A stretch of 64,000 nucleotides of DNA from Thermoanaerobaculia bacterium (GTDB taxonomy: Bacteria > Acidobacteriota > Thermoanaerobaculia > Multivoradales > JAHEKO01). The translations under genes and the position numbers were made by a program. Positions 1 through 64,000 of the stretch are shown here, in pieces. Numbering within the stretch: position 1 is the stretch's first letter; each line of letters starts with the position of its first letter. The stretch covers positions 8,055-72,054 of the forward strand of contig JBFGCA010000002.1 of NCBI GenBank assembly GCA_041567315.1, written 5' to 3'. Under the pieces are notes generated by a model. That model was given only the letters and a program-made list of their open reading frames with translations. It had not been told where the DNA came from and did no database searches.

Positions 1-443
1 GTGGGCTGGCTGCGGCGGCGGGCCAGGGCCACCTCTTCGGCCAGCTTCTCGAGCTCGACCTGCGCGAACTGGTTGCTGGGATCGAGCTGCACCGCCTGCT
101 GGTACTCCTCGAGCGCCCGCTCGAGGGCGCCGGCGGCGTGGAGCTCCTTGCCGCGCTCGAAATGGTCCTGCGAGGCCTTGATCTTGGCCCGCAGCAGGCC
201 GGTCCGATAGGAGACGTTGCCCGGGCTGCGATCCACCAGGTCGAGGTAGAGGAGCACCGCCTCGTCCCAGTCGCCGCGCTGCTCCGCGATCTGCGCGCGC
301 CGGGCGCTGCGGAAGCTCGAGCAGCCGGCCAGCAGCAGCGCCGCCACCAGCGCCAAGGACACCGCCGGCAGCAGTGCGGTCAGCCGGCCGAGTCCGCTGG
401 CGGCCGGCCTCCCGTCGCGTGCACCGCGCATCGTCGCCAGCAT
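1..443 (-). CDS. TPR-repeat lipoprotein, partial (C-terminus runs off the window start); possible PilF/PilW/Tgl-like pilotin or N-terminal part of a PilQ-type secretin
   Basis: Minus-strand ATG at 443 preceded by GGGAGGG RBS, immediately after the pilP stop (445-447). Translation MLATMRGARDG...LTALLPAVSLALVAALLLAGCSSF carries a lipobox (LAGC) and TPR-like helices. Position after pilMNOP is where pilQ or a pilotin is usually found. Confidence 0.55.
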   Translation of the reverse strand, partial: MLATMRGARDGRPAASGLGRLTALLPAVSLALVAALLLAGCSSFRSARRAQIAEQRGDWDEAVLLYLDLVDRSPGNVSYRTGLLRAKIKASQDHFERGKELHAAGALERALEEYQQAVQLDPSNQFAQVELEKLAEEVALARRRSQP

Positions 444-444
444 A

Positions 445-1032
445 CTACCCTCCCACCGCCAGCCGTTTTGCGGGGACGTCCGGAAAACCCACGAACCCGA
501 GGTCCGCGGACTCGTAGCCGATCTCGACCACCCGGAACTTCTCCTTGACCACGCCGCCGCGGAAGGCGTTGTAGATGTCGTTGCCGTCGGTGAAGACCGC
601 CAGCTGCCGGCCCCGGGGTCCGAAGCTGCCGAGGTAGACGACGTCGACCGGTGGCGGCTGGGGCCGCGCCGGCGCCGCCGAGCGGCTCTCCCGCAGCCGC
701 TCCGCCGCCTCGCCCGCCGCCCGGCGAGCGCGCTCGGCGGCCTCGGGATCGGGTGGAGGCGGGGTGGGGGCCGGCGGCGGCGACGCGGCGCCGAAGCGGA
801 ACGGATCGCGGCCCGGGCTGAAATGGGCGGCCTCGCGCTCGAGGCTCTCGAGGCCCAGCTCGACCACCTCCACCTGCAGACCGCCCGCGTCGCCGCCACC
901 CTCGCCGGCGCCGGACCCGCCACCCACCCGGCCACGCGAGCTCGACCCGCCGGCGAACTGCCGCCCCACCATGACCACCAGGCCGACCGCCAGCGCCGCC
1001 AGCAGGAGCTGCTTGCGCCGCTCGTCGGTCAC
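445..1032 (-). CDS. pilP: type IV pilus assembly protein PilP-like
   Basis: GTG start at 1032 overlaps the pilO stop (GTGA). N-terminal hydrophobic segment KQLLLAALAVGLVVMVG. Conserved RDPF motif (PGRDPFRF), Pro-rich linker and C-terminal beta-rich domain typical of PilP. Fourth gene of the pilMNOP arrangement. Confidence 0.65.
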   Translation of the reverse strand: MTDERRKQLLLAALAVGLVVMVGRQFAGGSSSRGRVGGGSGAGEGGGDAGGLQVEVVELGLESLEREAAHFSPGRDPFRFGAASPPPAPTPPPPDPEAAERARRAAGEAAERLRESRSAAPARPQPPPVDVVYLGSFGPRGRQLAVFTDGNDIYNAFRGGVVKEKFRVVEIGYESADLGFVGFPDVPAKRLAVGG

Positions 1033-1616
1033 GAGGTCACCCCCGGCCTGGCGGCCGCCGACTCGTCGACGAACAGCGTCGACAGCTTGAGCTGGATGCG
1101 GAGGCTGCCCTGCCCCGCGGCCTCGCTGAGGCTGACCTCGTCGAGGGTCAGAAACAGCTCCGACAGCTCCAGGAAGTTGATGAACGTCCGGAGCTCGACG
1201 TAGCTGCCGTCGACCGCGAAGACGATCGAGCGCTTGACGAGACCGTGATCCTCGATCTCCTCCCCGGGGTAGGTGACCACCGCCGGCTCCACTCCGGCAC
1301 GGCGGGCCAGCTCCTTGACCTCGGCGATCACCCTGGTGAGCCGCAGCCGCTCGGTGGTCAGCCAGGAGTCGTAGAACGTGGCCACCCGCTCGCGGGTCCG
1401 ACGCGCCCGTCCGACCACCTCCTCGAGCCCGGCCCGCTCCACCTCGAGCCGCGCCAGCTCCTCGCTGCGGCGCTCCACGCGCAGCTCGCGCAGCTGGGCC
1501 TGACCGGCAAAGACCAGCCGGTAGGAGGAGAAGACCACCAGGTTGGCCAGGAAGAAGAGCAGCGCCGGCAGCCACAGGATCAGCCGCTCGCGCCAGACGT
1601 CGCGGCGGGTCTTCAC
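1029..1616 (-). CDS. pilO: type IV pilus assembly protein PilO
   Basis: GTG start at 1616 overlaps the pilN stop (GTGA). VKTRRDVWRERLILWLPALLFFLANLVVF TM segment followed by coiled coil and a PilO-like C-terminal domain. The long N-terminal extension of the listed ORF is high-GC frame noise. Confidence 0.8.
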   Translation of the reverse strand: MKTRRDVWRERLILWLPALLFFLANLVVFSSYRLVFAGQAQLRELRVERRSEELARLEVERAGLEEVVGRARRTRERVATFYDSWLTTERLRLTRVIAEVKELARRAGVEPAVVTYPGEEIEDHGLVKRSIVFAVDGSYVELRTFINFLELSELFLTLDEVSLSEAAGQGSLRIQLKLSTLFVDESAAARPGVTS

Positions 1617-2431
1617 GGCTCGGTGACCTCCGGCCCGGCGTCCCCGCTCCCGGCGTCCGCGGACTCGGCATCCCCGGGCCCGGCATCCCCGGGCCCGGCG
1701 GCGACCCGGGGCGACGCGGTCTCCCCGCCCGCCACCGCCTCGACCGGCGGCAGCACCTCTTCCAGCTCGACCTCCTCCGCTGCTTCCAGCGGCGTGCCCC
1801 CCGCCTCTCCGCCTTCGGCTGCGGCGCTGGCCGCCGGCAGATAGACCGCGCCCAGCGAGAACTCCACGTTGCCGCCCTCGCGGCGCGCCTCGCTGACCAG
1901 GTTCGGCTCGCGGAAGGCGGGGTGGGCGAAGATCGCGTCGATGAAGGCGAGCAGCGCCTGGTCGCTCTTGGCGACGCCGGCCAGTTCGAGTTGCACCAGC
2001 TCCTCCCGCGGCGCCAGGGCGCTGCCTCGCCGGCTCGCCTGCTTGGGATCGCTGAACCGCGGGTTGAGGCGGCGCAGATGGACCTCGGCCGGAAGCACCT
2101 CGGCCAGGCGGTCGAAGAGCGAGCTCCAGGAGAACGCCCGCTGGGCGATCTTGGTGTTGAGGAAGGCGACGTGGACGTTCTGCTCGGCCAGGTCGAGCCC
2201 GTCGAGCTCCTGCCGCAGCCGCTCCAGCTCGGCGCTCTCCGCCTCGAGCCGCGTCTCGAGCTGGCCGAGCCGCTCGCTCTTGGCGCCCTGGCCCGAGAAG
2301 TACCCCCAGTAGAGCCAGACGTTGGCCGCCAGCAGCGCCACCCCCAGCAGCCACAGCAGGGTGGTCGCCCGGCGCACCGGCCGCGCGTTGACGAACGGAT
2401 CGGCGGCGAGGTCGAGCCGCGCGGGTCTCAC
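1613..2431 (-). CDS. pilN: type IV pilus assembly protein PilN
   Basis: GTG start at 2431 with GGAGGTGG RBS, overlapping the pilM stop (GTGA). DPFVNARPVRRATTLLWLLGVALLAANVWLYW is a typical PilN N-terminus with a single TM. Coiled-coil region and Pro/Ala/Gly-rich C-tail. Confidence 0.8.
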   Translation of the reverse strand: MRPARLDLAADPFVNARPVRRATTLLWLLGVALLAANVWLYWGYFSGQGAKSERLGQLETRLEAESAELERLRQELDGLDLAEQNVHVAFLNTKIAQRAFSWSSLFDRLAEVLPAEVHLRRLNPRFSDPKQASRRGSALAPREELVQLELAGVAKSDQALLAFIDAIFAHPAFREPNLVSEARREGGNVEFSLGAVYLPAASAAAEGGEAGGTPLEAAEEVELEEVLPPVEAVAGGETASPRVAAGPGDAGPGDAESADAGSGDAGPEVTEP

Positions 2432-3411
2432 GCCACCTCCTGCCGCGCCGCCCCGAACAGCGGCGCCACCTCGTGGAGCGGCACCGCGGCCGGCTCGCCG
2501 GTGAGCGGCAGATGCTCGCGGCCCACCGGGTAGACCGGCACCTCGAAGGCCTCGGCCAACCACTCCACCCAGGCCGCCTCCCACTCGGGCGGGCAGACCA
2601 CCAGGATGCGCGGCGGCGGCGGCTCGCCGAGCTGGTCGGCCAGATAGGCGCGCGTCAGCTTGAGGTCGCGCAGCACCAGCGGCCCGGTCGCCGCCTCGGC
2701 CTCGGCGCCCGGCAGCGCCTTGCTGCGGTGCAGCACCGGCTCGCCGCGATGGAGGAACAGCAGCCCGTAGCGCTCGGGCGAGGCCAGCACCAGGGCTGCC
2801 AGCTCGGCGGCCCGGCAGGCGTCCTGGAGTCCCGCCATCAGCGACAGGCTCTCGTTGGCGATCTGTCCCAGCCGGATGCGCCGCTCGCGAAAGGCGGCCT
2901 CGACCTGGGAAAGAAGCTGGTCGAGGGCGAAGCCCAGCAACATCCGGTGGGACTCCTGCTGGCGGGGCAGCGGCGCCACCTCGGCCGCCGTCAGCCGCAG
3001 CTCCTCGACCCTGAACGGCACCAGCTTGTGGAGCTTCCAGCGCAGCACCTCGTCGCGCGCGGCGGGGGCGCGCGGCAGCTCGGCGATCTCGGTGAAGGCC
3101 AGCCGCAGCCAGGAGTCGGGCAGCACCAGCGAGGCCGCCGTCACCGGCGCCGACACCCGCGCCATCAGCGCCTCGAGCGGCTCGCGCAGCGACCCCGGCT
3201 CGCGCAGCCCGCCGCCCAGCGGACCGCCCCCGAACAGCCCGCCGTCCAGCTCGACCACCTGGTACTCGCGGAACTCGAAGCCGCCGTTGGCCGCCGCGAA
3301 ACAGCCGTACCGCAGGCGCCCGCCGTCGAGACCGAAAACGTGCGGCGGCACCGGCACCGGGTCGAAGCCCAGCAGCCGCTTAATCCACAAAGGTGACCTT
3401 GTTGATCTCAC
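2428..3411 (-). CDS. pilM: type IV pilus assembly protein PilM (actin-like ATPase fold)
   Basis: LLGFDPVPVPPHVFGLDGGRLRYGCF...ILVVCPPEWEAAWVEWL is PilM/FtsA-like. The annotated ATG at 3411 overlaps the pilB 3' end by about 30 nt; an alternative TTG about 20 nt downstream is possible. Confidence 0.82.
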   Translation of the reverse strand: MRSTRSPLWIKRLLGFDPVPVPPHVFGLDGGRLRYGCFAAANGGFEFREYQVVELDGGLFGGGPLGGGLREPGSLREPLEALMARVSAPVTAASLVLPDSWLRLAFTEIAELPRAPAARDEVLRWKLHKLVPFRVEELRLTAAEVAPLPRQQESHRMLLGFALDQLLSQVEAAFRERRIRLGQIANESLSLMAGLQDACRAAELAALVLASPERYGLLFLHRGEPVLHRSKALPGAEAEAATGPLVLRDLKLTRAYLADQLGEPPPPRILVVCPPEWEAAWVEWLAEAFEVPVYPVGREHLPLTGEPAAVPLHEVAPLFGAARQEVA

Positions 3412-5023
3412 GAAGAGTGGTGACTCCCTGGAGCACCTTCTCCAGCGCCGACTCGCGCAGGAAAATCATGCCCTCGTCGGCTGCCGCCCGCTTGATCTCG
3501 GAGGCCGGGCGGCGCTCGAGGATCAGCTCGCGGATGCGGTCGGACAGATCGAGCAGCTCGGAGATGGCCATGCGGCCCAGGAACCCGGTGCCGTTGCACT
3601 CGATGCAGCCCTCGCCCTCGTAGAACTCGCGATCGCCGTAGAGCGAGGCGTCGAGCCCGCTTTCGGCCAGCAGCGCGCTGCCGGCCCGCACCGGATGCTT
3701 GCAGTTCTCGCAGATCTTGCGCACCAGTCGCTGGGCCAGGACGCAGTTGAGGGCGGAGACGAAGTTGTAGAGGTCCACCTTCATGTTGAGGAAGCGGCCG
3801 AGCACGTCCACCACGTTGTTGGCGTGCACGGTGGTGAACACCAGGTGGCCGGTGAGCGCCGACTGGACGGCGATCTGGGCGGTCTCCTCGTCGCGGATCT
3901 CGCCGACCATGATCTTGTCCGGGTCGTGGCGCAGGATGGAGCGCAGCCCGCGGGCGAAGGTCAGCCCCTTCTTCTCGTTGACCGGGATCTGCGTGATGCC
4001 CCGCAGCTGGTACTCGACCGGGTCCTCGATGGTGATGATCTTGTCCTCCGAGGACTGGATCTCCGACAGGCAGGCGTAGAGCGTGGTGGTCTTGCCCGAG
4101 CCGGTCGGACCGGTGACCAGCACCATGCCGTAGGGCTCGCGGTTGAACTTGCGGATCTTGCGCACCGTCTCGGGGTCGAAGCCCAGGATGTCGAGGCGCA
4201 GGTTCTTGAACTCCTTGTTCATCGACTCCTTGTCGAGGATGCGGATGACCGCGTCCTCGCCGTGCACCGACGGCATGATGGAGACGCGGAAGTCGATGTT
4301 GCGCCCCTCGAACCGCAACTTGAAGCGGCCGTCCTGGGGGATCCGCTTCTCGGCGATGTCCAGCTCTGCCATCACCTTGATGCGGCTGATGATGGTCTGG
4401 TGGTGGCGCTTGTCGATCGGCTCCATGGCCTGGTAGAGGACGCCGTCGATCCGGTACTTGATGATCACTTCGCCTTCGCGGGTCTCGATGTGGATGTCGC
4501 TGGCGCGGCGCTGGATGGCGTTGAAGATCGTCGAGTCCACCAGCTTGATGATCGGGCTGAGGTCGGCGGTGATGCGGTCGATCGACAGCACCTCCTCGCC
4601 CTCGGCGTCCTCCTGGATGAGCTGGATGCGGAAGTCCTCGGTGGCCTCGTCGAGCACCCGCTGGGCGCTCTCCGAGCGCTGCAGGATCTCCTCGATCGCC
4701 GAGCGCGCCCCGACCCGCACCTCTACCGGCTGACCGAGCAGCAGCTCCAGCTCGTCGAGCTTGGTGACGTCCTTGGGGTCGGCCATGACGATGGCCAGCC
4801 GGCCCGGCAGCTGGTGCTCGGGGATGAAGCTGTAGCGCAGCATCAGGTCGAAGGGGATCGAGCGGAACAGGTCGTTGTCGATCCGGAAGCGGGACATGTC
4901 GACGAGGTCGAGACCGTAGCGCCGGGCCATCTCCTCGACCTGGCGGCGCTCCTGCTCGCGGCGGACCGCCAGCTCCTCGGCGGTCTCCATCAACGGCTGG
5001 GTTGTCGCGCGCTGCGGTTCCAT
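3380..5023 (-). CDS. pilB: type IV pilus assembly ATPase PilB (GspE family)
   Basis: 547 aa with N-terminal GspII_E domain. Walker A GPTGSGKTT, Asp box, His box and tetracysteine motif CENCKHP...CIECNGTGF. Strong full-length similarity to PilB/GspE. Confidence 0.95.
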   Translation of the reverse strand: MEPQRATTQPLMETAEELAVRREQERRQVEEMARRYGLDLVDMSRFRIDNDLFRSIPFDLMLRYSFIPEHQLPGRLAIVMADPKDVTKLDELELLLGQPVEVRVGARSAIEEILQRSESAQRVLDEATEDFRIQLIQEDAEGEEVLSIDRITADLSPIIKLVDSTIFNAIQRRASDIHIETREGEVIIKYRIDGVLYQAMEPIDKRHHQTIISRIKVMAELDIAEKRIPQDGRFKLRFEGRNIDFRVSIMPSVHGEDAVIRILDKESMNKEFKNLRLDILGFDPETVRKIRKFNREPYGMVLVTGPTGSGKTTTLYACLSEIQSSEDKIITIEDPVEYQLRGITQIPVNEKKGLTFARGLRSILRHDPDKIMVGEIRDEETAQIAVQSALTGHLVFTTVHANNVVDVLGRFLNMKVDLYNFVSALNCVLAQRLVRKICENCKHPVRAGSALLAESGLDASLYGDREFYEGEGCIECNGTGFLGRMAISELLDLSDRIRELILERRPASEIKRAAADEGMIFLRESALEKVLQGVTTLREINKVTFVD

Positions 5024-5090
5024 TCGAGCTCTCCTTGCGGGTGGACCTCTACGCCCTACTAACGATGCGGCGCCGCCAGCCGTCTAGCCG

Positions 5091-6302
5091 TCATCCCTGC
5101 ACCTGGCCCAGCAGGCTGAAGATCGGCAGGTAGACCGACACCAGCAGGGTGGCCACGATAATCCCCATCAGCATCATCATCACCGGCTCGAGCAGGCTCA
5201 GGATGCGCTGCAGGCGGGTCTCCACCTCCTCGTCGAGGAAGTCCGACAGCTCGGAGAGCATCGAGTCGAGCCCGCCGGTGGTCTCGCCGGTCTTGACCAT
5301 GTCGACCACGATCGCCTCCACCACCCCGGTCTCCTCCAGGTTGGCGGCCAGCGACTTGCCCTCCCGCACGCCCTGGACGATGGGCGCCAGACGCTTGCGC
5401 ATGAACGGGTTGCCCACCGCGCGGATCGAGATCTCGAGCGAAGAGACCACCGGGATGCCGCCGGCCAGCAGGGTGGACAGCGACCGGCAGAACTCGGACA
5501 GCGCCATGCGGTGGAAGATCGCGCCCAGCAAGGGCAGCCGCAGCTTGAGGCGCGAGACGGCGAGCTGGCCGGCCTCGGACTGCGCGAACTGGTAGATCAG
5601 GAAGCCGCCGGCCGCCGCCCCGCCGACCAGCAGCAGGAAGTTGTCGCGGACGAAGATCGCCGCCCCCATGGTCAGCCGGGTGATCAACGGCAGCTCGACC
5701 TTGAGGGCCGAGAAGAACTCGGTGAACTTGGGCAGCACGTAGACCATCATCACCGCGATCAGGGCGATCGACAGCCCGACCAGCGCCGCCGGGTAGATCA
5801 GCGCCGAGACCACCCGCTTGCGGGCGTCGAGCAGCAGCCGCTGGTAGCGGATGAAGCGCCGGATGACCCCCTCCAGCTCGCCGCTGCGCTCGCCGGCCCT
5901 CAGGCTCGGCGGATAGAGCGGCGGCAGCAGCTCGACGTGCTCTTCGAAGGCGGTCGACAGGTGCTCGCCGCTCTTCACCTTGTCGCGGACCTGCGACAGG
6001 ACCTGCCGGAAGGTGGGGTCCTGCTGGCGCTCGAGCACCAGCTCGAGGGCCGGCAGCAGCGGCAGACCCGACCTCAGCAGCGCCGCCAGCTCCTGGTTGA
6101 ACACCAGCAGCGGCCGGATCGGGATCTTGCGCCGCCGGCCGAACCGCGGCAGCCGCAGACCGGCCAGCCCCCGCGCCTTGGCCTCGAACAGGTGCAGGCC
6201 CCGCCGCTCCAGCTCGGCCCGCAGCGCCGACTCGCTGGCCGCCTCGTGGACCTCCTCGAGGACCCGGCCCTCGGGCGTGCCGACCCGGCAGAGGTACTGC
6301 AC
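5091..6302 (-). CDS. pilC: type IV pilus inner-membrane platform protein PilC (GspF family)
   Basis: 403 aa with two GspF repeats (LLRSGLPLLPALELV... / LLAGGIPVVSSLEI...) and three TM segments. Lies immediately upstream of pilB in the same orientation. Confidence 0.93.
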   Translation of the reverse strand: MQYLCRVGTPEGRVLEEVHEAASESALRAELERRGLHLFEAKARGLAGLRLPRFGRRRKIPIRPLLVFNQELAALLRSGLPLLPALELVLERQQDPTFRQVLSQVRDKVKSGEHLSTAFEEHVELLPPLYPPSLRAGERSGELEGVIRRFIRYQRLLLDARKRVVSALIYPAALVGLSIALIAVMMVYVLPKFTEFFSALKVELPLITRLTMGAAIFVRDNFLLLVGGAAAGGFLIYQFAQSEAGQLAVSRLKLRLPLLGAIFHRMALSEFCRSLSTLLAGGIPVVSSLEISIRAVGNPFMRKRLAPIVQGVREGKSLAANLEETGVVEAIVVDMVKTGETTGGLDSMLSELSDFLDEEVETRLQRILSLLEPVMMMLMGIIVATLLVSVYLPIFSLLGQVQG

Positions 6303-6327
6303 CCCGCCTACGCTCCCACCGCGCCGC

Positions 6328-7005
6328 TCACGGCTCGGCCTCCGACCCGAGACTGCAGGTCAGCACCAGCATCAGCGCCTCGCGGCTCGATTCGGCCCGC
6401 GCCAGTCCCAGGATCATCGGTTTGTCGAGCCACAGGTTCAGGTTGGTGTGGATCAGTTGCTCCGGCTCCGGGTTGCCGCGGTCGCGCGCCACCCGGAATC
6501 CGTGCAGCTTGAGCCGCCGATCCTCCCGCAGCGTTCCCATTCGAAAGCCTACCCGATACTCCTCGCCCAGCTGATGGGTGACCTCCTCGCCTTCGCGGAC
6601 CTCGAGCCGGGCGCGCGCCAGCAGCCGGTAGCTCTCGTACCGCAGCAGCTCGCGCAGCCGCGCCACCAGCGCCGGCGGCAGCTCGGAGGCGTCCCCCGGG
6701 GCCGCCTCGACGCCGGCCTTGACGATCCGGATCTCGAGCTCGACCGGGCTGGCCGGGTGATCGAACTCGGCGAGCAGGGCGACCACCCGCTCGATCACCT
6801 CCGCGCGGTCGCGGACGACGAGCGTGTTGGCTCCGGGCTGCAGCTCGACGGTGCCCTCGGCCGACAGCAGCGGGTGGACCAGCTGCAGCGCCTCACTGGC
6901 CGGCTGGTGGAGCAGCGTGTAGGCGTGGACCCGCCGGTCGTCGCCGCCGCGGCCCGTGCCCTGCGCCGCCGCCCGCGGCACCGGCAGCAGCAGCGCCACC
7001 ACCAT
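6328..7005 (-). CDS. exported protein with secretin N-domain-like region followed by a short secretin-like segment (minimal secretin or PilQ-related fragment?)
   Basis: Start taken at ATG 7005 (MVVALLLPVPRAAAQG, signal-like); the exact start is uncertain. GANTLVVRDRAEVIERVVALLAEFDHP resembles Secretin_N (N1) domains. VELEIRIVKAG resembles the beginning of a secretin core. Only about 225 aa. Confidence 0.45.
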   Translation of the reverse strand: MVVALLLPVPRAAAQGTGRGGDDRRVHAYTLLHQPASEALQLVHPLLSAEGTVELQPGANTLVVRDRAEVIERVVALLAEFDHPASPVELEIRIVKAGVEAAPGDASELPPALVARLRELLRYESYRLLARARLEVREGEEVTHQLGEEYRVGFRMGTLREDRRLKLHGFRVARDRGNPEPEQLIHTNLNLWLDKPMILGLARAESSREALMLVLTCSLGSEAEP

Positions 7006-7106
7006 CGCGGCCAGCAGCGCCGGCGGCGGCGCGGTCCGCGGCCAGCGCCACGCGGGGCCGGTCGGTGGGGTGCAGCGGCCGGCGAAGCACGGGGAGGGTG
7101 CCGGGC

Positions 7107-7607
7107 TCAGATCTCGAGGCTCTCGTCGACGATCATCACCACCGACAGGTCCTCCTCGGTGAGCTGGTAGATCCGCGCCTGCGGCCGGTCGAGGTTCTCG
7201 ATCAGCGGCGCCGGCAGCAGCTCGGCGGCCCGCAGCACAGAGGACGGTGGGACCTGCGGCGGGTGGGCGGGCCGCTCGGCGCCGCCGCCGGCGAGCAGCG
7301 CCAGGCCGGCCGCCAGCAGACCCGCCGCCGCCACCCGCGGCAGCCGCGCGCGGCGCCCTGCGGACCGCCGCTCGAGGGCGCGGACGCGGCGCAGCGCGGC
7401 GACCGTGCGGCCCATCTGCGCCACCTCGGCCGGAGTGGTCGCCGGCTCCGGCAGCAGCAGGAAGTGGTTGGAGGGATCGGCGGCGAGCACCGCGCGGCGG
7501 CACGCCGCGCAGCCGCGCAGGTGGTCGATGGCCCGCCGGCGGGCGGCGAGGTCGGGCCGCTCGGCGGCCAGCAGCTCGCTCAGCCGGCGGTGGTCGGGAC
7601 AGCTCAT
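7107..7607 (-). CDS. anti-sigma factor (zf-HC2-type, single TM)
   Basis: N-terminal DHLRGCAACRR zinc-finger-like anti-sigma motif and TM segment VAAAGLLAAGLALLAGG. Start overlaps the ECF sigma stop (ATGA). Confidence 0.7.
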   Translation of the reverse strand: MSCPDHRRLSELLAAERPDLAARRRAIDHLRGCAACRRAVLAADPSNHFLLLPEPATTPAEVAQMGRTVAALRRVRALERRSAGRRARLPRVAAAGLLAAGLALLAGGGAERPAHPPQVPPSSVLRAAELLPAPLIENLDRPQARIYQLTEEDLSVVMIVDESLEI

Positions 7608-8227
7608 GGCCTCTCGGTCGCGTACTCGGGGAACCGCTTGAGCAGCTCCTCGCGCAGCTTCTTGCGGGCGCTGAACAGGTGGTTGCGCACCGTCGAGGCC
7701 CGGCAGCCGAGGATCGCCGCCACCTCGCGCGACGGCAGGCCCTCGAGGGCGCGCAGCACGAAGACCGCCCGCTGCCGGTCGCTGAGCCCGGCGGCCAGCT
7801 CTTCGAAGATGCGAGCCACCTCTTTTTCCTGCAGCGCCGCCAGATCGCGGCGGTGGCGCCAGTCGGCCACCCGCCGCAGGTGCCAGCGGAACGGCTCGCG
7901 GCCGCGCGCCTGGCTACGCCGCGAGCGCAGCTGATCGATCGCCAGGTTGGCGGTGATCCGGTAGAGCCAGGTGTTGGGGCTCCAGCGCGGCTCGAACCGC
8001 CGGCGGTGCTCCCAGACCCTGAGAAAGGCGGCCTGCACCACGTCCCGCGCCTCCTCGCGATCGCCCAGCAGCCGGGTGGCGAGCACCAGCAGCGGACCGG
8101 TCTTGCGCTCGATGAGACCGGCGAAGGCGTCTTCGTCGCCGCCGGCCACCGCCGCCAGGAGCTGGCGGTCGGTGGCTTGCCGCCAGCTGCGGCGGGCCTG
8201 GCGCGAGGAATAGGCGAGAACCGGCAA
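7604..8227 (-). CDS. RNA polymerase ECF-type sigma-70 factor
   Basis: 207 aa with sigma-70 region 2 (FAGLIERKTGPLLVLATRLLGDREEARDVVQAAFLRVWE) and region 4 (LSDRQRAVFVLRALEGLPSREVAAILGCRASTVRNHL). Confidence 0.9.
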   Translation of the reverse strand: MPVLAYSSRQARRSWRQATDRQLLAAVAGGDEDAFAGLIERKTGPLLVLATRLLGDREEARDVVQAAFLRVWEHRRRFEPRWSPNTWLYRITANLAIDQLRSRRSQARGREPFRWHLRRVADWRHRRDLAALQEKEVARIFEELAAGLSDRQRAVFVLRALEGLPSREVAAILGCRASTVRNHLFSARKKLREELLKRFPEYATERP

Positions 8228-8333
8228 GAGACCCCCTATTCGTTCCTGTACGATGAACCGGGCGGCACCGTCTAGTGGCGCTCCGCGCTCGCAGCACCCT
8301 CGGTCCCAGTCTAACGCCGCGCCGGCCGCCGCG

Positions 8334-17615: not shown

Positions 17616-18488
17616 ATGCCCGCCGGCCTGGTGCGCTCGCTGCGGCCCCATCAGTGGGCCAAGAACCTGTTCGTGCTGGCACCGCTGGTCTTCGGCCGCC
17701 AGCTCGACGACGCCGGTGCCCTGACCCGGGCGGCGCTGGCCTTCGCCGCCTTCTGCGCCGCCTCCAGCGCCGTCTATCTGTTCAACGACATCCGCGATCG
17801 CGAGGAGGACCGGCGCCATCCCCACACGCGCCAGCGGCCGCTGGCCGCCGGCACGCTGAGCGTCGGCGTCGCGGCCGCCGCCATCGCCCTGCTGGTAGCC
17901 CTGGCCGCGGCCGGCGGCGCCGCGCTGGGACCGCTCTTCGCGCTGCTGCTGGGCAGCTATCTGCTGCTCAACCTGCTCTACACGCTGGGCCTCAAGCAGG
18001 TGGTGATCCTCGACGTCATGGTGATCAGCATGGGCTTCGTGCTGCGGGTAGTGGCGGGCGCCGTCGCCGCCGAGGTGGCGGTGTCGGCCTGGCTGGTGCT
18101 GTGCACTACGTTTCTGGCGCTGTTTCTGGCCTTCTCCAAGCGCCGCCACGAGCTGCAGGTCATGGCCGACGAAGCGGCCGAAGGCCGGCGGGTCTTGAGC
18201 CACTACAGTCAGTCGTTCCTGGACCAGATGATCAACGTGGTCACCGCCTCCACGGTGGTCAGCTACGCGGTCTACGCCATCTCCCCGGAAACGGTCGAGA
18301 AGTTCCACACCCGCAACCTGATCTACACCATGCCGCTGGTGCTGTTCGGCATCTTCCGCTATCTCTACCTGATCTACCAGCGACCCGCCGAGCGCAACCC
18401 CACCGAGGCGATCCTGCGCGACCTGCCCTTCCTCGCCAACCTCGGGCTGTGGGTGCTGGCGGTGCTGTGGATCGTCTACCGCGGATAG
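17616..18488 (+). CDS. UbiA-family prenyltransferase, decaprenyl-phosphate 5-phosphoribosyltransferase (Rv3806c/DPPR synthase)-like
   Basis: HQWAKNLFVLAPLVFG and YLFNDIRDREEDRRHPHTRQRPLAAG match the hallmark NDxxDxxxD region and N-terminus of Rv3806c-type DPPR synthases. 8-9 TM helices. ATG at 17616. Confidence 0.78.
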   Translation: MPAGLVRSLRPHQWAKNLFVLAPLVFGRQLDDAGALTRAALAFAAFCAASSAVYLFNDIRDREEDRRHPHTRQRPLAAGTLSVGVAAAAIALLVALAAAGGAALGPLFALLLGSYLLLNLLYTLGLKQVVILDVMVISMGFVLRVVAGAVAAEVAVSAWLVLCTTFLALFLAFSKRRHELQVMADEAAEGRRVLSHYSQSFLDQMINVVTASTVVSYAVYAISPETVEKFHTRNLIYTMPLVLFGIFRYLYLIYQRPAERNPTEAILRDLPFLANLGLWVLAVLWIVYRG

Positions 18489-18496
18489 CGGCGCCC

Positions 18497-19573
18497 GTGG
18501 CGGAAGAGTCGGCGGCCGGCGAGCGGGGACCCTGGCGGCGGCTGCCGGCGTGGCTCACCCGCCCGCCGGCGCCGGGCCGGGTGCGGCCGGGTCTCTACGC
18601 CTTCGAGATCGTCGCCTGGCTGGCGCTGGCGGCGGCGGTCGTCTTCCTGCGCTGGCAGGGGCTCAACGTCGACTGGGTCACCGTCGACTACACCATCCCG
18701 CCGCTGATCGCGCCGACGCTCAAGGCGCTGGCCAGCGGCGTGGTGCTGTACGCCGTCTACCACCTGCTGCGGCGGCGGCCGCCCGGCGACTACCTGCGGC
18801 AGGTCTTCTCGCTCCCGTGGCTGCTGCTCGGCGCGCGGCTGTGGCTGACCTGTCTGGTCTTCACCTACGCCTACTTCTGGCTCAAGGTCTCGGTGCCGCT
18901 GGTCAACTGGCGGCTCTGGGACCGCGAGCTGTGGCGGCTCGACGTGCTGCTCCACGCCGGCTTCTCGCCGACCGTCTTCCTGGTCGAGCTGCTGGCCGGC
19001 ACCGGGCTGCTGCCGCTGCTCGAGCTCTGGTACAGCTGGTGGCTGCCGTCGACGATGTTCGGGCTGGCCTTCTTCTGCGCCTACCCCGACGCCCGCACCC
19101 GGCGCCGCTTCATGTTGAGCACCGTGCTGCTGTGGACGCTGGGCGCCTGGCTCTACGTGGCGCTGCCGGCGCTGGGGCCGGCCTACGTCTACCCCGAGGA
19201 GTTCGCCGAGGTGCGTGAGGAGATGCCGCGCGCCGCCGGCGCCCAGTCGATGCTGATGGACAACTACCAGAAGGTGCTGGCCGGCCGCACCGGCCCGCTC
19301 AAGCGTTTCAACCCCACTCGCGGGATCGCCGCCCTGCCGAGCCTCCACGTCGGCGGGCACTGGCTGCTGCTGCTGTGGGTGCGGCGGCGGGCGCGGCCGC
19401 TCTACCTGCCGGCCGCGCTCGGCACCGCCCTGACCTTCGTCGGCTCGATCGTCACCGGCTGGCACTACGCGGTCGACGGCTACGCCGGCATCATCGTTGC
19501 ACTGGCCGCCTACTGGACGGCGCTTGCCGTCGACCGCCGGCTGGGCGGCGAGGCCGACGCAGTCGAAGACTAA
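18497..19573 (+). CDS. PAP2-superfamily membrane phosphatase (Rv3807c-like polyprenyl-phospho-sugar phosphatase candidate)
   Basis: GTG start at 18497, 9 nt after the UbiA stop. PAP2 motifs PSLHVGGHW and GWHYAVDGYAG. Multiple TM helices. Confidence 0.62.
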   Translation: MAEESAAGERGPWRRLPAWLTRPPAPGRVRPGLYAFEIVAWLALAAAVVFLRWQGLNVDWVTVDYTIPPLIAPTLKALASGVVLYAVYHLLRRRPPGDYLRQVFSLPWLLLGARLWLTCLVFTYAYFWLKVSVPLVNWRLWDRELWRLDVLLHAGFSPTVFLVELLAGTGLLPLLELWYSWWLPSTMFGLAFFCAYPDARTRRRFMLSTVLLWTLGAWLYVALPALGPAYVYPEEFAEVREEMPRAAGAQSMLMDNYQKVLAGRTGPLKRFNPTRGIAALPSLHVGGHWLLLLWVRRRARPLYLPAALGTALTFVGSIVTGWHYAVDGYAGIIVALAAYWTALAVDRRLGGEADAVED

Positions 19574-19574
19574 G

Positions 19575-21137
19575 ATGAGAGGCCATCCGATGCTCACCGC
19601 GCTGCGCTTCTACGCCGTCGTCGCCACCACCGGGGCGGTGATCATGGCGCTCGAGATCATCTCCAGCCGGGTGCTGGCGCCCAGCTTCGGCAACAGCGTC
19701 TACGTCTGGGGCTCGATCATCAGCGTCTTCCTGGCGGCGCTGTCGGTGGGCTACTACCTGGGCGGCCGGCTGGCCGACCGGCAGCCGCGGCTGGCCAACC
19801 TGGGGCGGTTGATCCTCGCCGGCGCGGTCTGCGAGGTGGTGCTGCTGTTCGCCGGCACCCGTCTGGCCGAGGTTTTCGGCGGCTGGACCGGCAGCTCGCC
19901 GGGCGGCACCCTGCTGGCGGCCACCGTGCTGTTCGGGCCGCCGAGCCTCTTCCTGGCCACCGTCTCGCCCTTCGCGGTGCGGCTGGCGGCGCGCGACCTC
20001 GCCCATCTCGGCAACACCGCCGGGCGGCTGTTCGCGCTCTCCACCGCCGGCAGCCTGGTGGGAACCCTGGGCTGCACCTTCCTGCTCATCCCCTACCTTC
20101 GCCTCCAGCAGACGCTGGGGCTGCTGCTGCTGGCCACGGTGCTGACCGGCTGCCTGGCGGTGGCCGGCGAGTGGCGCCGCGAGCTGGCGGCGCTCGGCCT
20201 GGCGGCGGCGCTGGCAGTGGCGGCGGTGACCGGGATGGTCTCGCGGCCGGCGCGGGCGGAGGGAGTGCTGTTCGTCAAGGTGACGCCCTACCAGACGCTC
20301 CACATCCGCGAGTCCGGCAGCCAGCGGTTCATGCTCGGCGACCGCACGCTCTACTCGGCGGTCGACATGGAGACCGGCGAGGCGACGCTGCCGGTGCTGC
20401 GCTACGCGCCGGCGGCGCTGCTGCTCAAGCAGGACATCGAGAGCCTCCTGGTCCTGGGAATGGGCGGTGGCAGCATCGGCAAGCACCTGCGGGCCGGGCT
20501 CGGCGAGATCGAGGTCGACTACGTGGACATCGATCCGGCGGTGGCCGAGCTGGCCGAGCGCTTCCTGGGCTTCGAGGCCGGCCCCGGCGAGCGGGTCCAC
20601 GTCGACGACGCCCGGCAGTTCCTGCGCCGCAGCCAGCGCCGGTGGGACTACATTTTCGGCGACGCCTACATCGGGCTGTCGGTGCCCTTCCACCTGACCA
20701 CCACCGAGTTCTTCGCCGAGGTCAAGCGCCGTCTCGAGCCCGGCGGCGTCTTCGGGCTCAACCTGGCGGGCGGGCTGGAGGACCCCTTCTCGCGGGCCAT
20801 CTTCCACACCGTCAGCGAGAGCTTCCTCACCACCTACGCCTTCGGCGTGCGCGGCGCCGCCAACGTGGTGCTGCTGGCCATCGACCAGAAGCTGACCCTG
20901 CCCAAGCAGCAGATGCTCCAGCGCGGCCAGGAGCTCGACCGGCGGTGGCGCTTCGACCCGACGCTGACCTTGATCGCCTCGAGCCGCCTCGACGTCACCC
21001 TCGACCCGGCCGAGGCGGTGCTGCTGACCGACGCCTTCGCCCCCGCCAGCCACCTCATCATGCTCGGCGCGGGCAGCGGGGAGCGCACCCTCGAGGAGCT
21101 GCTGGGCACCAGCGGCGCGCTCCCGGGAGGCGGCTGA
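19575..21137 (+). CDS. membrane-fused spermidine synthase-like aminopropyltransferase
   Basis: N-terminal about 230 aa with 7 TM helices fused to a SpeE-like SAM-dependent domain (LVLGMGGGSIGKHL, DYVDIDPAVAELAERFLGF, FGDAY). Start at ATG 19575, or ATG 19590 with an AGAGG RBS. Confidence 0.72.
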   Translation: MRGHPMLTALRFYAVVATTGAVIMALEIISSRVLAPSFGNSVYVWGSIISVFLAALSVGYYLGGRLADRQPRLANLGRLILAGAVCEVVLLFAGTRLAEVFGGWTGSSPGGTLLAATVLFGPPSLFLATVSPFAVRLAARDLAHLGNTAGRLFALSTAGSLVGTLGCTFLLIPYLRLQQTLGLLLLATVLTGCLAVAGEWRRELAALGLAAALAVAAVTGMVSRPARAEGVLFVKVTPYQTLHIRESGSQRFMLGDRTLYSAVDMETGEATLPVLRYAPAALLLKQDIESLLVLGMGGGSIGKHLRAGLGEIEVDYVDIDPAVAELAERFLGFEAGPGERVHVDDARQFLRRSQRRWDYIFGDAYIGLSVPFHLTTTEFFAEVKRRLEPGGVFGLNLAGGLEDPFSRAIFHTVSESFLTTYAFGVRGAANVVLLAIDQKLTLPKQQMLQRGQELDRRWRFDPTLTLIASSRLDVTLDPAEAVLLTDAFAPASHLIMLGAGSGERTLEELLGTSGALPGGG

Positions 21138-21153
21138 GCCGAGGGAGGACCCC

Positions 21154-22335
21154 ATGCCGACCACGACCCGCGTCGCGCTCGCCCTGTTCGCCACCCTGAC
21201 CTGGACGTCGTCGCTGGCCGCCCGGACCGCGGAGGTCGCGGTCGAGCAGCCGGCCACGACTAGTGCCGGTGACACCAGCGCTGCCGAGACCGCGGCGGCC
21301 CCGCAGGAGCCGCCGCCCGGCGCCCGCTTCGAGGAGCGGGTGGAGGTCCGAGAGGTCCTGCTCGACGTCCTGGTCACCGACCGCCAGGGGCAGATCGTCG
21401 CCGGCCTCGACAAAGACGCCTTCGTGGTCGAGGAGGACGGCGAGGAGCGGGAGCTCACCGGGGCCCGGTTCTACAGCACCCGCTACGGCGAGCTGGGGAC
21501 CCCCGGCGCCGAGGAGGTGCCCGCCAGCCGCTACTTCATCTTCGTGTTCCACGACCAGCGGCTGGGGGTGACCTTCGCCGGCCGCATGGTCCGCCAGCAG
21601 CTCGACGCCGCCCGCCAGAGCCGCGCCTGGCTCGAAGACGGCATGCGGCCCTCGGACTGGGTGGCGGTGGCCAGCTACGACGTCAAGCTCAAGGTCCATC
21701 AGGACTTCACCCAGGACCGCGAGGCACTGGCGCGGGCCATGGACGACGCCGCGCGGAGCGTCCGGCCCGAGCCGCGGCGGCGCCGCGACCGCGAGGCGAT
21801 CCCGGTGGAGCTGCCCTCGCTGCTCCGCCATCTGCCCGACGATTTCGCGCTCCGCAAGCGGACGCCGCGGATGTACGAGGCCCTCCAGCTGCTGGCCGAG
21901 GCCAGCGGTCACATCGTGGGGCGCAAGAACCTGCTGCTGTTCTCGATCGGCTTCGGCGAGATCGACCGCGTCTCCGGCACCGTGCTCCCCGACCGCCGCT
22001 TCTACCCGCCGCTCGAGCGCGCCCTCAACGACAACAACGTGGCGGTCTACCCCATCGATCTCACCCCGACCGGCATCCGGCACCTGCAGAGCGACTTCCT
22101 CAACAAGCTGGCCTACGACACCGGCGGCGTCTACCACCGCAGCTTCGTGAGCTTCATCACCCCCCTGCGCGAGATCTCCGACGACACCAGCGGCTACTAC
22201 CTCCTCAGCTACCGCACCGAGCACCCGGCCGACGAAAGCGGCTTCCAGGAAGTCAAGGTCAAAGTGCAGCAGAAGGGGCTGCGGGTGCGGGCGCGCCGCG
22301 GCTACCTGTACGGGCCGGCGCCGGTGCGGCGCTGA
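21154..22335 (+). CDS. VWA domain protein (VWFA-related Acidobacterial domain family)
   Basis: Signal peptide MPTTTRVALALFATLTWTSSLAA. VWA-like fold (VLLDVLVTDRQGQ..., FIFVFHD, DWVAVASYDVKL) resembling the TIGR03436 architecture. Confidence 0.68.
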   Translation: MPTTTRVALALFATLTWTSSLAARTAEVAVEQPATTSAGDTSAAETAAAPQEPPPGARFEERVEVREVLLDVLVTDRQGQIVAGLDKDAFVVEEDGEERELTGARFYSTRYGELGTPGAEEVPASRYFIFVFHDQRLGVTFAGRMVRQQLDAARQSRAWLEDGMRPSDWVAVASYDVKLKVHQDFTQDREALARAMDDAARSVRPEPRRRRDREAIPVELPSLLRHLPDDFALRKRTPRMYEALQLLAEASGHIVGRKNLLLFSIGFGEIDRVSGTVLPDRRFYPPLERALNDNNVAVYPIDLTPTGIRHLQSDFLNKLAYDTGGVYHRSFVSFITPLREISDDTSGYYLLSYRTEHPADESGFQEVKVKVQQKGLRVRARRGYLYGPAPVRR

Positions 22336-22375
22336 CGGCGCTGAGGTCGGCGGTCCTTGCTGAAGGGTCGGTGGT

Positions 22376-22645
22376 GAGAGCCGACCGGGGCGGGGTGCGC
22401 CTGGGGACGCGGCGGGCCTGACGAACTCCAGAGGGGAGGCCCGCCGCTCCTTTCGCCTTCGCGCCAAACGGACCATAGCCTTCGGCGCTTGCCGCAAGCG
22501 CTCGTCTCAAGGCCACTGTCGAACCCCGCCCCGGCCGGCTCCTGCGCGGTCCGTGGCGACTGGCGCGCCAGGCAAGGGCGACCCCGCGGCCTCTCGACCC
22601 CAGGCGCGCACAGGGTGCGCAGCACTCTTACCTGATCTGCTTGCT
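22376..22645 (+). repeat. copy A of a ~280-350 bp dispersed non-coding repeat (second copy at 62141-62495)
   Basis: Shares with copy B a 5' module gagagccgRccggggcgggg..ggggacgcggcSggcctgacRgacttcagaggggaggccSgccgctcc and the block ccccRccccggccggctcctgcgcggtccgtg. Also shares a 3' cYcTctacctgatYctg module and a cgcaagcgc palindrome core. Confidence 0.8.
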
Positions 22646-22687
22646 CCTACTCCACGCTGCGGGCGGCCGGTGCATGCGACCAGGCTC

Positions 22688-24457
22688 TCATCGTCCGGTC
22701 AGCAGGCCGGTCACGAGGGCGGCTGAGAGGGCGGCGAGCATCCAAACGAGGCGGGCGCGTGGCGAGAGCGGGCGGGGGGCGATGGGGCCGAGGCGGCGGG
22801 CAAGGCCGGCGGCGAGGAGGGCGAGGAGGACGAGGGCGGCGGCGCCGAGGGCGGCGAGCCACCAGGCGTCGGGGGTGGCGAGGGCGCGCTGGAGGAGGAA
22901 GGAGTTCCTGGGCTCGAAGGAGAGGTAGGCGCGGGGGGGCCAGTGCGCCCAGTCCCAGGCCGCGGCCTGGAGGTAGCGGGCGCGGCCGTAGGTCTCGAGC
23001 AGCCGCAGGTGGAACTCGGTGAAGGGGACGAGGGTGCCGCTAACGGCGAGCAGGGCCGAGGCGGCGACGAGCGCGCGGCCGCCCCAGCGCCAGAGGGGCC
23101 GGGTGGGCGGCGTCTCGAAGAACGGGGCGCAGAGCAGGGCCAGGAGCGGCAGCGCCGGGACCAGGAAGCGCGGGCCCCAGCACCAGCCGCCGTGCCAGTC
23201 GCCCCAGCGGGCGTAGAGCAGGAGCAGGGCGGCCAGCGACCCCCAGGCGAGGAGGGTCGACGGCGGGTGCCGACGCCAGCCGGCGCGGGTGCAGGCGGCG
23301 GCCAGGAGCACGGTCGGGAAGTAGAGCAGCAGACCGCGGCCGGGGCTCGCCAGCAGACCGGCCAGGCCCTCGGTGAGCGGGCTGAACCAGCGGTCCATCT
23401 CGGCCTCGTAGCCGGTCCGCCAGGGACGGCCGAAGCGCGCCCAGTTGGACCAGCCGACCACCGCCAGCATGGCGAGCACCCCGGCGGCGAAGGCCAGGAT
23501 CGGCGGCAGCCCACGGCGCCCCGGCCACCGGCGGGCGACCGACCACAGGAGCACCGCGCCGCCGACCGGCAACAGGACGCCGTGCGCGATCTTGGCCAGG
23601 ACCGCGAGCCCCAGGGCGAGACCGGCCAGGAAGGCCGCCCACCGTGCAGGGCGGGAGACCGCACCCGGCGGGACATCCCCGGGCTGCGGCGCTACGGACT
23701 GCGGCGCGCCGGGCTGGGACGCGACCGGCTGGGTCCGGGCGGAGACGGCCTCGGCAGCGGCCTTCTCGCCGGCCGGCGTCCCAGCTGGCGTGTCGGTAGA
23801 CGGCCTGTCGGTCGACGGGGGCCGCCCGGTGGGGTCCGAATGCGGCGGAGTCGCCACCGCCCGCGCGGCGGCGAGCGCGAAGCCGACCAGCGCCAGGGCG
23901 GCCAGGGGCTCGGCGAAAAAGGTGCGGCCGTAGACCAGGAGCGGCGAGCCAAGCGTCGCCAGCAGCGCCACCGCGGCGGCGGTGCGGCGGCGGTACCCGA
24001 GCTCGAGCGCCAGCAGGAAGAGCAGCGCGCCGGTGGCCGCCACCACTACCGAGTTGGTCAGCGAGAGCGCGAAGAAGCCCCAGGCGTCGGCAGGCCGGTG
24101 CGGGTCGTACCACAGGAACTCCATGCCTTCGAAGACGGCCGTCGAGCGGGCCGGCGCCAGCGCCGCCAGCGCGCGGCCCAGCCACCAGAAGGGCACGCCG
24201 GCCAGCGACTGGCCGACGCCGTATTTGGCGTAGAGCCGGCCGTCGGGGCCGGGGAAGACGAAGCCCGGCGGCAGCCGCGGCTCGTCGACCCAGAGGCCGC
24301 CGTGCTCGGCCAGGGTCTGGGTCACCCGGCCCATCACCACCCCGTCGGGGCTGTGGACGAAGCCGCTGCCGGCGAGCGCCAGCGCCAGGGCGATGAGGGC
24401 GAAGAGCCAGACGGCGGGGCGGCCGCGCGCGGCGAGCGGTGGTCCGGAGGCGCTCAC
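22688..24457 (-). CDS. ArnT/PMT-like GT-C glycosyltransferase (GT39/GT83-like, polyprenyl-phosphate-sugar dependent)
   Basis: 589 aa with at least 11 TM helices. N-terminal loop VVMGRVTQTLAEHGGLWVDEP...YAKYGVGQSLAGVPFWWLG and ...GRTFFAEPLAALAL resemble ArnT/PMT_2 families. Start ATG 24457 overlaps the stop of the upstream GT-C (ATGA). Confidence 0.65.
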   Translation of the reverse strand: MSASGPPLAARGRPAVWLFALIALALALAGSGFVHSPDGVVMGRVTQTLAEHGGLWVDEPRLPPGFVFPGPDGRLYAKYGVGQSLAGVPFWWLGRALAALAPARSTAVFEGMEFLWYDPHRPADAWGFFALSLTNSVVVAATGALLFLLALELGYRRRTAAAVALLATLGSPLLVYGRTFFAEPLAALALVGFALAAARAVATPPHSDPTGRPPSTDRPSTDTPAGTPAGEKAAAEAVSARTQPVASQPGAPQSVAPQPGDVPPGAVSRPARWAAFLAGLALGLAVLAKIAHGVLLPVGGAVLLWSVARRWPGRRGLPPILAFAAGVLAMLAVVGWSNWARFGRPWRTGYEAEMDRWFSPLTEGLAGLLASPGRGLLLYFPTVLLAAACTRAGWRRHPPSTLLAWGSLAALLLLYARWGDWHGGWCWGPRFLVPALPLLALLCAPFFETPPTRPLWRWGGRALVAASALLAVSGTLVPFTEFHLRLLETYGRARYLQAAAWDWAHWPPRAYLSFEPRNSFLLQRALATPDAWWLAALGAAALVLLALLAAGLARRLGPIAPRPLSPRARLVWMLAALSAALVTGLLTGR

Positions 24458-26199
24458 CGCGGTAACGGTGGTCGCGGGACCTCGCCGCCCGGTCCCCCAG
24501 CTCCAGCCGTGCTGCCCCCGTCGCTGCCCGGCGCCGCCTCCGGGTCGGCCTCAGGGCCGGCCCCCATGCCGGCCTCCGGGTCCGCTGCTGGACCGGCCCC
24601 CGGGCCGGCCTCCGCCTCGACCCGGGCCAGCGGATGGCGGGTCCAGGGCGTGGCGAAGAGCACCAGCTCGTCGGCGCCCATGGTGACGTTGCGCGGGATC
24701 CGGAGCCCGTAGATTGGCCGGAAGCCGGTTCCCGGGCCGGTCAGCTCCGGGAACCACTCCGGGAAGATCACCAGGTAGTCGGGACGGCGTTCTTCGAGGA
24801 AACGGCGGACCCCGTCCTGCCAGGGGGCGCCGGCGGCGCGGGCGGCCCGGATGTAGCGCGGCACCTGCGGATCAACGATGCCGGCCAGGTCGAGCAGCCG
24901 GTTGGGCAGCAGGTACTGCAGGGCGCCGATGTCGTTGACCGCCAGGACCGCCTCCGGCGCCAGCCGCGGCGCCAGCCAGCGGGCCATGGCGACGTCGCTG
25001 TCGCGGACGTTGGCGACATTCTGAACATACCGCCCGGAGCCCTGCGCGAGGTGGACTATTGTCGGCAGCAGCACCAGGACGGCGGCGGCCGGCCGCCAGG
25101 CGAGCCGGCGGCGGCCGAGCCGCAGCCACGGCCCCACCGACTCCACCGCCCGCCCCGTCCCCAGCACGCCGAGCACCGCCACCACCGGCAGCAGGGGGAA
25201 GAAGTAGCGGCCGAAGTTGCCGGCCAGCAGGGCGCCGCCGGGTGGGTTGATCAACCCGTAGGCCAGCGGCAGGGCGGCCAGCCACAGCGCCGGCAGCAGC
25301 CCGGCGTCGCGGCGCCCGCCGAGGCGCTCGACGAGGGTGAGCGCCCCGGCGCCGGCCAGCAGCAGGGCCACCGGCTGCGGCCGGAAGAGGATCCCCAGCA
25401 CCGCGTAGAGGTAGCGGCCCTCGGGCAGCCAGCGGTGCACCCCCGAGGCCTTGGCCGCGAAGGTGGTCGGCAGCACCGAGCCGCTCACCGCCAGATGGAA
25501 GAGCGCCACCGGCAGCAGGACCACCGCCGCGCCCAGCAGCCCGGCGGCGAGCGCCCGGTCGGCCCGCAACCGCAGCGCCAGCCCGCCGGCGGGATGGCGC
25601 TCGAAGCGGAGTACCCGATCGGCCACCGCCAGCGCCAGCAGCAGCGCCCCTTCGGGGCGAGCCAGGGTGGCCAGGGCCAGCACCGGCAGCGCCAGCGGCG
25701 CCCGCCCCGGCCGGCGCCGCTCGCGCGCGTGGAGCCGCATCCCGACCAGGGTGAGGAGCACGAACAGCGGGATCTCGAGCCCCGACAGCGCGCCCCAGAC
25801 CAGCCAGCCGGTGGCCAGGGTCAGCCAGCCGGCGAGCCGGGCGAGGCCGCGCCCCGCCCCCAGCTCGGCGGCCAGGGCGCTGGCGGCGAGGCCGCCCCCG
25901 AGGTAGGCGACGGCGCCCAGCACCTTGACCCAGCCCACCGGGTTCCCCGGCAAAAGGAAGGCCAGAGCCAGCAGCGCGCTCCACAGCGGCGCCGTCGAGC
26001 CGGCTACCGGCTCGCCCCCCGGGGTGTAGGCGAGACCGCGGCCCGCCGCCAGGTTGCGCGCGAACTGGAGGTGGATCCAGCCGTCGTCCAAAGGGAAACC
26101 CGGGCCCTCGCCGAGGGCTCGCAGCTCGGCCGCCGTGTAGGCGGCGCAGGCGAGGACGCCGAACAGCAGCAGCACGAGCCGGGCCCGGCCCGGCGTCAT
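24454..26199 (-). CDS. ArnT/PMT-like GT-C glycosyltransferase, second paralog
   Basis: Start at ATG 26199 (MTPGRARLVLLLFGVLACAAYTAA). First periplasmic loop with acidic motif FPLDDGWIHLQFARNLAAGRGLAY typical of GT-C catalytic loops. At least 11 TM helices. Confidence 0.6.
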   Translation of the reverse strand: MTPGRARLVLLLFGVLACAAYTAAELRALGEGPGFPLDDGWIHLQFARNLAAGRGLAYTPGGEPVAGSTAPLWSALLALAFLLPGNPVGWVKVLGAVAYLGGGLAASALAAELGAGRGLARLAGWLTLATGWLVWGALSGLEIPLFVLLTLVGMRLHARERRRPGRAPLALPVLALATLARPEGALLLALAVADRVLRFERHPAGGLALRLRADRALAAGLLGAAVVLLPVALFHLAVSGSVLPTTFAAKASGVHRWLPEGRYLYAVLGILFRPQPVALLLAGAGALTLVERLGGRRDAGLLPALWLAALPLAYGLINPPGGALLAGNFGRYFFPLLPVVAVLGVLGTGRAVESVGPWLRLGRRRLAWRPAAAVLVLLPTIVHLAQGSGRYVQNVANVRDSDVAMARWLAPRLAPEAVLAVNDIGALQYLLPNRLLDLAGIVDPQVPRYIRAARAAGAPWQDGVRRFLEERRPDYLVIFPEWFPELTGPGTGFRPIYGLRIPRNVTMGADELVLFATPWTRHPLARVEAEAGPGAGPAADPEAGMGAGPEADPEAAPGSDGGSTAGAGGPGGEVPRPPLPR

Positions 26200-26300
26200 T
26201 CTCCAGCCGCTCCGGCGGCGGCAGTGGCCATGGGCAGCACCGCCGCCAGGTTTCCACAGGTCCGGGAGCGCCACAAGGCCGCTGCTAACATCCCGCGCCC

Positions 26301-27752
26301 ATGAAATCGCGGGGGACGAATCCGCCGGCCGAGAAGACGCCGCACGCGGCGGCCGCCCGCCGGCGGCGGGCTCGGCTCGGCCTCTACGGCGCCCTGGCGG
26401 CGGTGGTGCTCGGTCTGGCGCTCGCCGCCCGCTATCTCGACCGGCCCGAGGAGCCCCAGGAGGACCAGACCTGGTCGGACGTCGACTACGCGGCCCTGCC
26501 CGAGGTCCAGCTCCTCCAGCGCTACCTGCGCATCGACACCAGCCCGACCACGGGCAGCGAGCTGGAGGGCGCCCGTTTCCTGGCCGGAGTGCTCGAGGAG
26601 GCCGGCATTCCGGCCCACGTCGAGCGTCTCGGAGACCGGCAGGCCAACCTGTGGGCGGTGCTCGAAGGCGAGCTCCCGGAGGCGGTGGTCCTCCACCACC
26701 ACATCGACGTCTACCCGATCGACGACCCGGAGGCCTGGGACTTTCCGCCGTTCGGCGGGCAGATCGACCTCGCCTGGCTCTACGGCCGGGGCGCCTTCGA
26801 CATGAAGAGCGTCGCCATCGCCCAGCTCCAGGCGCTCCTCGAGCTCAAGCGCAGCGGCCAGCGGCCCCGGCGCTCGGTGATCTACCTGGCCACCGGCTCC
26901 GAGGAGGTCGGCAGCGAGCTGGGCACCCGCTGGATTCTTCGGCACCACCCCGAGCTGGTCGAGCGCTTCTGGGCGGTCCTCACCGAGGGCGGCATCGTCG
27001 AGCCGGTCAACCAGCGCGAGATCAAGTACTGGGGGATCGAATACAGCCAGAAACGCTTCGCCGTCGGCCACGCCTGCGCCACCGACCGCCAGCGGCTCGA
27101 GGAGCTGCGCGAGGACCTGATGGAGTGGGAGGCGACCGCCGCCCGGCGCCGGCTGACCCCCGAGGTGGACCGCTTCCTGACCGCCTACGCCGAGTCGCGC
27201 CGCGACGTGGACATCCGCGAGGTCCTCGCCGAGACCCGGCGCGCCCTCGACCACACGGCCGATTTCGAGGCGCTGCCCGGCTACCTGAAGTCGATGTTCC
27301 GCGACGAGCTGGTGGCCTACCCGGTCGAGGAGGACCGCGACGGCGGCTTCCGGATGCGGCTGGTCTTCCATCTGTTGCCGGGGAGCGATTTCGCCGACGT
27401 CCGTCCGCGGCTGCTACCGCCCTGGCTGACCCACGGCGTCGCGGTCCGGCTCGAGGAGCCGCTGGGCAGCCCGGCGGCCAGTCCGGTGGACCACCCGGCC
27501 TACCGGGCCCAGGAGGAGCTGCTGCGCGAGGCCTATCCGGAGGCCAGGGTGGGGCCCTACTTCCTGGCCTGGGTGGCCACCGACTCGCGCTTCTTTCGCG
27601 AGGCCGGGATCCCCTCCTACGGCTTCTCCCCGTTCCTCATCTTCAACACCGACACCTTCCGGGTGGACACCATCAACGAACGCATCGGGCTGCCCGGATA
27701 CGTCGGTGGCGTCGAGCTGTACGGCCGGCTGCTGAGGCGTCTCGCCGGCTGA
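26301..27752 (+). CDS. M20 family metallopeptidase (membrane-anchored), paralog 1
   Basis: N-terminal TM LGLYGALAAVVLGLALAA. LQRYLRIDTS...HHIDVYP...GRGAFDMKSVAIAQL...YLATGSEEVGS motifs of M20/M28 peptidases (ArgE/DapE/CPG2-like). Confidence 0.8.
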   Translation: MKSRGTNPPAEKTPHAAAARRRRARLGLYGALAAVVLGLALAARYLDRPEEPQEDQTWSDVDYAALPEVQLLQRYLRIDTSPTTGSELEGARFLAGVLEEAGIPAHVERLGDRQANLWAVLEGELPEAVVLHHHIDVYPIDDPEAWDFPPFGGQIDLAWLYGRGAFDMKSVAIAQLQALLELKRSGQRPRRSVIYLATGSEEVGSELGTRWILRHHPELVERFWAVLTEGGIVEPVNQREIKYWGIEYSQKRFAVGHACATDRQRLEELREDLMEWEATAARRRLTPEVDRFLTAYAESRRDVDIREVLAETRRALDHTADFEALPGYLKSMFRDELVAYPVEEDRDGGFRMRLVFHLLPGSDFADVRPRLLPPWLTHGVAVRLEEPLGSPAASPVDHPAYRAQEELLREAYPEARVGPYFLAWVATDSRFFREAGIPSYGFSPFLIFNTDTFRVDTINERIGLPGYVGGVELYGRLLRRLAG

Positions 27753-27862
27753 CCCCGGCCGGCCGGCAGCCCGCTGACACTGCCCGGCAGGGGGGCCTGT
27801 CAGTTTTTGTCGCGGGCGGCGCCCGAGGGCCGCTGCCACAAGGGTTCCGGCGGCACCGGAGC

Positions 27863-27878
27863 TGGCACGTAACCTGCT
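27863..27878 (+). promoter_or_regulatory. sigma-54 (-24/-12) promoter candidate upstream of pilA
   Basis: cTGGCACGtaacCTGCT has GG and GC at the correct 11-nt spacing, about 95 nt upstream of the pilA ATG. A nearby tandem TGTC-containing stretch (27796-27814) may be an activator site. Confidence 0.55.
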
Positions 27879-27972
27879 GCTCTGACCGGCTGCCAGGAGC
27901 ACGAACGATTCTTGGACCACGGGATTGCCAGGAAAACAGTCACACCAACCAACGCGAGGAGGTAGCACAGTA

Positions 27973-28515
27973 ATGATGAAGCTCAACAGACGCCGGGGTC
28001 AGCGGGGTTTCACCCTGATCGAGCTGCTGATCGTGGTGGCGATCATCGGAATCATCGCCGCCATTCTGATCCCCAACCTTCTGGATGCCCTCCAGAAGGC
28101 CAAGCAGAAGCGGACCGTCGGCGACGAGCGCAACGTCGGCTCGGCCTGGTTCTCGTGGCTCACCGACCAGATCGGAGCGGCCGCCGCCGGCACCACCAAC
28201 ACCTACGACTTCAGCGCCCTGACCGCCATCGCCGCCGGTGACCTGCTGACCACGTTGTACCGAGACGAAGAGATGTTCTACATCCAGGAGATCCCGGTCA
28301 ACGACGGCTGGGGCAACGGCTACGAGTACGCCTGGTCGGGCAACGTGCTGACGGCGCAGGTCATGGGCATCCGCAGCGCCGGTCGGAGCACCGACGGCAG
28401 CTTCGCGGGCAACTCCTACACCATGGGGCCGTTCATCGCCACCGACTACGACCAGGACATCGTCTGGGCGGACGGCTTCTTCGTCACCTACCCGGCCGGC
28501 GTCAACGTCCAGTAG
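27973..28515 (+). CDS. pilA: type IV major pilin PilA (class III signal peptide, N-methylation motif)
   Basis: AGGAGG RBS 10 nt upstream. MMKLNRRRGQRGFTLIELLIVVAIIGIIAAILIPNLL is a canonical prepilin leader with the G/FTLIE cleavage site and Glu+5. About 180 aa. Confidence 0.9.
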   Translation: MMKLNRRRGQRGFTLIELLIVVAIIGIIAAILIPNLLDALQKAKQKRTVGDERNVGSAWFSWLTDQIGAAAAGTTNTYDFSALTAIAAGDLLTTLYRDEEMFYIQEIPVNDGWGNGYEYAWSGNVLTAQVMGIRSAGRSTDGSFAGNSYTMGPFIATDYDQDIVWADGFFVTYPAGVNVQ

Positions 28516-28538
28516 CGCCCGCCAAGGGCCCAACCGAG

Positions 28539-28580
28539 AGAGGCGCCGCCCGCCGCGGCGCCTCTTTCCCTTTTCTGGCC
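28539..28580 (+). terminator. Rho-independent terminator downstream of pilA
   Basis: Perfect 11-bp GC-rich stem AGAGGCGCCGC/GCGGCGCCTCT with a 5-nt loop, followed by TTCCCTTTTCT. Confidence 0.8.
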
Positions 28581-28632
28581 TTTTCTGGAGCCCCCCTCTC
28601 CGGACCGGCCGCCCGGATAGACTCGCCGCCCC

Positions 28633-30009
28633 GTGATTCCACGCCCCGCCGCCGGCCTGCTGCCCGCCGGCCTGCTACTGGTCTCGCTGCTGGCGGCGGC
28701 GCCGGCCGCGGCGAGCGGCGCCCTCGGACAGGAGGCCGCCTGGCTGCAGCGCTACCTGCGGCTCGACACCTCCAATCCACCGGGCGACGAGGCGCGGGCG
28801 GCGCGCTTCCTGGCCGAGCTGCTGCACCGCGAAGGGCTGACCACCCGGCGGGCGGTCTCGCCCGGCGGCCGCACCAGCCTGTGGGCGCGGCTCGAGTCCG
28901 GCCGGCCCGAGGCCGGCGCGCTGCTGCTCCAGCACCACATCGACGTGGTCCCGCCGGGGCCGGGGTGGAGCACCGATCCCTTTGCCGGCGAGGTGCGGGA
29001 CGGCGTGCTCTGGGGTCGTGGCGCGATCGACGCCAAGAGCCTGGGAATCGCCCATCTGGCCGCCCTGGTCGAGCTGCGCCGGCGCCGGGTCCCGCTGGCC
29101 CGCGACGTCGTCTTCCTGGCGGTGGCCGACGAGGAGACCGGCGGCCGCGAGGGTACCGCCTGGCTGCTGGAGGCGCACCCCGAGCTGTTCGCGGGGGTCG
29201 CGGCGGTGCTCGGCGAGGGCGGTCTCAACCGCTCCTATCAGGGGCGCCTGGCCTGGTGGGGAATCGAGACCGCCCAGAAGCGCCCGCTGTGGCTGCGCGT
29301 CATCGCCGCCGGCCGCGGCGGCCACGGCTCGACCCTCAACCTCCACGCCGCCCCTCACCGCCTGGTGCGCGGTCTGGGCCGGCTGGTCGACCGGCCGCTC
29401 GACTACCGCGTGACCCCCGAGGTGCGACGCTACATGGAGGCCGCCGCCCCCCACGAGACCGCCCACTTCCAGCGGCTGGTGGCGAACCTCGACGAGGTGG
29501 TCACCGGACCGGAGCCCGAGCGCCACCTGCTGCCGGGCATGCCCAACTACTTCCTCGACACCATCCAGGTCAACGTGCTGGCGGCGGGCGAGAAGCTCAA
29601 CGTGGTCCCCGAGGAGGCGGTCGCCGAGATCGACGTGCGGCTGCTTCCCGACACCGACCAGCAGGCCTTTCTGGAAGAGATCCGCCAACTGCTCGGCGAC
29701 GAGGTGGAGGTGGAGGTGCTGCTCGACGCTCCGCCGGTGACCGCCTCGCCGCTCGACAACCCGATCTGGCGCTGTCTCGAGACCACCCTCGGCCCGCGCG
29801 CAGCAGTGGTCCCGGCCTTCATCCCGGGGATCACCGACGCCCGCTACTTCCGGGGCCGCGGGCTGGCGGCCTACGGGTTCTCGCCCTTCGTCCTCGCCGC
29901 CGCCGAGCTCAAGGGCATCCACGGGCCCGACGAGCGCATCCCGCTGGCGGCGTTCGAGCAGGGCGTGGCGCTGATGAAGACGCTGGTGCGGGCATGCGCC
30001 GGCGGCTAG
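28633..30009 (+). CDS. M20 family metallopeptidase (secreted), paralog 2
   Basis: Signal peptide MIPRPAAGLLPAGLLLVSLLAAAPAAASGA. LQRYLRLDTSNPPGDE, HHIDVVP, GRGAIDAKS, VADEETGG motifs. Paralogous to 26301-27752. Confidence 0.8.
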   Translation: MIPRPAAGLLPAGLLLVSLLAAAPAAASGALGQEAAWLQRYLRLDTSNPPGDEARAARFLAELLHREGLTTRRAVSPGGRTSLWARLESGRPEAGALLLQHHIDVVPPGPGWSTDPFAGEVRDGVLWGRGAIDAKSLGIAHLAALVELRRRRVPLARDVVFLAVADEETGGREGTAWLLEAHPELFAGVAAVLGEGGLNRSYQGRLAWWGIETAQKRPLWLRVIAAGRGGHGSTLNLHAAPHRLVRGLGRLVDRPLDYRVTPEVRRYMEAAAPHETAHFQRLVANLDEVVTGPEPERHLLPGMPNYFLDTIQVNVLAAGEKLNVVPEEAVAEIDVRLLPDTDQQAFLEEIRQLLGDEVEVEVLLDAPPVTASPLDNPIWRCLETTLGPRAAVVPAFIPGITDARYFRGRGLAAYGFSPFVLAAAELKGIHGPDERIPLAAFEQGVALMKTLVRACAGG

Positions 30010-32402
30010 GGCTGCCTGCCACCGGCTTCCCGCTGCTGGCCGGCACCCTCACCGTCGGCGTCTTCTACGGCGGCTTCCTGCGCGGTCCGGTGGTGCCGGC
30101 CGTCCGCGACGTCCCCTTCTTCCACCTGCCGCTGCGCGACGCCTTCGCCACCTTCGCCCGGCAGGGCGTGCCGTGGTGGAACCCGCTGATCCACGGCGGG
30201 CAGCCGCTGCTCTCCAACCCCAACTACGCCGCTTTCTACCCGCCGACCTGGCTCGCCCTGGCCCTGGCGCCGCACCGCGCCCTCGCCCTGATCGTGGTCC
30301 TCCACGCCGTCTGGGCCTTTGCCGGCGCCTGGCGGCTGGCGCGCACCCTCGAGTGCCGGCCGCCGGCCGCGGCGCTGGCGGCGGTGGGGTTCGTCGGCGG
30401 CGGCGCCTTCCTCTCCTCCCCCACCACCCTCAACCTGTTCTGCGGCCTCGCCTGGCTGCCCTGGGTGCTGACCTGGGGCGAGCGGGCGCTGAGCGCCGGG
30501 CGCGGGCAGTGGGCACGACCGGCCGTGCTGGCCGGCGCCGGCCTCGCCGCTCAGCTGTTGGCCGGCGAGCCGGTGATGGCGCTGATCGGGGCCGCGGCCC
30601 TGGCCTGCTGGGCCGGCGAGCGGGCGCGCCACGGTCCCGGCCGGCCGCTGCGCCTGGTGCCCGTCGCCCTCATCGCCGGCGGGCTGGCCGCGGTCCAGCT
30701 GCTGCCCACCGCCCAGCGGCTGCTCGAGTCGCCCCGCGCCGGCGGCCTGGCCGGCACCGGAGCCACCGTCTGGTCGACGCCGCCGGCGCGGGCGGTGGAA
30801 TTCGCGCTGCCGCGCTTCTTCGGCGACCCGATGCTCGAGGATCTGGATCTCTACTTCGGCTACGGGCTCCACGACAAGGACTTTCCCTACGTGGTGTCGA
30901 TCTACTGCGGTCTGCTGCCGGTGCTGCTGGGCCTGGTCGCCCTCGCCCGCTGGCGGCTGCCGCGGCGGGCTGCCTGGTGGGCGATGCTGGCACTCGGCGC
31001 GGCGCTCGCCCTGGGCCGGCACAACCCGCTCTACGCCGGCCTGCTGATCCACCTGCCGCCGTTCAACCTGGTCCGCTATCCGGAGAAGTTCATCCTGCTG
31101 GCGACCAGCGCGCTGCCCTTCGCCGCGGCGCTGGGCTGGGAGGAGCTGATGCGGCGGCGGCGAGCCGGCCGGCCCCAGGCCGCCGAGCTGCCGCTGGCGC
31201 TGGCCCTGGTGGCGGTCGCCGTCACCGGCGGTCTCGCCGCGCTGCTCGCCTGGCGACCCACGGTCGGCGAGCAGTTCGTGCGGCTGCACAGCCTCCTGCC
31301 GCGCTCGCCCGAGGGCCTGGCGGCGGCGGTCGGCTATCTGCAGCGCGAGGCACTGGCGGCGACCGCGGTGGCGGCCGCGGCGGCGGCGCTGCTGGCGCTG
31401 CACCGCTGGCGGCAGGCGCCGGGCGCGCTGCTCGCCGGTCTGGCGCTCGTGCTGCTCGGCGGCGACCTCTTCTACTACGGCCGGACCCTCAACCCGCTGC
31501 TCCCCGCCCGCGAGGTGCTGACGCCGCCGGCGATGGCCGAGCGGGCGGCCGGCGGCGGCGGCCGGATCTTCACCGACCGCGCCTTCCACCAGGGCCGCGC
31601 CGAGTTCACCTTTCGCGGCACCGAGCCGCAGGTGACCGCCTGGCTGCGCAACGGCCTCGACCGCCTCGACCCCTTCGCCGCCAACCTGTGGGGTCTGGCC
31701 TACGCGCTCAACGAGGACTACGACCTGATGTTGACCGCCTGGGGGCGGCACGGTCTGGACCGCTTTTACGAGGCCGCGCGGCAAGGCGGCGTGGAGGGCG
31801 AGGCGGCGCGGCGGGTGCTCGGCGCCTGGGGCGTCGGCGCCCTGGCGCTGCGGCGCCCGGCCCGCGAGGTGGCGGCCGAATGGGCGGCCGGCGGCGGCAC
31901 CCCCGACCTGGTGCGGCTGGTGGCCAATCCCGGACGGCTGCCGCTCGTCCGGCTGGCGCCCGAGGTGTTGATCCACGACACGGTCGAGGCGGCGACCGCC
32001 GCCCTCGGCGCCGCCGGCTTCGCCGTGGACCGCCTCGAGCACTGCGGCCCGGCCCTGCCGCCGGCCGCGCCCGGCAGGCTGCGCTCCCCCGCCGACGCCC
32101 GGCTGCTCGAGCACCGGCCGGGACCCGGCACCCACCGGCTCTCCTATCGCGCTTCGGGCCCCGCCCTCCTGGTGGTGGCCGAGACCTTCGACCGCGGCTG
32201 GGAGGCCCGCGCCGGCGATCGCCGGCTGCCGGTCTGCCCCACCGCCCTCGGACAGCTCGGGGTGCTGCTGCCGCCCGGCCAGGGCGAGCTCACGCTTGCC
32301 TATCGGGATCCCTGGGTGAAGGTCGGGGCGGCCCTCACCCTGATCACGGCGCTGGCCGGCGCGCTTACAATCGTCCGGCCGGCGCGCCAAACCGACCGCT
32401 GA
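29994..32402 (+). CDS. large polytopic membrane protein, YfhO-like / GT-C-fold putative glycosyltransferase (paralog of 14909-17545)
   Basis: About 802 aa from ATG 29994 (MRRRLGLPATGFPLLAGTLTV...), overlapping the M20 paralog 2 3' end by 16 nt. Shared motif HGGQPLLSNPNYAAFYPPTWL. At least 12 TM helices plus a C-terminal periplasmic domain. Confidence 0.5.
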   Translation: MRRRLGLPATGFPLLAGTLTVGVFYGGFLRGPVVPAVRDVPFFHLPLRDAFATFARQGVPWWNPLIHGGQPLLSNPNYAAFYPPTWLALALAPHRALALIVVLHAVWAFAGAWRLARTLECRPPAAALAAVGFVGGGAFLSSPTTLNLFCGLAWLPWVLTWGERALSAGRGQWARPAVLAGAGLAAQLLAGEPVMALIGAAALACWAGERARHGPGRPLRLVPVALIAGGLAAVQLLPTAQRLLESPRAGGLAGTGATVWSTPPARAVEFALPRFFGDPMLEDLDLYFGYGLHDKDFPYVVSIYCGLLPVLLGLVALARWRLPRRAAWWAMLALGAALALGRHNPLYAGLLIHLPPFNLVRYPEKFILLATSALPFAAALGWEELMRRRRAGRPQAAELPLALALVAVAVTGGLAALLAWRPTVGEQFVRLHSLLPRSPEGLAAAVGYLQREALAATAVAAAAAALLALHRWRQAPGALLAGLALVLLGGDLFYYGRTLNPLLPAREVLTPPAMAERAAGGGGRIFTDRAFHQGRAEFTFRGTEPQVTAWLRNGLDRLDPFAANLWGLAYALNEDYDLMLTAWGRHGLDRFYEAARQGGVEGEAARRVLGAWGVGALALRRPAREVAAEWAAGGGTPDLVRLVANPGRLPLVRLAPEVLIHDTVEAATAALGAAGFAVDRLEHCGPALPPAAPGRLRSPADARLLEHRPGPGTHRLSYRASGPALLVVAETFDRGWEARAGDRRLPVCPTALGQLGVLLPPGQGELTLAYRDPWVKVGAALTLITALAGALTIVRPARQTDR

Positions 32403-32405
32403 GAG

Positions 32406-33179
32406 ATGCAGGTTGATCCACTGCTCGCCCTCTACGCCCTGCTGGTGGGCCTGGTGGTGGGCAGCTACCTCAACGTCCTGATCCACCGGCTGCCGCGCGG
32501 GGTCTCGACCGTCCGGCCGCGCTCGCGCTGCCCGTACTGCGACGGCCCGATCGGCGCCCGCGACAACGTGCCGCTGGCCAGCTTCCTGCTGCTCAGGGGC
32601 CGCTGCCGGCGCTGCGGCGCCCCCATAGCCTGGCGCTACCCGCTGGTCGAGGCGCTCACCGGCGCGCTGTTCGCGGCCTGCGTGGTGCGCTTCGGCGCCA
32701 GCCTGGAGGCGCTGACGGCGGCGGTCTTCGCGGCGCTCATGGTGCTGCTGGCGATGATCGACCTCGAGCACTTCCTGCTGCCCGACCGGGTGACCCTGCC
32801 GGGGATCTTCCTCGGGCTCGCTCTGCAGCCGTGGCGGCCGGGGGTCGGCTGGCTGGAAGCGGTGGTCGGGGCGCTGGCCGGCGCCGGTCTGCTGGTGCTG
32901 CTGATGAACCTCTGGTACTGGCTGCGCGGGGAGGAGGGCATGGGGATGGGTGACGTCAACATGATGGCGCTGATCGGCGCCTTCCTGGGCTGGAAGGCGG
33001 CCCTGGTGGCGCTGCTGGGGGCGGCCCTCAGCGGCGCGCTGCTGGGGATCGTCCTGCTGCTCGCCGGCCGCGTCGGCTGGCGCTCGCGGCTGCCGTTCGG
33101 GGTCTTCCTGGCCGGCGGCGGCCTGCTGGCGCTGTTCGCCGGCGAGCGGCTGCTGGCGCTCTACGGACGCCTGCCCTGA
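32406..33179 (+). CDS. pilD: prepilin peptidase / N-methyltransferase PilD (A24 family)
   Basis: Cys-box CPYCDGPIG...CRRCG, catalytic-Asp regions (LAMIDLEHFLLPD; GMGMGDVNMMALIGAFLGW), 8 TM helices. Confidence 0.9.
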   Translation: MQVDPLLALYALLVGLVVGSYLNVLIHRLPRGVSTVRPRSRCPYCDGPIGARDNVPLASFLLLRGRCRRCGAPIAWRYPLVEALTGALFAACVVRFGASLEALTAAVFAALMVLLAMIDLEHFLLPDRVTLPGIFLGLALQPWRPGVGWLEAVVGALAGAGLLVLLMNLWYWLRGEEGMGMGDVNMMALIGAFLGWKAALVALLGAALSGALLGIVLLLAGRVGWRSRLPFGVFLAGGGLLALFAGERLLALYGRLP

Positions 33180-33210
33180 GAGGCCGGTCCCACCCTTCGA
33201 GGCGCCGGGC

Positions 33211-34980
33211 GTGAAGCTCCCCCGATTCAGCCTCCCCCGGTTCGGCCCTCTGGGCCTGCGGCGCGAGCTGCTGATCCTGCTGCCGGTGGCGGTCCTGGTG
33301 CTGGTCCTCGCCTCCACCTTCACGCTGCTGGCCTACCGCTCGGCCCTCCAGCTGCTGACCGAGGAGCGCCAGCTCGAGGCCGCCGAGCTGGCGCGGCGGC
33401 TGGCCGAACAGCTGCCCGACGACGCCCGGCCGACCGCCGCCGAGCTGCGCCGGCTGGCGCCCACTGCCCGGCAGGTGGTGCTGACCGACGCCCGGGGGCG
33501 GCCGCTGCCCGGCAGCGGGCCGGCGGTCGACCCCGACCCGCTGGCGCCGCTGGGCGGCCGGCGGCCGGCGGCCGCGGTCGCCGTCGGTCCCGGGCCGGCG
33601 CTCGCCGGCGCGGTGGCCGGGTTTGCGCCCCTGGCCGGCGGCCGGGGCTATCTGCGGGTCGACCTGGGGGCCGCCCAGCTCGGCCGTCAGCTGCGCGGCC
33701 TGCGGGTCCTCTTCTGGGTGGTGCTCGGCGTCAACGGCGGTCTGACCCTGCTGCTGCTGTGGTTCCTGGGCCGCCTGCTCGGTCCCTGGGAGGAGCTGCT
33801 GGCCGCCGCCCGCCGCAGCGGTCAGCCCGACGCCGGCGAGGACGAGGTCGCCTTCCTGATCTCCTCGGTGCGCCGGGCCCTGGCGGACCATGGCCGGACC
33901 GCTGGAGCCGGGCCGGGCGAGGACGACATCGCGGTGCTGCAAAGGGCGCTGGGCTCGAGCCTCGAAAGCGGGCTGCTGCTGCTCGACCGCCAGGGGCGGG
34001 TGCTGGCCCTCAACCGGCTGGGCGCCGAGTGGCTGGGGGTGGCGGCGCCCGCCGAGCCCGATCGGCGCCAGGAGCCGGCGCCGGTCGAGCGGCTGCTGGC
34101 CGCCCAGCCCGAGCTCAGCGCCCTCTTGCGGCGGGCGGTCCGGCAGGGCCGCGGCGTCCGGCGGCAGGAGGTGACGGTCCGCCACCCCGCGGGCGAGCTC
34201 ACCCTCGGGCTCTCGGTCCACGCCCTGACCCGCGACGACGGCGCGGTGCGGGGCTTCCTGATGCTCTTCGCCGACCTCACCGAGAGCCGGCGCCAGGCCG
34301 AGGAGAAACGGCTGGCCAGCAGCCTCGACCAGCTCGGCGAGCTGGCGGCCGGGGTCGCCCACGAGCTGCGTAACAGTCTGGCCACCCTGCGCGGCTATCT
34401 GACGCTGATCGAGCGCCGGCCCGAGGAGGAGCCGATCACCGAGTACCTGGCCGAGATCCGCCGCGAGAGCGCCCATCTCGAGCGGGTGCTGGAGGATTTC
34501 CTGGCCTTCGCACGGCCGGGAACGGCGCGTCTGGAGGTAGTCGACCTGGCCACCGCCGTCCGGCGGGCGGCGGGCGATCCCAGCCTGCGCGGCCGGGCGG
34601 TCGACCTGCGGCTCGACCCGGCCGCCCGCTACCGCATCCGCGGCGACCGCCAGTTGCTGGAGCGGGCGCTGCGCAACCTGCTCCACAACGCCGCCGAGGC
34701 GCAGGACCAGACCGCCGCCGAGGAGCCCCTGGAGGCCGCCGTCGAGCGGGTGGGCGGCGAGCTCCAGGTGTCGGTCGCCGACCGCGGAGACGGCGTCTCC
34801 GCCGAGGTCCGGCGCCGGCTCTTCCAGCCGTTCGTCACCGGCCGGCCCGGCGGCGTCGGGCTCGGTCTGTCGCTGGCCCACCGGATCGTCACCCTCCACG
34901 GCGGACGGCTCCGGCTCGAGGACCGGCCGGCGGGCGGCACCCGGGCGGTCATCACCTTCCCCGCTGACAGAATCGTGTAG
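33211..34980 (+). CDS. sensor histidine kinase (PilS-like candidate)
   Basis: GTG start. Two TM helices flanking a periplasmic domain. HisKA H-box GVAHELRNSLATLRGYL and HATPase_c N/G boxes (LLHNAAEA, DRGDGV, GGVGLGLSL). Confidence 0.85.
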   Translation: MKLPRFSLPRFGPLGLRRELLILLPVAVLVLVLASTFTLLAYRSALQLLTEERQLEAAELARRLAEQLPDDARPTAAELRRLAPTARQVVLTDARGRPLPGSGPAVDPDPLAPLGGRRPAAAVAVGPGPALAGAVAGFAPLAGGRGYLRVDLGAAQLGRQLRGLRVLFWVVLGVNGGLTLLLLWFLGRLLGPWEELLAAARRSGQPDAGEDEVAFLISSVRRALADHGRTAGAGPGEDDIAVLQRALGSSLESGLLLLDRQGRVLALNRLGAEWLGVAAPAEPDRRQEPAPVERLLAAQPELSALLRRAVRQGRGVRRQEVTVRHPAGELTLGLSVHALTRDDGAVRGFLMLFADLTESRRQAEEKRLASSLDQLGELAAGVAHELRNSLATLRGYLTLIERRPEEEPITEYLAEIRRESAHLERVLEDFLAFARPGTARLEVVDLATAVRRAAGDPSLRGRAVDLRLDPAARYRIRGDRQLLERALRNLLHNAAEAQDQTAAEEPLEAAVERVGGELQVSVADRGDGVSAEVRRRLFQPFVTGRPGGVGLGLSLAHRIVTLHGGRLRLEDRPAGGTRAVITFPADRIV

Positions 34981-35087
34981 AAAAGAAACGCAGTTCGGAC
35001 CCATGCCCGCCGCACCGGCCGCCGCGCCGGGGCCGCAACCTCAATAGCGACAGCGACTTGGCCGGAGAAAAAGCGGCGGATCCAACC

Positions 35088-35102
35088 TGGCACCCGCTTT
35101 GC
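35088..35102 (+). promoter_or_regulatory. sigma-54 (-24/-12) promoter candidate upstream of the minor-pilin operon
   Basis: TGGCACccgctTTGCT is a near-consensus match (TGGCAC-N5-TTGCW), about 60 nt upstream of the first minor pilin gene. Confidence 0.6.
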
Positions 35103-35165
35103 TCGGTCGTGATCGGTGACCGGAAGCGCGACAACGGGTCCGGAGCGAGCGTGATGGGAGGCGGC

Positions 35166-35825
35166 ATGCAACGACGGCACGACCAGCACCGCGGGCGGCG
35201 CGCGGCAGCGGCGCGGGGCCGCGGCCTGACCCTGGTCGAGATGGTCGTCATCCTGGCGATCGTCGGGCTGATGGCCACCTTCGGCCTGCCCGCCCTGCAG
35301 CAGGGCCTGGTCCGAACCCGGACCCTCGGCACCACCGGCCAGACCCAGGTCCTCCTGCAGCTCGCCAAGGCGGAGGCGATCCGCAGCAACGTGCCGGGCG
35401 TGGTGCGGCTCGACCTGGCGGGCGGCGAGATCGTCGCCTTCGCCGACGTCCACGGCGTGGCGCTCACCGATCCCCCGGACGGTCTCTTCAACCCCATCGC
35501 CGGCCAGCCCTTCCGTCTCACCGACTGGGAGGTAGGCCGCTTCCGCCTGCCGGCGACCGTCCGCTTCGCGGCCCCGACCGAGCTGCCCGAGGACGTGGTC
35601 GACGGCTTCACGCCGGTGGGCGGCGGCGAGGACGTGGCGATCCTCGACCCCGACGGCTCGGTGCGCGACCTCGGGGCCTTCCGCTTCGCCGACAACCGGG
35701 ACAACTACCTCGAGGTGCGGGTGGCGCCGCAGGCCACCGCCCGCATCCAGGTGCGCAAGTGGGACGAGACGGACAGCGTCTGGCTGGCCCGCGGCGAGGG
35801 GGGTGAACCGTGGTACTGGAACTGA
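35166..35825 (+). CDS. type IV minor pilin / pseudopilin, FimT/GspH-like
   Basis: Prepilin leader RGRG/LTLVEMVVILAIVGLMATFGLP with Glu+5. Start at ATG 35166 (alternative ATG 35154). Confidence 0.7.
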   Translation: MQRRHDQHRGRRAAAARGRGLTLVEMVVILAIVGLMATFGLPALQQGLVRTRTLGTTGQTQVLLQLAKAEAIRSNVPGVVRLDLAGGEIVAFADVHGVALTDPPDGLFNPIAGQPFRLTDWEVGRFRLPATVRFAAPTELPEDVVDGFTPVGGGEDVAILDPDGSVRDLGAFRFADNRDNYLEVRVAPQATARIQVRKWDETDSVWLARGEGGEPWYWN

Positions 35826-35848
35826 CGCCGGGAAGGAGCGAAACAGCG

Positions 35849-36430
35849 ATGCGCAGATCCGACCGCCGCCGCACGGCCGGCTTCACCCTGATCGAGGTCC
35901 TGTTGGGCTTCGCGATCCTGCTGGTGGTCTTCGCCGGGCTGCTGCCGATCTTCACCCGCTCGGTCCTCAACAACGTCGAGGGCCGCGAGTCGACGCAGGT
36001 CAGCAATCTCGGCCGCAGCCAGCTCGAGGACCGGCTGCAGCTGGCCTTCAACTCCTGGGACCTGACCATCGACGCCGGCACCGAGCGCCAGGCCGTCGGC
36101 TACTGGGACGACGGGCTGGCCGACCACCTGGGCGACGAGGAGTGGTCGGACGACGCCGGGCAGGCGCCCACCGCCCTCTGGGTGCGCACCACCACTGTCC
36201 GCCAGTACGGGATCAACGGGGTGCGCGACAACGACCTCGACGGCATCCTGGACGAGATCGTCGGCCTTCAGGACGCCGACCGCGACGGTCACTTCGACAA
36301 CCCGCTGGCGGCCGGCACGCCGCCGATCAACATCCACCTCAAGGACGTCGAGGTCCAGCTCCAGAACCAGGCCAATCTCAGCCCCGGGGAGCCCATCGAG
36401 CTGACCCTCTACGCCTACAAGGCCTTCTGA
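35849..36430 (+). CDS. type IV minor pilin, PilV-like
   Basis: GGAAGGAG RBS. MRRSDRRRTAGFTLIEVLLGFAILLVVFAGL prepilin leader (G/FTLIE). Confidence 0.7.
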   Translation: MRRSDRRRTAGFTLIEVLLGFAILLVVFAGLLPIFTRSVLNNVEGRESTQVSNLGRSQLEDRLQLAFNSWDLTIDAGTERQAVGYWDDGLADHLGDEEWSDDAGQAPTALWVRTTTVRQYGINGVRDNDLDGILDEIVGLQDADRDGHFDNPLAAGTPPINIHLKDVEVQLQNQANLSPGEPIELTLYAYKAF

Positions 36431-36443
36431 GGAAGCGCCGCCG

Positions 36444-37760
36444 ATGACCGCCCGACTCAACGCCCCTCGCCCCGCCGGCCGGCGCGCCGCCGGCTTCACC
36501 CTGGTGGAAACCCTGGCCGCCCTGACGGTGACGGTGATCCTGGTCCTCGCCCTGCTCCAGGTGTTCGACGCCAACAACGAGCTGGCGCGGGTGCAGACCC
36601 AGGTCGCCGACATGCAGCAGTCGCTGCGGGTGGCGCAGACCGAGGTCATGCGGCTGGCGAGGATGACCGGCCGCGGCGGCCTGCCGGCGGTGGTCGCCGG
36701 CACCAACACCGCGCTGCCCGGCTCGGCGATGACGGTCGCCGACAACGTCGCCGACGGCACCGAGATCGCGCCCGGCGTGGCGGGGTCGCCGACCGTCAGG
36801 GCCGGGACCGACGTGCTCACCCTGCGCGGGGTGTTCCGCAGTCCGGTCTACCAGCTCGCCGCCACCGGCGCCTACACCCTGTTCGACGGCGCCGGCGCGC
36901 TGACCACCAACCCCGCCCAGGCGGCGACCGGCGTGCTCCTGGTCCAGGATCCCAGCCCGACGACCGGCCTGCCGCAGGACCTGACGCCACTGGCGGACGC
37001 CGTCACCGGCGGCTTCACCGAGGCGCTGGTGCTGGTCGACGTCACCGCCGACACCACCTTCGCGGTGGTGGAGCTGGACCCGGCCAACAGCACGGTGGCG
37101 GCCGGTCAGGTAACGCTCGCCTTCTTCGTCCAGGGCGGCAGCCACCCCGAGTACGCCACCCTCTACCGGACCGCCGGCAACCCGCCGCAGCTGCCGGCCG
37201 GACTGCGCAACCCGGCCCTGGTGGGCATCCTCGAGGAGGTGCGCTTCTACGTGCGCGACGGCGACTCGCCGACCCTGTCGACGGCCCGCATGTTCCCCGC
37301 CACCCAGGTGCCGCACAGTGGCACCGTGGCCGACACCCGGCTCGACCTGGCCGACAACGTGGTCGAGTTCCAGGTCGCCCTGGGCTTCGACAGCACCCTG
37401 GGAGCGCCGCTCCAGGACCGCAACGCCGACGGCCGGGTCGACGAGGGGGACATCGTGCTGACCGAAACCGCCGACGGCAGCGGCGACGACTGGTTCTTCA
37501 ACTCGACCGAGGACGACGACACCGCCGCGCCGTGGTCGCCGCCGTGGGACGACGACGACGCCACCGCCACGCCGCCGCGCCCCGACCTGTTCTACCTGCG
37601 GGTCAACACCCTGGCCCGCACCCAGCGCCCTGAGCGCAACTACCAGGCGCCGATCGTCGTGGCCCTCGAGAACGGCGATCCGACGCTGCTCAACACGACG
37701 GCCGGGCGCCAGTTCCGGCGCCAGCTGCTGACCACCGTCATCGACCTGAGGAACCTCTGA
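36444..37760 (+). CDS. type IV minor pilin, PilW-like (large)
   Basis: MTARLNAPRPAGRRAAGFTLVETLAALTVTVILVLALL prepilin leader. 438 aa, as for PilW-family minor pilins. Confidence 0.65.
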   Translation: MTARLNAPRPAGRRAAGFTLVETLAALTVTVILVLALLQVFDANNELARVQTQVADMQQSLRVAQTEVMRLARMTGRGGLPAVVAGTNTALPGSAMTVADNVADGTEIAPGVAGSPTVRAGTDVLTLRGVFRSPVYQLAATGAYTLFDGAGALTTNPAQAATGVLLVQDPSPTTGLPQDLTPLADAVTGGFTEALVLVDVTADTTFAVVELDPANSTVAAGQVTLAFFVQGGSHPEYATLYRTAGNPPQLPAGLRNPALVGILEEVRFYVRDGDSPTLSTARMFPATQVPHSGTVADTRLDLADNVVEFQVALGFDSTLGAPLQDRNADGRVDEGDIVLTETADGSGDDWFFNSTEDDDTAAPWSPPWDDDDATATPPRPDLFYLRVNTLARTQRPERNYQAPIVVALENGDPTLLNTTAGRQFRRQLLTTVIDLRNL

Positions 37761-38320
37761 TGCATCGACGCCGCGCCCCCGCCGCCGCCGGCAGCACCTA
37801 CATCCTGGCGCTGCTGGTCCTGCTGGTCCTGACCATCGCCGGCCTGACGCTGTCGCTGCTGACCCAGAGCGAGATGCAGATCGGTCTCAACGAGCGGCTC
37901 AGCCAGCGCGCCTTCTACGCCGCCAACTCGGGCGTCGACCTGTCGATCGTCAAGGCGCTGGTTATCCCCGACCTGCGCTCGATGCGGCTCGACGTGGTGG
38001 AACCGACCGAGTTGCCCGGGCTCAACGTCCGGCACCGGCTGGACATGTCGCCCTTCGTGCCGCTGTTCTCGGCGCCCTGCAACCTCTGCCAGATCAACCA
38101 GGACGTGCCGTTCGACCGCGTCAACCACCTGGTGGCGGTCACCGCCACCCGCATCGCCTGGACCGGCGCTCCCGACAACCCGCCCGCCGACCCCACCCCG
38201 CTGGCCCAGAAGCGGCTCGGCGTCCAGGTCGCCTTCCAGCCCTGGATGCGGCAGACCGGGGCCCGCATCGACGCCCTGCGCGATCCCCACAACCGCGGCG
38301 GCCTCAAGGACGCCATCTGA
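37760..38320 (+). CDS. type IV minor pilin, PilX-like
   Basis: ATGA overlap with the upstream gene. N-terminal GSTYILALLVLLVLTIAGLTLSLL hydrophobic segment of PilX-type proteins, without a canonical G/F motif. Position between pilW-like and pilY1-like genes. Confidence 0.55.
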   Translation: MHRRRAPAAAGSTYILALLVLLVLTIAGLTLSLLTQSEMQIGLNERLSQRAFYAANSGVDLSIVKALVIPDLRSMRLDVVEPTELPGLNVRHRLDMSPFVPLFSAPCNLCQINQDVPFDRVNHLVAVTATRIAWTGAPDNPPADPTPLAQKRLGVQVAFQPWMRQTGARIDALRDPHNRGGLKDAI

Positions 38321-38367
38321 GTCCCGCCGGCGCCGTCCCTCCCCGCGCGGCCTCCAAGGAGTCGAAG

Positions 38368-41300
38368 ATGAAAGACCACCGATCCCACCACCGAACGGAC
38401 GCCGCCGCGACGGCCACCGCCGCGCTGGCGGCCGTGCTCCTGCTGCTGGCCGGCGCCGCCGGCGCCGACGACCGCGACCTGGTGCGCGAGGGGGGCCGCG
38501 AGCCCTACGTGATGGTGCTGTTCGACGTCTCGGGCTCGATGAACTGGCAGCCGCCCAACGAGGCGCTGGGCATCCCCGGCGACGCCTGGGCGCCGGGCTA
38601 CGGCGACGACCCCAACTCCAAGTTCTACCAGGCCAAGTCGGCGCTGTTCAAGGTGCTCAGCGACCCGGCGCTCAAGGACGTCTTCTGGGGGTTCTCGACC
38701 TACAACCAGGACAACGTGCGGGTCTACCGCAAGCACTGGCTCTATACGCCGCTCGAGACCCCGCCCTGGGTGACCAGCGACCTGCTGCCCTACCCGCAGC
38801 CCGGCGATCCCAAGCACTTCGGCGACGACTGCATGGACGACGCCGACGCCGACACCGGCTGCGACCTGGACTCCAACGACATCCACGGCTCGTGCGAGAG
38901 CCCCCGCGACGTCGACGACCCCGAACAGTTCGGCGAGCTGCTGAGCTTCCCGGTGCTGGACGACGACGGCGGCACCGACACCGTCGAGTGGGTGCGGCAC
39001 AACGGGCGGATCTTCCAGCTCACCTGGGACCTGGTCAGCGGCCCGATGGGGGCCGACACCCTGCGGGTGCGGATCACCCTCCAGGAGCACGCGCCCGACG
39101 GCGACGACGACGGCACCGCCTGCGACGGGCCGATCGGCGGCGCCCAGACCTTCACCGCCGACTACGGCCCGGTCTACACCGAGGACAACAACGGGCTGCC
39201 GCTGCCGGGGTCGAACCAGGTGCTGTTCTGGCAGATCGACGACGAGACCGACGCCGCCGGCAACCCGGGCGGCTTCTTCGACCCCGACGACACCCGGGCC
39301 ACCAACACCTGCGCCGGCTGGGAGGGCAACGACGACTCGGCCGCCGACGCTACGGTGGGCGTCAACCTCAAGTACCAGACCACCGCCGATCCGGACGCCC
39401 GCCACGCCTTCGCCTTCGACCGCGGCGACGTCATCCCGCTCGACTGGAAGAGCGAGGAGGTGTGGGGCGAGTCCAGCCGCGACCTCATGCTGCGGCGGCT
39501 GGCGCCCAACTTCAATCCCGACACCCCCAGCATCTTCCCCGACTTCCGGGTGGCGACCTACTTCCAGGACCACCCCGACTCGATCACCAACGGGCGGCTC
39601 GAGCTGCGCTCGCAGTTCGTCAACACACCGCCGCTGCTGCCCAGCGGCTCGACCCCGATCGGCAACTCGATGCGCGACTTCATGAACTGGTACGACCAGT
39701 GGCATCCGGTGGCCACCGGCGCCAGTGGCGACGAGTTCCTGGGCTGCCGCTCGGTCAACGTGCTGGTCCTCACCGACGGCGACGAGACCTGCTACGGCGG
39801 CAGCACGACCGGCCAGACCGACAGCCAGGGCGACGCCAACCCCTGCTGGATCGCCGAGCGGCTGCTCGAGGAGAGCGGCCGTGACATCCGCACCTTCGTG
39901 ATCGGCTTCGGGGTGCAAGGGGGGACCTCCAACTTCCTCGACTGCATCGCCGAGAAGGGTGGCACCGACGCCATCGACATCGACGGCGACGGGGAGATCG
40001 ACATCACCGGACCGATCCTGCCGGGCAACGAGCAGGAGCTGGTCGACGCCCTGCGCCAGGTGATCTCGGCGATCCGCGGCCGCCCGCGCTCCTTCGCCTC
40101 GGCGGCGGTGCCGCAGGGGCAGGCCAACGTCCGCGACAAGGTCTTCCTGACCAGCTTCCTGCCGCTCAACGGCGAGCCGATCTGGCGCGGGCGGGTGGAC
40201 GCCTTCCTGCGGCCGGTGCCGCTCACCGAGATCGACGTCGAGCTGCCCGACGGCAGCGTCGAGACCCGCCTGGTCCCGGACACCTCGCGCGTCTGCGGAC
40301 CCAGCGACGAGAGCGAGTGCCACCTGTGGGACGCCGGGACCGAGCTGCTCGACGAGCAGGCCGCCAGCGACACCCAGATCGGCGACGGCTCGTTCAACCT
40401 CGGCAGCGGCGAAGGACAGCGGCGCACCTACTACTCGATCGACCGCGGCGGCAGCCTGATCCCCGACCAGCGGCGCTTCTTCAAGGCACCGGTCAGCGAC
40501 GAGCAGTGGCAGGACCTGCTCTACGGGATGGAGATCTGCGCGCCCGGCGACACCGCCTGCGCGGCGCTGTCCACCCGGCGGGACCGAGCGACCGAGGTGC
40601 TCGAGTTCACCCACCAGGTCAAGACCGCGGCCGACCCCGAAAACCCCGGCGAGATGATCGAGTATCTGCTGGGCGACGTCTTCCACTCCGACCTGCGGGT
40701 GGCCGGCAACCCCGAGAACTTCCAGTACTGGGTGTCCGACGTCGGGGGCAGCGGCACCCTGCCGCTGGAGCAGCCCTGCGCCACCTCGCCCGACGGCTAC
40801 CGGTGCTTCTTCGACATGCAGCGGCTGCGACGCCGGATGCTGGTGGCCGGCTCCAACGACGGCCAGCTCCACGCCTTCGACGCCGGCGTCTTCCGCGGCT
40901 CGTGCCAGCTCAGCCCGGTGACCAATCAGCAGGTGGTGGTCGGCGAGTTCGACAACGGCACCGGCCGGGAGCTGTTCTCCTACGTGCCGCGGCCGGCGCT
41001 GCCCACCCTCAAGGAGCTCAAGGACGGCCGCGAGCACCGCTTCTCGGTCGACGGGGCGGCAGCCTTCGGCGACGCCTTGATCGACCCCATCCACGGCGGC
41101 AGCCCGAACGCCGACGAGCGCGAGTGGCGGAGCCTGCTGGTCGCCGGGCTGCGCGAGGGCGGCAGCGGCTACTACGCTCTCGACGTCACCCAGCCGGACG
41201 ATCTCGACGACTGCGACGGCACGCCGGTGCTCCCCAAGCCGCTGCCTGGAACGCTGTCCTACGTGCCTTCCTGTCTCAACGGCGCCTGCGGCACCCTGCC

Positions 41301-42552
41301 CTTCCCGTCGCTGCTGTGGGAGTTCAACGACGACCGCGAGTGCGCGATCGAGCTGCCCGACGGCCGCTGCGACGACGACGCCGACGGCCGGCCCGACTTC
41401 GCCGACAGCTGGTCGATCCCCAACCTGGGCCGGGTCCGGGTGCTGGAGTCGGTGGGCGGCGAGGACGTGATCCGCGACCGCTACGTGGCGGTGGTGGGCG
41501 GCGGCATGGACGTCGCCGCCAAAGGGCTGCCGGTGGCGGGCGGCAACTTCGTGTTCATGATCGACGTCGAGACCGGCCGGGCGCTCTACAAGCGTCGCCT
41601 GCCGGCGCCGGCGCCCGGCCGCCGGGTGGGCTCGGCGGCCAGCGAGCCGGCGGCGGTCGACACCAACCAGGACGGCTATCTGGACACCGCCTACATCGGC
41701 ACCACCGAGGGTCTGCTCTACAAGGTGGACATGAGCCAGCCGGTGGCGGTCGAGGACGTGAGCGGCATCGGCGAGCGGATCCTGGCCGAGGAATGGGACC
41801 CGTTCCCGGTGTTCGACACCGGCGGCCGCCCGATCTACTTCCCGCCGGCGGTGGTCTTCGTCGCCGAGCTCGGCCAGTACGCCCTCGCCTTCGGGACCGG
41901 CGACCGCGAGGACCTGTGGGAGACCACCGACCAGGAGGGGCGCCTCTACATGATTCTCGACCGCGACTTCCGGCGCGACGGCTTTGTCCTCGACGGAACG
42001 CTGCCCAAGAAGGAGAGCGACTTCCAGGCCATCCCGGCCGACGGTCAGCCCAACAGCTCCGACTTCCTGCGCAACACGCCGTTCGGCTGGTTCATCCGCC
42101 TGGCCGACGAGGAGCGGGTCATCACCCGCGCCTTCTCGCTGGCCGGGATCACCGTCTTCTCCTCCTTCCAGCCCGACGAGCGGGTAAGCCAGGACGGCAC
42201 CGTCTGCCTGCGCCGCGGCAACAGCCGGGCGTTCGTGGTCACCACCACCAACGCCAACGCGCTGCTCAGCTCGGGCAGCCGGTACTTCGTGATCCGCGGC
42301 GGCTTCCTGTCGCCACCCTTCGCCGAGACCGGCATCACCAAGAACCCGGCCAGCGGCAGCGGCGGCGACACCGCCGACGACCTGCCCGACAACCTCAACG
42401 AGGTGCTGCAGGAGCTCAAGAAGATGTTCCCGCGGAACTGCCGCTTCGCCAACTACACGATCAACATCAAGGCGGTGCGCGACGACACCGGGATCGAGTT
42501 CCTGGCGGCGGTGCCGGTGTGCACCGTGCAGAGTCAGTGGAAGGACTTCTGA
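38368..42552 (+). CDS. PilY1-like tip adhesin with N-terminal VWA domain and C-terminal beta-propeller
   Basis: 1394 aa with signal peptide. VWA MIDAS motif VMVLFDVSGSMNW. C-terminal PilY1-like region (VAGSNDGQLHAFDAG, GGSGYYALDVTQPDD) and acidic Ca-binding-like loops (DDDADGRPDFADSW). Confidence 0.8.
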   Translation: MKDHRSHHRTDAAATATAALAAVLLLLAGAAGADDRDLVREGGREPYVMVLFDVSGSMNWQPPNEALGIPGDAWAPGYGDDPNSKFYQAKSALFKVLSDPALKDVFWGFSTYNQDNVRVYRKHWLYTPLETPPWVTSDLLPYPQPGDPKHFGDDCMDDADADTGCDLDSNDIHGSCESPRDVDDPEQFGELLSFPVLDDDGGTDTVEWVRHNGRIFQLTWDLVSGPMGADTLRVRITLQEHAPDGDDDGTACDGPIGGAQTFTADYGPVYTEDNNGLPLPGSNQVLFWQIDDETDAAGNPGGFFDPDDTRATNTCAGWEGNDDSAADATVGVNLKYQTTADPDARHAFAFDRGDVIPLDWKSEEVWGESSRDLMLRRLAPNFNPDTPSIFPDFRVATYFQDHPDSITNGRLELRSQFVNTPPLLPSGSTPIGNSMRDFMNWYDQWHPVATGASGDEFLGCRSVNVLVLTDGDETCYGGSTTGQTDSQGDANPCWIAERLLEESGRDIRTFVIGFGVQGGTSNFLDCIAEKGGTDAIDIDGDGEIDITGPILPGNEQELVDALRQVISAIRGRPRSFASAAVPQGQANVRDKVFLTSFLPLNGEPIWRGRVDAFLRPVPLTEIDVELPDGSVETRLVPDTSRVCGPSDESECHLWDAGTELLDEQAASDTQIGDGSFNLGSGEGQRRTYYSIDRGGSLIPDQRRFFKAPVSDEQWQDLLYGMEICAPGDTACAALSTRRDRATEVLEFTHQVKTAADPENPGEMIEYLLGDVFHSDLRVAGNPENFQYWVSDVGGSGTLPLEQPCATSPDGYRCFFDMQRLRRRMLVAGSNDGQLHAFDAGVFRGSCQLSPVTNQQVVVGEFDNGTGRELFSYVPRPALPTLKELKDGREHRFSVDGAAAFGDALIDPIHGGSPNADEREWRSLLVAGLREGGSGYYALDVTQPDDLDDCDGTPVLPKPLPGTLSYVPSCLNGACGTLPFPSLLWEFNDDRECAIELPDGRCDDDADGRPDFADSWSIPNLGRVRVLESVGGEDVIRDRYVAVVGGGMDVAAKGLPVAGGNFVFMIDVETGRALYKRRLPAPAPGRRVGSAASEPAAVDTNQDGYLDTAYIGTTEGLLYKVDMSQPVAVEDVSGIGERILAEEWDPFPVFDTGGRPIYFPPAVVFVAELGQYALAFGTGDREDLWETTDQEGRLYMILDRDFRRDGFVLDGTLPKKESDFQAIPADGQPNSSDFLRNTPFGWFIRLADEERVITRAFSLAGITVFSSFQPDERVSQDGTVCLRRGNSRAFVVTTTNANALLSSGSRYFVIRGGFLSPPFAETGITKNPASGSGGDTADDLPDNLNEVLQELKKMFPRNCRFANYTINIKAVRDDTGIEFLAAVPVCTVQSQWKDF

Positions 42553-42578
42553 GTGGAGGCCACCGGAAAGGAGCGCCG

Positions 42579-43289
42579 ATGAACCCGAGCATCGTCTGGC
42601 TGGCAGCGCTCGCCGCCCTGCTGCCGGCCGCCGCCGCCGCCGACTGGCTGGTGACCCGCGACGGCGACCGGCTCGAGACCCGCGGACCGTGGGAAGTGCG
42701 CGGCCGGCTGGTGGTCTTCACCTCGGCTGCCGGCACCCTTTCCTCGCTGCGCCTGGACGAGGTCGACCTCGAGGCCAGCCGGGAGGCCACCCGCGAGGCC
42801 GCGGCGCCGCCGCCGCCGGCCGCCGCGGAGCCGCCGGCCGCGCCGCCGCGGCCGGCGCTGGTGCTCACCGACCGGGACGTGGCCCACGTGCCGCGGGCGG
42901 CCGCGGCGGCGGCCGCCGAGCCCGCACCCGACGCCGGGCCGCCGCCGGACGAGCGGACCGCGGGCGGCAAGCTGGTGGTCACCGCCTGGAGCGACCGCCT
43001 CGACCTCGACGCCGGCCAGCTGGAGATCACCGGCAGCCTGCGCAACCCGGGACCCGACGTGGCCACCCGGATCGAGCTCCAAATCCTGCTCTACGCCGCC
43101 TCCGGGACGCTCGTCGAGCGCACCGCCGCCGAGCTCGAGCGCCAGGTGCTGCCGGCCGGCGAGAGCACCGGGTTCGTGGCCACCTTCCCCATCTCCACCA
43201 GCTTCGCGGCGGTCCGCTTCGACGTCCGTAGCCGCGGCTTCCTCGGCCGGCGGGCGGAGCCGGACGGCGAGGAAGCGCCGGACGGCTGA
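42579..43289 (+). CDS. secreted hypothetical protein (signal peptide, Pro/Ala-rich linker, C-terminal beta-rich domain)
   Basis: GGAAAGGAG RBS and ATG at 42579, 27 nt after the pilY1-like stop. MNPSIVWLAALAALLPAAAAADW signal. Good third-position GC codon bias. No recognised family. Confidence 0.5.
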   Translation: MNPSIVWLAALAALLPAAAAADWLVTRDGDRLETRGPWEVRGRLVVFTSAAGTLSSLRLDEVDLEASREATREAAAPPPPAAAEPPAAPPRPALVLTDRDVAHVPRAAAAAAAEPAPDAGPPPDERTAGGKLVVTAWSDRLDLDAGQLEITGSLRNPGPDVATRIELQILLYAASGTLVERTAAELERQVLPAGESTGFVATFPISTSFAAVRFDVRSRGFLGRRAEPDGEEAPDG

Positions 43290-43313
43290 ACGCCCGCCGC
43301 GGAGATGCCCGGC

Positions 43314-44600
43314 TCAGGGAGCCGGCGCCGGGGCGGCGGCAGCCTCGGCGGCCGGCGCTCGCTCGCGGGGACTGACCACCCGGAAGCGGCGCACCTGGCT
43401 CCACGGTCCGCGGACGCCCTCGCGCCCGAAGGCCGCCACCCGCCACAGGAAGATGCCGTCGCCCTGCACCCCCAGGGTGGCCGAGGTCTTGGCGCGGTCC
43501 TCGACGTCGATGACGTTGTCCACGAAGAGCCGGTTGCGGGCCACCTGCAGGGCGTAGCGCCGGGCGCCGTCGACCGGCTCCCAGCTCAGCACCAGCCGCG
43601 GTGACCCCTCGAGCTGCAGCTCCAGGTTGTCGGGCGGCTCGATCGGCACCGGGGCCCTGGGCAGCGGTTTGGGCTGCGACAGCGCCGCCCCGCTCTGCTC
43701 CACCTGCTCGAGGGCACGGACCGCCCGCCGCTCGCCGTTCGAGGTCACCTCCAGTTCGCCCCGGTAGGCCGCGAAGCGGCTCACCCGGGCGCGCCCGTCG
43801 TAGGCGATCACCGCGCTCGACTCGCGGCGCACCCGAGCCTCGGCCCCCGGGGTCTTGACCCGGCTGGCGCTCCGCGAAGTGCTCAGGTCCACCCACCCGA
43901 ACTCGAGGTCGATGCCGCGCTCAGCGCCCCGGCCCAGCCCCTGCCGCTCGCGGCCGATCAGGATGACGGTGTCCGAGCGCACGGTGTAGAGGGTGCCGTC
44001 GACGGTCATGATCTCGGCCGAGCCGCCGCCCGAGGTCTTGACGTAGTCGCCCGGCTGCAGGCTGACGCGGCTGCGCGCCTGCTGCCAGGCGCCGCGCTCG
44101 CCGCGCCGGAACTCGACGCCCCCTTCGACGGCGATGAACCTCGCCTCGCCGCTCGCCCCCTGTCGGCGGATCGCGTCGAGGATCGAGGTCAGCAGGCCTC
44201 GGCTGCGCTCGGCCTGCCGCAGCGCCTCGCGCAGCTCGCCCGCCTGCTGGTGCTCGCGCGCTTCTTCGAGGCTGCCGCGGGCGGCGTCGTACTCGCTGCG
44301 GTACTCGTCAATCCGCGACTCGAGACGCAGCGTCTGATAGAGACCGCGCGACTCGGCGAGCAGACGCTCCACCCGCCCCGCCAGCAGCTGCCGCTCGACC
44401 ACCTTGTAGGTCACGAAGGCGAGCCCGGTCACCACCAGGAGCACCAGGCAGCCGACCCATCCCCGCAGGGTGTCGGCCGAGACCGTGTACCAATCGATGT
44501 TGCGCTGGCGCTGGGGCGAGGCGGCCACCTGACCCGATTCTCCGCAGGACCCGCCGGCACTATACAGGACGCCCCTCGACCCTCCTGTGGCCCGTCGCAC
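43314..44600 (-). CDS. FecR-domain membrane protein with C-terminal FN3/Ig-like domain
   Basis: TM WVGCLVLLVVTGLAFVTY. FecR-domain core LQPGDYVKTSGGGSAEIMTVDGTLYTVRSDTVILIG. C-terminal W...YALQV beta-sandwich-like region. Confidence 0.68.
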   Translation of the reverse strand: MRRATGGSRGVLYSAGGSCGESGQVAASPQRQRNIDWYTVSADTLRGWVGCLVLLVVTGLAFVTYKVVERQLLAGRVERLLAESRGLYQTLRLESRIDEYRSEYDAARGSLEEAREHQQAGELREALRQAERSRGLLTSILDAIRRQGASGEARFIAVEGGVEFRRGERGAWQQARSRVSLQPGDYVKTSGGGSAEIMTVDGTLYTVRSDTVILIGRERQGLGRGAERGIDLEFGWVDLSTSRSASRVKTPGAEARVRRESSAVIAYDGRARVSRFAAYRGELEVTSNGERRAVRALEQVEQSGAALSQPKPLPRAPVPIEPPDNLELQLEGSPRLVLSWEPVDGARRYALQVARNRLFVDNVIDVEDRAKTSATLGVQGDGIFLWRVAAFGREGVRGPWSQVRRFRVVSPRERAPAAEAAAAPAPAP

Positions 44601-44636
44601 ACCTTGCCGCGGTCGGGCGCGACGTATCTAGTGGCC

Positions 44637-45956
<1,320 letters not shown>

Positions 45957-46005
45957 CCTACCGCCCGACCTCCGCTCGTATAATCGCCCTTCGGAGCGGC
46001 GCGGC

Positions 46006-46548
46006 ATGGAGATCGAAGACGCCCTCGACCGCCTCGATCTGGACATCAAGCGGCTCAAGATCGATTGGGAGCGGTTCTTCAACGGCAACCTGCCGATCCC
46101 GCCCGAGCAGCTCCGCTACAACATCGCGGGCCAGGTGCAGGGCCTGCGCTCGACCCACATCCGCTCGCTGGCCCACCGCTTCCGCCTCAACAACCTGGAG
46201 GCCAAGTTCAACACCCTGAGCGTGCTCTTCAACCGGCGGCTCCGGCAGCGCGAGATGGGACTGGGGCCGCCGGTGCGGACGGCAGCGGCCGCCGCGCCCC
46301 GCTACGACGCGCAGCAGGGAATCGTCATCGACGACGGCTCGCCCACCGACGCCCTGCAGGCGCTCTACGACCGGCTCTACGCCGACCGCGAGCGGCCCGG
46401 CACCGACCTGGCCCGGTTCCGCTCCTACATCCTCGGACAGGCCACCAAGATCCGCCGCAAGACGGGGTGCTCGCGGGTGCAGTTCCGGGTGGCCGTGGAG
46501 CGCGGCCGGCTCAAGCTCAAGGCCAAGGGGCTGCCCGGCGAGCAGTAG
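46006..46548 (+). CDS. hypothetical protein
   Basis: ATG 46006 with GGAG RBS and a TATAAT hexamer at about 45978. MEIEDALDRLDLDIKRLKIDWERFFNGNLPIPPEQLRYNIAGQ... No family recognised; basic C-terminus. Confidence 0.45.
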   Translation: MEIEDALDRLDLDIKRLKIDWERFFNGNLPIPPEQLRYNIAGQVQGLRSTHIRSLAHRFRLNNLEAKFNTLSVLFNRRLRQREMGLGPPVRTAAAAAPRYDAQQGIVIDDGSPTDALQALYDRLYADRERPGTDLARFRSYILGQATKIRRKTGCSRVQFRVAVERGRLKLKAKGLPGEQ

Positions 46549-46561
46549 TCGGACTTGCCCC

Positions 46562-47866
46562 TCAACCGGGCGCCGAGCGCACTTCGAGACCGGTCACCAG
46601 CAGCGACGGCGAGCCCACCATGCCGCCCACCGGCTCGAACCTGAGGTCCCGGGCCACCGCCTGGATCCCGCCCAGCAGGGCCTTGACCGAGCCGCAGAGC
46701 CAGGCCTCGCCGATCGGCCCCTGCGCCCTGCCCTGACGCAGCTCGAAGCCGCAGACCGGCACCGCCAGGCGGTCGCCCTGCGGGTCGACGAGGCCGCCCG
46801 CCCGGGTCTCGGCCAGATAGAACCCGCGGGCCACCGAGCCGACCAGCGAGGCCGCCGACACCGCCGGGTCGGGCTGCAGGTAGAGGTGGCTGGGCGCCAG
46901 CCGGGGCACGTCCCGCCAGCCGTCGCGGCGGACGCAGCCCGAACTCCGGCCCGGGGCGCTGCGCTCGTGACGCCAGGCGACGAGCGGCTGGCGATAGACG
47001 CCGTCCTCGATCAGCAGCACCTCGCGGGTCGGCGTCCCCTCGCCGTCGACCGGAGCCTCCAGCACCCCACCCGGCAGCCGCCCGTCGTCGACCACGGTCA
47101 GCACCGGCGCCCCGATCCGGCCCCGGCGATCGCGCAGACCGGCGGCCAGCTCGGCGCCGTCCGGACCCACCAGCAGGGGCACGAGTCCCGCCAGCAGCCG
47201 CAGCGCCACCGGCGGCGCGATCAGCAGCTCGCCGCGCTCGCGCTCAGGCGGCCGGCCCCGGGCCGGAAGCAACAGCCGGTTCGCCAGCCGGCGGGCGGCG
47301 GCCCGCGCCTCGAGCCGCCGCGCTTCGCCCTCGGCCAGCAGCAGGGTGGTCAGGGCAGCGGCCGGTGGCGGGCCGGCGGCCTCCAGGTAGAGGGCGGCAG
47401 CGCGGCCGCGATAGGCGGCCCGCACCCCCCGCGAGTTGCCGAGCGCTACCTCGCTGGTGCCCTCCTCGACGAACCCCGCCACCAGCCGCGCGCCGGGCGC
47501 CTCGCGGTCCAGCTCGGCGGCGATCGACTCGAGCAGCCGGAACGCCTCGCGCTCGGCCAGCAGCCCGTCCTCGAGCGCGGGCGCCTTCCAGGCCCCGGGC
47601 GACGCCGGCGGGGGTAGCCGCAGGCGCCCGCCGGCGGGCTCGGGCCACGGCCCCTCGGCGACCGGCCGGCCGCTGCCGGCGGCGTGGAAAGAGCCGCGCG
47701 GCGTCCCGGCGCGGACCGCCCAACCCTCCTCCTCGGCGACCGCGGTCGCGGCCCCGGCCGGTCCGATCTCGTAGCGCCGGCTGCGGCCGCGCTTGAGATA
47801 GACCTCGCTGGCCTCGAACCGCTGCCGGCCGAGGGCCTCGAGCAGCGTCTCCAGGAGCCCGGTCAA
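46562..47866 (-). CDS. TldE/PmbA-family metalloprotease
   Basis: C-terminal PmbA_TldD fold (GVYRQPLVAW..., FYLAETRAGGLVDPQGDRLAVPVCGFELRQGRAQGPIGEAWLCGSVKALL). Probable TTG start at 47866 overlapping the tldD-like stop (TTGA). Confidence 0.72.
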   Translation of the reverse strand: MTGLLETLLEALGRQRFEASEVYLKRGRSRRYEIGPAGAATAVAEEEGWAVRAGTPRGSFHAAGSGRPVAEGPWPEPAGGRLRLPPPASPGAWKAPALEDGLLAEREAFRLLESIAAELDREAPGARLVAGFVEEGTSEVALGNSRGVRAAYRGRAAALYLEAAGPPPAAALTTLLLAEGEARRLEARAAARRLANRLLLPARGRPPERERGELLIAPPVALRLLAGLVPLLVGPDGAELAAGLRDRRGRIGAPVLTVVDDGRLPGGVLEAPVDGEGTPTREVLLIEDGVYRQPLVAWRHERSAPGRSSGCVRRDGWRDVPRLAPSHLYLQPDPAVSAASLVGSVARGFYLAETRAGGLVDPQGDRLAVPVCGFELRQGRAQGPIGEAWLCGSVKALLGGIQAVARDLRFEPVGGMVGSPSLLVTGLEVRSAPG

Positions 47867-49176
47867 CCGCTCACCGCGGGCAGCCCTTCGAGCAGCAGGG
47901 CCGGGGTGGAGGCCCACACCGGCAGCCGCGCGCCGGTCTTGGCGCACCAGCCCGCCCCCGCCGGCTCGGTGTCGCTGCCCACGGCGGCGATCGACGACAG
48001 CAGCTCGCCCACCGCGCCCTCGAGCCGGCATGCTCCGGTCCACTCGGCCGGCGCACCGCCGCGGATGACGCGGCCGAACGGCAGCTGCAGGACGCAGCGA
48101 CCGGAGAGCGGATCGAGCCACCCGCGGCTGGCCTGCGGCAGCAGCAGACCGCCCTCGGCGCGAGCCAGCAGCTCGTCGAGCGACGCTTCGCCGGCGAGCA
48201 GCTCGAGGTGTGTGGAGCGCGGCCGCGGCGCTTGATGGCGGCTGCCGCGGCGGCCGGCGCCGGGCACCAGCTCACCGGAGGCCTGGGCGGCCACCAGGTC
48301 GGCGAGTGGCTCCTCCACCACGCCGTCCCGCAGCAGCCAGCGGCGTGCTACCGGGATCCCCTCGTCGTCGGCGGTGCGCCGCACGCCGGCCGGAGCACTC
48401 GCCGGGTCGTCCAGCAGCGCCACGCCGCTCGCCGCCAGCCGCAGTCCGCGGGCGGCGGCCGGACGGCCGCTGAGCGCCAGGGTATCGGCCTCCAGGGCAT
48501 GGGCCACCTCATGGAGCAACACCGCAGCGGCGGCCGGGCCGAGGACCAGCAGCCGCGCCGGTGGCGGCGGCGGCGCCTCCCGGGCGCGGAAGGCGCCCAC
48601 CAGGCCCTCCGCCAGCCGCTCGGCCGCCGCCTCGTCGAGCGCCGGCAGCAGACCTCCGAAGACGCCCCAGGGGGCCTCGGCGCGGTAGCTGAAGAACAGC
48701 TCCGACTGCGGCTCGGCGGTCAGCGTCGTGCCCACCACCTGCAGCCAGCGCCGGTGGCGACGCAGGGTCAGCCGCAGGGGAAAGGCGGCGTGGTGGGCGC
48801 GGATCCGGCGGCTCAGGCAGGCCGGCCAGGCCGCCAGCTCGGCGGTCTCCCAGGGCCAGGCCATGGGCTCCGGGTCGAGACGCGGCTCCGGCGGGGCCGC
48901 CGGCGGCAGGGCGCGGGCCACCTGCCGGAGGGCCGCTGCGAACGCCCGCGGCGCGATGCCGTCGCGGGAGGCGAGCCAGCTCTGCCCGCCGCGGACCAGC
49001 CGGACGGCCAGCCCCTCCTCCCGCCGCGCCAGCAGCCCCGGCTCCCGGCGCTCGCCGGCCAGCTCCACCTCCTCCAGACGCTCGAAGAAGGCGTCCGCCA
49101 GATCGCCCGAACGATCGGCCACCGCGGCGAGAGCGCGGGCCACGGCGCCCGTATCGAGTCCGGTGGCCAGCACCGG
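47863..49176 (-). CDS. TldD-family metalloprotease
   Basis: HEVAHALE (HExxH-like TldD motif), C-terminal LLLPQASRGWLDPLSGRCVLQLPFGRVIRGG. Start approximate (GTG near 49176); the long N-terminal ORF extension is frame noise. Confidence 0.75.
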   Translation of the reverse strand, partial: PVLATGLDTGAVARALAAVADRSGDLADAFFERLEEVELAGERREPGLLARREEGLAVRLVRGGQSWLASRDGIAPRAFAAALRQVARALPPAAPPEPRLDPEPMAWPWETAELAAWPACLSRRIRAHHAAFPLRLTLRRHRRWLQVVGTTLTAEPQSELFFSYRAEAPWGVFGGLLPALDEAAAERLAEGLVGAFRAREAPPPPPARLLVLGPAAAAVLLHEVAHALEADTLALSGRPAAARGLRLAASGVALLDDPASAPAGVRRTADDEGIPVARRWLLRDGVVEEPLADLVAAQASGELVPGAGRRGSRHQAPRPRSTHLELLAGEASLDELLARAEGGLLLPQASRGWLDPLSGRCVLQLPFGRVIRGGAPAEWTGACRLEGAVGELLSSIAAVGSDTEPAGAGWCAKTGARLPVWASTPALLLEGLPAVSG

Positions 49177-49288
49177 CCGAGCATAACGGCATGCACGGCG
49201 CACCCCGGCGGCGGACCGGCGGCGGCGCGACGGTAAGATACGCGCGCCCCGCCGGCCGCCGGTGCGGCCGGGTGCGCGCCCGCCAGCC

Positions 49289-50860
<1,572 letters not shown>

Positions 50861-50945
50861 CGGGCTACCAGCTCGCTTGACACTCGCAGCCGCCTCGTAC
50901 AAGCTCCGCCGGGCACTGGTGGCGGAGACGGCGAGCGGAGATCTC

Positions 50946-51419
50946 ATGCGGGAAAAAGACAGAGAGCTGAGACGGCGGCGGCAGCGGCGCCGCAAGCGTC
51001 TCAAGCTGCGGCGGCGCGAGGAGCTGACCAAGATCAAGAGCGAGCGGCGGCAGCGGCGGGCGAAGGCGGCCGACGGGGCGGGCGAGCAGGCCACCGCCAA
51101 GAAGACCGCGGCGGCGGCCGAGGAGGCCAAGGCCGAGAAGACCACCGCCAAGAAGGCCGCGGCCAAGAAAACCGCCGCCAAGAAAACCGCCAAGAAGGCG
51201 CCCGCCAAGAAGGCCGCGACCAAGAAGCCCGCCGCCAAGAAGACTGCCGCCAAGAAAACCGCCGCCAAGAAAACCGCCGCCAAGAAAACCGCCGCCAAGA
51301 AAACCGCCGCCAAGAAAACCGCCGCCAAGAAAACCGCCAAGAAGACTGCCGCCAAGAAGACCGCCGCCAAGAAGGCCGCGGCCGAGAAGTCCGCCGAGAC
51401 CGGGACCGCCAGCGAATAG
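50946..51419 (+). CDS. histone H1-like lysine/alanine-rich DNA-binding protein (AAKKT repeats)
   Basis: ATG 50946 with GGAG upstream. Basic N-terminus then about 20 tandem (T)AAKK(T/A) pentapeptide repeats encoded by a 15-bp DNA tandem repeat. Confidence 0.7.
   Translation: MREKDRELRRRRQRRRKRLKLRRREELTKIKSERRQRRAKAADGAGEQATAKKTAAAAEEAKAEKTTAKKAAAKKTAAKKTAKKAPAKKAATKKPAAKKTAAKKTAAKKTAAKKTAAKKTAAKKTAAKKTAKKTAAKKTAAKKAAAEKSAETGTASE
51140..51390 (+). repeat. 15-bp tandem repeat (gccgccaagaaaacc)n inside the H1-like CDS
   Basis: At least 6 perfect and about 10 degenerate consecutive copies of aagaaaaccgccgcc. Confidence 0.85.
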
Positions 51420-51494
51420 CGGACCCCCAGCGCCACCGGCGGTGACGCCCGGATCTCCCGAGATCCTGCGATCCTCGCCCCGGGGCACCCTCCG

Positions 51495-52729
<1,235 letters not shown>

Positions 52730-52748
<19 letters not shown>

Positions 52749-54112
52749 GCCGGCCCGGCGATCGCCGGCTGGGCCTCCGGTTGCCACCCCCCGCTGGCCC
52801 GCAGCGGCGCGGCCGCCGGCGGCGGCACTCCGAAGCGCCGGCGTAGCAGGGTCCTCACCTCGCCCACCAGATAGATCGAGCCGCACACCACCAGCAGCTC
52901 CGGCTCCTCGGCCAGCGCCACCGACAGCGCCTCCTCGACCCGTTCCACCACCGCGGTGGGCACCGACGCCGGAGCCTGGGCGCGCAGCGCCGCCGCCGGC
53001 ACCGCCCGGTCGCTGTCCGGACGGGTGAGCACCAGCCGCCGGGCACCGCGGGCCAGCGGCGGCAGGATCGCTCCCACCTCCTTGTCGCTCAGCGCCCCGA
53101 AGAGCAGCGTGTAGCGCGGCGCGTGACGCTCCAGGAAGCGGCACAGACAGCGCGCCCCGTCGGGGTTGTGGGCGGCGTCCAGCAGACAGCGGCGGCCGCC
53201 CGGAAGCGCCACCGGCTCGAGGCGACCCGGCCAGCCGGCCGCCGCCACCCCGGCTTCGATCGCCGCCCGGGTCAGACGCGGCCACCCCGCCCCGGAGAGG
53301 GTCTCGGCGGCGAGGACGGCCAGGGAAAGGTTGCCGATCTGGTGCTCGCCTCCCAGACCGAGCCCCAGCCGGTAGACCGACGACGGCGTCCGCAGGGTCA
53401 CCTCCTGGCCGTGCCAGCCGTGGTCCCGGCGCCCCCGGAGCCGCACCAGACCGCGCGCCAGCCGCAGCTCGGCGCCGATCTCGGCGGCGGCCTCCTGGAG
53501 CGCCCGGCGGGCGGCCGGGCGGCCGGTCCAGGCGAAGGCGGGCCGCCCGGCGCGCAGGATGCCGGCCTTCTCGCGGGCGATGGCGGCCAGGGTGTCACCG
53601 AGATAGCTGCGGTGCTCGAGCCCGATCTCGGTGATCAGCGATACGGCCGGCTGGCTGAGGTTGGTGGCGTCGAGCCGCCCCCCCATCCCCACCTCGAGCA
53701 CCGCCAGCTCGACCCGCTGGCGGGCGAAGTGGCTGAAGGCGGCGGCGGTCAGCGCCTCGAAGTAGGTCGGCAGGTGCCCAAGGGCGCCCTTCGCCGACGG
53801 CACCACCTCGGCCAGCAGCTCGCCCAGCTCGCTGCCCGGGATCGCCCGCCCGTCGATCCGGATCCTCTCCTCGACCGCCTCGAGGTGGGGCGAGGTGTAG
53901 AGCCCGGTCCGGTAGCCGGCCGCGCTGCCGATCGCCGCCAGGATGGCGGCCGTCGAGCCCTTGCCGTTGGTGCCCCCGACCAGCACCACCGGCAGCCCGG
54001 CGTGGGGGTCGCCCAGGGTGGCCAGCACCCGTCGGGTGCTGTCCAGGCCCAGCCTGACGCCGAACCGCGCCAGCCGGCCCAGGAGCTGGCTGGCCTGCGG
54101 GGGAAGGGTCAC
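52730..54112 (-). CDS. folC: bifunctional folylpolyglutamate synthase / dihydrofolate synthase
   Basis: Mur-ligase fold: GTNGKGST P-loop, [14 protein letters not shown]-terminal domain. Lies immediately downstream of accD as in many proteobacteria. The 3' end overlaps glyA convergently. Confidence 0.88.
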
Positions 54113-54137
54113 CGCGGGGAAGCCGGCACCGGGGCGC

Positions 54138-55016
54138 TCAGGACCCGGCCGGGGCCTTGCGTGCCGGCGCGCGGGCGAGGTGCCGGAGGGCGCGGGCCAG
54201 GGTCTCCTTGAGCTCGGTCCGCGGCACCACCAGGTCGAGGAACCCGTGAGCGAGCAGGAACTCGCTGCGCTGGAAGCCCTCGGGCAGGCTCTCGCCGATG
54301 GTCTGCTCGATCACCCGCGGCCCGGCGAAGCCGATCAGCGCGCCCGGCTCGGCGATGTTGAGGTCCCCGAGCATGGCGAACGAAGCCGTGACCCCGCCGG
54401 TGGTGGGATCGGTGAGCACCGAGAGGAACGGCAGCCGGGCGCGTCGCAGGCGCTCGAGGGCGGCGCTGATCTTGGCCATCTGCATCAGCGACAGCGCCCC
54501 CTCCTGCATGCGGGCGCCGCCCGAGGCGGCCACCGTCACCAGCGGCCGGCGGCGCTTGAGCGCCTCCTCGGCGGCGCGGGTGATCTTCTCGCCCACCACC
54601 GAACCCATCGACCCGCCCATGAACCGGTACTCCATCGCCGCCAGCACCACCGGGATCCCGTCGAGGCCGCCGGTCACCACCGCCACCGCCTCGGGCTCGC
54701 CGGCCCGCTGGCGGTTGGCACGCAGCCGCTCGCGGTAGGACTGGGTGTCCTTGAAGCCCAGCGGGTCGAGCGGCCGCAGCCCGGCGAACAGCTCGCGCGG
54801 CGACTCGTCGTCGAGCAGCAGCGCGATCCGCTCGCGGGCGCCGATCCGGAAGTGATGCCCGCACTTGGGGCAGATCCTGAGGTTCCGCGTCAGCTCCTTC
54901 GCGTAGACGATCTCCCGGCAGCCGTCGCACTTGACCCACAGCCCCTGGGGCATGCGCTGCCGCGAGCGCGCCGGCGGGGTCTGCTTGGGTTTCTTGACGC
55001 GCTTGAACCAGGCCAT
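54138..55016 (-). CDS. accD: acetyl-CoA carboxylase carboxyltransferase beta subunit
   Basis: Start ATG 55016 ([11 protein letters not shown]). Zn-finger [13 protein letters not shown]...CPKCGHH and carboxyltransferase core ([23 protein letters not shown]). Confidence 0.9.
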
Positions 55017-55276
55017 CGAAAGGCCCTCGCGGGGCCCCTTGCGCGAGCCTTCCGTTGGCTGCGGGTGCCCCGCGGGCCGCTCGGCAGGGTGGAGAACAGC
55101 CCTTGTTTCTAGCACTCCCGTCGACGACAGTCAATCCGGAAGTTGTTGCGCGACAGCGAGTTAGAGAGGCGCCGGGCAACCCTCCCTGGCGGCGGCCGCG
55201 GACTGACACTAGACTAGCCGTAGGCCGTTCCCCCGGCCCGCGCGGGACGAGCGGTCCGCCAGAGAGGGATTGCACC

Positions 55277-56023
55277 ATGGCAGGTCACAGCAAGTGGGCG
55301 CAGATCAAGCGCAAGAAAGCCGTCACCGACGCCCGGCGCGGACAGCGCTGGACGAAGATCCTCAAGGAGATCACCGTTGCTGCCCGGCTGGGGGGCGGTG
55401 ACGCCGACGGCAACCCGCGGCTGCGGGCCGCGGTCCAGGAGGCCAAGGCCGCCAACGTGCCCAACGACAACATCGAGCGCGCCATCAAACGGGGCACCGG
55501 TCAGCTCGAGGGCGTCGAGTACGAGGAGGCGGTCTACGAGGGCTACGGTCCGGGGGGCGTCGCCATCCTGGTGGCCACCGTCACCGACAACAAGAACCGC
55601 ACCGTCTCCGAGCTCCGGCACCTGTTCTCCAGGGCCGGCGGCAACCTGGGCGAGAGCGGCTGCGTCGCCTGGATGTTCGAGAAGCGCGGCTACTTCGCCT
55701 TCGAGCGCGGCGTCATGGCCGAGGAGAAGTTCATGGAGCTGGCGCTCGAGGTGGGGGCCGCCGACCTGTCGATCGACGACGAGACCTACGAGCTCTACAC
55801 CCAGCCCGAGGACTACGCTTCCGTCCGCGACGAGCTGGAGCGGCGCGAGCTGCCGGTGGAGGGCGAGCTGGCCATGCTGCCGCAGAGCTACGTCGAGGTC
55901 GAGGAGGAGCGGGTGCCGCCGCTGCTGCGGCTGATGGAGGCGCTCGAGGAGCACGACGACGTCCAGCACGTGTGGGCCAACTTCGACCTCGACTCGGAGG
56001 TGGTGGCGGCACGCTCCGCCTAG
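55277..56023 (+). CDS. yebC: YebC/PmpR family DNA-binding transcriptional regulator
   Basis: MAGHSKWAQIKRKKAVTDARRGQRWTKI...GNPRLRAAVQEAKAANVPNDNIERAIKRG is the canonical YebC N-terminus. Start at ATG 55277. Confidence 0.95.
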   Translation: MAGHSKWAQIKRKKAVTDARRGQRWTKILKEITVAARLGGGDADGNPRLRAAVQEAKAANVPNDNIERAIKRGTGQLEGVEYEEAVYEGYGPGGVAILVATVTDNKNRTVSELRHLFSRAGGNLGESGCVAWMFEKRGYFAFERGVMAEEKFMELALEVGAADLSIDDETYELYTQPEDYASVRDELERRELPVEGELAMLPQSYVEVEEERVPPLLRLMEALEEHDDVQHVWANFDLDSEVVAARSA

Positions 56024-56059
56024 GGGCCCACGACGGGCTCCCGACCCGCGACCGGTCAC

Positions 56060-56560
56060 GTGCGGATCCTGGGCATCGACCCCGGCAGCCGGCACACCGG
56101 CTACGGCGTGGTCGAGCTGCACGGCGACGAGCTCGAACCCCTCGACTGGGGGCGGCTGTCCTGCCCGCCTCGCGAGCCGGTGCCGCAGCGGCTCGCCCGG
56201 CTGGCGGCCGGCCTAGAGGAGCTACTCGGCCGCTGGCAGCCCGACGCCGCGGTCCTGGAGACACCGTTCCACGGCTTGAACGCCCGGTCTCTGGTGGTCC
56301 TGGCCCAGGCCCGCGGCGCGCTGCTGGCGGTGCTGGCCGGCCGCCGGGTGCCGATCCACGAGTACAGCCCGGCCGAGGTCAAGAGCGCCGTCACCGGCCA
56401 CGGCAGGGCCGACAAGCGGCAGATGGCGCGCATGGTCGGGCTCCAGCTGGCTCTTCCCGAGGAGGCGGGAGAGGACGCCGCCGACGCCCTCGCCCTGGCC
56501 CTGTGCTTCGCGCGGCGGCGGCGCCTCGACCGGCTGGCCGGGACCTCCCGGGCGCGTTGA
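56060..56560 (+). CDS. ruvC: crossover junction endodeoxyribonuclease RuvC
   Basis: GTG start. VRILGIDPGSRHTGYGVVE and catalytic acidic residues (E...D...DAADALALAL). The conserved yebC-ruvC adjacency supports the call. Confidence 0.93.
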   Translation: MRILGIDPGSRHTGYGVVELHGDELEPLDWGRLSCPPREPVPQRLARLAAGLEELLGRWQPDAAVLETPFHGLNARSLVVLAQARGALLAVLAGRRVPIHEYSPAEVKSAVTGHGRADKRQMARMVGLQLALPEEAGEDAADALALALCFARRRRLDRLAGTSRAR

Positions 56561-56774
56561 GGGCCGCCCCGCCCGCGCCTTGAGGGCACGGGGAGCTCTG
56601 TGCTAGCATCGCCGCCTTGTCTTCGCTTCAAGTGAAGGCTAGACTGTGCTAGCTCGTAGGGAGCGCTTCCCGTTACCCGAAATCGAAAACCGCGCGGGCC
56701 CCAGGCCCGTCAACCCGGGGGCGGGAACCTCAGCCCTGCTCTTCGGGTCTAATCTCACGTAGAGGAGGAAGAAC

Positions 56775-57464
56775 GTGCAATTCGGCGGAACTTTCATGGA
56801 GATCTTCCGGGAGGGAGGCCCGGTCATGTGGCCCCTCTTGCTCTTCTCGATCCTCGGCCTGGTGTTCATCATCGAGCGCTCCATCGCCCTGCGCAGGGCC
56901 AAGATCAACGTCAACGAGTTCCTCGCCAAGATCCGCAAGTCGCTGATCGTCAACCGCTCGATCCGCGACGCCATCAAGGTCTGCGAGGACTACCGCGGAC
57001 CGGTGCCGTCGATCCTCAAGGCCGGCCTGCTCAAGTACGGCCAGCCCAAGGAGGACGTCGAGAAGACCATCGAGAACGCCGCCCTCTTCGAGATGGGCCG
57101 GCTGGAGCGCAACCTGGTGTGGCTGGCGTCGATCGCCAACGTGGCACCGCTGCTCGGCTTCTTCGGCACCGTGGCGGGGATGATCAAGTCGTTCGACGCG
57201 CTGGCCGAGGCCGGTCTATCCAACCCCGGGCTGGTGGCGGCCGGTATCTCCGAGGCGCTGATCACTACGGCCACCGGTCTGGCGGTGGCGATCCCAGTGC
57301 AGTTGGCCTACAACTTCTTCATGAGCCGGATCAACAAGTTCGTCCGCGACATCGAGACCTCGACCAACATGCTGCTCGAGACCTTCGGCGAGATGCAGCG
57401 CAGCGGCATCGCGCCGGAGCCCCCGGCGGCGCCGGGAAGCGGCAAGGCAGCGGCGGCCGGCTAG
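56775..57464 (+). CDS. exbB: MotA/TolQ/ExbB proton-channel family protein
   Basis: AGGAGG RBS then GTG 56775. Three TM helices and the conserved LASIANVAPLLGFFGTVAGMIKSF region. Confidence 0.85.
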   Translation: MQFGGTFMEIFREGGPVMWPLLLFSILGLVFIIERSIALRRAKINVNEFLAKIRKSLIVNRSIRDAIKVCEDYRGPVPSILKAGLLKYGQPKEDVEKTIENAALFEMGRLERNLVWLASIANVAPLLGFFGTVAGMIKSFDALAEAGLSNPGLVAAGISEALITTATGLAVAIPVQLAYNFFMSRINKFVRDIETSTNMLLETFGEMQRSGIAPEPPAAPGSGKAAAAG

Positions 57465-57482
57465 TCCGGAGGGAGGCGACCG

Positions 57483-57923
57483 ATGAGGCTCCACGTTCGC
57501 TCGACGCAGAACCAGGGGATCCCGACCGCCTCGATGGCGGACATCGCCTTCCTGCTGATCATCTTCTTCATGGTGACGATCAACTTCGAGGTCGACAAGA
57601 CCCAGGTGCGGCTGCCGAAGACGGCAATCCGTCTCGAGATCCCCAAGAAGGCAGCCTACATCTCGATCACCGAGGCCGGACAGATCCGGGTCTCGAGCGG
57701 CGAGGAGATCAGCGTGCCGGTGCCCGGTCCGGAGGACGTGCTGTCCTTCGCCGCCGGGGTGGTGGCCTCTGATCCCTACAAGCCGTTCGTGCTCAAGGCC
57801 GATCGCACGGTCCCCTACCGCTACGTCGACCGGGTGATCGACGCGCTCAAACAGGCCAAGGCCGAGGTCATCTACCTGCTCTCGGAGCAGGAGACGATCG
57901 AGGCCCAGGCGGCCGGAGGTTAG
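57483..57923 (+). CDS. exbD: biopolymer transport protein ExbD/TolR
   Basis: [20 protein letters not shown] is the typical ExbD N-terminal TM. 146 aa. Confidence 0.85.
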   Translation: MRLHVRSTQNQGIPTASMADIAFLLIIFFMVTINFEVDKTQVRLPKTAIRLEIPKKAAYISITEAGQIRVSSGEEISVPVPGPEDVLSFAAGVVASDPYKPFVLKADRTVPYRYVDRVIDALKQAKAEVIYLLSEQETIEAQAAGG

Positions 57924-57927
57924 CCCC

Positions 57928-58362
57928 ATGAAGCTCAAGCGCGGCACCGTCAGCGACGAGATCCCGACCGCCTCGATGGCGGACATCGCCTTCCTGCTGA
58001 TCATCTACTTCATGGTCACCACCACCTTCGCCGCCACCCGCGGCCTCGACTTCTCGCTGCCGCAGGAGGAGGACAGCCCGCTGGTCGACAAGGAAGAGTC
58101 GGTGCTCATCGAGATCCAGCCGGGCGGCGTGCTGGTGGTCGACGGCAAGACGATGCAGCTCGACGGCATCCTCGACTACCTGGAGCCCAAGCTCGAGCGC
58201 AACCCGATGAAGCCGGTGATCATCCGGCCGGCCGAGAACGCCGAGTACGGCTTCATGGTGGACGTCTTCGACGAGCTCCGGCAGTCGCCCGAGAAGAAGG
58301 GCTTCGAGATCAAGAACGTCTCGATCCCGACCCAACGGGAAATCGACATGTTCTGGTACTAG
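57928..58362 (+). CDS. exbD: biopolymer transport protein ExbD/TolR (second copy)
   Basis: [20 protein letters not shown]; paralogous to the preceding gene. 144 aa. Confidence 0.85.
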
Positions 58363-58372
58363 GACGGAACCG

Positions 58373-59086
58373 ATGGCGAAAAAGCAAGCACAGCCCAGGG
58401 CCGAGCGGACCGACGCCGAGCTGGCGGTCGCCGCCGAGGAGACCTTCGCCCACGAGTACGAAGAGGATCAGCGCACGATGCGCTGGGCGATCATCGGCGC
58501 CATCATCTTCCACGCCATCCTCTTCATCATCAAGCTGCCGGAGATCATCGCCGAGGCGGCGGAGGCCAAGAAGCAGAAGGTCTACGTCGTCCAGCAGGTG
58601 CGCTTCAAGCCGCCGCCCCCCAAGCAGCAGCAGGAGATCCCCAAGCCGCGCTCCAAGAAGGTGCCGATCCCCGACCCGACGCCCGACGAGCCGGAGCCCA
58701 TCCGGCTGCCCGACGACATCGAGCCCGAGATCGAGATCCCCGACACCGACCTGATCTTCGACATTCCGGACGCCCCACCGCCTCCCGAGCCGGAGGGCCC
58801 GATCCGGGTCGGCGGCGACGTCAAGCCGCCCGAGAAGATCGTCGCGCCCTCCCCGCAGTACACCGAGATCGCCCGCAAGGCGCGCATCCAGGGAGTGGTG
58901 ATCGTCGAAGCGATCATCGACAAGCAGGGCAACGTCACCAACGTCAAGATCCTCAAGGGGCTGCCCATGGGCCTCGACCAGGCGGCGGCGGACGCGGTCA
59001 AGAAGTGGAAGTTCGAGCCGGCCACCCTCAACGGCAAGCCGGTGGCGGTGATCTACAACCTGACCGTGAACTTCCGGTTGCAGTAG
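58373..59086 (+). CDS. tonB: energy transducer TonB
   Basis: N-terminal TM, Pro-rich spacer ([13 protein letters not shown]...[10 protein letters not shown]) and C-terminal TonB_C domain ([48 protein letters not shown]). Confidence 0.82.
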
Positions 59087-59218
59087 CGGGCCGTCAGGCC
59101 GGTGGCACCGGCACCGATCTTGCTGATGGGTAGCAGGTGGCTAGCAGTCGTGGTCCTCAGGGTTCGTCACCAGCGGGTCCCCGGACCAGGAAGCCCTGAA
59201 GACCCCAAGGAGGCCGAG

Positions 59219-60403
59219 ATGATGCGTTCCCCCACCTTCCGGACCCTCACCATTCCGGTGCTGGCCCTGGCGCTCCTCGCCGGCGGTGCCGGAGTCGCCC
59301 TGGCCGGCTACGAGGAGGGCGTCGCCGCCTTCAAGGCCGGCAGGTACGACCAGGCGGCCCGCGAGTTCCAGGCCTTCGTCGACCAGCGCCCGGGCATCTT
59401 CGAGGGCTACTACATGCTGGGCCAGAGCCTCACCCGGCTCAACCGGTCGCGCGAGGCCCTGAGCCACCTCCAGGAGGCGCTCAAGCTCAAGCCGGACCAC
59501 GTCGGCGTGCAGCTCATCCTCGGCAAGACCTACCTCGACGTCGGCCGCTACAGCGACGCCGCCGGCCTGCTCGGCAAGATCAACGCCGGCTCGCTCCCCA
59601 AGGCGCAGCAGGGCGCCCTCTACCAGATGCTGGCCATGGCGCTCGAAAAGGGCGGCGATGAGGAGGGCGCGGCCGCCCAGCTCGGCCAGGCCGCCCGCGT
59701 CAACCCCGAGGACGCCGAGATCCAGTTCCAGTACGGCATTCTGGCCCTCAAGATCGGCGACACCGATCGCGCGATCGCGGCCCTCGCCAAGGCCACCCAG
59801 CTCGATTCCAAGGACGCCGCCAAGCAGCGCGCCTACGCGCAGGCGCTGGTCCGCAAGGGGCGCACCACCACCGGCACGGCGAAGATCGCCACCTACGAGA
59901 AGGCGGTGGTGGCCGGCAAGGTGGTGGCGGCGGGCAACCCCTCGTACGACGACCTGATGCTGCTGGCCGGCGCCCAGCTCGGCGCCAAGCAGTACGACGG
60001 CGCCCTCTCCACCCTCCAGCGGGCGGCCTCCAAGAACGCCGGCGACTGGCTGCCCCAGTTCTATCTCGGGCAGGCCTACACCCAGAAGGGTCAGTTCGCC
60101 TCCGCCGAGAGCTCTCTGCGCCAGGCCCTGGACAAGGCCTCTTCCAGCAGCGACAAGATGAAGATCTGGCAGAACCTGGGGCTGGTCTACGAGAAGCAGA
60201 AGAAGTACGACGACTCGATCGCCGCCTACCGTCAGGCCAACGACAGCGCCTCGGTGCAGCGGGTCCAGGAGAACAAGGACACCGCCGAGTACAACAAGGC
60301 GGTCGAGGCCGAGGCGGCCGAGATCAAGCGCCTGCAGGAAGAGCAGGAGCGGATCAAGGAAGAGCTGCAGGCCCTGCCCGGCGGGCCGCCGCCCGGCTTC
60401 TAG
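59219..60403 (+). CDS. TPR-repeat periplasmic protein (YbgF/CpoB-like?)
   Basis: AGGAGG RBS, ATG 59219. Signal peptide, multiple TPR motifs, C-terminal coiled coil (AEIKRLQEEQERIKEELQAL). Confidence 0.6.
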   Translation: MMRSPTFRTLTIPVLALALLAGGAGVALAGYEEGVAAFKAGRYDQAAREFQAFVDQRPGIFEGYYMLGQSLTRLNRSREALSHLQEALKLKPDHVGVQLILGKTYLDVGRYSDAAGLLGKINAGSLPKAQQGALYQMLAMALEKGGDEEGAAAQLGQAARVNPEDAEIQFQYGILALKIGDTDRAIAALAKATQLDSKDAAKQRAYAQALVRKGRTTTGTAKIATYEKAVVAGKVVAAGNPSYDDLMLLAGAQLGAKQYDGALSTLQRAASKNAGDWLPQFYLGQAYTQKGQFASAESSLRQALDKASSSSDKMKIWQNLGLVYEKQKKYDDSIAAYRQANDSASVQRVQENKDTAEYNKAVEAEAAEIKRLQEEQERIKEELQALPGGPPPGF

Positions 60404-61299
60404 CGCTCGCGCCGCAGCGAGACCACCGCTCCCAGCAGACCGGCGCTGCCGCCCAGGGCCAGCAGCGCCAGCAGTTGCTGCCACGACAGGAAGCGGCCGA
60501 CCAGCACGGCCCCGAAGAGGCTGGTGGACCCGGGGGCGCTGAGCGCGGCGAAGCCGACCCACAGACCAAGCAGGGCCAGCGCGCCGCCGGCCAGGCCCTG
60601 CAGCAGACCCTCCAGATAGAACGGGCCGCGCACGTAGAGCTCGGTGGCGCCCACCATCCGCATCACGGCGATCTCCTCGCGGTAGAGGTAGGCGGTCAGG
60701 CGGACGACGCTGGCGATGGTGAAGACCGCCGCTCCGAGCAGCGCCAGCCCGACCATCAGACCGATCCCCTTGAGCAGACCCACCAGGGTCTCGAGCTGCT
60801 GGAGCCAGTCGCGGTCGTCGTCGACCATCGTCACTCCCGGCTGCCGGCGCAGCTCGGCCAGCCACGAGGCCAGGCGCTCGTCCGCCACCCGCTCGGGCTG
60901 GAAGGCGATCTCGAGCGACGGCGGCAGCGGCTCCTCGCGCCAGCCCTCGACCAGCTCGGCGACGCTGGGGAAGATCTCCCGAAAGCGCTCCCGGGCCCGC
61001 GCCGCGCTCACCTCCTCGACCTGCTCGACCCAGGGCTTCGAGCGCAGCCCCCGGCCCAGCGCCTGGCGCTCGGCGGCGCTCTGCGCGGGATCGAGATAGA
61101 CCACGATCCGGGCCTCGCCTCGCCACTCGGCCACCACCCGCGACAGGTTCTCGATGAGCAGCAGGAAGGTCCCGCCGATAAAGACGCTGGCGGCGATGGT
61201 GACCACCGCCAGCAGGCTGACCCGCCAGCTGCGCCCCAGGCTGACCGCCGCCTCGCGCAGAAAGTAGGCGACGACCCGGAAGACCGCCAGCCGTCTCAC
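60400..61299 (-). CDS. ftsX: cell division permease FtsX
   Basis: GTG start at 61299 overlapping the ftsE stop (GTGA). VRRLAVFRVVAYFLREAAVSL N-terminus, four TM helices and a periplasmic domain. Confidence 0.85.
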   Translation of the reverse strand: MRRLAVFRVVAYFLREAAVSLGRSWRVSLLAVVTIAASVFIGGTFLLLIENLSRVVAEWRGEARIVVYLDPAQSAAERQALGRGLRSKPWVEQVEEVSAARARERFREIFPSVAELVEGWREEPLPPSLEIAFQPERVADERLASWLAELRRQPGVTMVDDDRDWLQQLETLVGLLKGIGLMVGLALLGAAVFTIASVVRLTAYLYREEIAVMRMVGATELYVRGPFYLEGLLQGLAGGALALLGLWVGFAALSAPGSTSLFGAVLVGRFLSWQQLLALLALGGSAGLLGAVVSLRRER

Positions 61300-62072
61300 C
61301 GCGGCGCCGTCGCCGGGACCGGAGCCGGCTCGCGCTCGTCCGCCGGCGCCCGTTGTCCCGGCTTCAGCCAGCGGTCGTCGACCAGCCGCCCGCGGTCGAG
61401 CATCAGCACCCTGCCGCCCACGGTCCGCAGCAGCTCGGGCTCGTGGGTGGCGACCAGCACGGTGGTGCCCTTGCGGTGGATCTCCACGAACAACCGCAGG
61501 ATCTCCCACGAGAGCTGCGGGTCCAGGTTGCCGGTGGGCTCGTCGGCGATCAGGATCTCGGGGTCGCCGATCAGCGCCCGGGCGATCGCCACCCGCTGCT
61601 GCTCACCGCCCGAGAGCTCGCCCGGGAAGGCGCTCATCCGGTGCGCCAGCTCGACCCGGCGGAGCGTCCGGTAGGCCATCTCCTTCTGCTCGCGCAGCGG
61701 CATGCCGAGGATCCGCGGCAGGTAGCCGACGTTCTCGAACACGGTCTTGCGCGGGATCAGCCGGAAGTTCTGGAAGACGACGCCGATCGAGCGTCTCAGA
61801 TAGGGGATCTTCTTGGCCGGCAGCGACGCGACGTTGCGCCCGTTGACCAGGATCTGCCCGCTGGTCGGCGTCAGCTCGCGGTAGATGAGCTTCAACAGGG
61901 TCGACTTGCCGGCCCCGCTCGGCCCGGTCAGAAACGCGAACTCCCCCGGCGCCAGCTCGAAGCTCACGTCCTCGAGCGCAGTCCGCCCCGGAAACCGCTT
62001 GCTGACCCGCAGAAAGTGGATCACGCGGTGGCGGGCCTTGGTAGCTGGAAGCACTGTGGCATGAATGGGCAA
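61296..62072 (-). CDS. ftsE: cell division ATP-binding protein FtsE
   Basis: Walker A GPSGAGKST, ABC signature LSGGEQQRVAIARAL, Walker B ILIADEPTGNLD. Listed start is TTG 62072; a GTG at 62024 (VIHFLRVSKRF) is a likely alternative. Confidence 0.93.
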   Translation of the reverse strand: MPIHATVLPATKARHRVIHFLRVSKRFPGRTALEDVSFELAPGEFAFLTGPSGAGKSTLLKLIYRELTPTSGQILVNGRNVASLPAKKIPYLRRSIGVVFQNFRLIPRKTVFENVGYLPRILGMPLREQKEMAYRTLRRVELAHRMSAFPGELSGGEQQRVAIARALIGDPEILIADEPTGNLDPQLSWEILRLFVEIHRKGTTVLVATHEPELLRTVGGRVLMLDRGRLVDDRWLKPGQRAPADEREPAPVPATAPR

Positions 62073-62140
62073 TTTTAGACCAAGGAGTGGTGCCCTCTCG
62101 AGCAGGCCTTGGGCGGTGGGTCAGCTTCAACGGGCGGGGC

Positions 62141-62495
62141 GAGAGCCGGCCGGGGCGGGGCATGCCAGGGGACGCGGCCGGCCTGACAGACTTCAGAGGG
62201 GAGGCCGGCCGCTCCTCACCGCTGCGCGCTGCCCGGTCCGTAGACTTCGAGGATTGTCGCAAGCGCTTGCGGCGAGGCCCCTGTCGAGCCCCACCCCGGC
62301 CGGCTCCTGCGCGGTCCGTGAGGGCTGACCCACCGCGCGGACCGCTGTGCGTCGAGCTGACCATCGTCAAGAGCAGCTAAGCGCCAAAAGCCTTGGTGGC
62401 GACCACGCGGGCCCGCGCGGAGGTGTTGGTGGTGGAACAAGTGGGGCGACGCCCGGTCTGAGGAGACAGCCCACCCTCTCTACCTGATTCTGGGC
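62141..62495 (+). repeat. copy B of the dispersed non-coding repeat (copy A at 22376-22645)
   Basis: Same module order and orientation as copy A. The GC hairpin (62174-62212) differs from copy A by a compensatory G-C to C-G swap. Contains about 80 bp extra relative to A. Confidence 0.8.
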
Positions 62496-62757
62496 TTCGG
62501 CGCTGAACTGCGCCTCGAGTAGTGCCTCGCCGTCTTGAGAACTTCAAGCCGTTGCGTCGCTCTACCGAGCTCTGGACCACGCCGACGTCATCCGCCCGAG
62601 TTCGGATCTCGCCACGTCGAGGCAGAGGAAATTTCCGTTTCTCTCTACCCGGCTCTAGTCTCCACCAACGCTGCGAAGATCGAGACGGAAGCCTAGCCAC
62701 GCCGACAGTCCGAAGCTCAGGCTCTAACCTGCTGCTCGACCGCCTTAGAATCCCGAC

Positions 62758-63453
62758 ATGCCGTCAGACAAGACCAACTGCCCCCGGCAGGTCAACGGGT
62801 GGTGGGTCTGGAGCGCGGGCGACGGGGCGGTGGAGGTCTCGTTCGTGGGGCGCGGGCCGAGCGGGGGGCGGCGCGACGCGCTGGGAGCCGTGGCGGATGG
62901 CGAGCTGGGGCTCGCCTGGCTGCGGCAGGTGCACTCGGCGCGGGTGGTGAGCGCGGAGAGCGGGGCGTGCGGCGAGGGGGACGCGCTGGTGACGCGGCAG
63001 GCGGGACTGGCTCTGAGCGTCGCGACGGCCGACTGCGTGCCGGTGGTGGTGGCGGGCGGCGATCGGGTGGCGGCGGTCCATGCGGGATGGCGCGGCATCG
63101 CCGAGGGCGTCGTGGCGGCGGCGCTCCACCGGCTGGGTGGCGATCCGGGGACGCTCACGGCATGGATCGGGCCGGCGATCGGCCCTTGCTGCTACGAGGT
63201 CGGCGGCGACGTCGCCGAGCGGGTCGCCGGCGCCAGTCATGCGGCAGTGGTCAAAGCCCGGGCCACCGGCCGCCCTCACCTGGATCTGCCGGCGGCGGCG
63301 ACCCACCAGCTCGCTGCGGGCGGGATCGAGCGGGTGCAGCACATCGAGGCCTGCACCCGCTGCTCCACCGGAGAGCTGTGGAGCTATCGCCGCGAGGGCC
63401 GGGGTGCAGGACGGAACTACACCTTCGCGTGGCTGCGGCCGGGCACGACCTGA
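62758..63453 (+). CDS. pgeF: YfiH/PgeF family purine nucleoside phosphorylase / peptidoglycan editing factor
   Basis: Conserved His/Cys motifs: VHAGWRG, GPCCYEVG, CTRCS. 231 aa. Confidence 0.85.
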   Translation: MPSDKTNCPRQVNGWWVWSAGDGAVEVSFVGRGPSGGRRDALGAVADGELGLAWLRQVHSARVVSAESGACGEGDALVTRQAGLALSVATADCVPVVVAGGDRVAAVHAGWRGIAEGVVAAALHRLGGDPGTLTAWIGPAIGPCCYEVGGDVAERVAGASHAAVVKARATGRPHLDLPAAATHQLAAGGIERVQHIEACTRCSTGELWSYRREGRGAGRNYTFAWLRPGTT

Positions 63454-63480
63454 CCGCGTCGTGGCGTGCCGAGCCCGCGC

Positions 63481-63678
63481 TCAGCGGCCGCGGCGGCGGC
63501 GCATGCGGCGGGTGGGGTCGATGCCGATCGAGCGCAGGAAGGAGAGGTCGCGGCCGTTGATGCGGAACACCGGGTCGGCGCCGCGGGGGGTGAGCTCGAA
63601 GGCCTCCGGGGTCTCGTCCTCACGCTTGCGGTCGACGACGAGATAGACCGACCAGCCCTCTTCACGGATGCGGTGCAT
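63481..63678 (-). CDS. hypothetical small protein (start uncertain)
   Basis: Open frame ending at 63481. Conservative ATG at 63678; a strong GAGGAGG RBS at 63772-63778 precedes non-canonical ATT/CTG codons at 63768/63765, which would give about 95 aa. No family recognised. Confidence 0.3.
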   Translation of the reverse strand: MHRIREEGWSVYLVVDRKREDETPEAFELTPRGADPVFRINGRDLSFLRSIGIDPTRRMRRRRGR

Positions 63679-63854
63679 CGAGCGCGTCACGTCGGAAGAC
63701 TCCGACAGCGCCCGCGACAGGGCGCCGCGGAGATCGCGCAACACCTGTCGGAGTTTGGCGTCCAGAATCGTCCTCCTCGGCGCGAAGCGACAGGGGGGAA
63801 TTATCGTCGGCCCGTCGAGGGCTGTCAAACAACCCACATGGTAGCTTGACCGCC

Positions 63855-64000
63855 GTGAGTGCCGCGATCCGGACGGCCGGCGAGGAGCCATTGCCGCCTC
63901 GTCTCGCCGCCTGGCTCGCGGCCCGCGAGCGGCGATTCACCGCCGCAGAACGACTGGCCGGCGACGTCTCGCCGCGCCGCTACTGGCGGCTCGAGCTGGC
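63855..64000 (+). CDS. phosphotransferase-family kinase (AmgK/APH-like), N-terminal fragment at window edge
   Basis: GTG 63855. AGDVSPRRYWRLEL matches the (D/G)xSxRRYxR N-terminal motif of AmgK-type anomeric sugar kinases and APH-fold kinases. Runs off the window. Confidence 0.4.
   Translation, partial: MSAAIRTAGEEPLPPRLAAWLAARERRFTAAERLAGDVSPRRYWRLEL

Follow-up and report, generated by a model that had tools for sequence, protein, structure and literature searches.

A conserved short secretin-fold protein encoded between an ECF sigma/anti-sigma pair and a pilus- or secretion-type operon in Thermoanaerobaculia

Organization of the locus

The window analyzed here is a 64,000-nucleotide stretch of a Thermoanaerobaculia genome, and all positions refer to it. 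One end carries a tightly packed operon in which genes overlap or are separated by gaps of at most 101 nt. Three co-oriented minus-strand ORFs form a module at its head, in the order ECF sigma factor, anti-sigma factor, and a 225-aa protein, hereafter the mini-secretin. An earlier sequence-only reading had placed these three genes upstream of pilC-pilB-pilMNOP, with the first two overlapping by ATGA, and both observations hold. The overlap lies at 7604-7607. Downstream, GspF/PilC, GspE/PilB, and PilN are recognized by Pfam, and PilM, PilO, and PilP are assigned by position. The features are as follows.

8249..8274, minus strand: candidate promoter of ECF type, TAGACG-N16-CGTA, located 21 nt before the TTG start codon of sigma
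7604..8227, minus strand: ECF (group IV) sigma factor, 207 aa (Sigma70_r2, Sigma70_r4_2, and Sigma70_ECF above cutoffs; TIGR02937)
7107..7607, minus strand: ZAS-like single-pass anti-sigma factor, 166 aa (ATGA overlap; motif and architecture conserved in about 40 orthologues)
7110..7208, minus strand: conserved C-terminal periplasmic tail of the anti-sigma factor, residues 134-166
6328..7005, minus strand: mini-secretin, 225 aa from the ATG at 7005 (signal peptide, N3-type Secretin_N, and predicted compact secretin-fold domain)
6751..6936, minus strand: Secretin_N (N3-type) domain of the mini-secretin, residues 24-85 (PF03958 above cutoff)
6346..6750, minus strand: predicted compact secretin-fold C-terminal domain of the mini-secretin, residues 86-220, with the conserved helix LxxRLRELLRY
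5091..6302, minus strand: GspF/PilC-type platform protein (T2SSF, 180.7 bits)
3380..5023, minus strand: GspE/PilB-type assembly ATPase with MshEN domain (T2SSE, 431.7 bits; MshEN, 61 bits)
2428..3411, minus strand: PilM-position protein without family match (position and conserved synteny)
1613..2392, minus strand: PilN (weak Pfam match, PF05137, 29.8 bits against 22.8)
1029..1616, minus strand: PilO/GspM-position protein (synteny; the orthologue at related locus L004 matches GspM weakly)
445..1032, minus strand: PilP-position protein without family match (synteny only)
1..443, minus strand: 5' end (147 codons) of a full-length lipoprotein-TPR secretin, cut by the window edge (identity to the L004 secretin)

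Neither intergenic terminator-like sites nor sigma70 promoters were found between the operon genes, and Rfam families gave only chance-level matches in positions 1-9000. The genome has a GC content of about 74%, and overlapping ORFs are plentiful.

The sigma factor and its candidate promoter

The identification of the first ORF as an ECF sigma factor is well founded. The protein consists of the sigma2 and sigma4 domains only, as the ECF (group IV) class requires, with Sigma70_r2 scoring 61 bits (residues 44-104) and Sigma70_r4_2 scoring 55 bits (residues 140-191). Its match to TIGR02937 reaches 102 bits against a cutoff of 42.9, and orthologues are 61-69% identical. Also in keeping with this class are the overlapping anti-sigma gene and a candidate promoter with an AAC-like -35 element and a CGT -10 element.

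The promoter motif has a single match within the 64-kb window, upstream of sigma. Of the 42 related loci with a sigma gene, 39 carry this 26-nt motif immediately upstream of it. Only two further matches occur within the gene cluster of related loci, on the opposite strand, and no second ECF promoter was found inside the cluster in the window or in related loci. A -10-like box (TCGCGGTAnAnT) characterizes a subclade (17 of 47 loci), where it stands 13-15 nt upstream of the start codon of the mini-secretin; it is absent from this window. Its occurrence elsewhere means that the pil genes may also be transcribed independently of the ECF promoter.

The anti-sigma factor and its periplasmic tail

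The second ORF carries a C-x25-H-x3-C-x2-C motif (C3 and H29-x3-C33-x2-C36, conserved in most orthologues) and one hydrophobic segment, which makes its earlier designation as a zf-HC2 anti-sigma factor plausible. The match to that family (PF13490) is sub-threshold (10 bits against 22.2; 14.5 bits for the L004 orthologue). A ZAS-like N-terminus (CPD..H-x3-C-x2-C) is followed by a basic stretch, the hydrophobic segment, and a periplasmic part. Searches of the protein for FecR, STN, and TonB_dep_Rec domains and for the RseA family gave no match.

The periplasmic tail is the best-conserved part of the protein. It spans residues 134-166, about 33 aa (PLIENLDRPQARIYQLTEEDLSVVMIVDESLEI), and the Ala/Pro-rich linker that precedes it ranges in length from about 40 to 170 aa. 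It does not in every case form the exact C-terminus: the anti-sigma factor of locus L054 has five extra residues after the tail. Interpretation of the tail as a mimic of secretin strands or as an STN remnant is unsupported, as hhalign returned nothing below P=0.09.

A full-length secretin in the same operon

The sequence-only reading held that no pilQ follows pilP in this window, which proved wrong. An ORF that starts at 443 on the minus strand and runs off the window edge, read at the time as a TPR gene, encodes a lipoprotein signal (LLLAGC) and TPR. Over 107 aa, its product shares 61% identity with the N-terminal end of an 823-aa protein from L004. That protein is encoded directly after pilP and contains Secretin_N and Secretin (PF00263, 142.5 bits) domains, and a secretin follows pilP in 30 of 30 related loci with enough sequence. 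A full-length pilQ just beyond the edge had been named earlier as an outcome that would refute the reading; in substance this is what was found, the TPR gene itself being the secretin. The argument that the 225-aa protein, too short and without a pilQ beside it, might be the secretin of the system therefore fails. More generally, the apparent absence of pilQ near the edge of a window can be artefactual.

The nature of the machine is less clear-cut. The platform protein scores 294 bits against GspF and 244 against PilC, the assembly ATPase 534 against GspE and 525 against PilB, and the secretin of the relative 170 against GspD and 124 against PilQ, all below cutoffs. T2SS models score equal or better for the ATPase, platform protein, secretin, and pilins, again below the equivalog cutoffs. 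A separate cluster of pilD, minor-pilin, and PilY1 genes in the window favours T4aP. On balance, the T4P label for this machine is plausible, not secure.

The mini-secretin family

The Secretin_N-like segment noted earlier in the 225-aa protein was confirmed. Secretin_N (PF03958) matches residues 28-85 with 34.4 bits against a gathering score of 28.2, is the sole Pfam match of the protein, and lies above cutoff in 120 of 120 family members. The Secretin domain PF00263 has no match at E<=10 in any of the 120 members, and STN (PF07660) has none in the 225-aa protein or in these members. MucB_RseB, FecR, and TonB_dep_Rec also gave no match on the mini-secretin, and no matches support a CpaB/RcpC SAF-domain identity. 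NCBIfam PilQ and GspD models match the N-domain only, scoring 33-35 bits where the cutoffs are 284-351. The mature protein has only about 10 residues before the N3 domain.

Homologues number 319 at E<=1e-3 among 90% clusters. The family comprises at least 205 clusters at 50% identity (E<=1e-30) and is known so far only from Thermoanaerobaculia. Members measure 205-300 aa throughout and are conserved over their whole length, and both domains contain residues that never vary. Among the homologues, the signal peptides have an AxA-Q site; in this genome the signal peptide is unusually short, without a basic n-region. The arrangement of the locus is far beyond chance.

Structural evidence relates the protein to secretins at the level of fold. 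An alignment of the family profile with Neisseria and Myxococcus PilQ covers the N3 domain, which directly precedes the barrel, and the first barrel strand. The segment VELEIRIVKAG, proposed earlier as a secretin-core-like start, aligns with that first strand in a profile search against PDB sequences. The AF2 model of the full-length protein has a pLDDT of 88, and its top 34 Foldseek matches in the PDB are all secretins (E ~1e-7). When the C-terminal domain is modelled alone, its structural matches are secretin barrels only. This domain, of about 135 residues, is accordingly modelled with a compact secretin-barrel fold. In sequence, hhalign of the C-domain with the operon's own secretins gave a weak local match (P=0.0034) at the motif 'LLA.P.l.i.eGe.a.l.iG' and a collinear, non-significant match to the full-length secretin over the last two strands (P=0.31). 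The collinear alignment leaves a 27-residue gap where the conserved GxPxLxxIPxLGxLF loop near the barrel end, present in the full-length secretin of the operon, is gone from the mini-secretin.

The earlier suggestion of a minimal or accessory secretin thus stands at the level of fold, with an N3-type domain and a C-domain that matches secretin barrels, and falls short at the level of PF00263, which is undetected. The mini-secretin is a conserved paralogue, and a normal secretin of full length is encoded alongside it.

Genomic linkage and co-variation

The gene order does not vary: sigma, anti-sigma, mini-secretin, pilC, pilB, pilMNOP, secretin. Pilins come after the secretin. At mini-secretin loci, sigma is present in 42 of 42, pilC in 46 of 46, and the secretin in 30 of 30 cases, and one divergent and one mis-called family member occur in the same gene context. 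A reciprocal test from sigma orthologues returned the same trio in 3 of 3 cases. The association of the sigma/anti-sigma pair with pilus genes, raised earlier as a point to check in relatives, is constant in these loci. Among 50 loci and 5 additional look-ups, no genome was found with a mini-secretin and no sigma pair, or the reverse. Because the three genes are never apart, comparative genomics cannot separate a regulatory from a structural role.

Co-variation between the protein parts offers a second line of evidence. In partial Mantel tests controlling for PilC distances, which are inflated by shared phylogeny, the anti-sigma tail co-varies with the C-domain of the mini-secretin (r=0.37, p=0.0002). 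The signal is weaker without the divergent clade (r=0.24, p=0.02). Co-variation of the tail with the mini-secretin N-domain, with sigma, or with the ASD was not significant, and the positive control, ASD against sigma, reached r=0.57.

Possible roles of the mini-secretin

The constant linkage suggests that the mini-secretin may keep its own gene switch informed about the state of the machine. The preferred reading, which we infer with slightly less than even confidence, is that the mini-secretin serves as the periplasmic sensing partner of the anti-sigma factor. It is favoured because the linkage is invariant, the conserved tail co-varies with the C-domain, and a single ECF-type promoter heads the cluster. 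The earlier idea of a sensor that couples an ECF sigma factor to pilus assembly is plausible in this light.

Under the sensing-partner reading, sigma would transcribe its own operon and, via read-through, the machine genes. The anti-sigma factor would hold sigma at the inner membrane and reach into the periplasm through the variable linker, which ends in the conserved, putatively two-stranded tail. The secretin-fold domain of the mini-secretin may bind this tail through beta-edge pairing; in a real secretin, the corresponding sheet edges would pair with neighbouring protomers. The tail would become exposed or hidden as the mini-secretin joins or leaves the full-length secretin or the machine under assembly. 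Such a change could shift the stability of the anti-sigma factor and so set sigma activity. In cell-surface signalling, secretin-type N-domains bind the periplasmic domains of anti-sigma factors and shield them from proteolysis (PMC11637429). A more specific version is a secretin-assembly checkpoint, in which a secretin-derived decoy protomer would hold the tail by beta-edge pairing and hand it over, with proteolysis of the anti-sigma factor as the result, only once captured by the assembling secretin or machine. This version is unlikely as it stands. If true, the machine would license or boost its own synthesis; ECF signalling would gain a new input mechanism, and the secretin fold a new use apart from the channel.

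Among the alternatives, a structural role survives best, and we regard it as rather unlikely. The mini-secretin would be a purely structural accessory subunit that, through N3 and barrel-type contacts, either adds a periplasmic ring below the full-length secretin or inserts into that secretin, and the sigma pair would be merely a neighbouring regulator that senses something else, for example general envelope stress. Ring contacts in a secretin are made by precisely this combination of N3 and secretin fold, and the machine and the full secretin invariably accompany the protein. Its gene is also closer to pilC (25 nt) than to the anti-sigma gene (101 nt), and in one subclade the -10-like box is a possible separate promoter before it. 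What a structural role leaves unexplained is why the anti-sigma factor retains a conserved tail that co-varies with the C-domain, and not with sigma or the N-domain, and why, among the genomes covered, the mini-secretin never occurs apart from the sigma pair.

The same co-variation weighs against a role as an assembly factor or decoy that caps unassembled secretin protomers, in the manner of a chaperone, a pilotin, or an anti-aggregation protein, with no signalling involved. Secretins commonly need dedicated helpers, such as the pilotins PilF/PilW/Tgl and GspS, and, to judge from the models, a monomeric secretin-fold domain would have free sheet edges that could pair with secretin protomers. 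However, the full secretin may pilot itself, being a lipoprotein with a TPR module at its N-terminus. We consider this role improbable.

Highly improbable is a small homo-oligomeric outer-membrane pore made by the mini-secretin itself, that is, a minimal secretin for a second substrate. The secretin fold is present, and the smallest solved secretin cores (N3 plus barrel; pIV with 230 and RcpA with 244 modelled residues) are not much above the approximately 200 mature residues of the mini-secretin. Nevertheless, the modelled C-domain strands are only about 6-12 residues long, and canonical secretin barrel strands are longer. The mini-secretin strands alternate hydrophobic and charged residues without a lipid-facing belt. 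Moreover, PF00263 is undetected in the 120 members, the GxPxL..LGxLF loop is missing, and the operon already encodes a complete secretin. Finally, a decaying PilQ fragment, as once suggested, or a spurious ORF might be suspected from the short length, the high GC content with its many overlapping ORFs, and the atypical start and signal peptide in this genome, but this is refuted by full-length conservation across more than 200 divergent clusters, residues that are invariant in each of the two domains, confident AF2 models, constant length and position, and an intact secretin always alongside.

Comparison with known systems

Secretins are known as large multimeric outer-membrane channels of 12-15 protomers. 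Compared with canonical secretins (PilQ, GspD/XcpQ, InvG, phage pIV, RcpA, BfpB), which have at least 400 aa, the mini-secretin has 205-300 aa. It is without N0/STN, which serves contact with the inner-membrane platform, and without further N or AMIN domains, the S-domain, and a PF00263 match. Its barrel domain lacks the GxPxLxxIPxLGxLF loop and about 40% of the canonical barrel length, whereas the conserved helix LxxRLRELLRY is an addition. It also differs in coexisting with a full secretin and in its link to a sigma/anti-sigma pair. With only N3 and a shortened barrel fold retained, this conserved 200-residue paralogue points to use of the secretin fold outside the channel itself. A literature search found no description of a mini-secretin or of an ECF/anti-sigma/short-secretin module.

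Functional parallels include FecI/FecR/FecA and FoxI/FoxR/FoxA. They share with this locus an ECF sigma factor, a single-pass anti-sigma factor whose periplasmic end is bound (here, as proposed) by a secretin-type alpha/beta domain, and co-location of the gene trio with a regulated transport machine. Here, however, neither a FecR domain in the anti-sigma factor nor a TonB-dependent transducer as its partner is found. The proposed partner combines an N3-type domain with a secretin barrel instead of an N0/STN signalling domain, and co-variation points to the barrel-like domain, not the N-domain. By analogy, the module may work like cell-surface signalling without being a member of the FecIRA type.

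RpoE-RseA-RseB offers the same order of sigma factor, membrane anti-sigma factor, and exported periplasmic protein, together with an autoregulatory ECF promoter before the sigma gene (a candidate here). As proposed for the mini-secretin, RseB is a co-anti-sigma factor that guards the periplasmic part. The differences lie in the absence of MucB_RseB and RseA matches here, the ZAS-like anti-sigma factor, and an operon that continues into a pilus or secretion machine rather than rseC.

ECF32/HrpL is similar in that a secretin-containing envelope machine forms a conserved neighbourhood of an ECF sigma factor, with a two-component system and T3SS genes in the ECF32 case (PMC7826278). The main text of the ECF classification 2.0 paper mentions no group with a pilus, T2SS, or secretin context. 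In contrast to the ECF32 neighbourhood, the machine here is T4P/T2SS-like. HrpL is not known to have a membrane anti-sigma factor.

The phage-shock (Psp) response, in turn, responds to mislocalised secretins and so links secretin state to transcription, the same conceptual tie as proposed here. Psp is a generic system based on sigma54, PspF, and PspA, whereas here an ECF pathway would be dedicated to the purpose and use a sensor derived from a secretin. The classification of ECF sigma factors rests largely on their sensing partners. If the partner is indeed secretin-derived and heads the operon of a secretin-containing machine, the module would add a new sensing logic for ECF sigma factors. 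It would also offer a concrete, testable example in which the assembly state of a pilus or secretion machine is fed back to transcription.

Organization of the sigma factor module and its operon

GC content across the region is about 74%, and the genes of the module and its operon lie on the minus strand. A sequence-only reading had placed an ECF sigma factor, an anti-sigma factor and a short secretin-like protein (here the mini-secretin; together, the trio) ahead of pilus inner-membrane genes. ORF and domain analysis bore out its coordinates, the gene order and the ATGA overlap of the sigma stop with the anti-sigma start at 7604-7607.

8249-8274, minus strand: candidate ECF promoter, 21 nt before the sigma TTG
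7604-8227, minus strand: ECF sigma factor, 207 aa, TTG start, AGGGGG before the start
7107-7607, minus strand: anti-sigma factor, 166 aa, with Cys3 and H29-x3-C33-x2-C36
6328-7005, minus strand: mini-secretin, 225 aa, ATG at 7005, stop at 6328
5091-6302, minus strand: pilC/gspF
3380-5023, minus strand: pilB/gspE
2428-3411, minus strand: PilM-position gene
1613-2392, minus strand: PilN
1029-1616, minus strand: PilO-position gene
445-1032, minus strand: PilP-position gene
1-443, minus strand: ORF starting at 443 and cut by the window edge; lipoprotein signal (LLLAGC), then TPR-like sequence

The sigma factor scores 61 bits for Sigma70_r2, 55 for Sigma70_r4_2, 50 for Sigma70_ECF and 102 for TIGR02937 (cutoff 42.9); no equivalog model reached its cutoff for this ORF. 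The anti-sigma factor reaches only 10 bits against the zf-HC2 HMM (cutoff 22.2), and its Cys/His motif is kept in most orthologues. Behind this zinc-type motif come a basic stretch, one hydrophobic segment (about residues 92-109) and 57 further residues. The mini-secretin gene call is identical in the NCBI annotation of assembly GCA_041608635.1, and its PGAP label is merely 'secretin N-terminal domain-containing protein'.

A full-length secretin follows pilP

The apparent absence of pilQ in the sequence-only reading is an artefact of the window edge, as the ORF starting at 443 is the 5' end of a secretin gene. Over 107 residues, its product shares 61% identity with the N-terminus of a protein of 823 aa encoded directly after pilP (16393-18864) on L004, a related 3.99-Mb contig. 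Secretin_N (243-300) and PF00263 (365-533, 142.5 bits) occur in this protein, along with a Cohesin domain towards the C-terminus (699-807, 30.7 bits). Of the related loci, 30 extend 8.5 kb or more downstream, and in every one of them a full-length secretin (629 to about 900 aa in the relatives) follows pilP; two pilin genes and then a protein of about 266 aa lie beyond. Thus an ordinary secretin serves the pilus-type machine, and the 225-aa protein is a further paralogue beside it. The fusion of a TPR lipoprotein to a secretin brings to mind the separate pilotins PilF, PilW and Tgl; no PilF/PilW/Tgl-type family match was found in the operon's TPR-lipoprotein secretin.

Sequence comparison gives no firm assignment of the machine to T4aP or T2SS, with GspE, GspF, GspD and GspG models scoring at least as high as Pil models and all falling below cutoffs. 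The pilD, minor pilin and PilY1-domain genes at 32.4-42.6 kb of the window favour T4aP. They belong to a second pilus-related cluster (32406-46088):

32406-33179: prepilin peptidase PilD
33211-34980: PAS histidine kinase
35810-38320: N_methyl, PilW and PilX_N minor pilins
38368-42552: PilY1-domain protein, 1394 aa
43314-44600, minus strand: FecR-domain protein
44637-46088, minus strand: sigma54-dependent response regulator

Elsewhere in the window, four ORFs of 393-902 aa with coding-like GC3 (14909-17617, minus; 21154-22335, plus; 22688-24457, minus; 24454-26274, minus) had no Pfam match at E<=1e-5.

The mini-secretin family and its predicted fold

At E<=1e-3, a search of 5.8 billion proteins returned 319 homologues, of which the best 120 are all 204-296 aa long, with 47-68% identity over 82-99% of the query; where the source gives a name, it is 'secretin N-terminal domain-containing protein [Thermoanaerobaculia bacterium]'. 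When 1.84 billion representatives were searched with a profile, 205 clusters (50% identity) emerged at E<=1e-30, and alignments show invariant or near-invariant residues in both halves of the protein. Scanning a single genome for each GTDB species turned up 49 loci, all in Thermoanaerobaculia or Acidobacteriota MAGs; the family so far comes from Thermoanaerobaculia only, mostly from MAGs. Two multi-N-domain proteins, P0245 (664 aa) and P0256 (707 aa), carry nine and seven tandem stretches, respectively, that match the Secretin_N part of the family profile.

In the stretch 6958-7106 (minus strand) of this genome, the signal peptide (MVVALLLPVPRAAA-QG) is short and without a basic n-region, unlike the typical signal peptides of homologues, which end in AxA-Q. 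In-frame codons before the mini-secretin ATG (AWRWPR..., …AWRWPRTAPPPALLAA) resemble the homologues' n- and h-regions, and no ATG, GTG or TTG lies ahead of these residues. The atypical N-terminus could reflect a lost or non-canonical start codon.

Secretin_N (PF03958) matches residues 28-85 at 34.4 bits (gathering score 28.2) and occurs in 120 of 120 family members. Thus the Secretin_N-like segment of the sequence-only reading held up, whereas PF00263 and STN, like the alternative of a CpaB/RcpC SAF domain, found no match in the same 120 members even at E<=10. Against PDB sequences, the family profile matches the final N-domain of PilQ from Neisseria and Myxococcus, and the alignment extends through the first barrel strand ('VELEIRIVKAG' against 'vmIEarIvEA') before it ends. 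The confident AlphaFold2 model, built from a 120-sequence alignment (pLDDT 88.2, pTM 0.77), comprises a beta-alpha-beta-beta-alpha N-domain, a long strand (87-98), a helix with the conserved pattern LxxRLRELLRY (residues 111-120) and seven more strands. The 34 best Foldseek matches in the PDB are all secretins (E 1.5e-7 to 1e-5), and N-domain-only structures reach just about 1e-2. With hhalign, the C-domain pairs 'YRLLARARLEVREGEEVTHQLGEEYRV' with 'AELLASPQVRISDGETASLHIGDSVPIP' of the operon's full-length secretins (P=0.0034). The last two strands pair 'LIHTNLNLWLDKPMILGLARAE ... REALMLVLTC' with 'ESTIRLKNGETNFLAGLIRTDE [27-residue GvPGisDvPvLGRLF loop] RTDLVLTLTP' (P=0.31, non-significant alone); sequence-level support for this kinship is weak but collinear.

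Together, the Secretin_N match, the PilQ alignment, the predicted structure with its Foldseek matches and the collinear pairing argue that the mini-secretin consists of an N3 domain followed by a shortened domain of about 135 residues with a predicted secretin fold. N0, further N-domains, the conserved loop and the S-domain are missing. The idea of a 'minimal or accessory secretin' is thus borne out for the N3 domain and the modelled fold but not for family HMM, loop, N0 domain or size, and the protein is best described as a predicted secretin-fold paralogue, not a secretin.

Conserved linkage

All operon proteins were compared by tblastn with 50 related loci. The order is invariant: divergent kdtA, sigma, anti-sigma, mini-secretin, pilC, pilB, pilM, pilN, pilO and pilP, then secretin, two pilins and the 266-aa protein. 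Sigma is present in 42/42 loci having upstream sequence and pilC in 46/46; the six loci in which tblastn missed the anti-sigma factor all have an ORF of the same architecture. The same neighbours surround the divergent member L054 (65% GC contig) and L055, an apparently fused gene call. Starting instead from sigma, three orthologues on long contigs, chosen by sigma similarity alone, each proved to have the trio, with T2SSF and T2SSE after it. Since the trio genes never occur apart in the sampled loci, their association is solid, although synteny cannot assign roles within the trio. An exported protein with N3 and predicted secretin-fold domains is therefore invariably linked to an ECF sigma factor and a membrane anti-sigma factor with a conserved periplasmic tail.

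Candidate promoters and possible operon regulation

ECF promoters typically combine an 'AC' -35, a 'CGT' -10 and 16-17 nt spacing, features found in TAGACG-N16-CGTA, which lies upstream of sigma in nearly all loci. The motif has one match in 64 kb (0.12 expected by chance) and occupies the same place in 39 of 42 sigma-holding loci; of the remaining three, L036 and L049 have TAAACG variants there. Inside the gene cluster it occurs only twice more, both on the opposite strand. From sigma to secretin, neighbouring genes either overlap or leave gaps of no more than 101 nt, with no terminator-like sites between them. A single conserved, putative ECF-type promoter thus heads a compact operon ending in the full secretin, and the simplest reading would be an autoregulated ECF operon with read-through into the machine genes.

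Two further elements complicate this reading. In 29 of 42 loci (L004-L053), the interval from kdtA to the ECF promoter has a perfect, -10-like AGTATAAT at 30-176 nt upstream of that promoter. This element may give the sigma operon an additional promoter of the housekeeping type. For genomes with 65-75% GC, such conservation is remarkable; the window counterpart is only TAGACT (8308-8313, minus strand). In 17 of 47 loci (e.g., L021, L022, L023 and L035), a TCGCG[GAC]TA[AG][AG]NT box, followed by CCGAG or CCTGAG, precedes the start codon of the mini-secretin by 13-15 nt; the box is absent from the window (7006-7106) and the closest relatives. In one subclade, it could be an internal promoter for a nearly leaderless mRNA of the mini-secretin and pil genes.

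The anti-sigma tail and its co-variation

Across about 40 orthologues, the transmembrane segment is followed by a low-complexity periplasmic linker rich in Ala, Pro and Gly, about 40 to about 170 residues long, which varies as though reach counts and sequence does not. Beyond it lies a well-conserved tail of about 33 residues with the consensus P.IE.LNRP.ARVYQL..EDLSVVMIVDESLDV. The tail is usually the C-terminus (one divergent member has five more residues), and in many loci it is the sole anti-sigma portion detectable by tblastn.

Partial Mantel tests controlling for PilC distances (38 species, 5000 permutations) linked the tail to the mini-secretin C-domain (r=0.37, p=0.0002), with values of -0.10 for the N-domain, -0.21 for sigma and -0.18 for the anti-sigma factor's own cytoplasmic domain. 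The positive control, anti-sigma domain against sigma, gave r=0.57 (p=0.0002). With the most divergent clade removed, the value for tail and C-domain dropped to r=0.24 (p=0.02), the control remaining at 0.54. Because shared ancestry inflates such tests, this co-variation is suggestive, not decisive.

Possible mechanism and relation to known systems

We tentatively propose that the mini-secretin acts in the periplasm as partner to the anti-sigma tail, setting sigma activity according to its engagement with the machine. Contact would probably run through unpaired sheet edges in the barrel-like domain of the mini-secretin; when the mini-secretin engages the full-length secretin or the assembling machine, protection of the anti-sigma factor, and hence sigma activity, would change. 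The main rival, a purely structural ring or intercalating subunit, is unlikely yet carries real weight, given the secretin-like fold. An assembly chaperone or decoy is rather improbable. The strands alternate hydrophobic and charged residues, as expected of a soluble sandwich and not of a lipid-facing barrel, and an autonomous small pore is very improbable. The PilQ remnant suggested by the sequence-only reading has next to no chance, as length, whole-length conservation and the many clusters rule it out in favour of a conserved family.

The main text of ECF classification 2.0 mentions the T3SS-linked ECF32 and, in that text, no ECF group with pilus, T2SS or secretin context (PMC7826278). Full-text literature searches found no description of the module or of the mini-secretin. 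The mini-secretin lies outside the FecR/FecA and RseB families because no such domains were found in it. As one precedent for the proposed logic, the trio mirrors the rpoE-rseA-rseB order of sigma factor, anti-sigma factor and exported partner. Cell-surface signalling offers another: there the outer-membrane transducer has a secretin-type alpha/beta domain that binds the anti-sigma factor at its STN-like C-terminal subdomain and, when no signal is present, this binding shields the anti-sigma factor from proteolysis (PMC11637429).

Follow-up and report, generated by a model that had tools for sequence, protein, structure and literature searches.

A putative periplasm-facing SAM-dependent methyltransferase fused to an MFS half in a probable envelope-glycosylation locus of Thermoanaerobaculia

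In spermidine synthases, the acid of a GGG(D/E)G loop binds the aminopropyl amine of decarboxylated SAM (dcSAM) and thereby selects this cofactor. SpeE (T. thermophilus 1uir/3anx, E. coli 3o4f) has both this acid and the second Asp of a DSTDP box. The C-terminal domain of METTL13 (MT13-C, PDB 5wcj), an N-terminal methyltransferase of eEF1A, lacks the acid. Batth et al. (2023, PMC10349129) described Aspergillus nidulans AN4663 (NHMT) as a 7TM N-terminal histidine methyltransferase of LPMOs, demonstrated its methyltransferase activity genetically, and reported that loss of D/E separates the methyltransferase from spermidine synthase. According to these authors, the 7TM domain is fungus-specific and without fold matches (PMC10349129). 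We infer that NHMT must act in the lumen, the topological equivalent of the periplasm, since the proteins it modifies are secreted and have had their signal peptides cleaved.

Among pentofuranose pathways, the mycobacterial DPA pathway comprises Rv3806c, Rv3807c, DprE1/E2, Rv3789 and AftA-D/Emb, and three-component Ribf, Xylf and Araf side-chain systems provide a further precedent (Kelly et al. 2024, PMC11127046). In Pseudomonas aeruginosa, D-arabinofuranosylation of group IV pilin involves TfpW with PsPA7_6245-6249; the GT-C gene lies near the major pilin gene, and homologues of Rv3806c and Rv3807c give the lipid-linked donor.

We analyzed a window of 64,000 nucleotides (the whole stretch of DNA under study) from a Thermoanaerobaculia bacterium, the relevant features of which are listed in Table 1. 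Four plus-strand ORFs were present, encoding UbiA, PAP2_3, fused MFS/SpdS-like and VWA proteins, and the families assigned to them in an earlier note held. The same note had given their spacers as 9, 2 and 17 nt; the stop-to-start distances measured were 8 nt, 16 nt (1 nt with an upstream ATG) and 16 nt, so that the tightness stood and the exact values did not. From this spacing, co-transcription of the four genes is plausible. The described divergence from a YfhO-like gene at 17545 was likewise seen. The window copy of this minus-strand gene gave only a sub-threshold DUF2079 match, and the YfhO assignment comes through 8 of 15 members of its family, which matched PF09586 (best E 1.3e-7). In UbiA-bearing loci having upstream flank, the YfhO-like gene was divergently paired with UbiA (such pairs include L001, L003, L004, L008, L042, L062, L064, L071, L085-L087 and L089). 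Its paralogue, identified by frame and GC3 analysis and clustering with it, lies further along the window with PilD next downstream.

Table 1. Features of the analyzed window (positions are those of the whole window).
Feature	Position	Strand	Remarks
YfhO-like large polytopic membrane protein, probably GT-C-type	14909..17617	-	likely start 17545
UbiA-family polyprenyl-phosphate phosphoribosyltransferase (DPPRS/PPPRS type)	17616..18488	+	290 aa
PAP2_3 membrane phosphatase or phosphotransferase	18497..19573	+	358 aa; GTG start; PF14378 85 bits
Fused MFS-half/SpdS-fold protein	19590..21137	+	515 aa; NF037959 213.7 bits, cutoff 40
TM domain, six-helix MFS half plus seventh TM helix	19590..20240	+	residues 1-217
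Most conserved block of fusion protein (MALEIISSR...VWGSIISVF)	19644-19730	+	
MFS motif A, GGRLADRQPR	19761-19790	+	within TM domain
SpdS-fold catalytic domain	20265..21041	+	residues 226-484
Motif I, LGMGGGS	20454-20474	+	G293 in place of D/E of GGG(D/E)G
DYVDID	20517-20534	+	SpdS-fold domain
WDYIFGDAYIGLSVPFHLTT	20643-20702	+	includes D358; SpdS-fold domain
Acidobacterial VWA-domain protein	21154..22335	+	393 aa; TIGR03436 acidobact_VWFA 146.4 bits, cutoff 81.25
GTC1, polytopic membrane protein	22688..24457	-	weak glycosyltransferase-like similarity only
GTC2, AftB-like GT-C glycosyltransferase	24454..26274	-	start probably 26199
M20-family peptidase or deacylase	26301..27752	+	PF01546, 81 bits
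Type IV pilin, prepilin N-methylation motif	27973..28515	+	PF07963 N_methyl E 3.8e-10
Second YfhO-like polytopic membrane protein	29994..32402	+	
Prepilin peptidase PilD	32406-33179		Pfam A24_N_bact and Peptidase_A24

Gene neighbourhoods were compared in 48 related Thermoanaerobaculia loci with at least 3 kb of flank on both sides of the SpdS-like gene. Within 5 kb of this gene, DegT was found in 26 loci, M20 in 22, AftB-like GT-C in 20 and pilin in 17, against 7 for UbiA, 4 for PAP2 and none for VWA. The close packing of the four genes is thus real here, but the recurrent four-family cassette that had been proposed was not borne out; UbiA and PAP2 accompanied the SpdS-like gene only in one clade and a few deep branches. 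The VWA gene and the gene for GTC1 are lineage-specific insertions. VWA lay beside the SpdS-like gene in none of the related loci, with a single weak match 9 kb off in L058, and its product has an apparent N-terminal signal peptide as judged by eye. No GTC1 counterpart was found in any of 82 related loci; in relatives, the slot that GTC1 fills here is held by a DegT aminotransferase. GTC1 had no Pfam match and no PDB sequence match, and scored 31.9 bits against NF047440 (LA_3751/3752; cutoff 200).

The partners DegT, M20, AftB-like GT-C and pilin persisted despite varying gene order among loci. The DegT sugar aminotransferase gene was directly adjacent to the SpdS-like gene in 22 of the 48 loci, and the intergenic distance was 22-77 nt in 10 of 16 divergent DegT-SpdS pairs. 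In about half of the related loci no proposed partner was found within 10 kb of the SpdS-like gene, and distant family members occurred in unrelated contexts, for example beside BacA or a lasso-peptide-like set.

A polyprenyl-phosphate-sugar context, as the earlier note had predicted, was supported by UbiA and by the frequency of the AftB-like GT-C given above. UbiA matched PF01040 (98 bits) and exceeded the cutoff of the NCBIfam equivalog for decaprenyl-phosphate phosphoribosyltransferase (NF008977, 307.8 bits, cutoff 234). In PAP2_3, P281-S-L-H284 and H323-Y-A-x-D327 were invariant among 17 orthologues. UbiA lay directly 5' of PAP2 in 7 of the 11 closest metagenome loci (at least 52% identity) and in none below 50% identity, and this adjacency in the closest relatives is the sole basis on which PAP2_3 is a candidate 5-phosphatase for the UbiA product. 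By both sequence profile and fold, the closest solved relative of GTC2 is the arabinofuranosyltransferase AftB. The sole PDB match of the GTC2 (A2) profile was AftB 9dlf (E 7.8e-4), spanning the DD..I.L...RNL..G.G loop motif; its AF2 model (pLDDT 82.8) had AftB 9dlh as the top Foldseek match (E 5e-7), ahead of ALG12, AglB and ArnT. Several GTC2 orthologues are labelled 'arabinofuranosyltransferase' by JGI.

The locus resembles the polyprenyl-phosphate pentofuranose systems in its phosphoribosyltransferase, which scores over the DPPRS cutoff, in a membrane phosphatase gene that follows it as Rv3807c follows Rv3806c, and in a GT-C protein with AftB as nearest solved relative. It differs from the DPA and side-chain systems in that no flippase and no DprE1/DprE2-like or SDR epimerase was encoded in the window, and the genes called in the annotated part of the cluster included no flippase of the MATE, SMR or GtrA type. 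The putative phosphatase also differs, being a PAP2_3 protein, and the MFS-SpdS fusion, M20 and YfhO-like proteins, together with the DegT of related loci, are not described for those systems. A block of GTC2 (minus strand), M20 and pilin (both plus strand) found repeatedly in related loci recalls the TfpW system; unlike in that system, DprE1/E2 were absent from the window and the LPS genes WaaA, LpxK, LpxL and GT9 were just as close. The N-terminus of M20 showed, by eye, a hydrophobic stretch resembling a membrane anchor.

For the fusion protein, orthologue alignments favoured the start at 19590 over an alternative ATG at 19575, which would give 520 aa. The AF2 model (pLDDT 86) confirmed the 7-TM module noted earlier, with seven helices in residues 2-217, followed by an SpdS fold complete with its N-terminal beta domain. 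The TM2-TM3 loop (GGRLADRxP) matches MFS motif A. A tandem duplicate of the TM domain was present in 18 of 150 family representatives, one of which has Pfam MFS_1 and Spermine_synth on record. The K+R count was 10.1 on the face comprising the N-terminus and loops 2-3, 4-5 and 6-7 and 3.6 on the opposite face, which places the catalytic domain outside; the SpdS-fold domain is thus predicted to lie on the periplasmic side. SpeE, by comparison, has no such MFS half and no predicted outward orientation.

As judged by sequence, the nearest solved or characterized relatives without the loop acid are SAM-dependent N-methyltransferases, namely the METTL13 C-domain and fungal NHMT. Human METTL13 5wcj was the top PDB sequence match of the SpdS-like domain (E 7e-21), with an identical GLGGGS motif. 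When the NHMT sequence was rebuilt from the supplement of PMC10349129 and compared by hhalign, the SpdS-like soluble domain aligned with it over 199 columns (probability 98.1%, E 1e-13). NHMT (558 aa) and the fusion (515 aa) share their layout, with seven TM helices in about 215 residues and then an SpdS-like domain of seven beta strands, and in neither is the D/E of GxG(D/E)G retained. The invariant AYIGLS of the fusion (359-364) is matched in the alignment by a conserved NHMT segment (389-394). However, sequence homology between the two TM domains was not detected; that of the fusion is a clear MFS half, unlike the NHMT 7TM domain as its authors reported it. Motif I has Ile in NHMT where the fusion has Gly, and the fusion locus has no LPMO context.

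The earlier note had suggested aminopropyl transfer, in which the fusion would act with dcSAM on a polyprenyl-phosphate-linked intermediate or the finished glycan. We consider this very unlikely, even though the SpdS fold is full and includes the beta domain, the general base D358 falls opposite the first Asp in the D-x-T-D-P box of SpeE, the gene closely follows UbiA-PAP2 in the window as in a clade of related loci, and an AftB-like GT-C is often nearby. All 25 aligned orthologues had G, S or A at position 293, and wherever the motif was found in a related-locus copy the residue was likewise non-acidic; among the 150 representatives it was G in 96, A in 39, S in 6, P in 4 and another residue in 5, with no D or E. 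The loss of the dcSAM-selecting acid from every homologue examined disfavours aminopropyl transfer, as do the deletion of the second box Asp, the SpeE equivalog models (far under cutoff; TIGR00417, 31 bits against 249.55), the minority synteny with UbiA/PAP2 and the methyltransferase identity of the closest acid-less relatives. The suggestion fails the tests by which the earlier note had proposed to refute it. The annotated genes of the window included nothing speD-like, and periplasmic dcSAM is no better explained than SAM. A polyamine aminopropyltransferase was also ruled against by the acid loss, the deleted Asp and the SpeE HMM scores. G290, G292, G294, D315, D340, D353, D358 and a PFH motif were invariant in the 25 orthologues and mostly kept across the 150 representatives. 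Since SAM-type nucleotide-binding motifs and D358 are retained and the acid is lost, the domain most likely uses SAM for N-methylation of an amine; because the SpdS-specific beta domain and base Asp are both kept, transfer of an alkyl group other than methyl may occur.

A SAM-dependent N-methyltransferase facing outward could instead modify an exported protein at its N-terminus or N-terminal residue, the glycosylation genes being mere neighbours. Both characterized acid-less relatives methylate protein N-termini, 22 of the 48 loci have, no more than 5 kb away, a gene for an M20 peptidase with an apparent membrane anchor, and one distant family member was found next to a PrmA/PRMT-like gene in a lasso-peptide-like cluster. 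The exported protein might first be trimmed by the neighbouring M20 peptidase. We nevertheless regard this as rather unlikely: the most persistent partner, DegT, has no obvious role in N-terminal methylation, the conserved neighbours of the SpdS-like gene include no candidate substrate protein, and PilD, which the window encodes complete with its A24_N_bact domain, processes the N-termini of type IV pilins at the cytoplasmic side of the membrane. It is also improbable that the fusion is chiefly a transporter or flippase for polyprenyl-P-pentofuranose or another solute, with the SpdS-fold part as a non-catalytic binding or regulatory module. Such a protein would stand in for the flippase of a PRTase/flippase/GT-C system, the third component, which the known systems need and which was not seen as a MATE, SMR or GtrA-type gene in the annotated stretch; the TM domain, a genuine MFS half, is better conserved than the rest of the protein, tandem-MFS versions exist, and the gene comes straight after UbiA-PAP2 here. 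However, the family is found mostly away from UbiA, and the conservation of the SAM-binding and catalytic positions argues for catalysis by the SpdS-fold domain.

The third gene is best read as encoding a predicted SAM-dependent N-methyltransferase acting outside the cytoplasm. SAM is not known to occur in the bacterial periplasm, and an enzyme that faces outward and uses it would therefore depend on an unproven supply route; the MFS half would probably homodimerize into a transporter-like unit that passes SAM or substrate to the catalytic domain. Family membership points to a UbiA-based donor pathway, in which the adjacent PAP2_3 would probably strip the 5-phosphate and the AftB-like GTC2, and probably also the YfhO-like proteins, would use the polyprenyl-P-pentofuranose on the periplasmic face. 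The donor would be ribofuranose unless converted by an epimerase encoded elsewhere, and neighbouring genes suggest type IV pilin and LPS as candidate acceptors. Conserved linkage to DegT and the AftB-like GT-C would favour, as the methylation substrate, an amino group on the glycoconjugate that these two would make, which we propose with low confidence; the lack of a DegT gene across the whole 64 kb window weakens an amino-sugar substrate for this genome. Overall, a glycosylation-cluster locus carrying a periplasm-facing predicted SAM-dependent methyltransferase fusion is the explanation towards which we lean, with modest confidence, and the locus is best explained as a section of a Thermoanaerobaculia supercluster for envelope glycosylation, type IV pili and LPS.

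The window has a G+C content of 74%, so that raw ORF lists were full of spurious frames, and we told real genes from these by third-position G+C content. The names carried by homologues put the source organism in the Thermoanaerobaculia (Acidobacteriota). The earlier note had placed an operon here consisting of UbiA, PAP2, a membrane aminopropyltransferase and a VWA gene. All four genes were found at that place on the plus strand, their families were borne out by HMM scores, and the anatomical description was correct. The spacers between them measured 8, 16 and 16 nt. The second shrinks to 1 nt if the third gene, which encodes an MFS half joined to a spermidine synthase (SpdS)-fold domain (the fusion protein), begins at an in-frame ATG at 19575 to give 520 aa; the start at 19590 matches public gene calls and the orthologue alignments. 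A scan of positions 17300-22800 found no promoter or terminator and was uninformative at this G+C content. The VWA protein gave no usable match in a PDB sequence search.

Window positions of the genes and gene groups discussed here, with the supporting matches
Feature	Position	Strand	Match or remark
Type IV pilus supercluster	3380-6359, 27973-28515, 32406-46115		PilB, PilC, pilin, PilD
LPS core/lipid A genes	8214-12697		WaaA, LpxK, LpxL-type acyltransferase, GT9 heptosyltransferase-like; directly upstream
YfhO-like gene	14909-17617		Divergent
UbiA	17616-18488	+	NCBIfam decaprenyl-phosphate phosphoribosyltransferase equivalog NF008977, 307.8 bits (cutoff 234)
PAP2_3 protein	18497-19573	+	GTG start; 85 bits
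Fusion protein, 515 aa	19590-21137	+	NF037959 "fused MFS/spermidine synthase", 213.7 bits (cutoff 40)
VWA-domain protein	21154-22335	+	TIGR03436 acidobact_VWFA, 146.4 bits (cutoff 81.25), residues 62-384
Membrane protein, 589 aa	22688-24457	-	
AftB-like GT-C	24454-26274	-	
M20 peptidase	26301-27752	+	
YfhO-like paralogue	29994-32402		

The NF037959 match ran from residue 21 to 494 of the fusion protein and from position 2 to 480 of the 480-position HMM, with an MFS-type membrane domain N-terminal to the SpdS-like domain. In the AlphaFold2 model (pLDDT 86, pTM 0.81), seven TM helices in residues 2-217 were followed by a spermidine-synthase fold that included the N-terminal beta domain. Among 25 aligned orthologues (53-66% identity), TM1-TM2 was extremely conserved (MALEI.SSR..AP.FGNSVYVWGSIISVF), and the catalytic positions G290, G292, G294, D315, D340, W352-D353, D358-x-Y-I-G and P366-F-H-x-T-T were kept. 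The TM2-TM3 loop, GGRLADRxP, fits MFS motif A, and the face formed by the N-terminus and loops 2-3, 4-5 and 6-7 carried a mean of 10.1 K+R, as against 3.6 on the other face. An MFS half has both of its ends in the cytoplasm, so a seventh helix should take the catalytic domain to the periplasm, where the predicted topology would place it. A search of 1.84 billion representatives recovered 4,535 clusters (50% identity) at E <= 1e-30. In 18 of the best 150 representatives (about 12%), the TM domain is duplicated in tandem (about 13 TM helices) ahead of the catalytic domain, and one such member has both Pfam MFS_1 and Spermine_synth on record. The existence of these tandem forms suggests that the single-copy protein may act as a homodimer, rebuilding a full MFS-like unit. 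Tandem members include the representatives P0130, P0136, P0143 and P0153, and the arrangement is seen at 508-2811 of locus L163; some members are 800-1000 aa long and have additional sequence inserted where the TM part joins the catalytic part. The family is named (NF037959) but uncharacterised in bacteria, a literature search on bacterial fused MFS/spermidine synthase proteins having found nothing relevant, and its nearest characterised analogue is fungal.

In spermidine synthase (SpeE), the D/E of GGG(D/E)G binds the aminopropyl amine of dcSAM and disfavours SAM, and the catalytic box D-(S/L)-T-D-P supplies a base Asp and a second, amine-binding Asp. The fusion protein shares with SpeE the SpdS fold, in which a Rossmann-like seven-strand domain comes after an N-terminal beta domain, and it keeps the first Asp of the box (D358). 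The acidic residue of the GGGDG loop, on which the aminopropyl proposal of the earlier note could be checked, is however absent: motif I reads LGMGGGS, and the HMMER alignment sets G293 opposite the Glu of Thermus thermophilus GGGEG. Position 293 was G, S or A in 25/25 orthologues, and in the best 150 representatives the corresponding residue was G in 96, A in 39, S in 6, P in 4, another residue in 5 and D or E in none. It was also non-acidic in all related-locus copies in which the motif was found, actinobacterial and planctomycete copies included. The "DP" of T. thermophilus DLTDP is an insertion that the fusion family lacks. Scores against the SpeE equivalogs fell far below the cutoffs (TIGR00417, 31.1 against 249.55; PRK00811, 38.9 against 260; PRK03612, 53.7 against 472; PRK04457, 68.5 against 304), and the Pfam Spermine_synth match (26.6, cutoff 22.9) was level with generic Methyltransf_12 and Methyltransf_25 matches. 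Aminopropyl chemistry is accordingly disfavoured at the level of sequence, and it fails the checks that the earlier note set for it.

The best PDB sequence match of the family profile was no spermidine synthase but the C-terminal domain of human METTL13 (5wcj; hmmsearch E 7e-21), a methyltransferase domain that carries a GLGGGS motif like that of the fusion family and was crystallised with SAH. A second relative is the fungal N-terminal histidine methyltransferase NHMT (Aspergillus nidulans AN4663), in which seven TM helices (residues 1-215) precede a SpdS-like domain; genetics showed secreted LPMOs to be methylated by it at their N-terminal histidine (PMC10349129). Its authors used the loss of the D/E residue (Ile322) as an argument against spermidine synthase identity, and took a non-acidic motif I residue together with a post-I acid that serves the ribose of SAM as the mark of a methyltransferase (PMC10349129). 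Both are found in the fusion protein, whose motif I is non-acidic and whose VDIDP aligned to the NHMT VEIDP containing E340. For this comparison, the AN4663 protein was rebuilt from the machine-read DNA of the paper's supplement, in which 13 ten-base blocks of wrong length were repaired. Hhalign of the family profile with the rebuilt protein gave a probability of 98.1%, an E-value of 1e-13 and 26% identity over 199 columns (residues 232-434 of the fusion protein and 244-471 of NHMT), and the "uniquely conserved" NHMT segment 389-394 corresponded to the invariant AYIGLS at 359-364 of the fusion protein. Because the dcSAM-selecting acid is lost and because of the homology to METTL13-C and NHMT, the predicted enzyme is better read as a SAM-dependent N-methyltransferase. 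Both NHMT and the fusion protein have seven TM helices ahead of the catalytic domain, and hmmsearch and hhalign left these regions unaligned. In the rebuilt NHMT, TM helix 2 is followed by a loop (about residues 60-75) containing KDIVDRVSGRK, which by eye resembles MFS motif A; the published view of the NHMT 7TM domain as one lacking known relatives may for this reason deserve a second look.

To place the gene in context, loci with relatives of the fusion protein (80 from genomes and 2 from metagenomes) were searched with all window proteins, after which all of their genes were called and clustered; neighbours were counted in the 48 Thermoanaerobaculia-type loci in which the fusion gene has 3 kb or more of flank on each side. 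A DegT/DnrJ/EryC1 aminotransferase (372 bits to PF01041) lay within 5 kb in 26/48 loci and directly adjoined the fusion gene in 22/48; in 10 of 16 divergent pairs the intergenic distance was 22-77 nt. Against the PseC, WecE, DesI and ArnB models this DegT scored about 180-200 bits in every case, under cutoff. Within the same distance were an M20 peptidase in 22, a homologue of the AftB-like GT-C in 20 and a pilin gene in 17 of the 48 loci, and the tool results support DegT, GT-C and M20 as the conserved neighbours. Roughly half of the related loci had none of the proposed partners, and the neighbourhoods of three distant single-MFS family members showed no common theme.

UbiA was found within 5 kb in only 7/48 loci, PAP2 in 4/48, and the VWA gene and the 589-aa membrane protein gene in none. 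Across all 82 loci the latter was absent, and the one trace of VWA was a weak match 9 kb away in a single locus. Since VWA is never a neighbour and UbiA and PAP2 are in the minority, the four genes form a lineage-specific unit; the idea of a recurrent, conserved cassette, raised with the operon, was rejected on these counts. In a neighbour-joining tree of the fused proteins the window falls in a clade with L001, L003, L004, L005, L008, L011, L012 and L042, in which UbiA, often with PAP2, precedes the fusion gene. UbiA also lies near the fusion gene in four deep-branching loci (L041, L046, L062 and L064), a distribution that points to an old supercluster since fragmented in most lineages. A fuller order is seen in L085: BC (-), YfhO-like (-), UbiA (+), PAP2 (+), fusion (+), DegT (-), GT-C (-), M20 (+). 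When loci were scanned separately with the PAP2 protein, 7 of the 11 closest metagenome loci (at least 52% identity) had UbiA immediately before PAP2, and none below 50% identity did. No DegT homologue was found in the whole 64-kb window; the slot of the relatives' DegT (L001, L003, L004, L042 and L085) is filled by VWA and the convergent membrane protein gene, which look like a lineage-specific replacement.

In the close relatives L005 (6919-10000) and L008, UbiA-PAP2 is separated from the fusion gene by a sulfatase-family protein with a membrane anchor and a GT2 polyprenyl-phosphate glycosyltransferase (AglJ/PpgS/ArnC-like). Many related loci (L010, L013, L015, L022, L023, L031, L036 and others) have additional envelope genes upstream of DegT, among them those for an LPG_synthase_TM "flippase-like" protein, DUF362, a PMT_2+TPR GT-C, a class I methyltransferase and another large membrane protein. 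The distant family member P0134 lies immediately downstream of BacA (undecaprenyl-diphosphate phosphatase; L164, 339-2758). Another distant member, P0138, is flanked directly upstream by a lasso-peptide-like set (Transglut_core3, NTP_transf_5 and an Asn_synthase-type cyclase) and downstream by a PrmA/PRMT-like methyltransferase (L165, 976-8237), a setting which hints that some family members act on exported peptides.

The polyprenyl-phosphate-sugar context proposed for the operon was borne out in part, with UbiA above the DPPRS cutoff and an AftB-like GT-C close by; aminopropyl chemistry within it is disfavoured. The tool results support UbiA as a DPPRS-type enzyme. The PAP2_3 protein, which follows it, has the invariant PSxH...HxxxD set (His/His/Asp) and gave no usable PDB match by profile and no NCBIfam match; gene position alone makes it a candidate 5-phosphoribose phosphatase. 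The AftB-like gene had no Pfam match. A profile of 20 of its orthologues gave a single PDB match, the mycobacterial arabinofuranosyltransferase AftB (E 7.8e-4), in an alignment spanning the first-loop motif DD..I.L...RNL..G.G, and its AF2 model (pLDDT 82.8) had AftB as best Foldseek match (E 5e-7), followed by ALG12, AglB, ArnT and OST subunits. By profile and model, its predicted product is a GT-C glycosyltransferase closest to a user of polyprenyl-P-arabinofuranose. In pentofuranose systems an epimerase is optional and sets the identity of the sugar; neither a DprE1/DprE2-like (FAD-oxidase) nor an SDR epimerase was found among the annotated window genes. The two YfhO-like genes belong to a family with YfhO matches, and a PDB search with their profile yielded only spurious WD40 and Phd matches. 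No MATE, SMR or GtrA-type flippase was present among the genes called at about 9.0-32.4 kb, and a flippase could be encoded elsewhere. The UbiA phosphoribosyltransferase and GT-C match components of the mycobacterial DPA route and of three-component systems (Kelly et al. 2024, PMC11127046), and the gene set recalls the D-arabinofuranosylation of P. aeruginosa pilin by the GT-C TfpW. The genes for pentofuranose donor and transfer are of an already known type, now in Acidobacteriota. The 589-aa membrane protein gave no usable match in a PDB sequence search; a Pro/Thr/Ser/Ala-rich low-complexity insert of about 65 residues (TPPHSDPTGRPPSTDRPSTDTPAGTPAGEK..., about residues 205-270) sits in the middle of this otherwise polytopic protein.

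The surrounding genes offer two candidate acceptors, since the LPS genes directly upstream make LPS as plausible as pilin. Also encoded in the pilus supercluster are a sigma-54 response regulator, a PAS histidine kinase and minor pilins, among them PilW- and PilY1-like proteins, one of which is 1600 aa long. The stretch from the pilin gene to pilD is interspersed with a YfhO-like gene and two M20 peptidases.

In the mechanism that we propose, the catalytic domain would work on the periplasmic side with SAM, and the MFS half would dimerise and supply cofactor or substrate. Two substrates can be put forward, both speculatively. The persistent DegT partner, often divergent at 22-77 nt, would favour an amino sugar on a glycoconjugate, and the characterised relatives would, by analogy, favour a protein N-terminus. 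Type IV pilin leader cleavage and methylation take place on the cytoplasmic face. Pilin N-termini were for this reason, and because PilD is present with its N-terminal domain, rejected as the methylated substrate. A scheme in which DegT acts on a DprE1-type 2-keto lipid intermediate, aminating it to an amino-pentofuranose, was not adopted either, as there is no DprE1-like oxidase and in its scores DegT resembles ordinary nucleotide-sugar 4-aminotransferases. The proposed mechanism has to contend with the lack of DegT in the window, the roughly half of related loci without partners and the unrelated contexts of distant family members, and it would require a supply of SAM outside the cytoplasm. 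In its fullest form, which we consider rather unlikely, the fusion protein would be a self-supplying periplasmic methylation machine, in which the dimeric or tandem 13-TM transporter passes SAM or flips a lipid-linked amino sugar, and the outward-facing domain N-methylates an amino sugar that the AftB-like GT-C has transferred to pilin or LPS. We regard an outward-facing methyltransferase with an MFS half, linked to DegT, AftB-like GT-C and M20, as a testable lead and not as demonstrated novelty.

With this locus, the polyprenyl-P-pentofuranose glycosylation systems described recently are extended to the Acidobacteriota, where they are linked with genes for type IV pilin and LPS and have DegT, M20 and the MFS-SpdS fusion as new partners. 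Because the dcSAM-defining residue is missing from all 150 best representatives, thousands of bacterial proteins annotated as "spermidine synthase" or "fused MFS/spermidine synthase" (the 4,535 clusters) are probably not polyamine makers. A predicted periplasm-facing class I SAM-type enzyme on a half transporter raises a testable question of cofactor supply, which applies equally to the biotechnologically relevant fungal NHMT. If the self-supplying arrangement were true, bacteria would provide an example of extracytoplasmic SAM-dependent methylation, and a family numbering over 4,500 clusters at 50% identity would gain a mechanism, as by extension would NHMT.

Follow-up and report, generated by a model that had tools for sequence, protein, structure and literature searches.

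Two intergenic palindromes and a third copy of the same element

The analysed DNA, a stretch of 64,000 nt (hereafter the window) with a G+C content of 70-77%, contains two imperfect palindromes, A and B. Copy A lies between the stops of two convergent genes, one coding for a VWA-like protein (21154-22335, + strand) and the other for a membrane protein (22688-24457, - strand). Copy B is located between the divergent starts of ftsE (61296-62072, - strand) and a Cu-oxidase_4/PgeF gene (62758-63453, + strand). Both copies are intergenic and have the same orientation (+ strand), forming direct repeats spaced by 39,765 nt. The repeat search of the window listed one long two-copy family (D2), in which 22373-22569 (the core of A) and 62138-62334 (the core of B) form an ungapped alignment of 197 nt with 79% identical positions; a MAFFT alignment of the two copies likewise had no gap across the core. 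The first-pass annotation had described this pair as a non-random, intergenic and non-coding repeat in a single orientation, with no indels in the aligned blocks, and all these statements were confirmed. The extents that it proposed (22376-22645 and 62141-62495) were correct for the cores, but not for the tails. Significant similarity between A and B stops at approximately 22569/62334, beyond which it is no better than in shuffled sequence, and the flanks of the two copies are unrelated to each other; past these points, the tails share only a motif of 12-17 nt (CTCTTACCTGAT). The palindromic structure reaches from approximately 22343 to 22593 in A and from approximately 62108 to 62340 in B.

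With up to three mismatches allowed, three of four conserved blocks matched the window nowhere but at A and B. For two of them, the chance expectation was 0.00 matches; for the third, the 20-mer GGGGACGCGGCSGGCCTGAC, 0.24 matches were expected and two were obtained in 3 of 100 shuffles. The fourth block, which belongs to the left arm, also matched both copies at their right arms, in the reverse sense, as well as one further site with three mismatches (15332-15351). A covariance model run on the window with its filters off gave 193 bits for B and 174 bits for A. The reverse-strand self-matches of the two copies reached 39 and 27 bits, and the best score elsewhere was 18.5 bits.

A third copy, C, came to light when A and B were translated in all six frames and the resulting profile was compared with 5.8 billion proteins. 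Exactly one ORF traversing a copy, P0121, was recovered in this search. Copy C occupies L022:1746-1941 on the - strand of a different contig, in the same MAGs as the window (GCA_041609795.1 and GCA_041615875.1), and lies antisense within the operon junction of an RnfD-like gene and a DUF2330 gene. Exact matches to the window proteins were present in these two MAGs and in the Logan assemblies of runs SRR292573xx-SRR292574xx. The segment 62135-62307 of B is 95% identical to C, and the numbers of identical positions among the 169 compared were 161 for B and C, 134 for A and B and 138 for A and C. No further or degenerate copy was detected by nhmmer in the window and 27 loci, or by the covariance model with filters off in the window. 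The count of three copies refers to approximately 90 kb of the DNA of this organism. The named homologues of the A-flanking gene belonged to Acidobacteriota/Thermoanaerobaculia; the best homologues of the VWA-like gene were only 61-63% identical and were not syntenic, and those found are paralogues.

The GC content at the third codon position (GC3) of the flanking genes was 0.89-0.96, whereas every frame over A and B gave approximately 0.7-0.8. The conservation between A and B was equal over all six reading frames (46-54%). Since there was no GC3 asymmetry and the six frames were equally conserved, A and B are non-coding, and a protein-coding reading was rejected on the same grounds. The single frame open in both B and C had no match among 1.84 billion protein representatives. 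No sigma-70-like promoter, intrinsic terminator or T-tract was tied to A, B or C on either strand; the sole promoter-like site near B (62101-62072, - strand) is situated between B and ftsE. An attempt to assign the strand from the asymmetry of G-U and A-C mismatches was uninformative, because these were split approximately 3:2. None of the genes adjoining A, B and C matched a transposase or reverse-transcriptase Pfam family.

Several other repeated sequences were observed in the window. The relatively AT-rich motif CTCTTACCTGAT(TCTGG) occurs at 22625-22640 (+), 62476-62493 (+) and 14905-14922 (-), and possibly at L022:1743-1755. It is positioned approximately 75-170 nt downstream of A and B, outside the palindrome, and its occurrence at 14905-14922 is not accompanied by the element and overlaps the TGA stop of a 902-aa gene (14909-17617, - strand). 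These sites share exact 12- and 13-mers, against approximately 6e-4 chance matches of an exact 12-mer in the window by our own estimate. A tandem array of 18 copies of the 15-nt unit GCCAAGAAGACCGCC (83% matches) extends over 51132-51396, between the high-GC3 ORFs 49187-50860 and 51420-52748. Two adjacent + strand paralogues (57465-57923 and 57838-58362), which we take from their common N-terminal sequence to be of the ExbD/TolR type, share a 71-nt stretch of 93% identity (57518-57588 and 57960-58030). ARAGORN called a tRNA-Ser(CGA) at 1687-1771 (-), overlapping a 15-nt tandem repeat at 1632-1700; this is probably a false call, and the Rfam scan at gathering thresholds found no tRNA anywhere in the window.

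Anatomy and predicted folding

Each copy is an imperfect palindrome of 225-250 nt with three layers: an outer stem that is specific to the copy, an inner stem that is conserved and, inside these, two hairpins. The predicted fold consists of a long closing stem around a three-way junction, whose branches are the hairpin P2 and a second, more variable hairpin region. The predicted folding energy of the core is about -110 to -135 kcal/mol, with very stable GC hairpins on both strands. The arms end in GAGCCGG.../...CCGGCTC and GGCGG.../...CCGC.

The inner inverted repeat is 18 bp long, encloses approximately 128 nt and is conserved in A, B and C, with one mismatch each in A and B. Its left arm, GAGCCGRCCGGGGCGGGG, lies at 22378-22395 in A and 62143-62160 in B, and its right arm, CCCCRCCCCGGCCGGCTC, at 22524-22541 and 62289-62306, respectively. 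The arms of A read GAGCCGACCGGGGCGGGG and CCCCGCCCCGGCCGGCTC (I4 in the inverted-repeat search), and the right arm of B reads CCCCACCCCGGCCGGCTC. The inverted repeat reported in the first-pass annotation is therefore real and its spacing was nearly correct, but it had been cut short to 11 nt. Both the inter-copy homology and the pairing run approximately 30 nt past the inner repeat on each side, which makes this repeat sub-terminal.

Hairpin P2 spans 22409-22447 in A and 62174-62212 in B and has the sequence GCGGC[G/C]GGCC(T) ... (A)GGCC[C/G]GCCGC. It comprises 11 bp and a 17-nt loop rather than the 10 bp and 19 nt first assigned to it. The exchange of G22414-C22442 in A for C62179-G62207 in B, pointed out from the start, retains the pair, and at this position (pair 42/70) two copies carry CG and one carries GC. 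The P2 loop is identical between A and B at 16 of 19 positions. A 27-nt block, CCCCGGCCGGCTCCTGCGCGGTCCGTG, which lies partly beyond the stem, is also kept between these two copies.

The strength of the folds differed between copies. The arms of B at 62113-62176 and 62273-62336 (64 nt, 77% complementary) form the longest inverted repeat of the window (I1), and the extended folds of B (62108-62340) and C reached -176 kcal/mol (z = -8.5) and -168 kcal/mol (z = -7.1), respectively. The folds of B and C were better than those of shuffled sequence (z = -6.2 to -8.5), while the fold of A was not (z = -1.2 to -1.9; z = -1.2 for the extended fold over 22343-22593). The outer stem was evaluated from the 40-nt flanks outside the inner repeat, whose duplex energies were compared between own and other copies and with shuffles. 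The left flank of B paired with its own right flank at -56.8 kcal/mol, compared with -44.0 for the right flank of A and -38.3 for that of C, and no shuffle of 500 did as well. For C, the corresponding values were -39.9 kcal/mol with its own flank, -31.5 with A and -35.7 with B (3 of 500 shuffles), and for A they were -34.2 kcal/mol with its own flank, -35.4 with B and -24.9 with C (177 of 500 shuffles). Cognate duplexes were thus stronger than non-cognate ones for B and C, while A paired slightly better with B and its outer stem was no better than shuffles. In B, the arms of the outer stem, GGGCGGTGGGTCAGC and GCTGACCCACCGCGC, were placed at 62111-62125 and 62324-62338 by the extended fold and the flank duplex. 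The outer stems of B and C are homologous and differ in 6 of 15 pairs; as read from the sequences, 4 of the 15 are altered on both sides and are still Watson-Crick pairs. Within the core, 94.4% of cells in A, B and C were paired and four pairs had undergone compensatory change, a level matched by 11 of 500 shuffles and by 0-1 slid controls. Eight of the ten unpaired core cells belong to A. All these pairing statistics are based on three sequences and have little power.

The ends of the element vary in composition. A module of 12-14 nt, GCGGTCCGTGGCGA, follows the inner repeat on its right side in A (22546-22559) and B, whereas in C it is on the left side and abuts the arm. Degenerate forms of it are also present on the left side in A (22365-22377) and B, and the orientation is always direct. 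In C, the left-end module is duplicated approximately 65 nt further outward. The different placement of the module between copies and its duplication in C indicate that the element is a mosaic. A local repeat, AAACTGATYCACAAMCC, surrounds C at L022:1728-1743, 1953-1968 and 2007-2025, with two direct occurrences and one inverted; these repeats make up the outer stem of C and its duplicated left-end module.

The third locus and the distribution of the element

In the two nearest relatives (76% and 74% aa identity), the RnfD-like gene either shares 4 nt (ATGA) with the DUF2330 gene or ends 12 nt short of it, and in several homologues the two are fused. In the source locus, by contrast, approximately 470 nt of non-coding-type sequence separates the RnfD-like and DUF2330 coding parts. 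Coding-type GC3 ends near L022:1570 and the DUF2330 gene starts at 2044, with C between them on the opposite strand. Because the flanking genes overlap or abut in the nearest relatives, C is an insertion relative to them, and the locus gained approximately 470 nt including the element. An empty site was not seen within the species, as every recovered population contig carries the element identically.

The RnfD-like ORF P0121 (L022:740-2047) encodes 435 aa, compared with 275-310 aa in its orthologues; the best 120 homologues measure 275-350 aa or are fused to DUF2330. It exceeds all homologues by approximately 130-160 codons because the ORF continues through the antisense strand of C, remaining open as far as the ATGA, the ancestral point of overlap with DUF2330. 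By our own calculation (not a tool output), an open, frame-preserving insert has a chance of approximately 0.06 at this composition. The read-through resembles that of Rickettsia palindromic elements (RPEs) and may be due to chance or may maintain translational coupling.

Searches beyond the source organism did not reveal the element. The exact 22-mer CCGGCCGGCTCCTGCGCGGTCC, taken from the best-conserved block, had one match among 185,579 species genomes (GTDB), in Streptomyces, which was dismissed as chance since its flanks lacked similarity. The exact 20-mer GGCCGGCTCCTGCGCGGTCC had nine matches in JGI metagenomes, also attributed to chance, with the similarity confined to the 20-mer. There were no matches for the P2 block in IMG/VR, distant blastn of plasmids and phages yielded nothing, and the element was not found in approximately 47 kb of related Thermoanaerobaculia loci. 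The Rfam scan gave no family match in the window at gathering score and none accepted even at E<=10, the best sub-threshold matches reaching at most 16.7 bits against gathering scores of 33-75. The full-text literature contained no description that we could find of a palindromic interspersed repeat family in Acidobacteriota, class Thermoanaerobaculia.

Breaks in short-read assemblies were observed inside the element, which fits a multi-copy repeat. B and C share the exact runs 62189-62231 and 62255-62307, and their last common 31-mer starts at 62277. Five Logan contigs begin at 62278-62288, just past that 31-mer, and one MAG contig begins at 62196, within the other of the two runs, and has many errors at that end. 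The first 113 nt of this contig, L006 (window 62196-62308), show 13 differences from the window, all of which lie within the element and seven of which are T->G, while there is one mismatch in the next ~1700 nt; the pattern looks like sequencing error at low coverage, at a contig end in a GC-rich hairpin, and not like a variant copy. The Logan contig L003 terminates inside A, at window position 22514. No 31-mer of copy A recurs in B, in C or elsewhere in the window, and this break hints at an unseen A-like copy elsewhere or at a drop in coverage.

Origin of the family and alternative explanations

The three copies probably constitute a lineage-specific family of non-autonomous palindromic interspersed repeats of Thermoanaerobaculia (Acidobacteriota), comparable to MITEs, REPINs and ERICs. 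A small, parasitic mobile element is favoured because a copy so close to B is found at an unrelated locus, where it is inserted relative to the relatives, because the sequence was not recovered from any of the other collections searched and lacks promoters and terminators, and because one copy is decaying; the gene context and orientation also differ across A, B and C, which points the same way. The copies are of different ages. Copy A is old and decaying, and B and C are recent, as judged from the closer similarity of B and C to each other than of A to either and from the concentration of unpaired cells in A. We infer that a transposase encoded elsewhere in the genome acts in trans to copy the element to new sites. 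Such an enzyme might be of the DDE type and recognise the conserved inner inverted repeats, or it might be an HUH/Y1 enzyme of the IS200/IS605-RAYT type that recognises the folded single-stranded hairpin. The second option would fit slightly better, since target-site duplications are lacking and the arms have undergone compensatory change. Pairing would then be kept because the hairpin is the copying substrate, or by arm-templated repair, and an RNA product would not be needed.

Certain observations speak against mobility. Only three copies were seen in the approximately 90 kb, the conserved inverted repeat is not outermost in the inter-copy homology, and the three-way junction with its well-conserved P2 loop would equally suit a functional RNA. 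A systematic scan of 90-nt flanks identified no direct repeats abutting the inner or outer boundary of A, B or C and no convincing target-site duplication; only scattered 5-8-mers were present, which by our own estimate, rather than by a shuffle test, is the chance level for GC-rich sequence. Of the three identities that had been suggested at the outset, an sRNA, a cis element or a MITE, the evidence leans towards the last, in the sense of a mobile or dispersed palindromic repeat, but the missing duplications and the sub-terminal repeat set it apart from a typical MITE.

MITEs are typically AT-rich, whereas the G+C content of the element is 74-78%. They are defined as non-coding elements of <500 bp with TIRs of ~4-30 bp and flanking direct repeats, at least in young copies (PMC10969869). 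Our element shares with MITEs such as QMITE2 and the Neisseria Correia elements a length of <500 bp, the non-coding and mostly intergenic character and the dispersal of copies, here over three loci with unrelated flanks, with an insertion documented at C and, as a further likeness, one copy (C) traversed by a host ORF. QMITE2 of Coxiella has TIRs of 23-29 bp, a core of 113-145 bp and a folding energy of about -113 (PMC10969869); the inverted repeats of ~18 bp, the ~128-nt core and the comparably stable predicted fold of the transcript or ssDNA are similar. In contrast to MITEs, the element has no target-site duplication and carries a copy-specific outer stem beyond its sub-terminal repeat. It has no sequence similarity to any described MITE. 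REPINs occur in tens to hundreds of copies, with a single RAYT gene flanked by REPs, compared with the three copies seen here. These REP doublets are about 70-110 nt long and are mobilised by RAYT/TnpA-REP Y1 transposases (PMC3116915, PMC8266576), and the 5' end of a REP is tagged with GTAG or CGTC (PMC3733652). The element resembles them in forming one long imperfect hairpin with compensatory arm changes, in lacking target-site duplications, in its intergenic location and in being apparently restricted to a single lineage. However, it is two to three times longer, has a three-way junction instead of a simple spacer, and its arm ends lack GTAG/CGTC, GTAG being confined to the apical part of B and C. 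ERICs and RPEs measure 100-250 bp, are imperfectly palindromic and lie in intergenic or transcribed regions. The element is likewise an imperfect palindrome, and C sits in an open ORF as RPEs and intragenic ERICs do, but it comes from a different phylum and has no sequence similarity to either, and the read-through of C could be a chance event. It implies no conserved peptide, with all six frames conserved equally.

It is less probable, and in our opinion unlikely, that the copies are paralogous genes for structured sRNAs of ~200-250 nt with a long closing stem and a three-way junction. Such RNAs would be independently transcribed or released by processing from the transcripts of neighbours, and their P2 loop or 3' block would act on a target. 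The strong folds of B and C, the four compensatory core pairs together with those of the outer stem, and the preservation of the P2 loop and of CCCCGGCCGGCTCCTGCGCGGTCCGTG between A and B are consistent with such genes. Nevertheless, promoter-like and terminator-like signals are absent at every copy on both strands, the ratio of wobble to A-C mismatches (about 3 to 2) reveals no strand bias, and A folds at the level of shuffled sequence with 8 broken pairs. Copy C lies antisense in an operon junction with an ORF running through it, the sequence was not conserved outside this species in the searches made and has no Rfam match, and three sequences provide little statistical power. The first-pass annotation had taken the G-C to C-G swap in P2 as a sign of selection on structure. 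Pairing is indeed preserved, but covariation alone is no argument for an RNA, and compensatory changes do not discriminate RNA from DNA: across the hairpin arms of REPINs they are common, and the hairpin is thought to be a replicative substrate (PMC3116915).

We regard it as improbable that the palindrome, whatever its origin, has been recruited by the host as a bidirectional barrier for transcription or mRNA stability or as a site for a nucleoid or regulatory protein. REP, ERIC and Correia elements have documented roles of this type (PMC10969869), the GC hairpins are very stable on both strands, and the location of A, exactly between two convergent genes, is one at which a stable hairpin could stop read-through both ways. 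On the other hand, a terminator would be unneeded between the divergent promoters around B and harmful between the translationally coupled genes around C, and there is no T-tract. There is also only a slim chance that the element is a structured RNA of ~230 nt, not described before and restricted to this lineage, in which a long stem closes a three-way junction and the conserved P2 loop and 27-nt 3' block are functional. If so, it could be a guide or scaffold for some partner or an RNA promoting its own spread, and C, in frame within a coding tail, would be an Acidobacteriota analogue of the Rickettsia palindromic elements.

The remaining readings, a cis-acting leader or riboswitch, part of an established RNA-templated system (retron msr/msd, DGR template repeat, IS110 bridge RNA or IscB/TnpB guide RNA) and an origin of A and B as what is left of the two ends of a ~40-kb segmental duplication or island, are very improbable and largely refuted. 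The cis element considered initially is made unlikely by the position of A at convergent 3' ends with no downstream gene on either strand, of B at divergent starts and of C antisense in an operon junction. Inverted repeats around a structured core superficially recall the a1/a2 repeats of retrons, but the neighbours (VWA-like, membrane protein, FtsE, PgeF, RnfD-like and DUF2330) include no reverse transcriptase, recombinase, IscB or TnpB, the A/B mismatches are of all types and not adenine-specific as in DGRs, and Rfam, in which HEARO and other families are present, gave no match. The direct repeats 39,765 nt apart do not delimit a segmental duplication, as their flanks are unrelated, a third copy exists elsewhere and the interval holds ordinary housekeeping genes of uniform GC; A and B as att-like ends of a 40-kb island were rejected on the third copy, on the genes and GC of the interval and on their identity of only 79%.

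The non-autonomous palindromic repeat that we favour opens no new mechanism and settles no long-standing question. It serves as a caution that compensatory changes in a repeated hairpin do not, on their own, signify a functional RNA. For this population, it has practical consequences, as the element breaks short-read assemblies at predictable points and gene callers extend ORFs through it, so that P0121 bears ~160 spurious or novel C-terminal residues. If the interpretation is correct, A, B and C would add a new sequence family, not assigned to any named one, to the palindromic interspersed repeats of bacteria.

Follow-up and report, generated by a model that had tools for sequence, protein, structure and literature searches.

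Genes A and B (Table 1) form a two-gene operon in the 64,000-nucleotide stretch of Thermoanaerobaculia DNA analysed here (the window) and encode two different inner-membrane glycosyltransferases, each very probably a GT-C enzyme of the GT-C(A) fold. A is the conserved partner of a type IV pilin block across a class of Acidobacteriota, and among solved structures AftB, a mycobacterial arabinofuranosyltransferase, is its nearest relative. The two genes are not duplicates of one another: A is kept beside the pilin block class-wide while B is a one-off addition. Both are likely to carry out periplasmic glycosylation from a lipid-linked sugar. The best explanation of the locus as a whole, which we would place a little short of an even chance, is sequential glycosylation by A and B from lipid-linked sugars with the pilin as the most likely acceptor.

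The coupled gene pair

The open reading frames of A and B are real, as the first-pass annotation had them. Their GC3 (0.93 for A and 0.94 for B) is of coding type, independent gene calls on two Logan contigs and an NCBI MAG contig gave identical products of 581 and 589 amino acids, and homologs of both are numerous. Translational coupling is also borne out by a 4-base overlap, but this had been given as ATGA and the sequence reads GTGA; the same boundaries around the overlap recur in the NCBI gene call. The pair does diverge, as described earlier, from a block composed of an M20 gene, the pilin gene and a second M20 gene. The shared gap between A and the first M20 gene had been put at 100 bp and is present, though one base pair longer. 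If A instead began at a GTG at 26274, only 26 bp would remain, but the gene calls take the ATG. Examination of this gap for regulatory motifs did give an element, GAT(G/C)ATAAAC-N13-15-TTGTGTATGCTT, lying 10–15 nt upstream of the ATG of A in about 30 of 76 related loci; the gap in the window holds only a degenerate remnant of it.

Table 1. Genes and other features of the window around A and B, in order of position.
Feature	Position	Strand	Details
YfhO/DUF2079-like GT-C membrane protein, ~878 aa	14909–17545	-	Divergent from the DPPR synthase gene; DUF2079 9e-4, below threshold
UbiA-family decaprenyl-phosphate phosphoribosyltransferase (DPPR synthase, Rv3806c-like)	17544–18488	+	NCBIfam NF008977; Pfam UbiA 6.5e-28
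PAP2_3 phosphatase	18497–19573	+	Directly downstream of DPPR synthase; Pfam PAP2_3 7e-24, above cut-off
Gene B, all-membrane GT-C glycosyltransferase, ArnT/PMT-like fold	22688–24457	-	589 aa; GTG start
GTGA overlap	24454–24457	-	TGA stop of A over GTG start of B; read from sequence
Gene A, AftB-like GT-C glycosyltransferase	24454–26199	-	581 aa; ATG start
Divergent intergenic region, A and first M20 gene	26200–26300		101 bp
M20 metallopeptidase/deacylase	26301–27752	+	N-terminal membrane anchor; Pfam Peptidase_M20 1.3e-22
Major type IV pilin	27973–28515	+	GspG-like globular part; N_methyl 3.4e-10; TIGR01710 3.5e-13
Second M20 peptidase	28633–30009	+	Signal peptide; Pfam Peptidase_M20 1e-31; M20_dimer
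YfhO-like GT-C membrane protein, 802 aa	29994–32402	+	Between second M20 gene and pilD; Pfam YfhO 4e-5, below threshold

Relation of A and B to known glycosyltransferases

In both proteins a multi-pass core and juxtamembrane helices superimpose on solved GT-C enzymes and a conserved catalytic Asp opens the first periplasmic loop, at the tip of JM1. Basic N-terminal residues precede TM1 and TM1 precedes this Asp; the catalytic residue is placed on the periplasmic side just past TM1, as D39 in A and D38 in B. The membrane core of A runs from residue 1 to about 390 and is followed by a periplasmic alpha/beta domain (about 395–525) and a disordered low-complexity tail (531–581). Its catalytic loop, PLDDGWIHLQFARNLAAG, contains D38 and D39, and the acidic motif DDGWIHLQF pointed out there earlier is genuine: eight residues (D38, D39, W41, I42, H43, L44, Q45 and F46) are invariant in 42 homologs, and D38 and D39 are invariant also in 60 distant homologs. 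The acidic motif proposed for B, GLWVDEP (residues 54–60), is not conserved, D58 being an Asp in only 12 of 45 homologs and position 59, a Glu in the window protein, being an Asp in 11. The invariant acid of B is instead D38, found within HSPDG directly after TM1 in all 45. B has no soluble periplasmic domain and carries a disordered Pro/Ala/Thr-rich loop at residues 203–268.

The family of A is a very large one, its profile matching 22,754 clusters (50% identity) at E ≤ 1e-3, and is barely covered by Pfam, which gives nothing for A itself; with a first functional anchor many genes could therefore be annotated. An NCBIfam scan of A at E ≤ 1 returned no family. The JGI name 'arabinofuranosyltransferase' is common to several homologs of A and to homologs of AftB.

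Searching the PDB with phmmer gave no GT-C match for A or B. When the profile of A was used, AftB was the sole PDB match and a borderline one (full-sequence E = 0.97, domain i-E = 0.041). AftB was also the top Foldseek match of A (E = 2.8e-7, 18% identity over 528 alignment columns), and an hhalign comparison of the two family profiles gave 93.8% (E = 1.8e-7, 229 columns). The catalytic residue of AftB is D62 and its donor contacts are T91, E172, R221, T274 and R372 (PMC12041299). Residues D62, T91, E172, R221 and T274 align to D39, T69, E142, R181 and T246 of A, all invariant in the 42 homologs and mostly kept at 25–37% identity, while R372 lies beyond the alignment, the invariant R331 of A being a candidate equivalent only. 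The shared Asp, Glu and basic residue are partly generic to GT-C(A) enzymes. AftB, the terminal beta-1,2 arabinofuranosyltransferase of Mycobacteriales (Rv3805c family; PDB 9dlf/9dlh), also has a DD motif at the JM1 tip, and its RNL-AG-G, G-ST-W, SG(L/M)E, RPE and P-T-AK segments align with A. Genes for a DPPR synthase and a PAP2 phosphatase are found near A, as they are by the mycobacterial arabinan genes (Rv3806c, Rv3807c). However, the identity of A to AftB is about 16–18%, A is shorter and apparently has the counterpart of only the first lobe of the AftB periplasmic domain, its host is a Gram-negative acidobacterium without arabinogalactan or LAM, no DprE1 or DprE2 was found near it and its genomic partner is a pilin block. 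At the level of sequence the relationship appears remote rather than one of clear family membership because hhalign scores A against B about as highly (92.7%, E = 4e-7) as A against AftB.

The alignment of A with B covers the membrane cores only and does not include the catalytic loop; it brings E183 and K289 of B to the positions of the AftB-like Glu and basic residue. BLASTP gave only a low-complexity match between the two proteins (E = 0.13), so that the earlier description of them as paralogs finds no footing in their sequences, the link being visible by profile–profile comparison only. Nor could the proposed tandem duplication be upheld. B was absent from the side of A in every other species examined, including the two closest relatives of A (62–63% identity), and its homologs occur in non-pilus contexts where they adjoin a polyprenyl synthase, MFS, PIG-L or another PMT_2 gene. 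B is thus a lineage-specific addition, in the slot where many relatives have a DegT aminotransferase. Recent tandem paralogy was rejected, as A and B have neither pairwise similarity by BLASTP nor a common phyletic pattern.

The first-pass annotation had likened the pair to tfpW of P. aeruginosa, that is, to tandemly duplicated paralogs of a TfpW-type pilin glycosyltransferase. We now find this scarcely credible. TfpW, the D-Araf glycosyltransferase/oligosaccharyltransferase of group IV pilins, is like A a GT-C enzyme linked to a type IV pilin gene (B too is a GT-C enzyme), a DDx motif in periplasmic loop 1 is essential to it and A likewise has a DDx in its first periplasmic loop, and it depends on a lipid-linked pentofuranose pathway based on a DPPR synthase, such as is encoded near A. 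However, tfpW lies directly downstream of pilA on the same transcript in a single-strand arrangement, pilA-tfpW-tfpX, whereas A and B are on the opposite strand from the pilin gene with an M20 gene between. TfpW loci contain one GT-C together with TfpX, which is a small accessory protein with 3 TM segments and not a GT-C. In addition, the C-terminal part of TfpW is a periplasmic TPR domain, and its periplasmic loop 4 carries a YX6PFX7P motif; Pfam gave no TPR hit in A or B, the C-terminal domain of A being alpha/beta, and a regular-expression search did not find the motif in either. DprE1 and DprE2 belong to the TfpW pathway and none was found for A and B. The arrangement is thus not that of tfpW, and B, unique to this organism and without BLASTP similarity to A, has a separate evolutionary history. 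Judged by the described features of TfpW, the analogy would be functional only, not one of family membership or gene arrangement. The nearby DPPR synthase and PAP2 phosphatase lend it some functional substance.

ArnT (GT83) and PMT/PMT_2 (GT39-type) enzymes resemble A and B in having a catalytic Asp after TM1, and they use polyprenyl-monophosphate sugar donors, as A and B would on the reading preferred below. They differ in that B lacks a soluble periplasmic domain and, for ArnT, in that no arn operon is present in the window, where no DegT, GT2, formyltransferase, arnA-, arnC- or arnD-like genes were found. No ArnT, PMT or PMT_2 sequence model matched A or B above threshold, and the outcome named earlier as a refutation, best hits to ArnT proper, did not arise; the Pfam PMT model gave E = 0.046 with B, below threshold, and the profile of B matched Pmt1 at E = 7e-4. 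Wzy_C, the O-antigen ligase-like domain of PglL/TfpO-type O-oligosaccharyltransferases, gave no hit in A or B at E ≤ 10.

The pilin block and the candidate donor genes

The tie of A to the pilin locus is strongly conserved, in agreement with the weight placed on it earlier. In 76 of 77 species-level loci A is divergent from the M20-pilin side with the first M20 gene as its adjacent partner, the other flank of A being variable, and in 58 of 62 loci no more than 3 kb separates A from a pilin gene. The first M20 protein begins with a basic tail followed by a TM segment. The pilin gene has a sigma-54-like -24/-12 element upstream (27863–27877), a promoter-like site, and a strong terminator downstream (28536–28568). 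These signals, together with the intervening M20 gene and the opposite strand, speak against a role for A in pilin modification, and the linkage could also be synteny inherited within one class. For a link to the pilin, a second GT-C gene, YfhO-like, lies within the pilin block and is found at the same position in 39 related loci. Its product and the 878-aa protein are paralogs (BLASTP, 35% identity over 364 aa, E = 7e-16).

The DPPR synthase and PAP2 phosphatase genes lie 5–7 kb from A and B. The synthase matches the NF008977 equivalog with 307 bits against a cut-off of 234. The PAP2_3 gene is concealed within a mixed ORF of 1350 aa; the third codon position of its frame is 0.97–0.99 GC across most of its length (18550–19300) and its start codon is uncertain (18497 or 18581). 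A PAP2_3 gene also follows UbiA in related loci L012, L014 and L026, and by analogy with Rv3807c the protein is a candidate polyprenyl-P-ribose-5-P phosphatase. In 18 related loci no more than 10 kb lies between UbiA and A. Most UbiA-carrying loci have the UbiA(-)/YfhO-like(+) pair, and this tighter pairing of UbiA with the YfhO-like gene than with A counts against the role proposed below. A tblastn search, for which the DprE1 query was validated, found neither DprE1 nor DprE2 in the window and 89 loci (1.46 Mb of related flanks), which also speaks against that role.

The variable flank of A may point to another substrate. A, perhaps with B, may modify an envelope glycolipid (lipid A/LPS core) in the manner of ArnT, the adjacency to the pilin being a matter of gene order only; we regard this as unlikely, though not strongly so. 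Of 72 relatives, 24 have a DegT aminotransferase gene downstream of A, in most cases overlapping it by 4 bp, and in 38 loci such a gene is found within 10 kb of A. This coupling points to an amino-sugar pathway, and ArnB is a DegT-family member. GT2 and LPG_synthase_TM genes also occur in the variable flank, two homologs of A are named 'Ara4N transferase-like' by JGI, and genes for a Kdo transferase and a lipid A acyltransferase are present in the window beyond the UbiA/YfhO-like pair, as are GT9 and LpxK on the far side of that pair in L005. However, neither the ArnT, PMT and PMT_2 models nor the gene content of the window described above favours a glycolipid acceptor, and only on the M20-pilin side is the neighbour of A invariant, the LPS side being cut off by variable insertions. 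If the acceptor were LPS, the finding would reduce to an ordinary envelope-modification operon.

Proposed role and acceptor

In the sequential glycosylation that we prefer, A and B would each take a single sugar from a polyprenyl-monophosphate carrier. That of A would probably be a pentofuranose, either ribofuranose or, if an epimerase is encoded elsewhere, arabinofuranose, and the nearby DPPR synthase and PAP2 phosphatase would produce the carrier, which would then be flipped to the periplasm. Such a pentofuranosyl-phosphopolyprenol donor is put forward tentatively. A and B would add their sugars in succession to a periplasmic acceptor, most likely the major type IV pilin, whose gene is 1.7 kb away and which would be modified before assembly; the pilin as acceptor is plausible but with doubt somewhat the heavier. 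The locus would then be a functional analogue of TfpW-type pilin arabinosylation, derived from an AftB-like enzyme.

Systems of the GtrA/GtrB/GT-C and YfhO types likewise make a lipid-P-sugar in the cytoplasm, flip it and transfer the sugar by an extracytoplasmic GT-C. Operons of this kind, in which GT2 polyprenyl-P-sugar synthases occur alongside GtrA, Wzx and other GT-Cs, contain distant members of the A family, and the window has YfhO-like paralogs. Its candidate donor synthase is, however, a UbiA-type phosphoribosyltransferase and not a GT2, and no GtrA-like flippase was identified in it.

Were A to glycosylate the pilin, the range of pilin pentofuranosylation would grow from a few Pseudomonadota (TfpW) to include a whole class of Acidobacteriota from soil and sediment. 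The enzyme lineage would be another one, with kinship to a cell-wall enzyme of mycobacteria that is in a drug-target group. A bolder proposal, to which we attach little weight, is a class-wide and undescribed pilin glycosylation system of Thermoanaerobaculia and related Acidobacteriota in which an AftB-like GT-C, not of TfpW, PglL or TfpO type, would transfer a pentofuranose directly to the major type IV pilin. Ribofuranose could be the sugar, drawn from polyprenyl-phospho-ribose with no DprE1/DprE2 epimerisation, and the system would further include the YfhO-like GT-Cs and the two conserved M20 hydrolases on either side of the pilin. If this is true, the AftB lineage would gain its first member directed at proteins, and the DPPR pathway would for the first time be seen to serve pili outside Pseudomonadota. 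The conserved sandwich of M20, pilin and M20 genes could point to a new pilin maturation step.

The natural acceptor of AftB is a polysaccharide, the enzyme acting on arabinan termini (PMC12041299), and this counts against a protein acceptor. It is in keeping with a further reading, which we judge improbable, that A and B elaborate a secreted or surface polysaccharide or glycosylate periplasmic proteins generally, forming with the YfhO-like proteins a multi-GT-C assembly line comparable to those for the glycosylation of mycobacterial arabinan or of teichoic acids. In the window, four GT-C-like genes fall in a stretch of 18 kb; of the pilus-free clusters with distant members of the A family, one combines YfhO, A-like and PMT genes with Wzx and GT2/GtrA, another has GT2 and A-like genes beside LytR_cpsA_psr, and the neighbours of B homologs given above also fit. 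However, when the ORFs surrounding A and B were scanned with Pfam, no Wzx, Wzy, Wza or ABC-type polysaccharide export or polymerase genes emerged, and the place of A at the pilin block is constant throughout Thermoanaerobaculia.

Layout and conservation of the locus

The first-pass annotation had placed the two GT-C glycosyltransferase genes, here called A and B, correctly and had rightly described their divergence from the pilin side, but the four bases by which they overlap read GTGA and not ATGA, with the GTG start of B lying over the TGA stop of A. An independent NCBI contig and two Logan contigs carry gene calls of the same lengths for A and B. The G+C content of the window is ∼74%, A and B have GC3 values of 0.93–0.94 and the top homologs of all the genes examined were found in MAGs of Thermoanaerobaculia, Holophagales and 'Multivoradales' (Acidobacteriota). 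A and B are two GT-C enzymes encoded in one operon, with their predicted catalytic Asp residues facing the periplasm.

Coordinates of genes and signals around A and B in the window.
Feature	Positions	Strand	Remarks
Type IV pilus genes	3380-6359	-	
YfhO/DUF2079-like membrane protein	14909-17545	-	878 aa
DPPR synthase (UbiA)	17544-18488		NCBIfam equivalog, 307 bits (cut-off 234)
PAP2_3 phosphatase	~18497-19573	+	E = 7e-24, directly after DPPR synthase
Fused MFS/spermidine-synthase-like membrane protein	19590-21137	+	NCBIfam NF037959, 5e-63
ORF B	22688-24457	-	589 aa, GTG start
ORF A	24454-26199	-	581 aa, ATG start
Divergent gap between A and first M20	26200-26300		101 bp
M20 peptidase	26301-27752	+	membrane anchor at N-terminus
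Terminator-like hairpin	27786-27801		after first M20 gene
Sigma-54-type -24/-12 element	27863-27877	+	TGGCACGTAACCTGC, ~95 nt ahead of pilin start
Type IV pilin	27973-28515	+	
Hairpin terminator	28536-28568	+	GC-rich, 14-bp, just past pilin stop
Second M20 peptidase	28633-30009	+	signal peptide
YfhO-like paralog	29994-32402	+	802 aa, within pilin block before pilD
Type IV pilus genes	32403-34980	+	
Exact sigma-54 consensus match	35088-35102	+	TGGCACCCGCTTTGC, between PAS histidine kinase (end 34980) and first minor-pilin-cluster gene (start ~35166)
Type IV pilus genes	35166-42552	+	
PilR-type sigma-54 activator	44637-46115	-	

Relatives of A were present in 326 genomes in a scan using one genome per species. 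The best 80 of these 326, all from the same acidobacterial classes, were analysed by tblastn and ORF clustering (loci from related genomes are numbered with L, L001–L003 being the window organism). An M20 gene adjoins A divergently in 76 of the 77 loci with enough upstream sequence and a pilin gene lies within 3 kb of A in 58 of 62. The upstream block runs M20, one to three pilin copies, M20, an optional pilin or YfhO-like gene, PilD, a PAS histidine kinase and the minor pilins. A is therefore tied to the pilin block throughout a whole class.

The downstream flank of A changes between loci. Of 72 loci, 24 have a DegT aminotransferase gene as the direct downstream neighbour of A, in most of them overlapping it by 4 bp, and a DegT gene was seen within 10 kb of A in 38 loci. 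About a third of the related species have such a DegT/DnrJ/EryC1 gene, which shares 4 bp with the end of A (L005, L009, L012, L014, L016, L019, L025, L047, L049, L065, L072, L080, L082, L091 and others). No DegT gene was found in the window, where B occupies exactly this slot. Further genes downstream of A in relatives encode fused MFS/spermidine-synthase, DUF362, LPG_synthase_TM, GT2, sulfatase-like and GT-C-plus-TPR proteins, or a UbiA and YfhO-like pair followed by biotin carboxylase. At least 19 related loci have the MFS/spermidine-synthase-like gene near A, and in seven it is the immediate downstream neighbour, convergent on A.

B lies behind A only in the window organism, and the closest relatives, in which A is 62–63% identical, lack it. 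Homologs of B (n = 91) are patchily distributed over phyla in non-pilus contexts, either beside another PMT_2 gene or beside genes for a polyprenyl synthase, an MFS transporter and PIG-L. The tandem duplication first proposed is thus wrong, and B is a separate GT-C gene which arrived in the slot behind A. B was also compared with the PMT gene which follows a distant A-like gene in locus L092 and no similarity was observed, therefore the recurring order of an A-like gene and then a PMT-like gene is not orthologous.

Relationship of A to AftB and to B

A had no significant match in Pfam, NCBIfam or the PDB (phmmer), and the matches of B were all below threshold (PMT, E = 0.046, and the 'putative glycosyltransferase' LA_3751/LA_3752). 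The values for B were 23.2 with ArnT, 22.3 with ALG12 and 19.2 with AglB. In A a membrane core is followed by a small alpha/beta domain in the periplasm and by a disordered tail, while B is membrane throughout with a disordered loop at residues 203–268. The tail (A residues 531–581, 24454–24609) and the loop (∼23654–23851) are both long low-complexity insertions rich in Pro, Ala, Gly and Glu, absent from homologs and predicted to be disordered.

The only PDB sequence matched by the A profile was AftB, a mycobacterial arabinofuranosyltransferase, and donor-bound AftB ranked first when A was examined with Foldseek (E = 2.8e-7, 18% identity, 528 columns). Residues 59–317 of AftB were rebuilt from a printed alignment and the family was then collected and aligned; comparison of the A and AftB families by hhalign gave a probability of 93.8% (E = 1.8e-7, 229 columns). 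At JGI, several homologs of A bear the name 'arabinofuranosyltransferase', as do those of AftB. The catalytic residue of AftB is D62 of its DD motif, and T91, E172, R221, T274 and R372 contact the donor analogue (PMC12041299). D62 corresponds to D39 of A, and the contacts T91, E172, R221 and T274 to T69, E142, R181 and T246 respectively. These five residues of A are invariant in 42 homologs and essentially kept in relatives of 25–37% identity. R372 was not aligned in A, although the invariant R331 might be its counterpart.

The similarity of A to AftB is remote. A scores about as high against B as against AftB in hhalign, and the pattern of Asp, Glu and a basic residue is partly generic to GT-C(A), with B placing E183 and K289 at the same positions. 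No relationship of B to AftB was found (2.8%). The A family itself is large, with 22,754 clusters at 50% identity (E ≤ 1e-3) and scant Pfam coverage. One distant member lies in an operon of YfhO, A-like and PMT genes, all with 4-bp overlaps, together with Wzx and GT2/GtrA, and another in an operon of GT2 and A-like genes beside LytR_cpsA_psr; both operons are of the classic lipid-linked-sugar type.

Two first-loop acidic motifs had been put forward, and the DDGWIHLQF motif of A is indeed invariant among homologs. GLWVDEP of B is variable and was rejected; the acidic residue that does not vary in B is D38 of HSPDG, immediately past TM1. A and B had also been regarded as paralogs. BLASTP between them gave only a low-complexity match (E = 0.13) and their membrane cores were joined only by profile-profile comparison (hhalign, 92.7%, E = 4e-7, A 90–418 with B 130–511, the catalytic loop lying outside). 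Recent paralogy was rejected on the BLASTP result, and the profile match places their kinship at the superfamily level. It is the 878-aa and 802-aa YfhO/DUF2079-like proteins that are real paralogs in this region (35% identity over 364 aa, E = 7e-16). There are four GT-C-like genes within ∼18 kb of the window.

Donor pathway, acceptor and comparison with TfpW

The UbiA gene for DPPR synthase (decaprenyl-phosphate phosphoribosyltransferase) is divergently paired with the 878-aa YfhO-like gene. The PAP2_3 gene after it was hidden in a 1350-aa mixed-frame ORF (15521–19573), and third codon position GC is 0.97–0.99 over most of it (18550–19300). The order of UbiA and PAP2 is like the Rv3806c to Rv3807c pairing cited in the TfpW paper, and the pair was found again in three related loci. 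Tblastn with DprE1 (query checked against the PDB) and with an unvalidated DprE2 query gave no match in the window and none in the 1.46 Mb of flanking sequence from related loci. Given this result, the lipid-linked sugar could be ribofuranose, or arabinofuranose if another part of the genome encodes the epimerase.

The polyprenyl-phosphate-pentofuranose would be made in cytoplasmic steps and then flipped. No flippase for the lipid-linked sugar was identified, and the MFS/spermidine-synthase-like protein could be a candidate transporter or flippase. Single sugars would be added to a periplasmic acceptor first by A, next by B and perhaps also by the YfhO-like enzymes. Both donor and acceptor are what we infer. 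The pilin would be the most economical candidate for acceptor because its linkage to A is invariant. The main rival explanation, that lipid A or LPS is modified in an ArnT-like manner, is favoured by the coupling of DegT to A in other species, by the LPS genes on the far side of the UbiA pair and by the ArnT-like fold of B. A role in polysaccharide or general glycoprotein synthesis is possible.

A tandem GT-C arrangement as in tfpW, the D-Araf transferase gene of P. aeruginosa pilin, had been suggested. However, no such arrangement exists there: tfpW lies directly downstream of pilA and is followed by tfpX, whose product is a small 3-TM accessory protein. TfpW has 11 TM helices and a TPR domain at its C-terminus, carries DDx and YX6PFX7P motifs, and needs DPPR synthase, DprE1 and DprE2 (TfpW preprint, TfpY paper). 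The DDx motif and the DPPR synthase link are all that A has in common with TfpW, B has none of the listed TfpW features, and the TfpW/Emb proline motif was absent from A and B. Thus the locus may function like the TfpW system but is no member of the TfpW family. It is a pilin-linked GT-C system around a remote AftB relative, with a lineage-specific accessory GT-C, and may be pentofuranose-dependent. The first-pass coordinates were largely right, some details were wrong and the interpretation was supported in part. In a literature search, no work on the glycosylation of Thermoanaerobaculia pili came up.

In some relatives a TPR-tailed GT-C gene (PMT_2 plus TPR, 609–739 aa), a TfpW-like domain architecture, lies a few kb downstream of A (L004, at 18759–20588, L031, L048 and L054; L041, L050, L053, L075 and L076). 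There is no such gene in the window.

Transcription signals and the pilin block

A scan of 22300–28700 for sigma-70 promoters found none. With a sigma-54-type element before it and a terminator after it, the pilin gene is probably, judging from these signals, its own highly expressed transcription unit. A shared motif in the gap between A and M20 had been proposed for checking. An AT-rich, bipartite motif, GAT(G/C)ATAAAC-N13-15-TTGTGTATGCTT, was strong in ∼30 of 76 loci (L006, L030, L039–L041, L044, L046–L050, L052, L053, L055, L058, L060–L067, L071, L075, L076, L085), 10–15 nt upstream of the A ATG, and resembles promoter elements placed back to back, the leader being very short or missing. 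In the window only a degenerate, closer-spaced remnant is visible at ∼26265–26295 and therefore no regulatory conclusion is drawn for this locus.

Ser/Thr conservation over 106 pilins gave no clear glycosylation site. The placing of the major pilin gene between two M20 metallohydrolase genes (26301–30009 in the window; L004–L086) recurs in almost every one of the 80 related species, often with extra pilin copies. We know of no pilus function which accounts for periplasmic M20 enzymes at this place. Most components of a type IV pilus system are encoded in the window, namely a PilB-like ATPase, a PilC-like platform protein, PilD, a PilS-like kinase, minor pilins (PilW-like) and a 1601-aa protein in the PilY1 position, with the genes scattered around LPS and fatty-acid genes.
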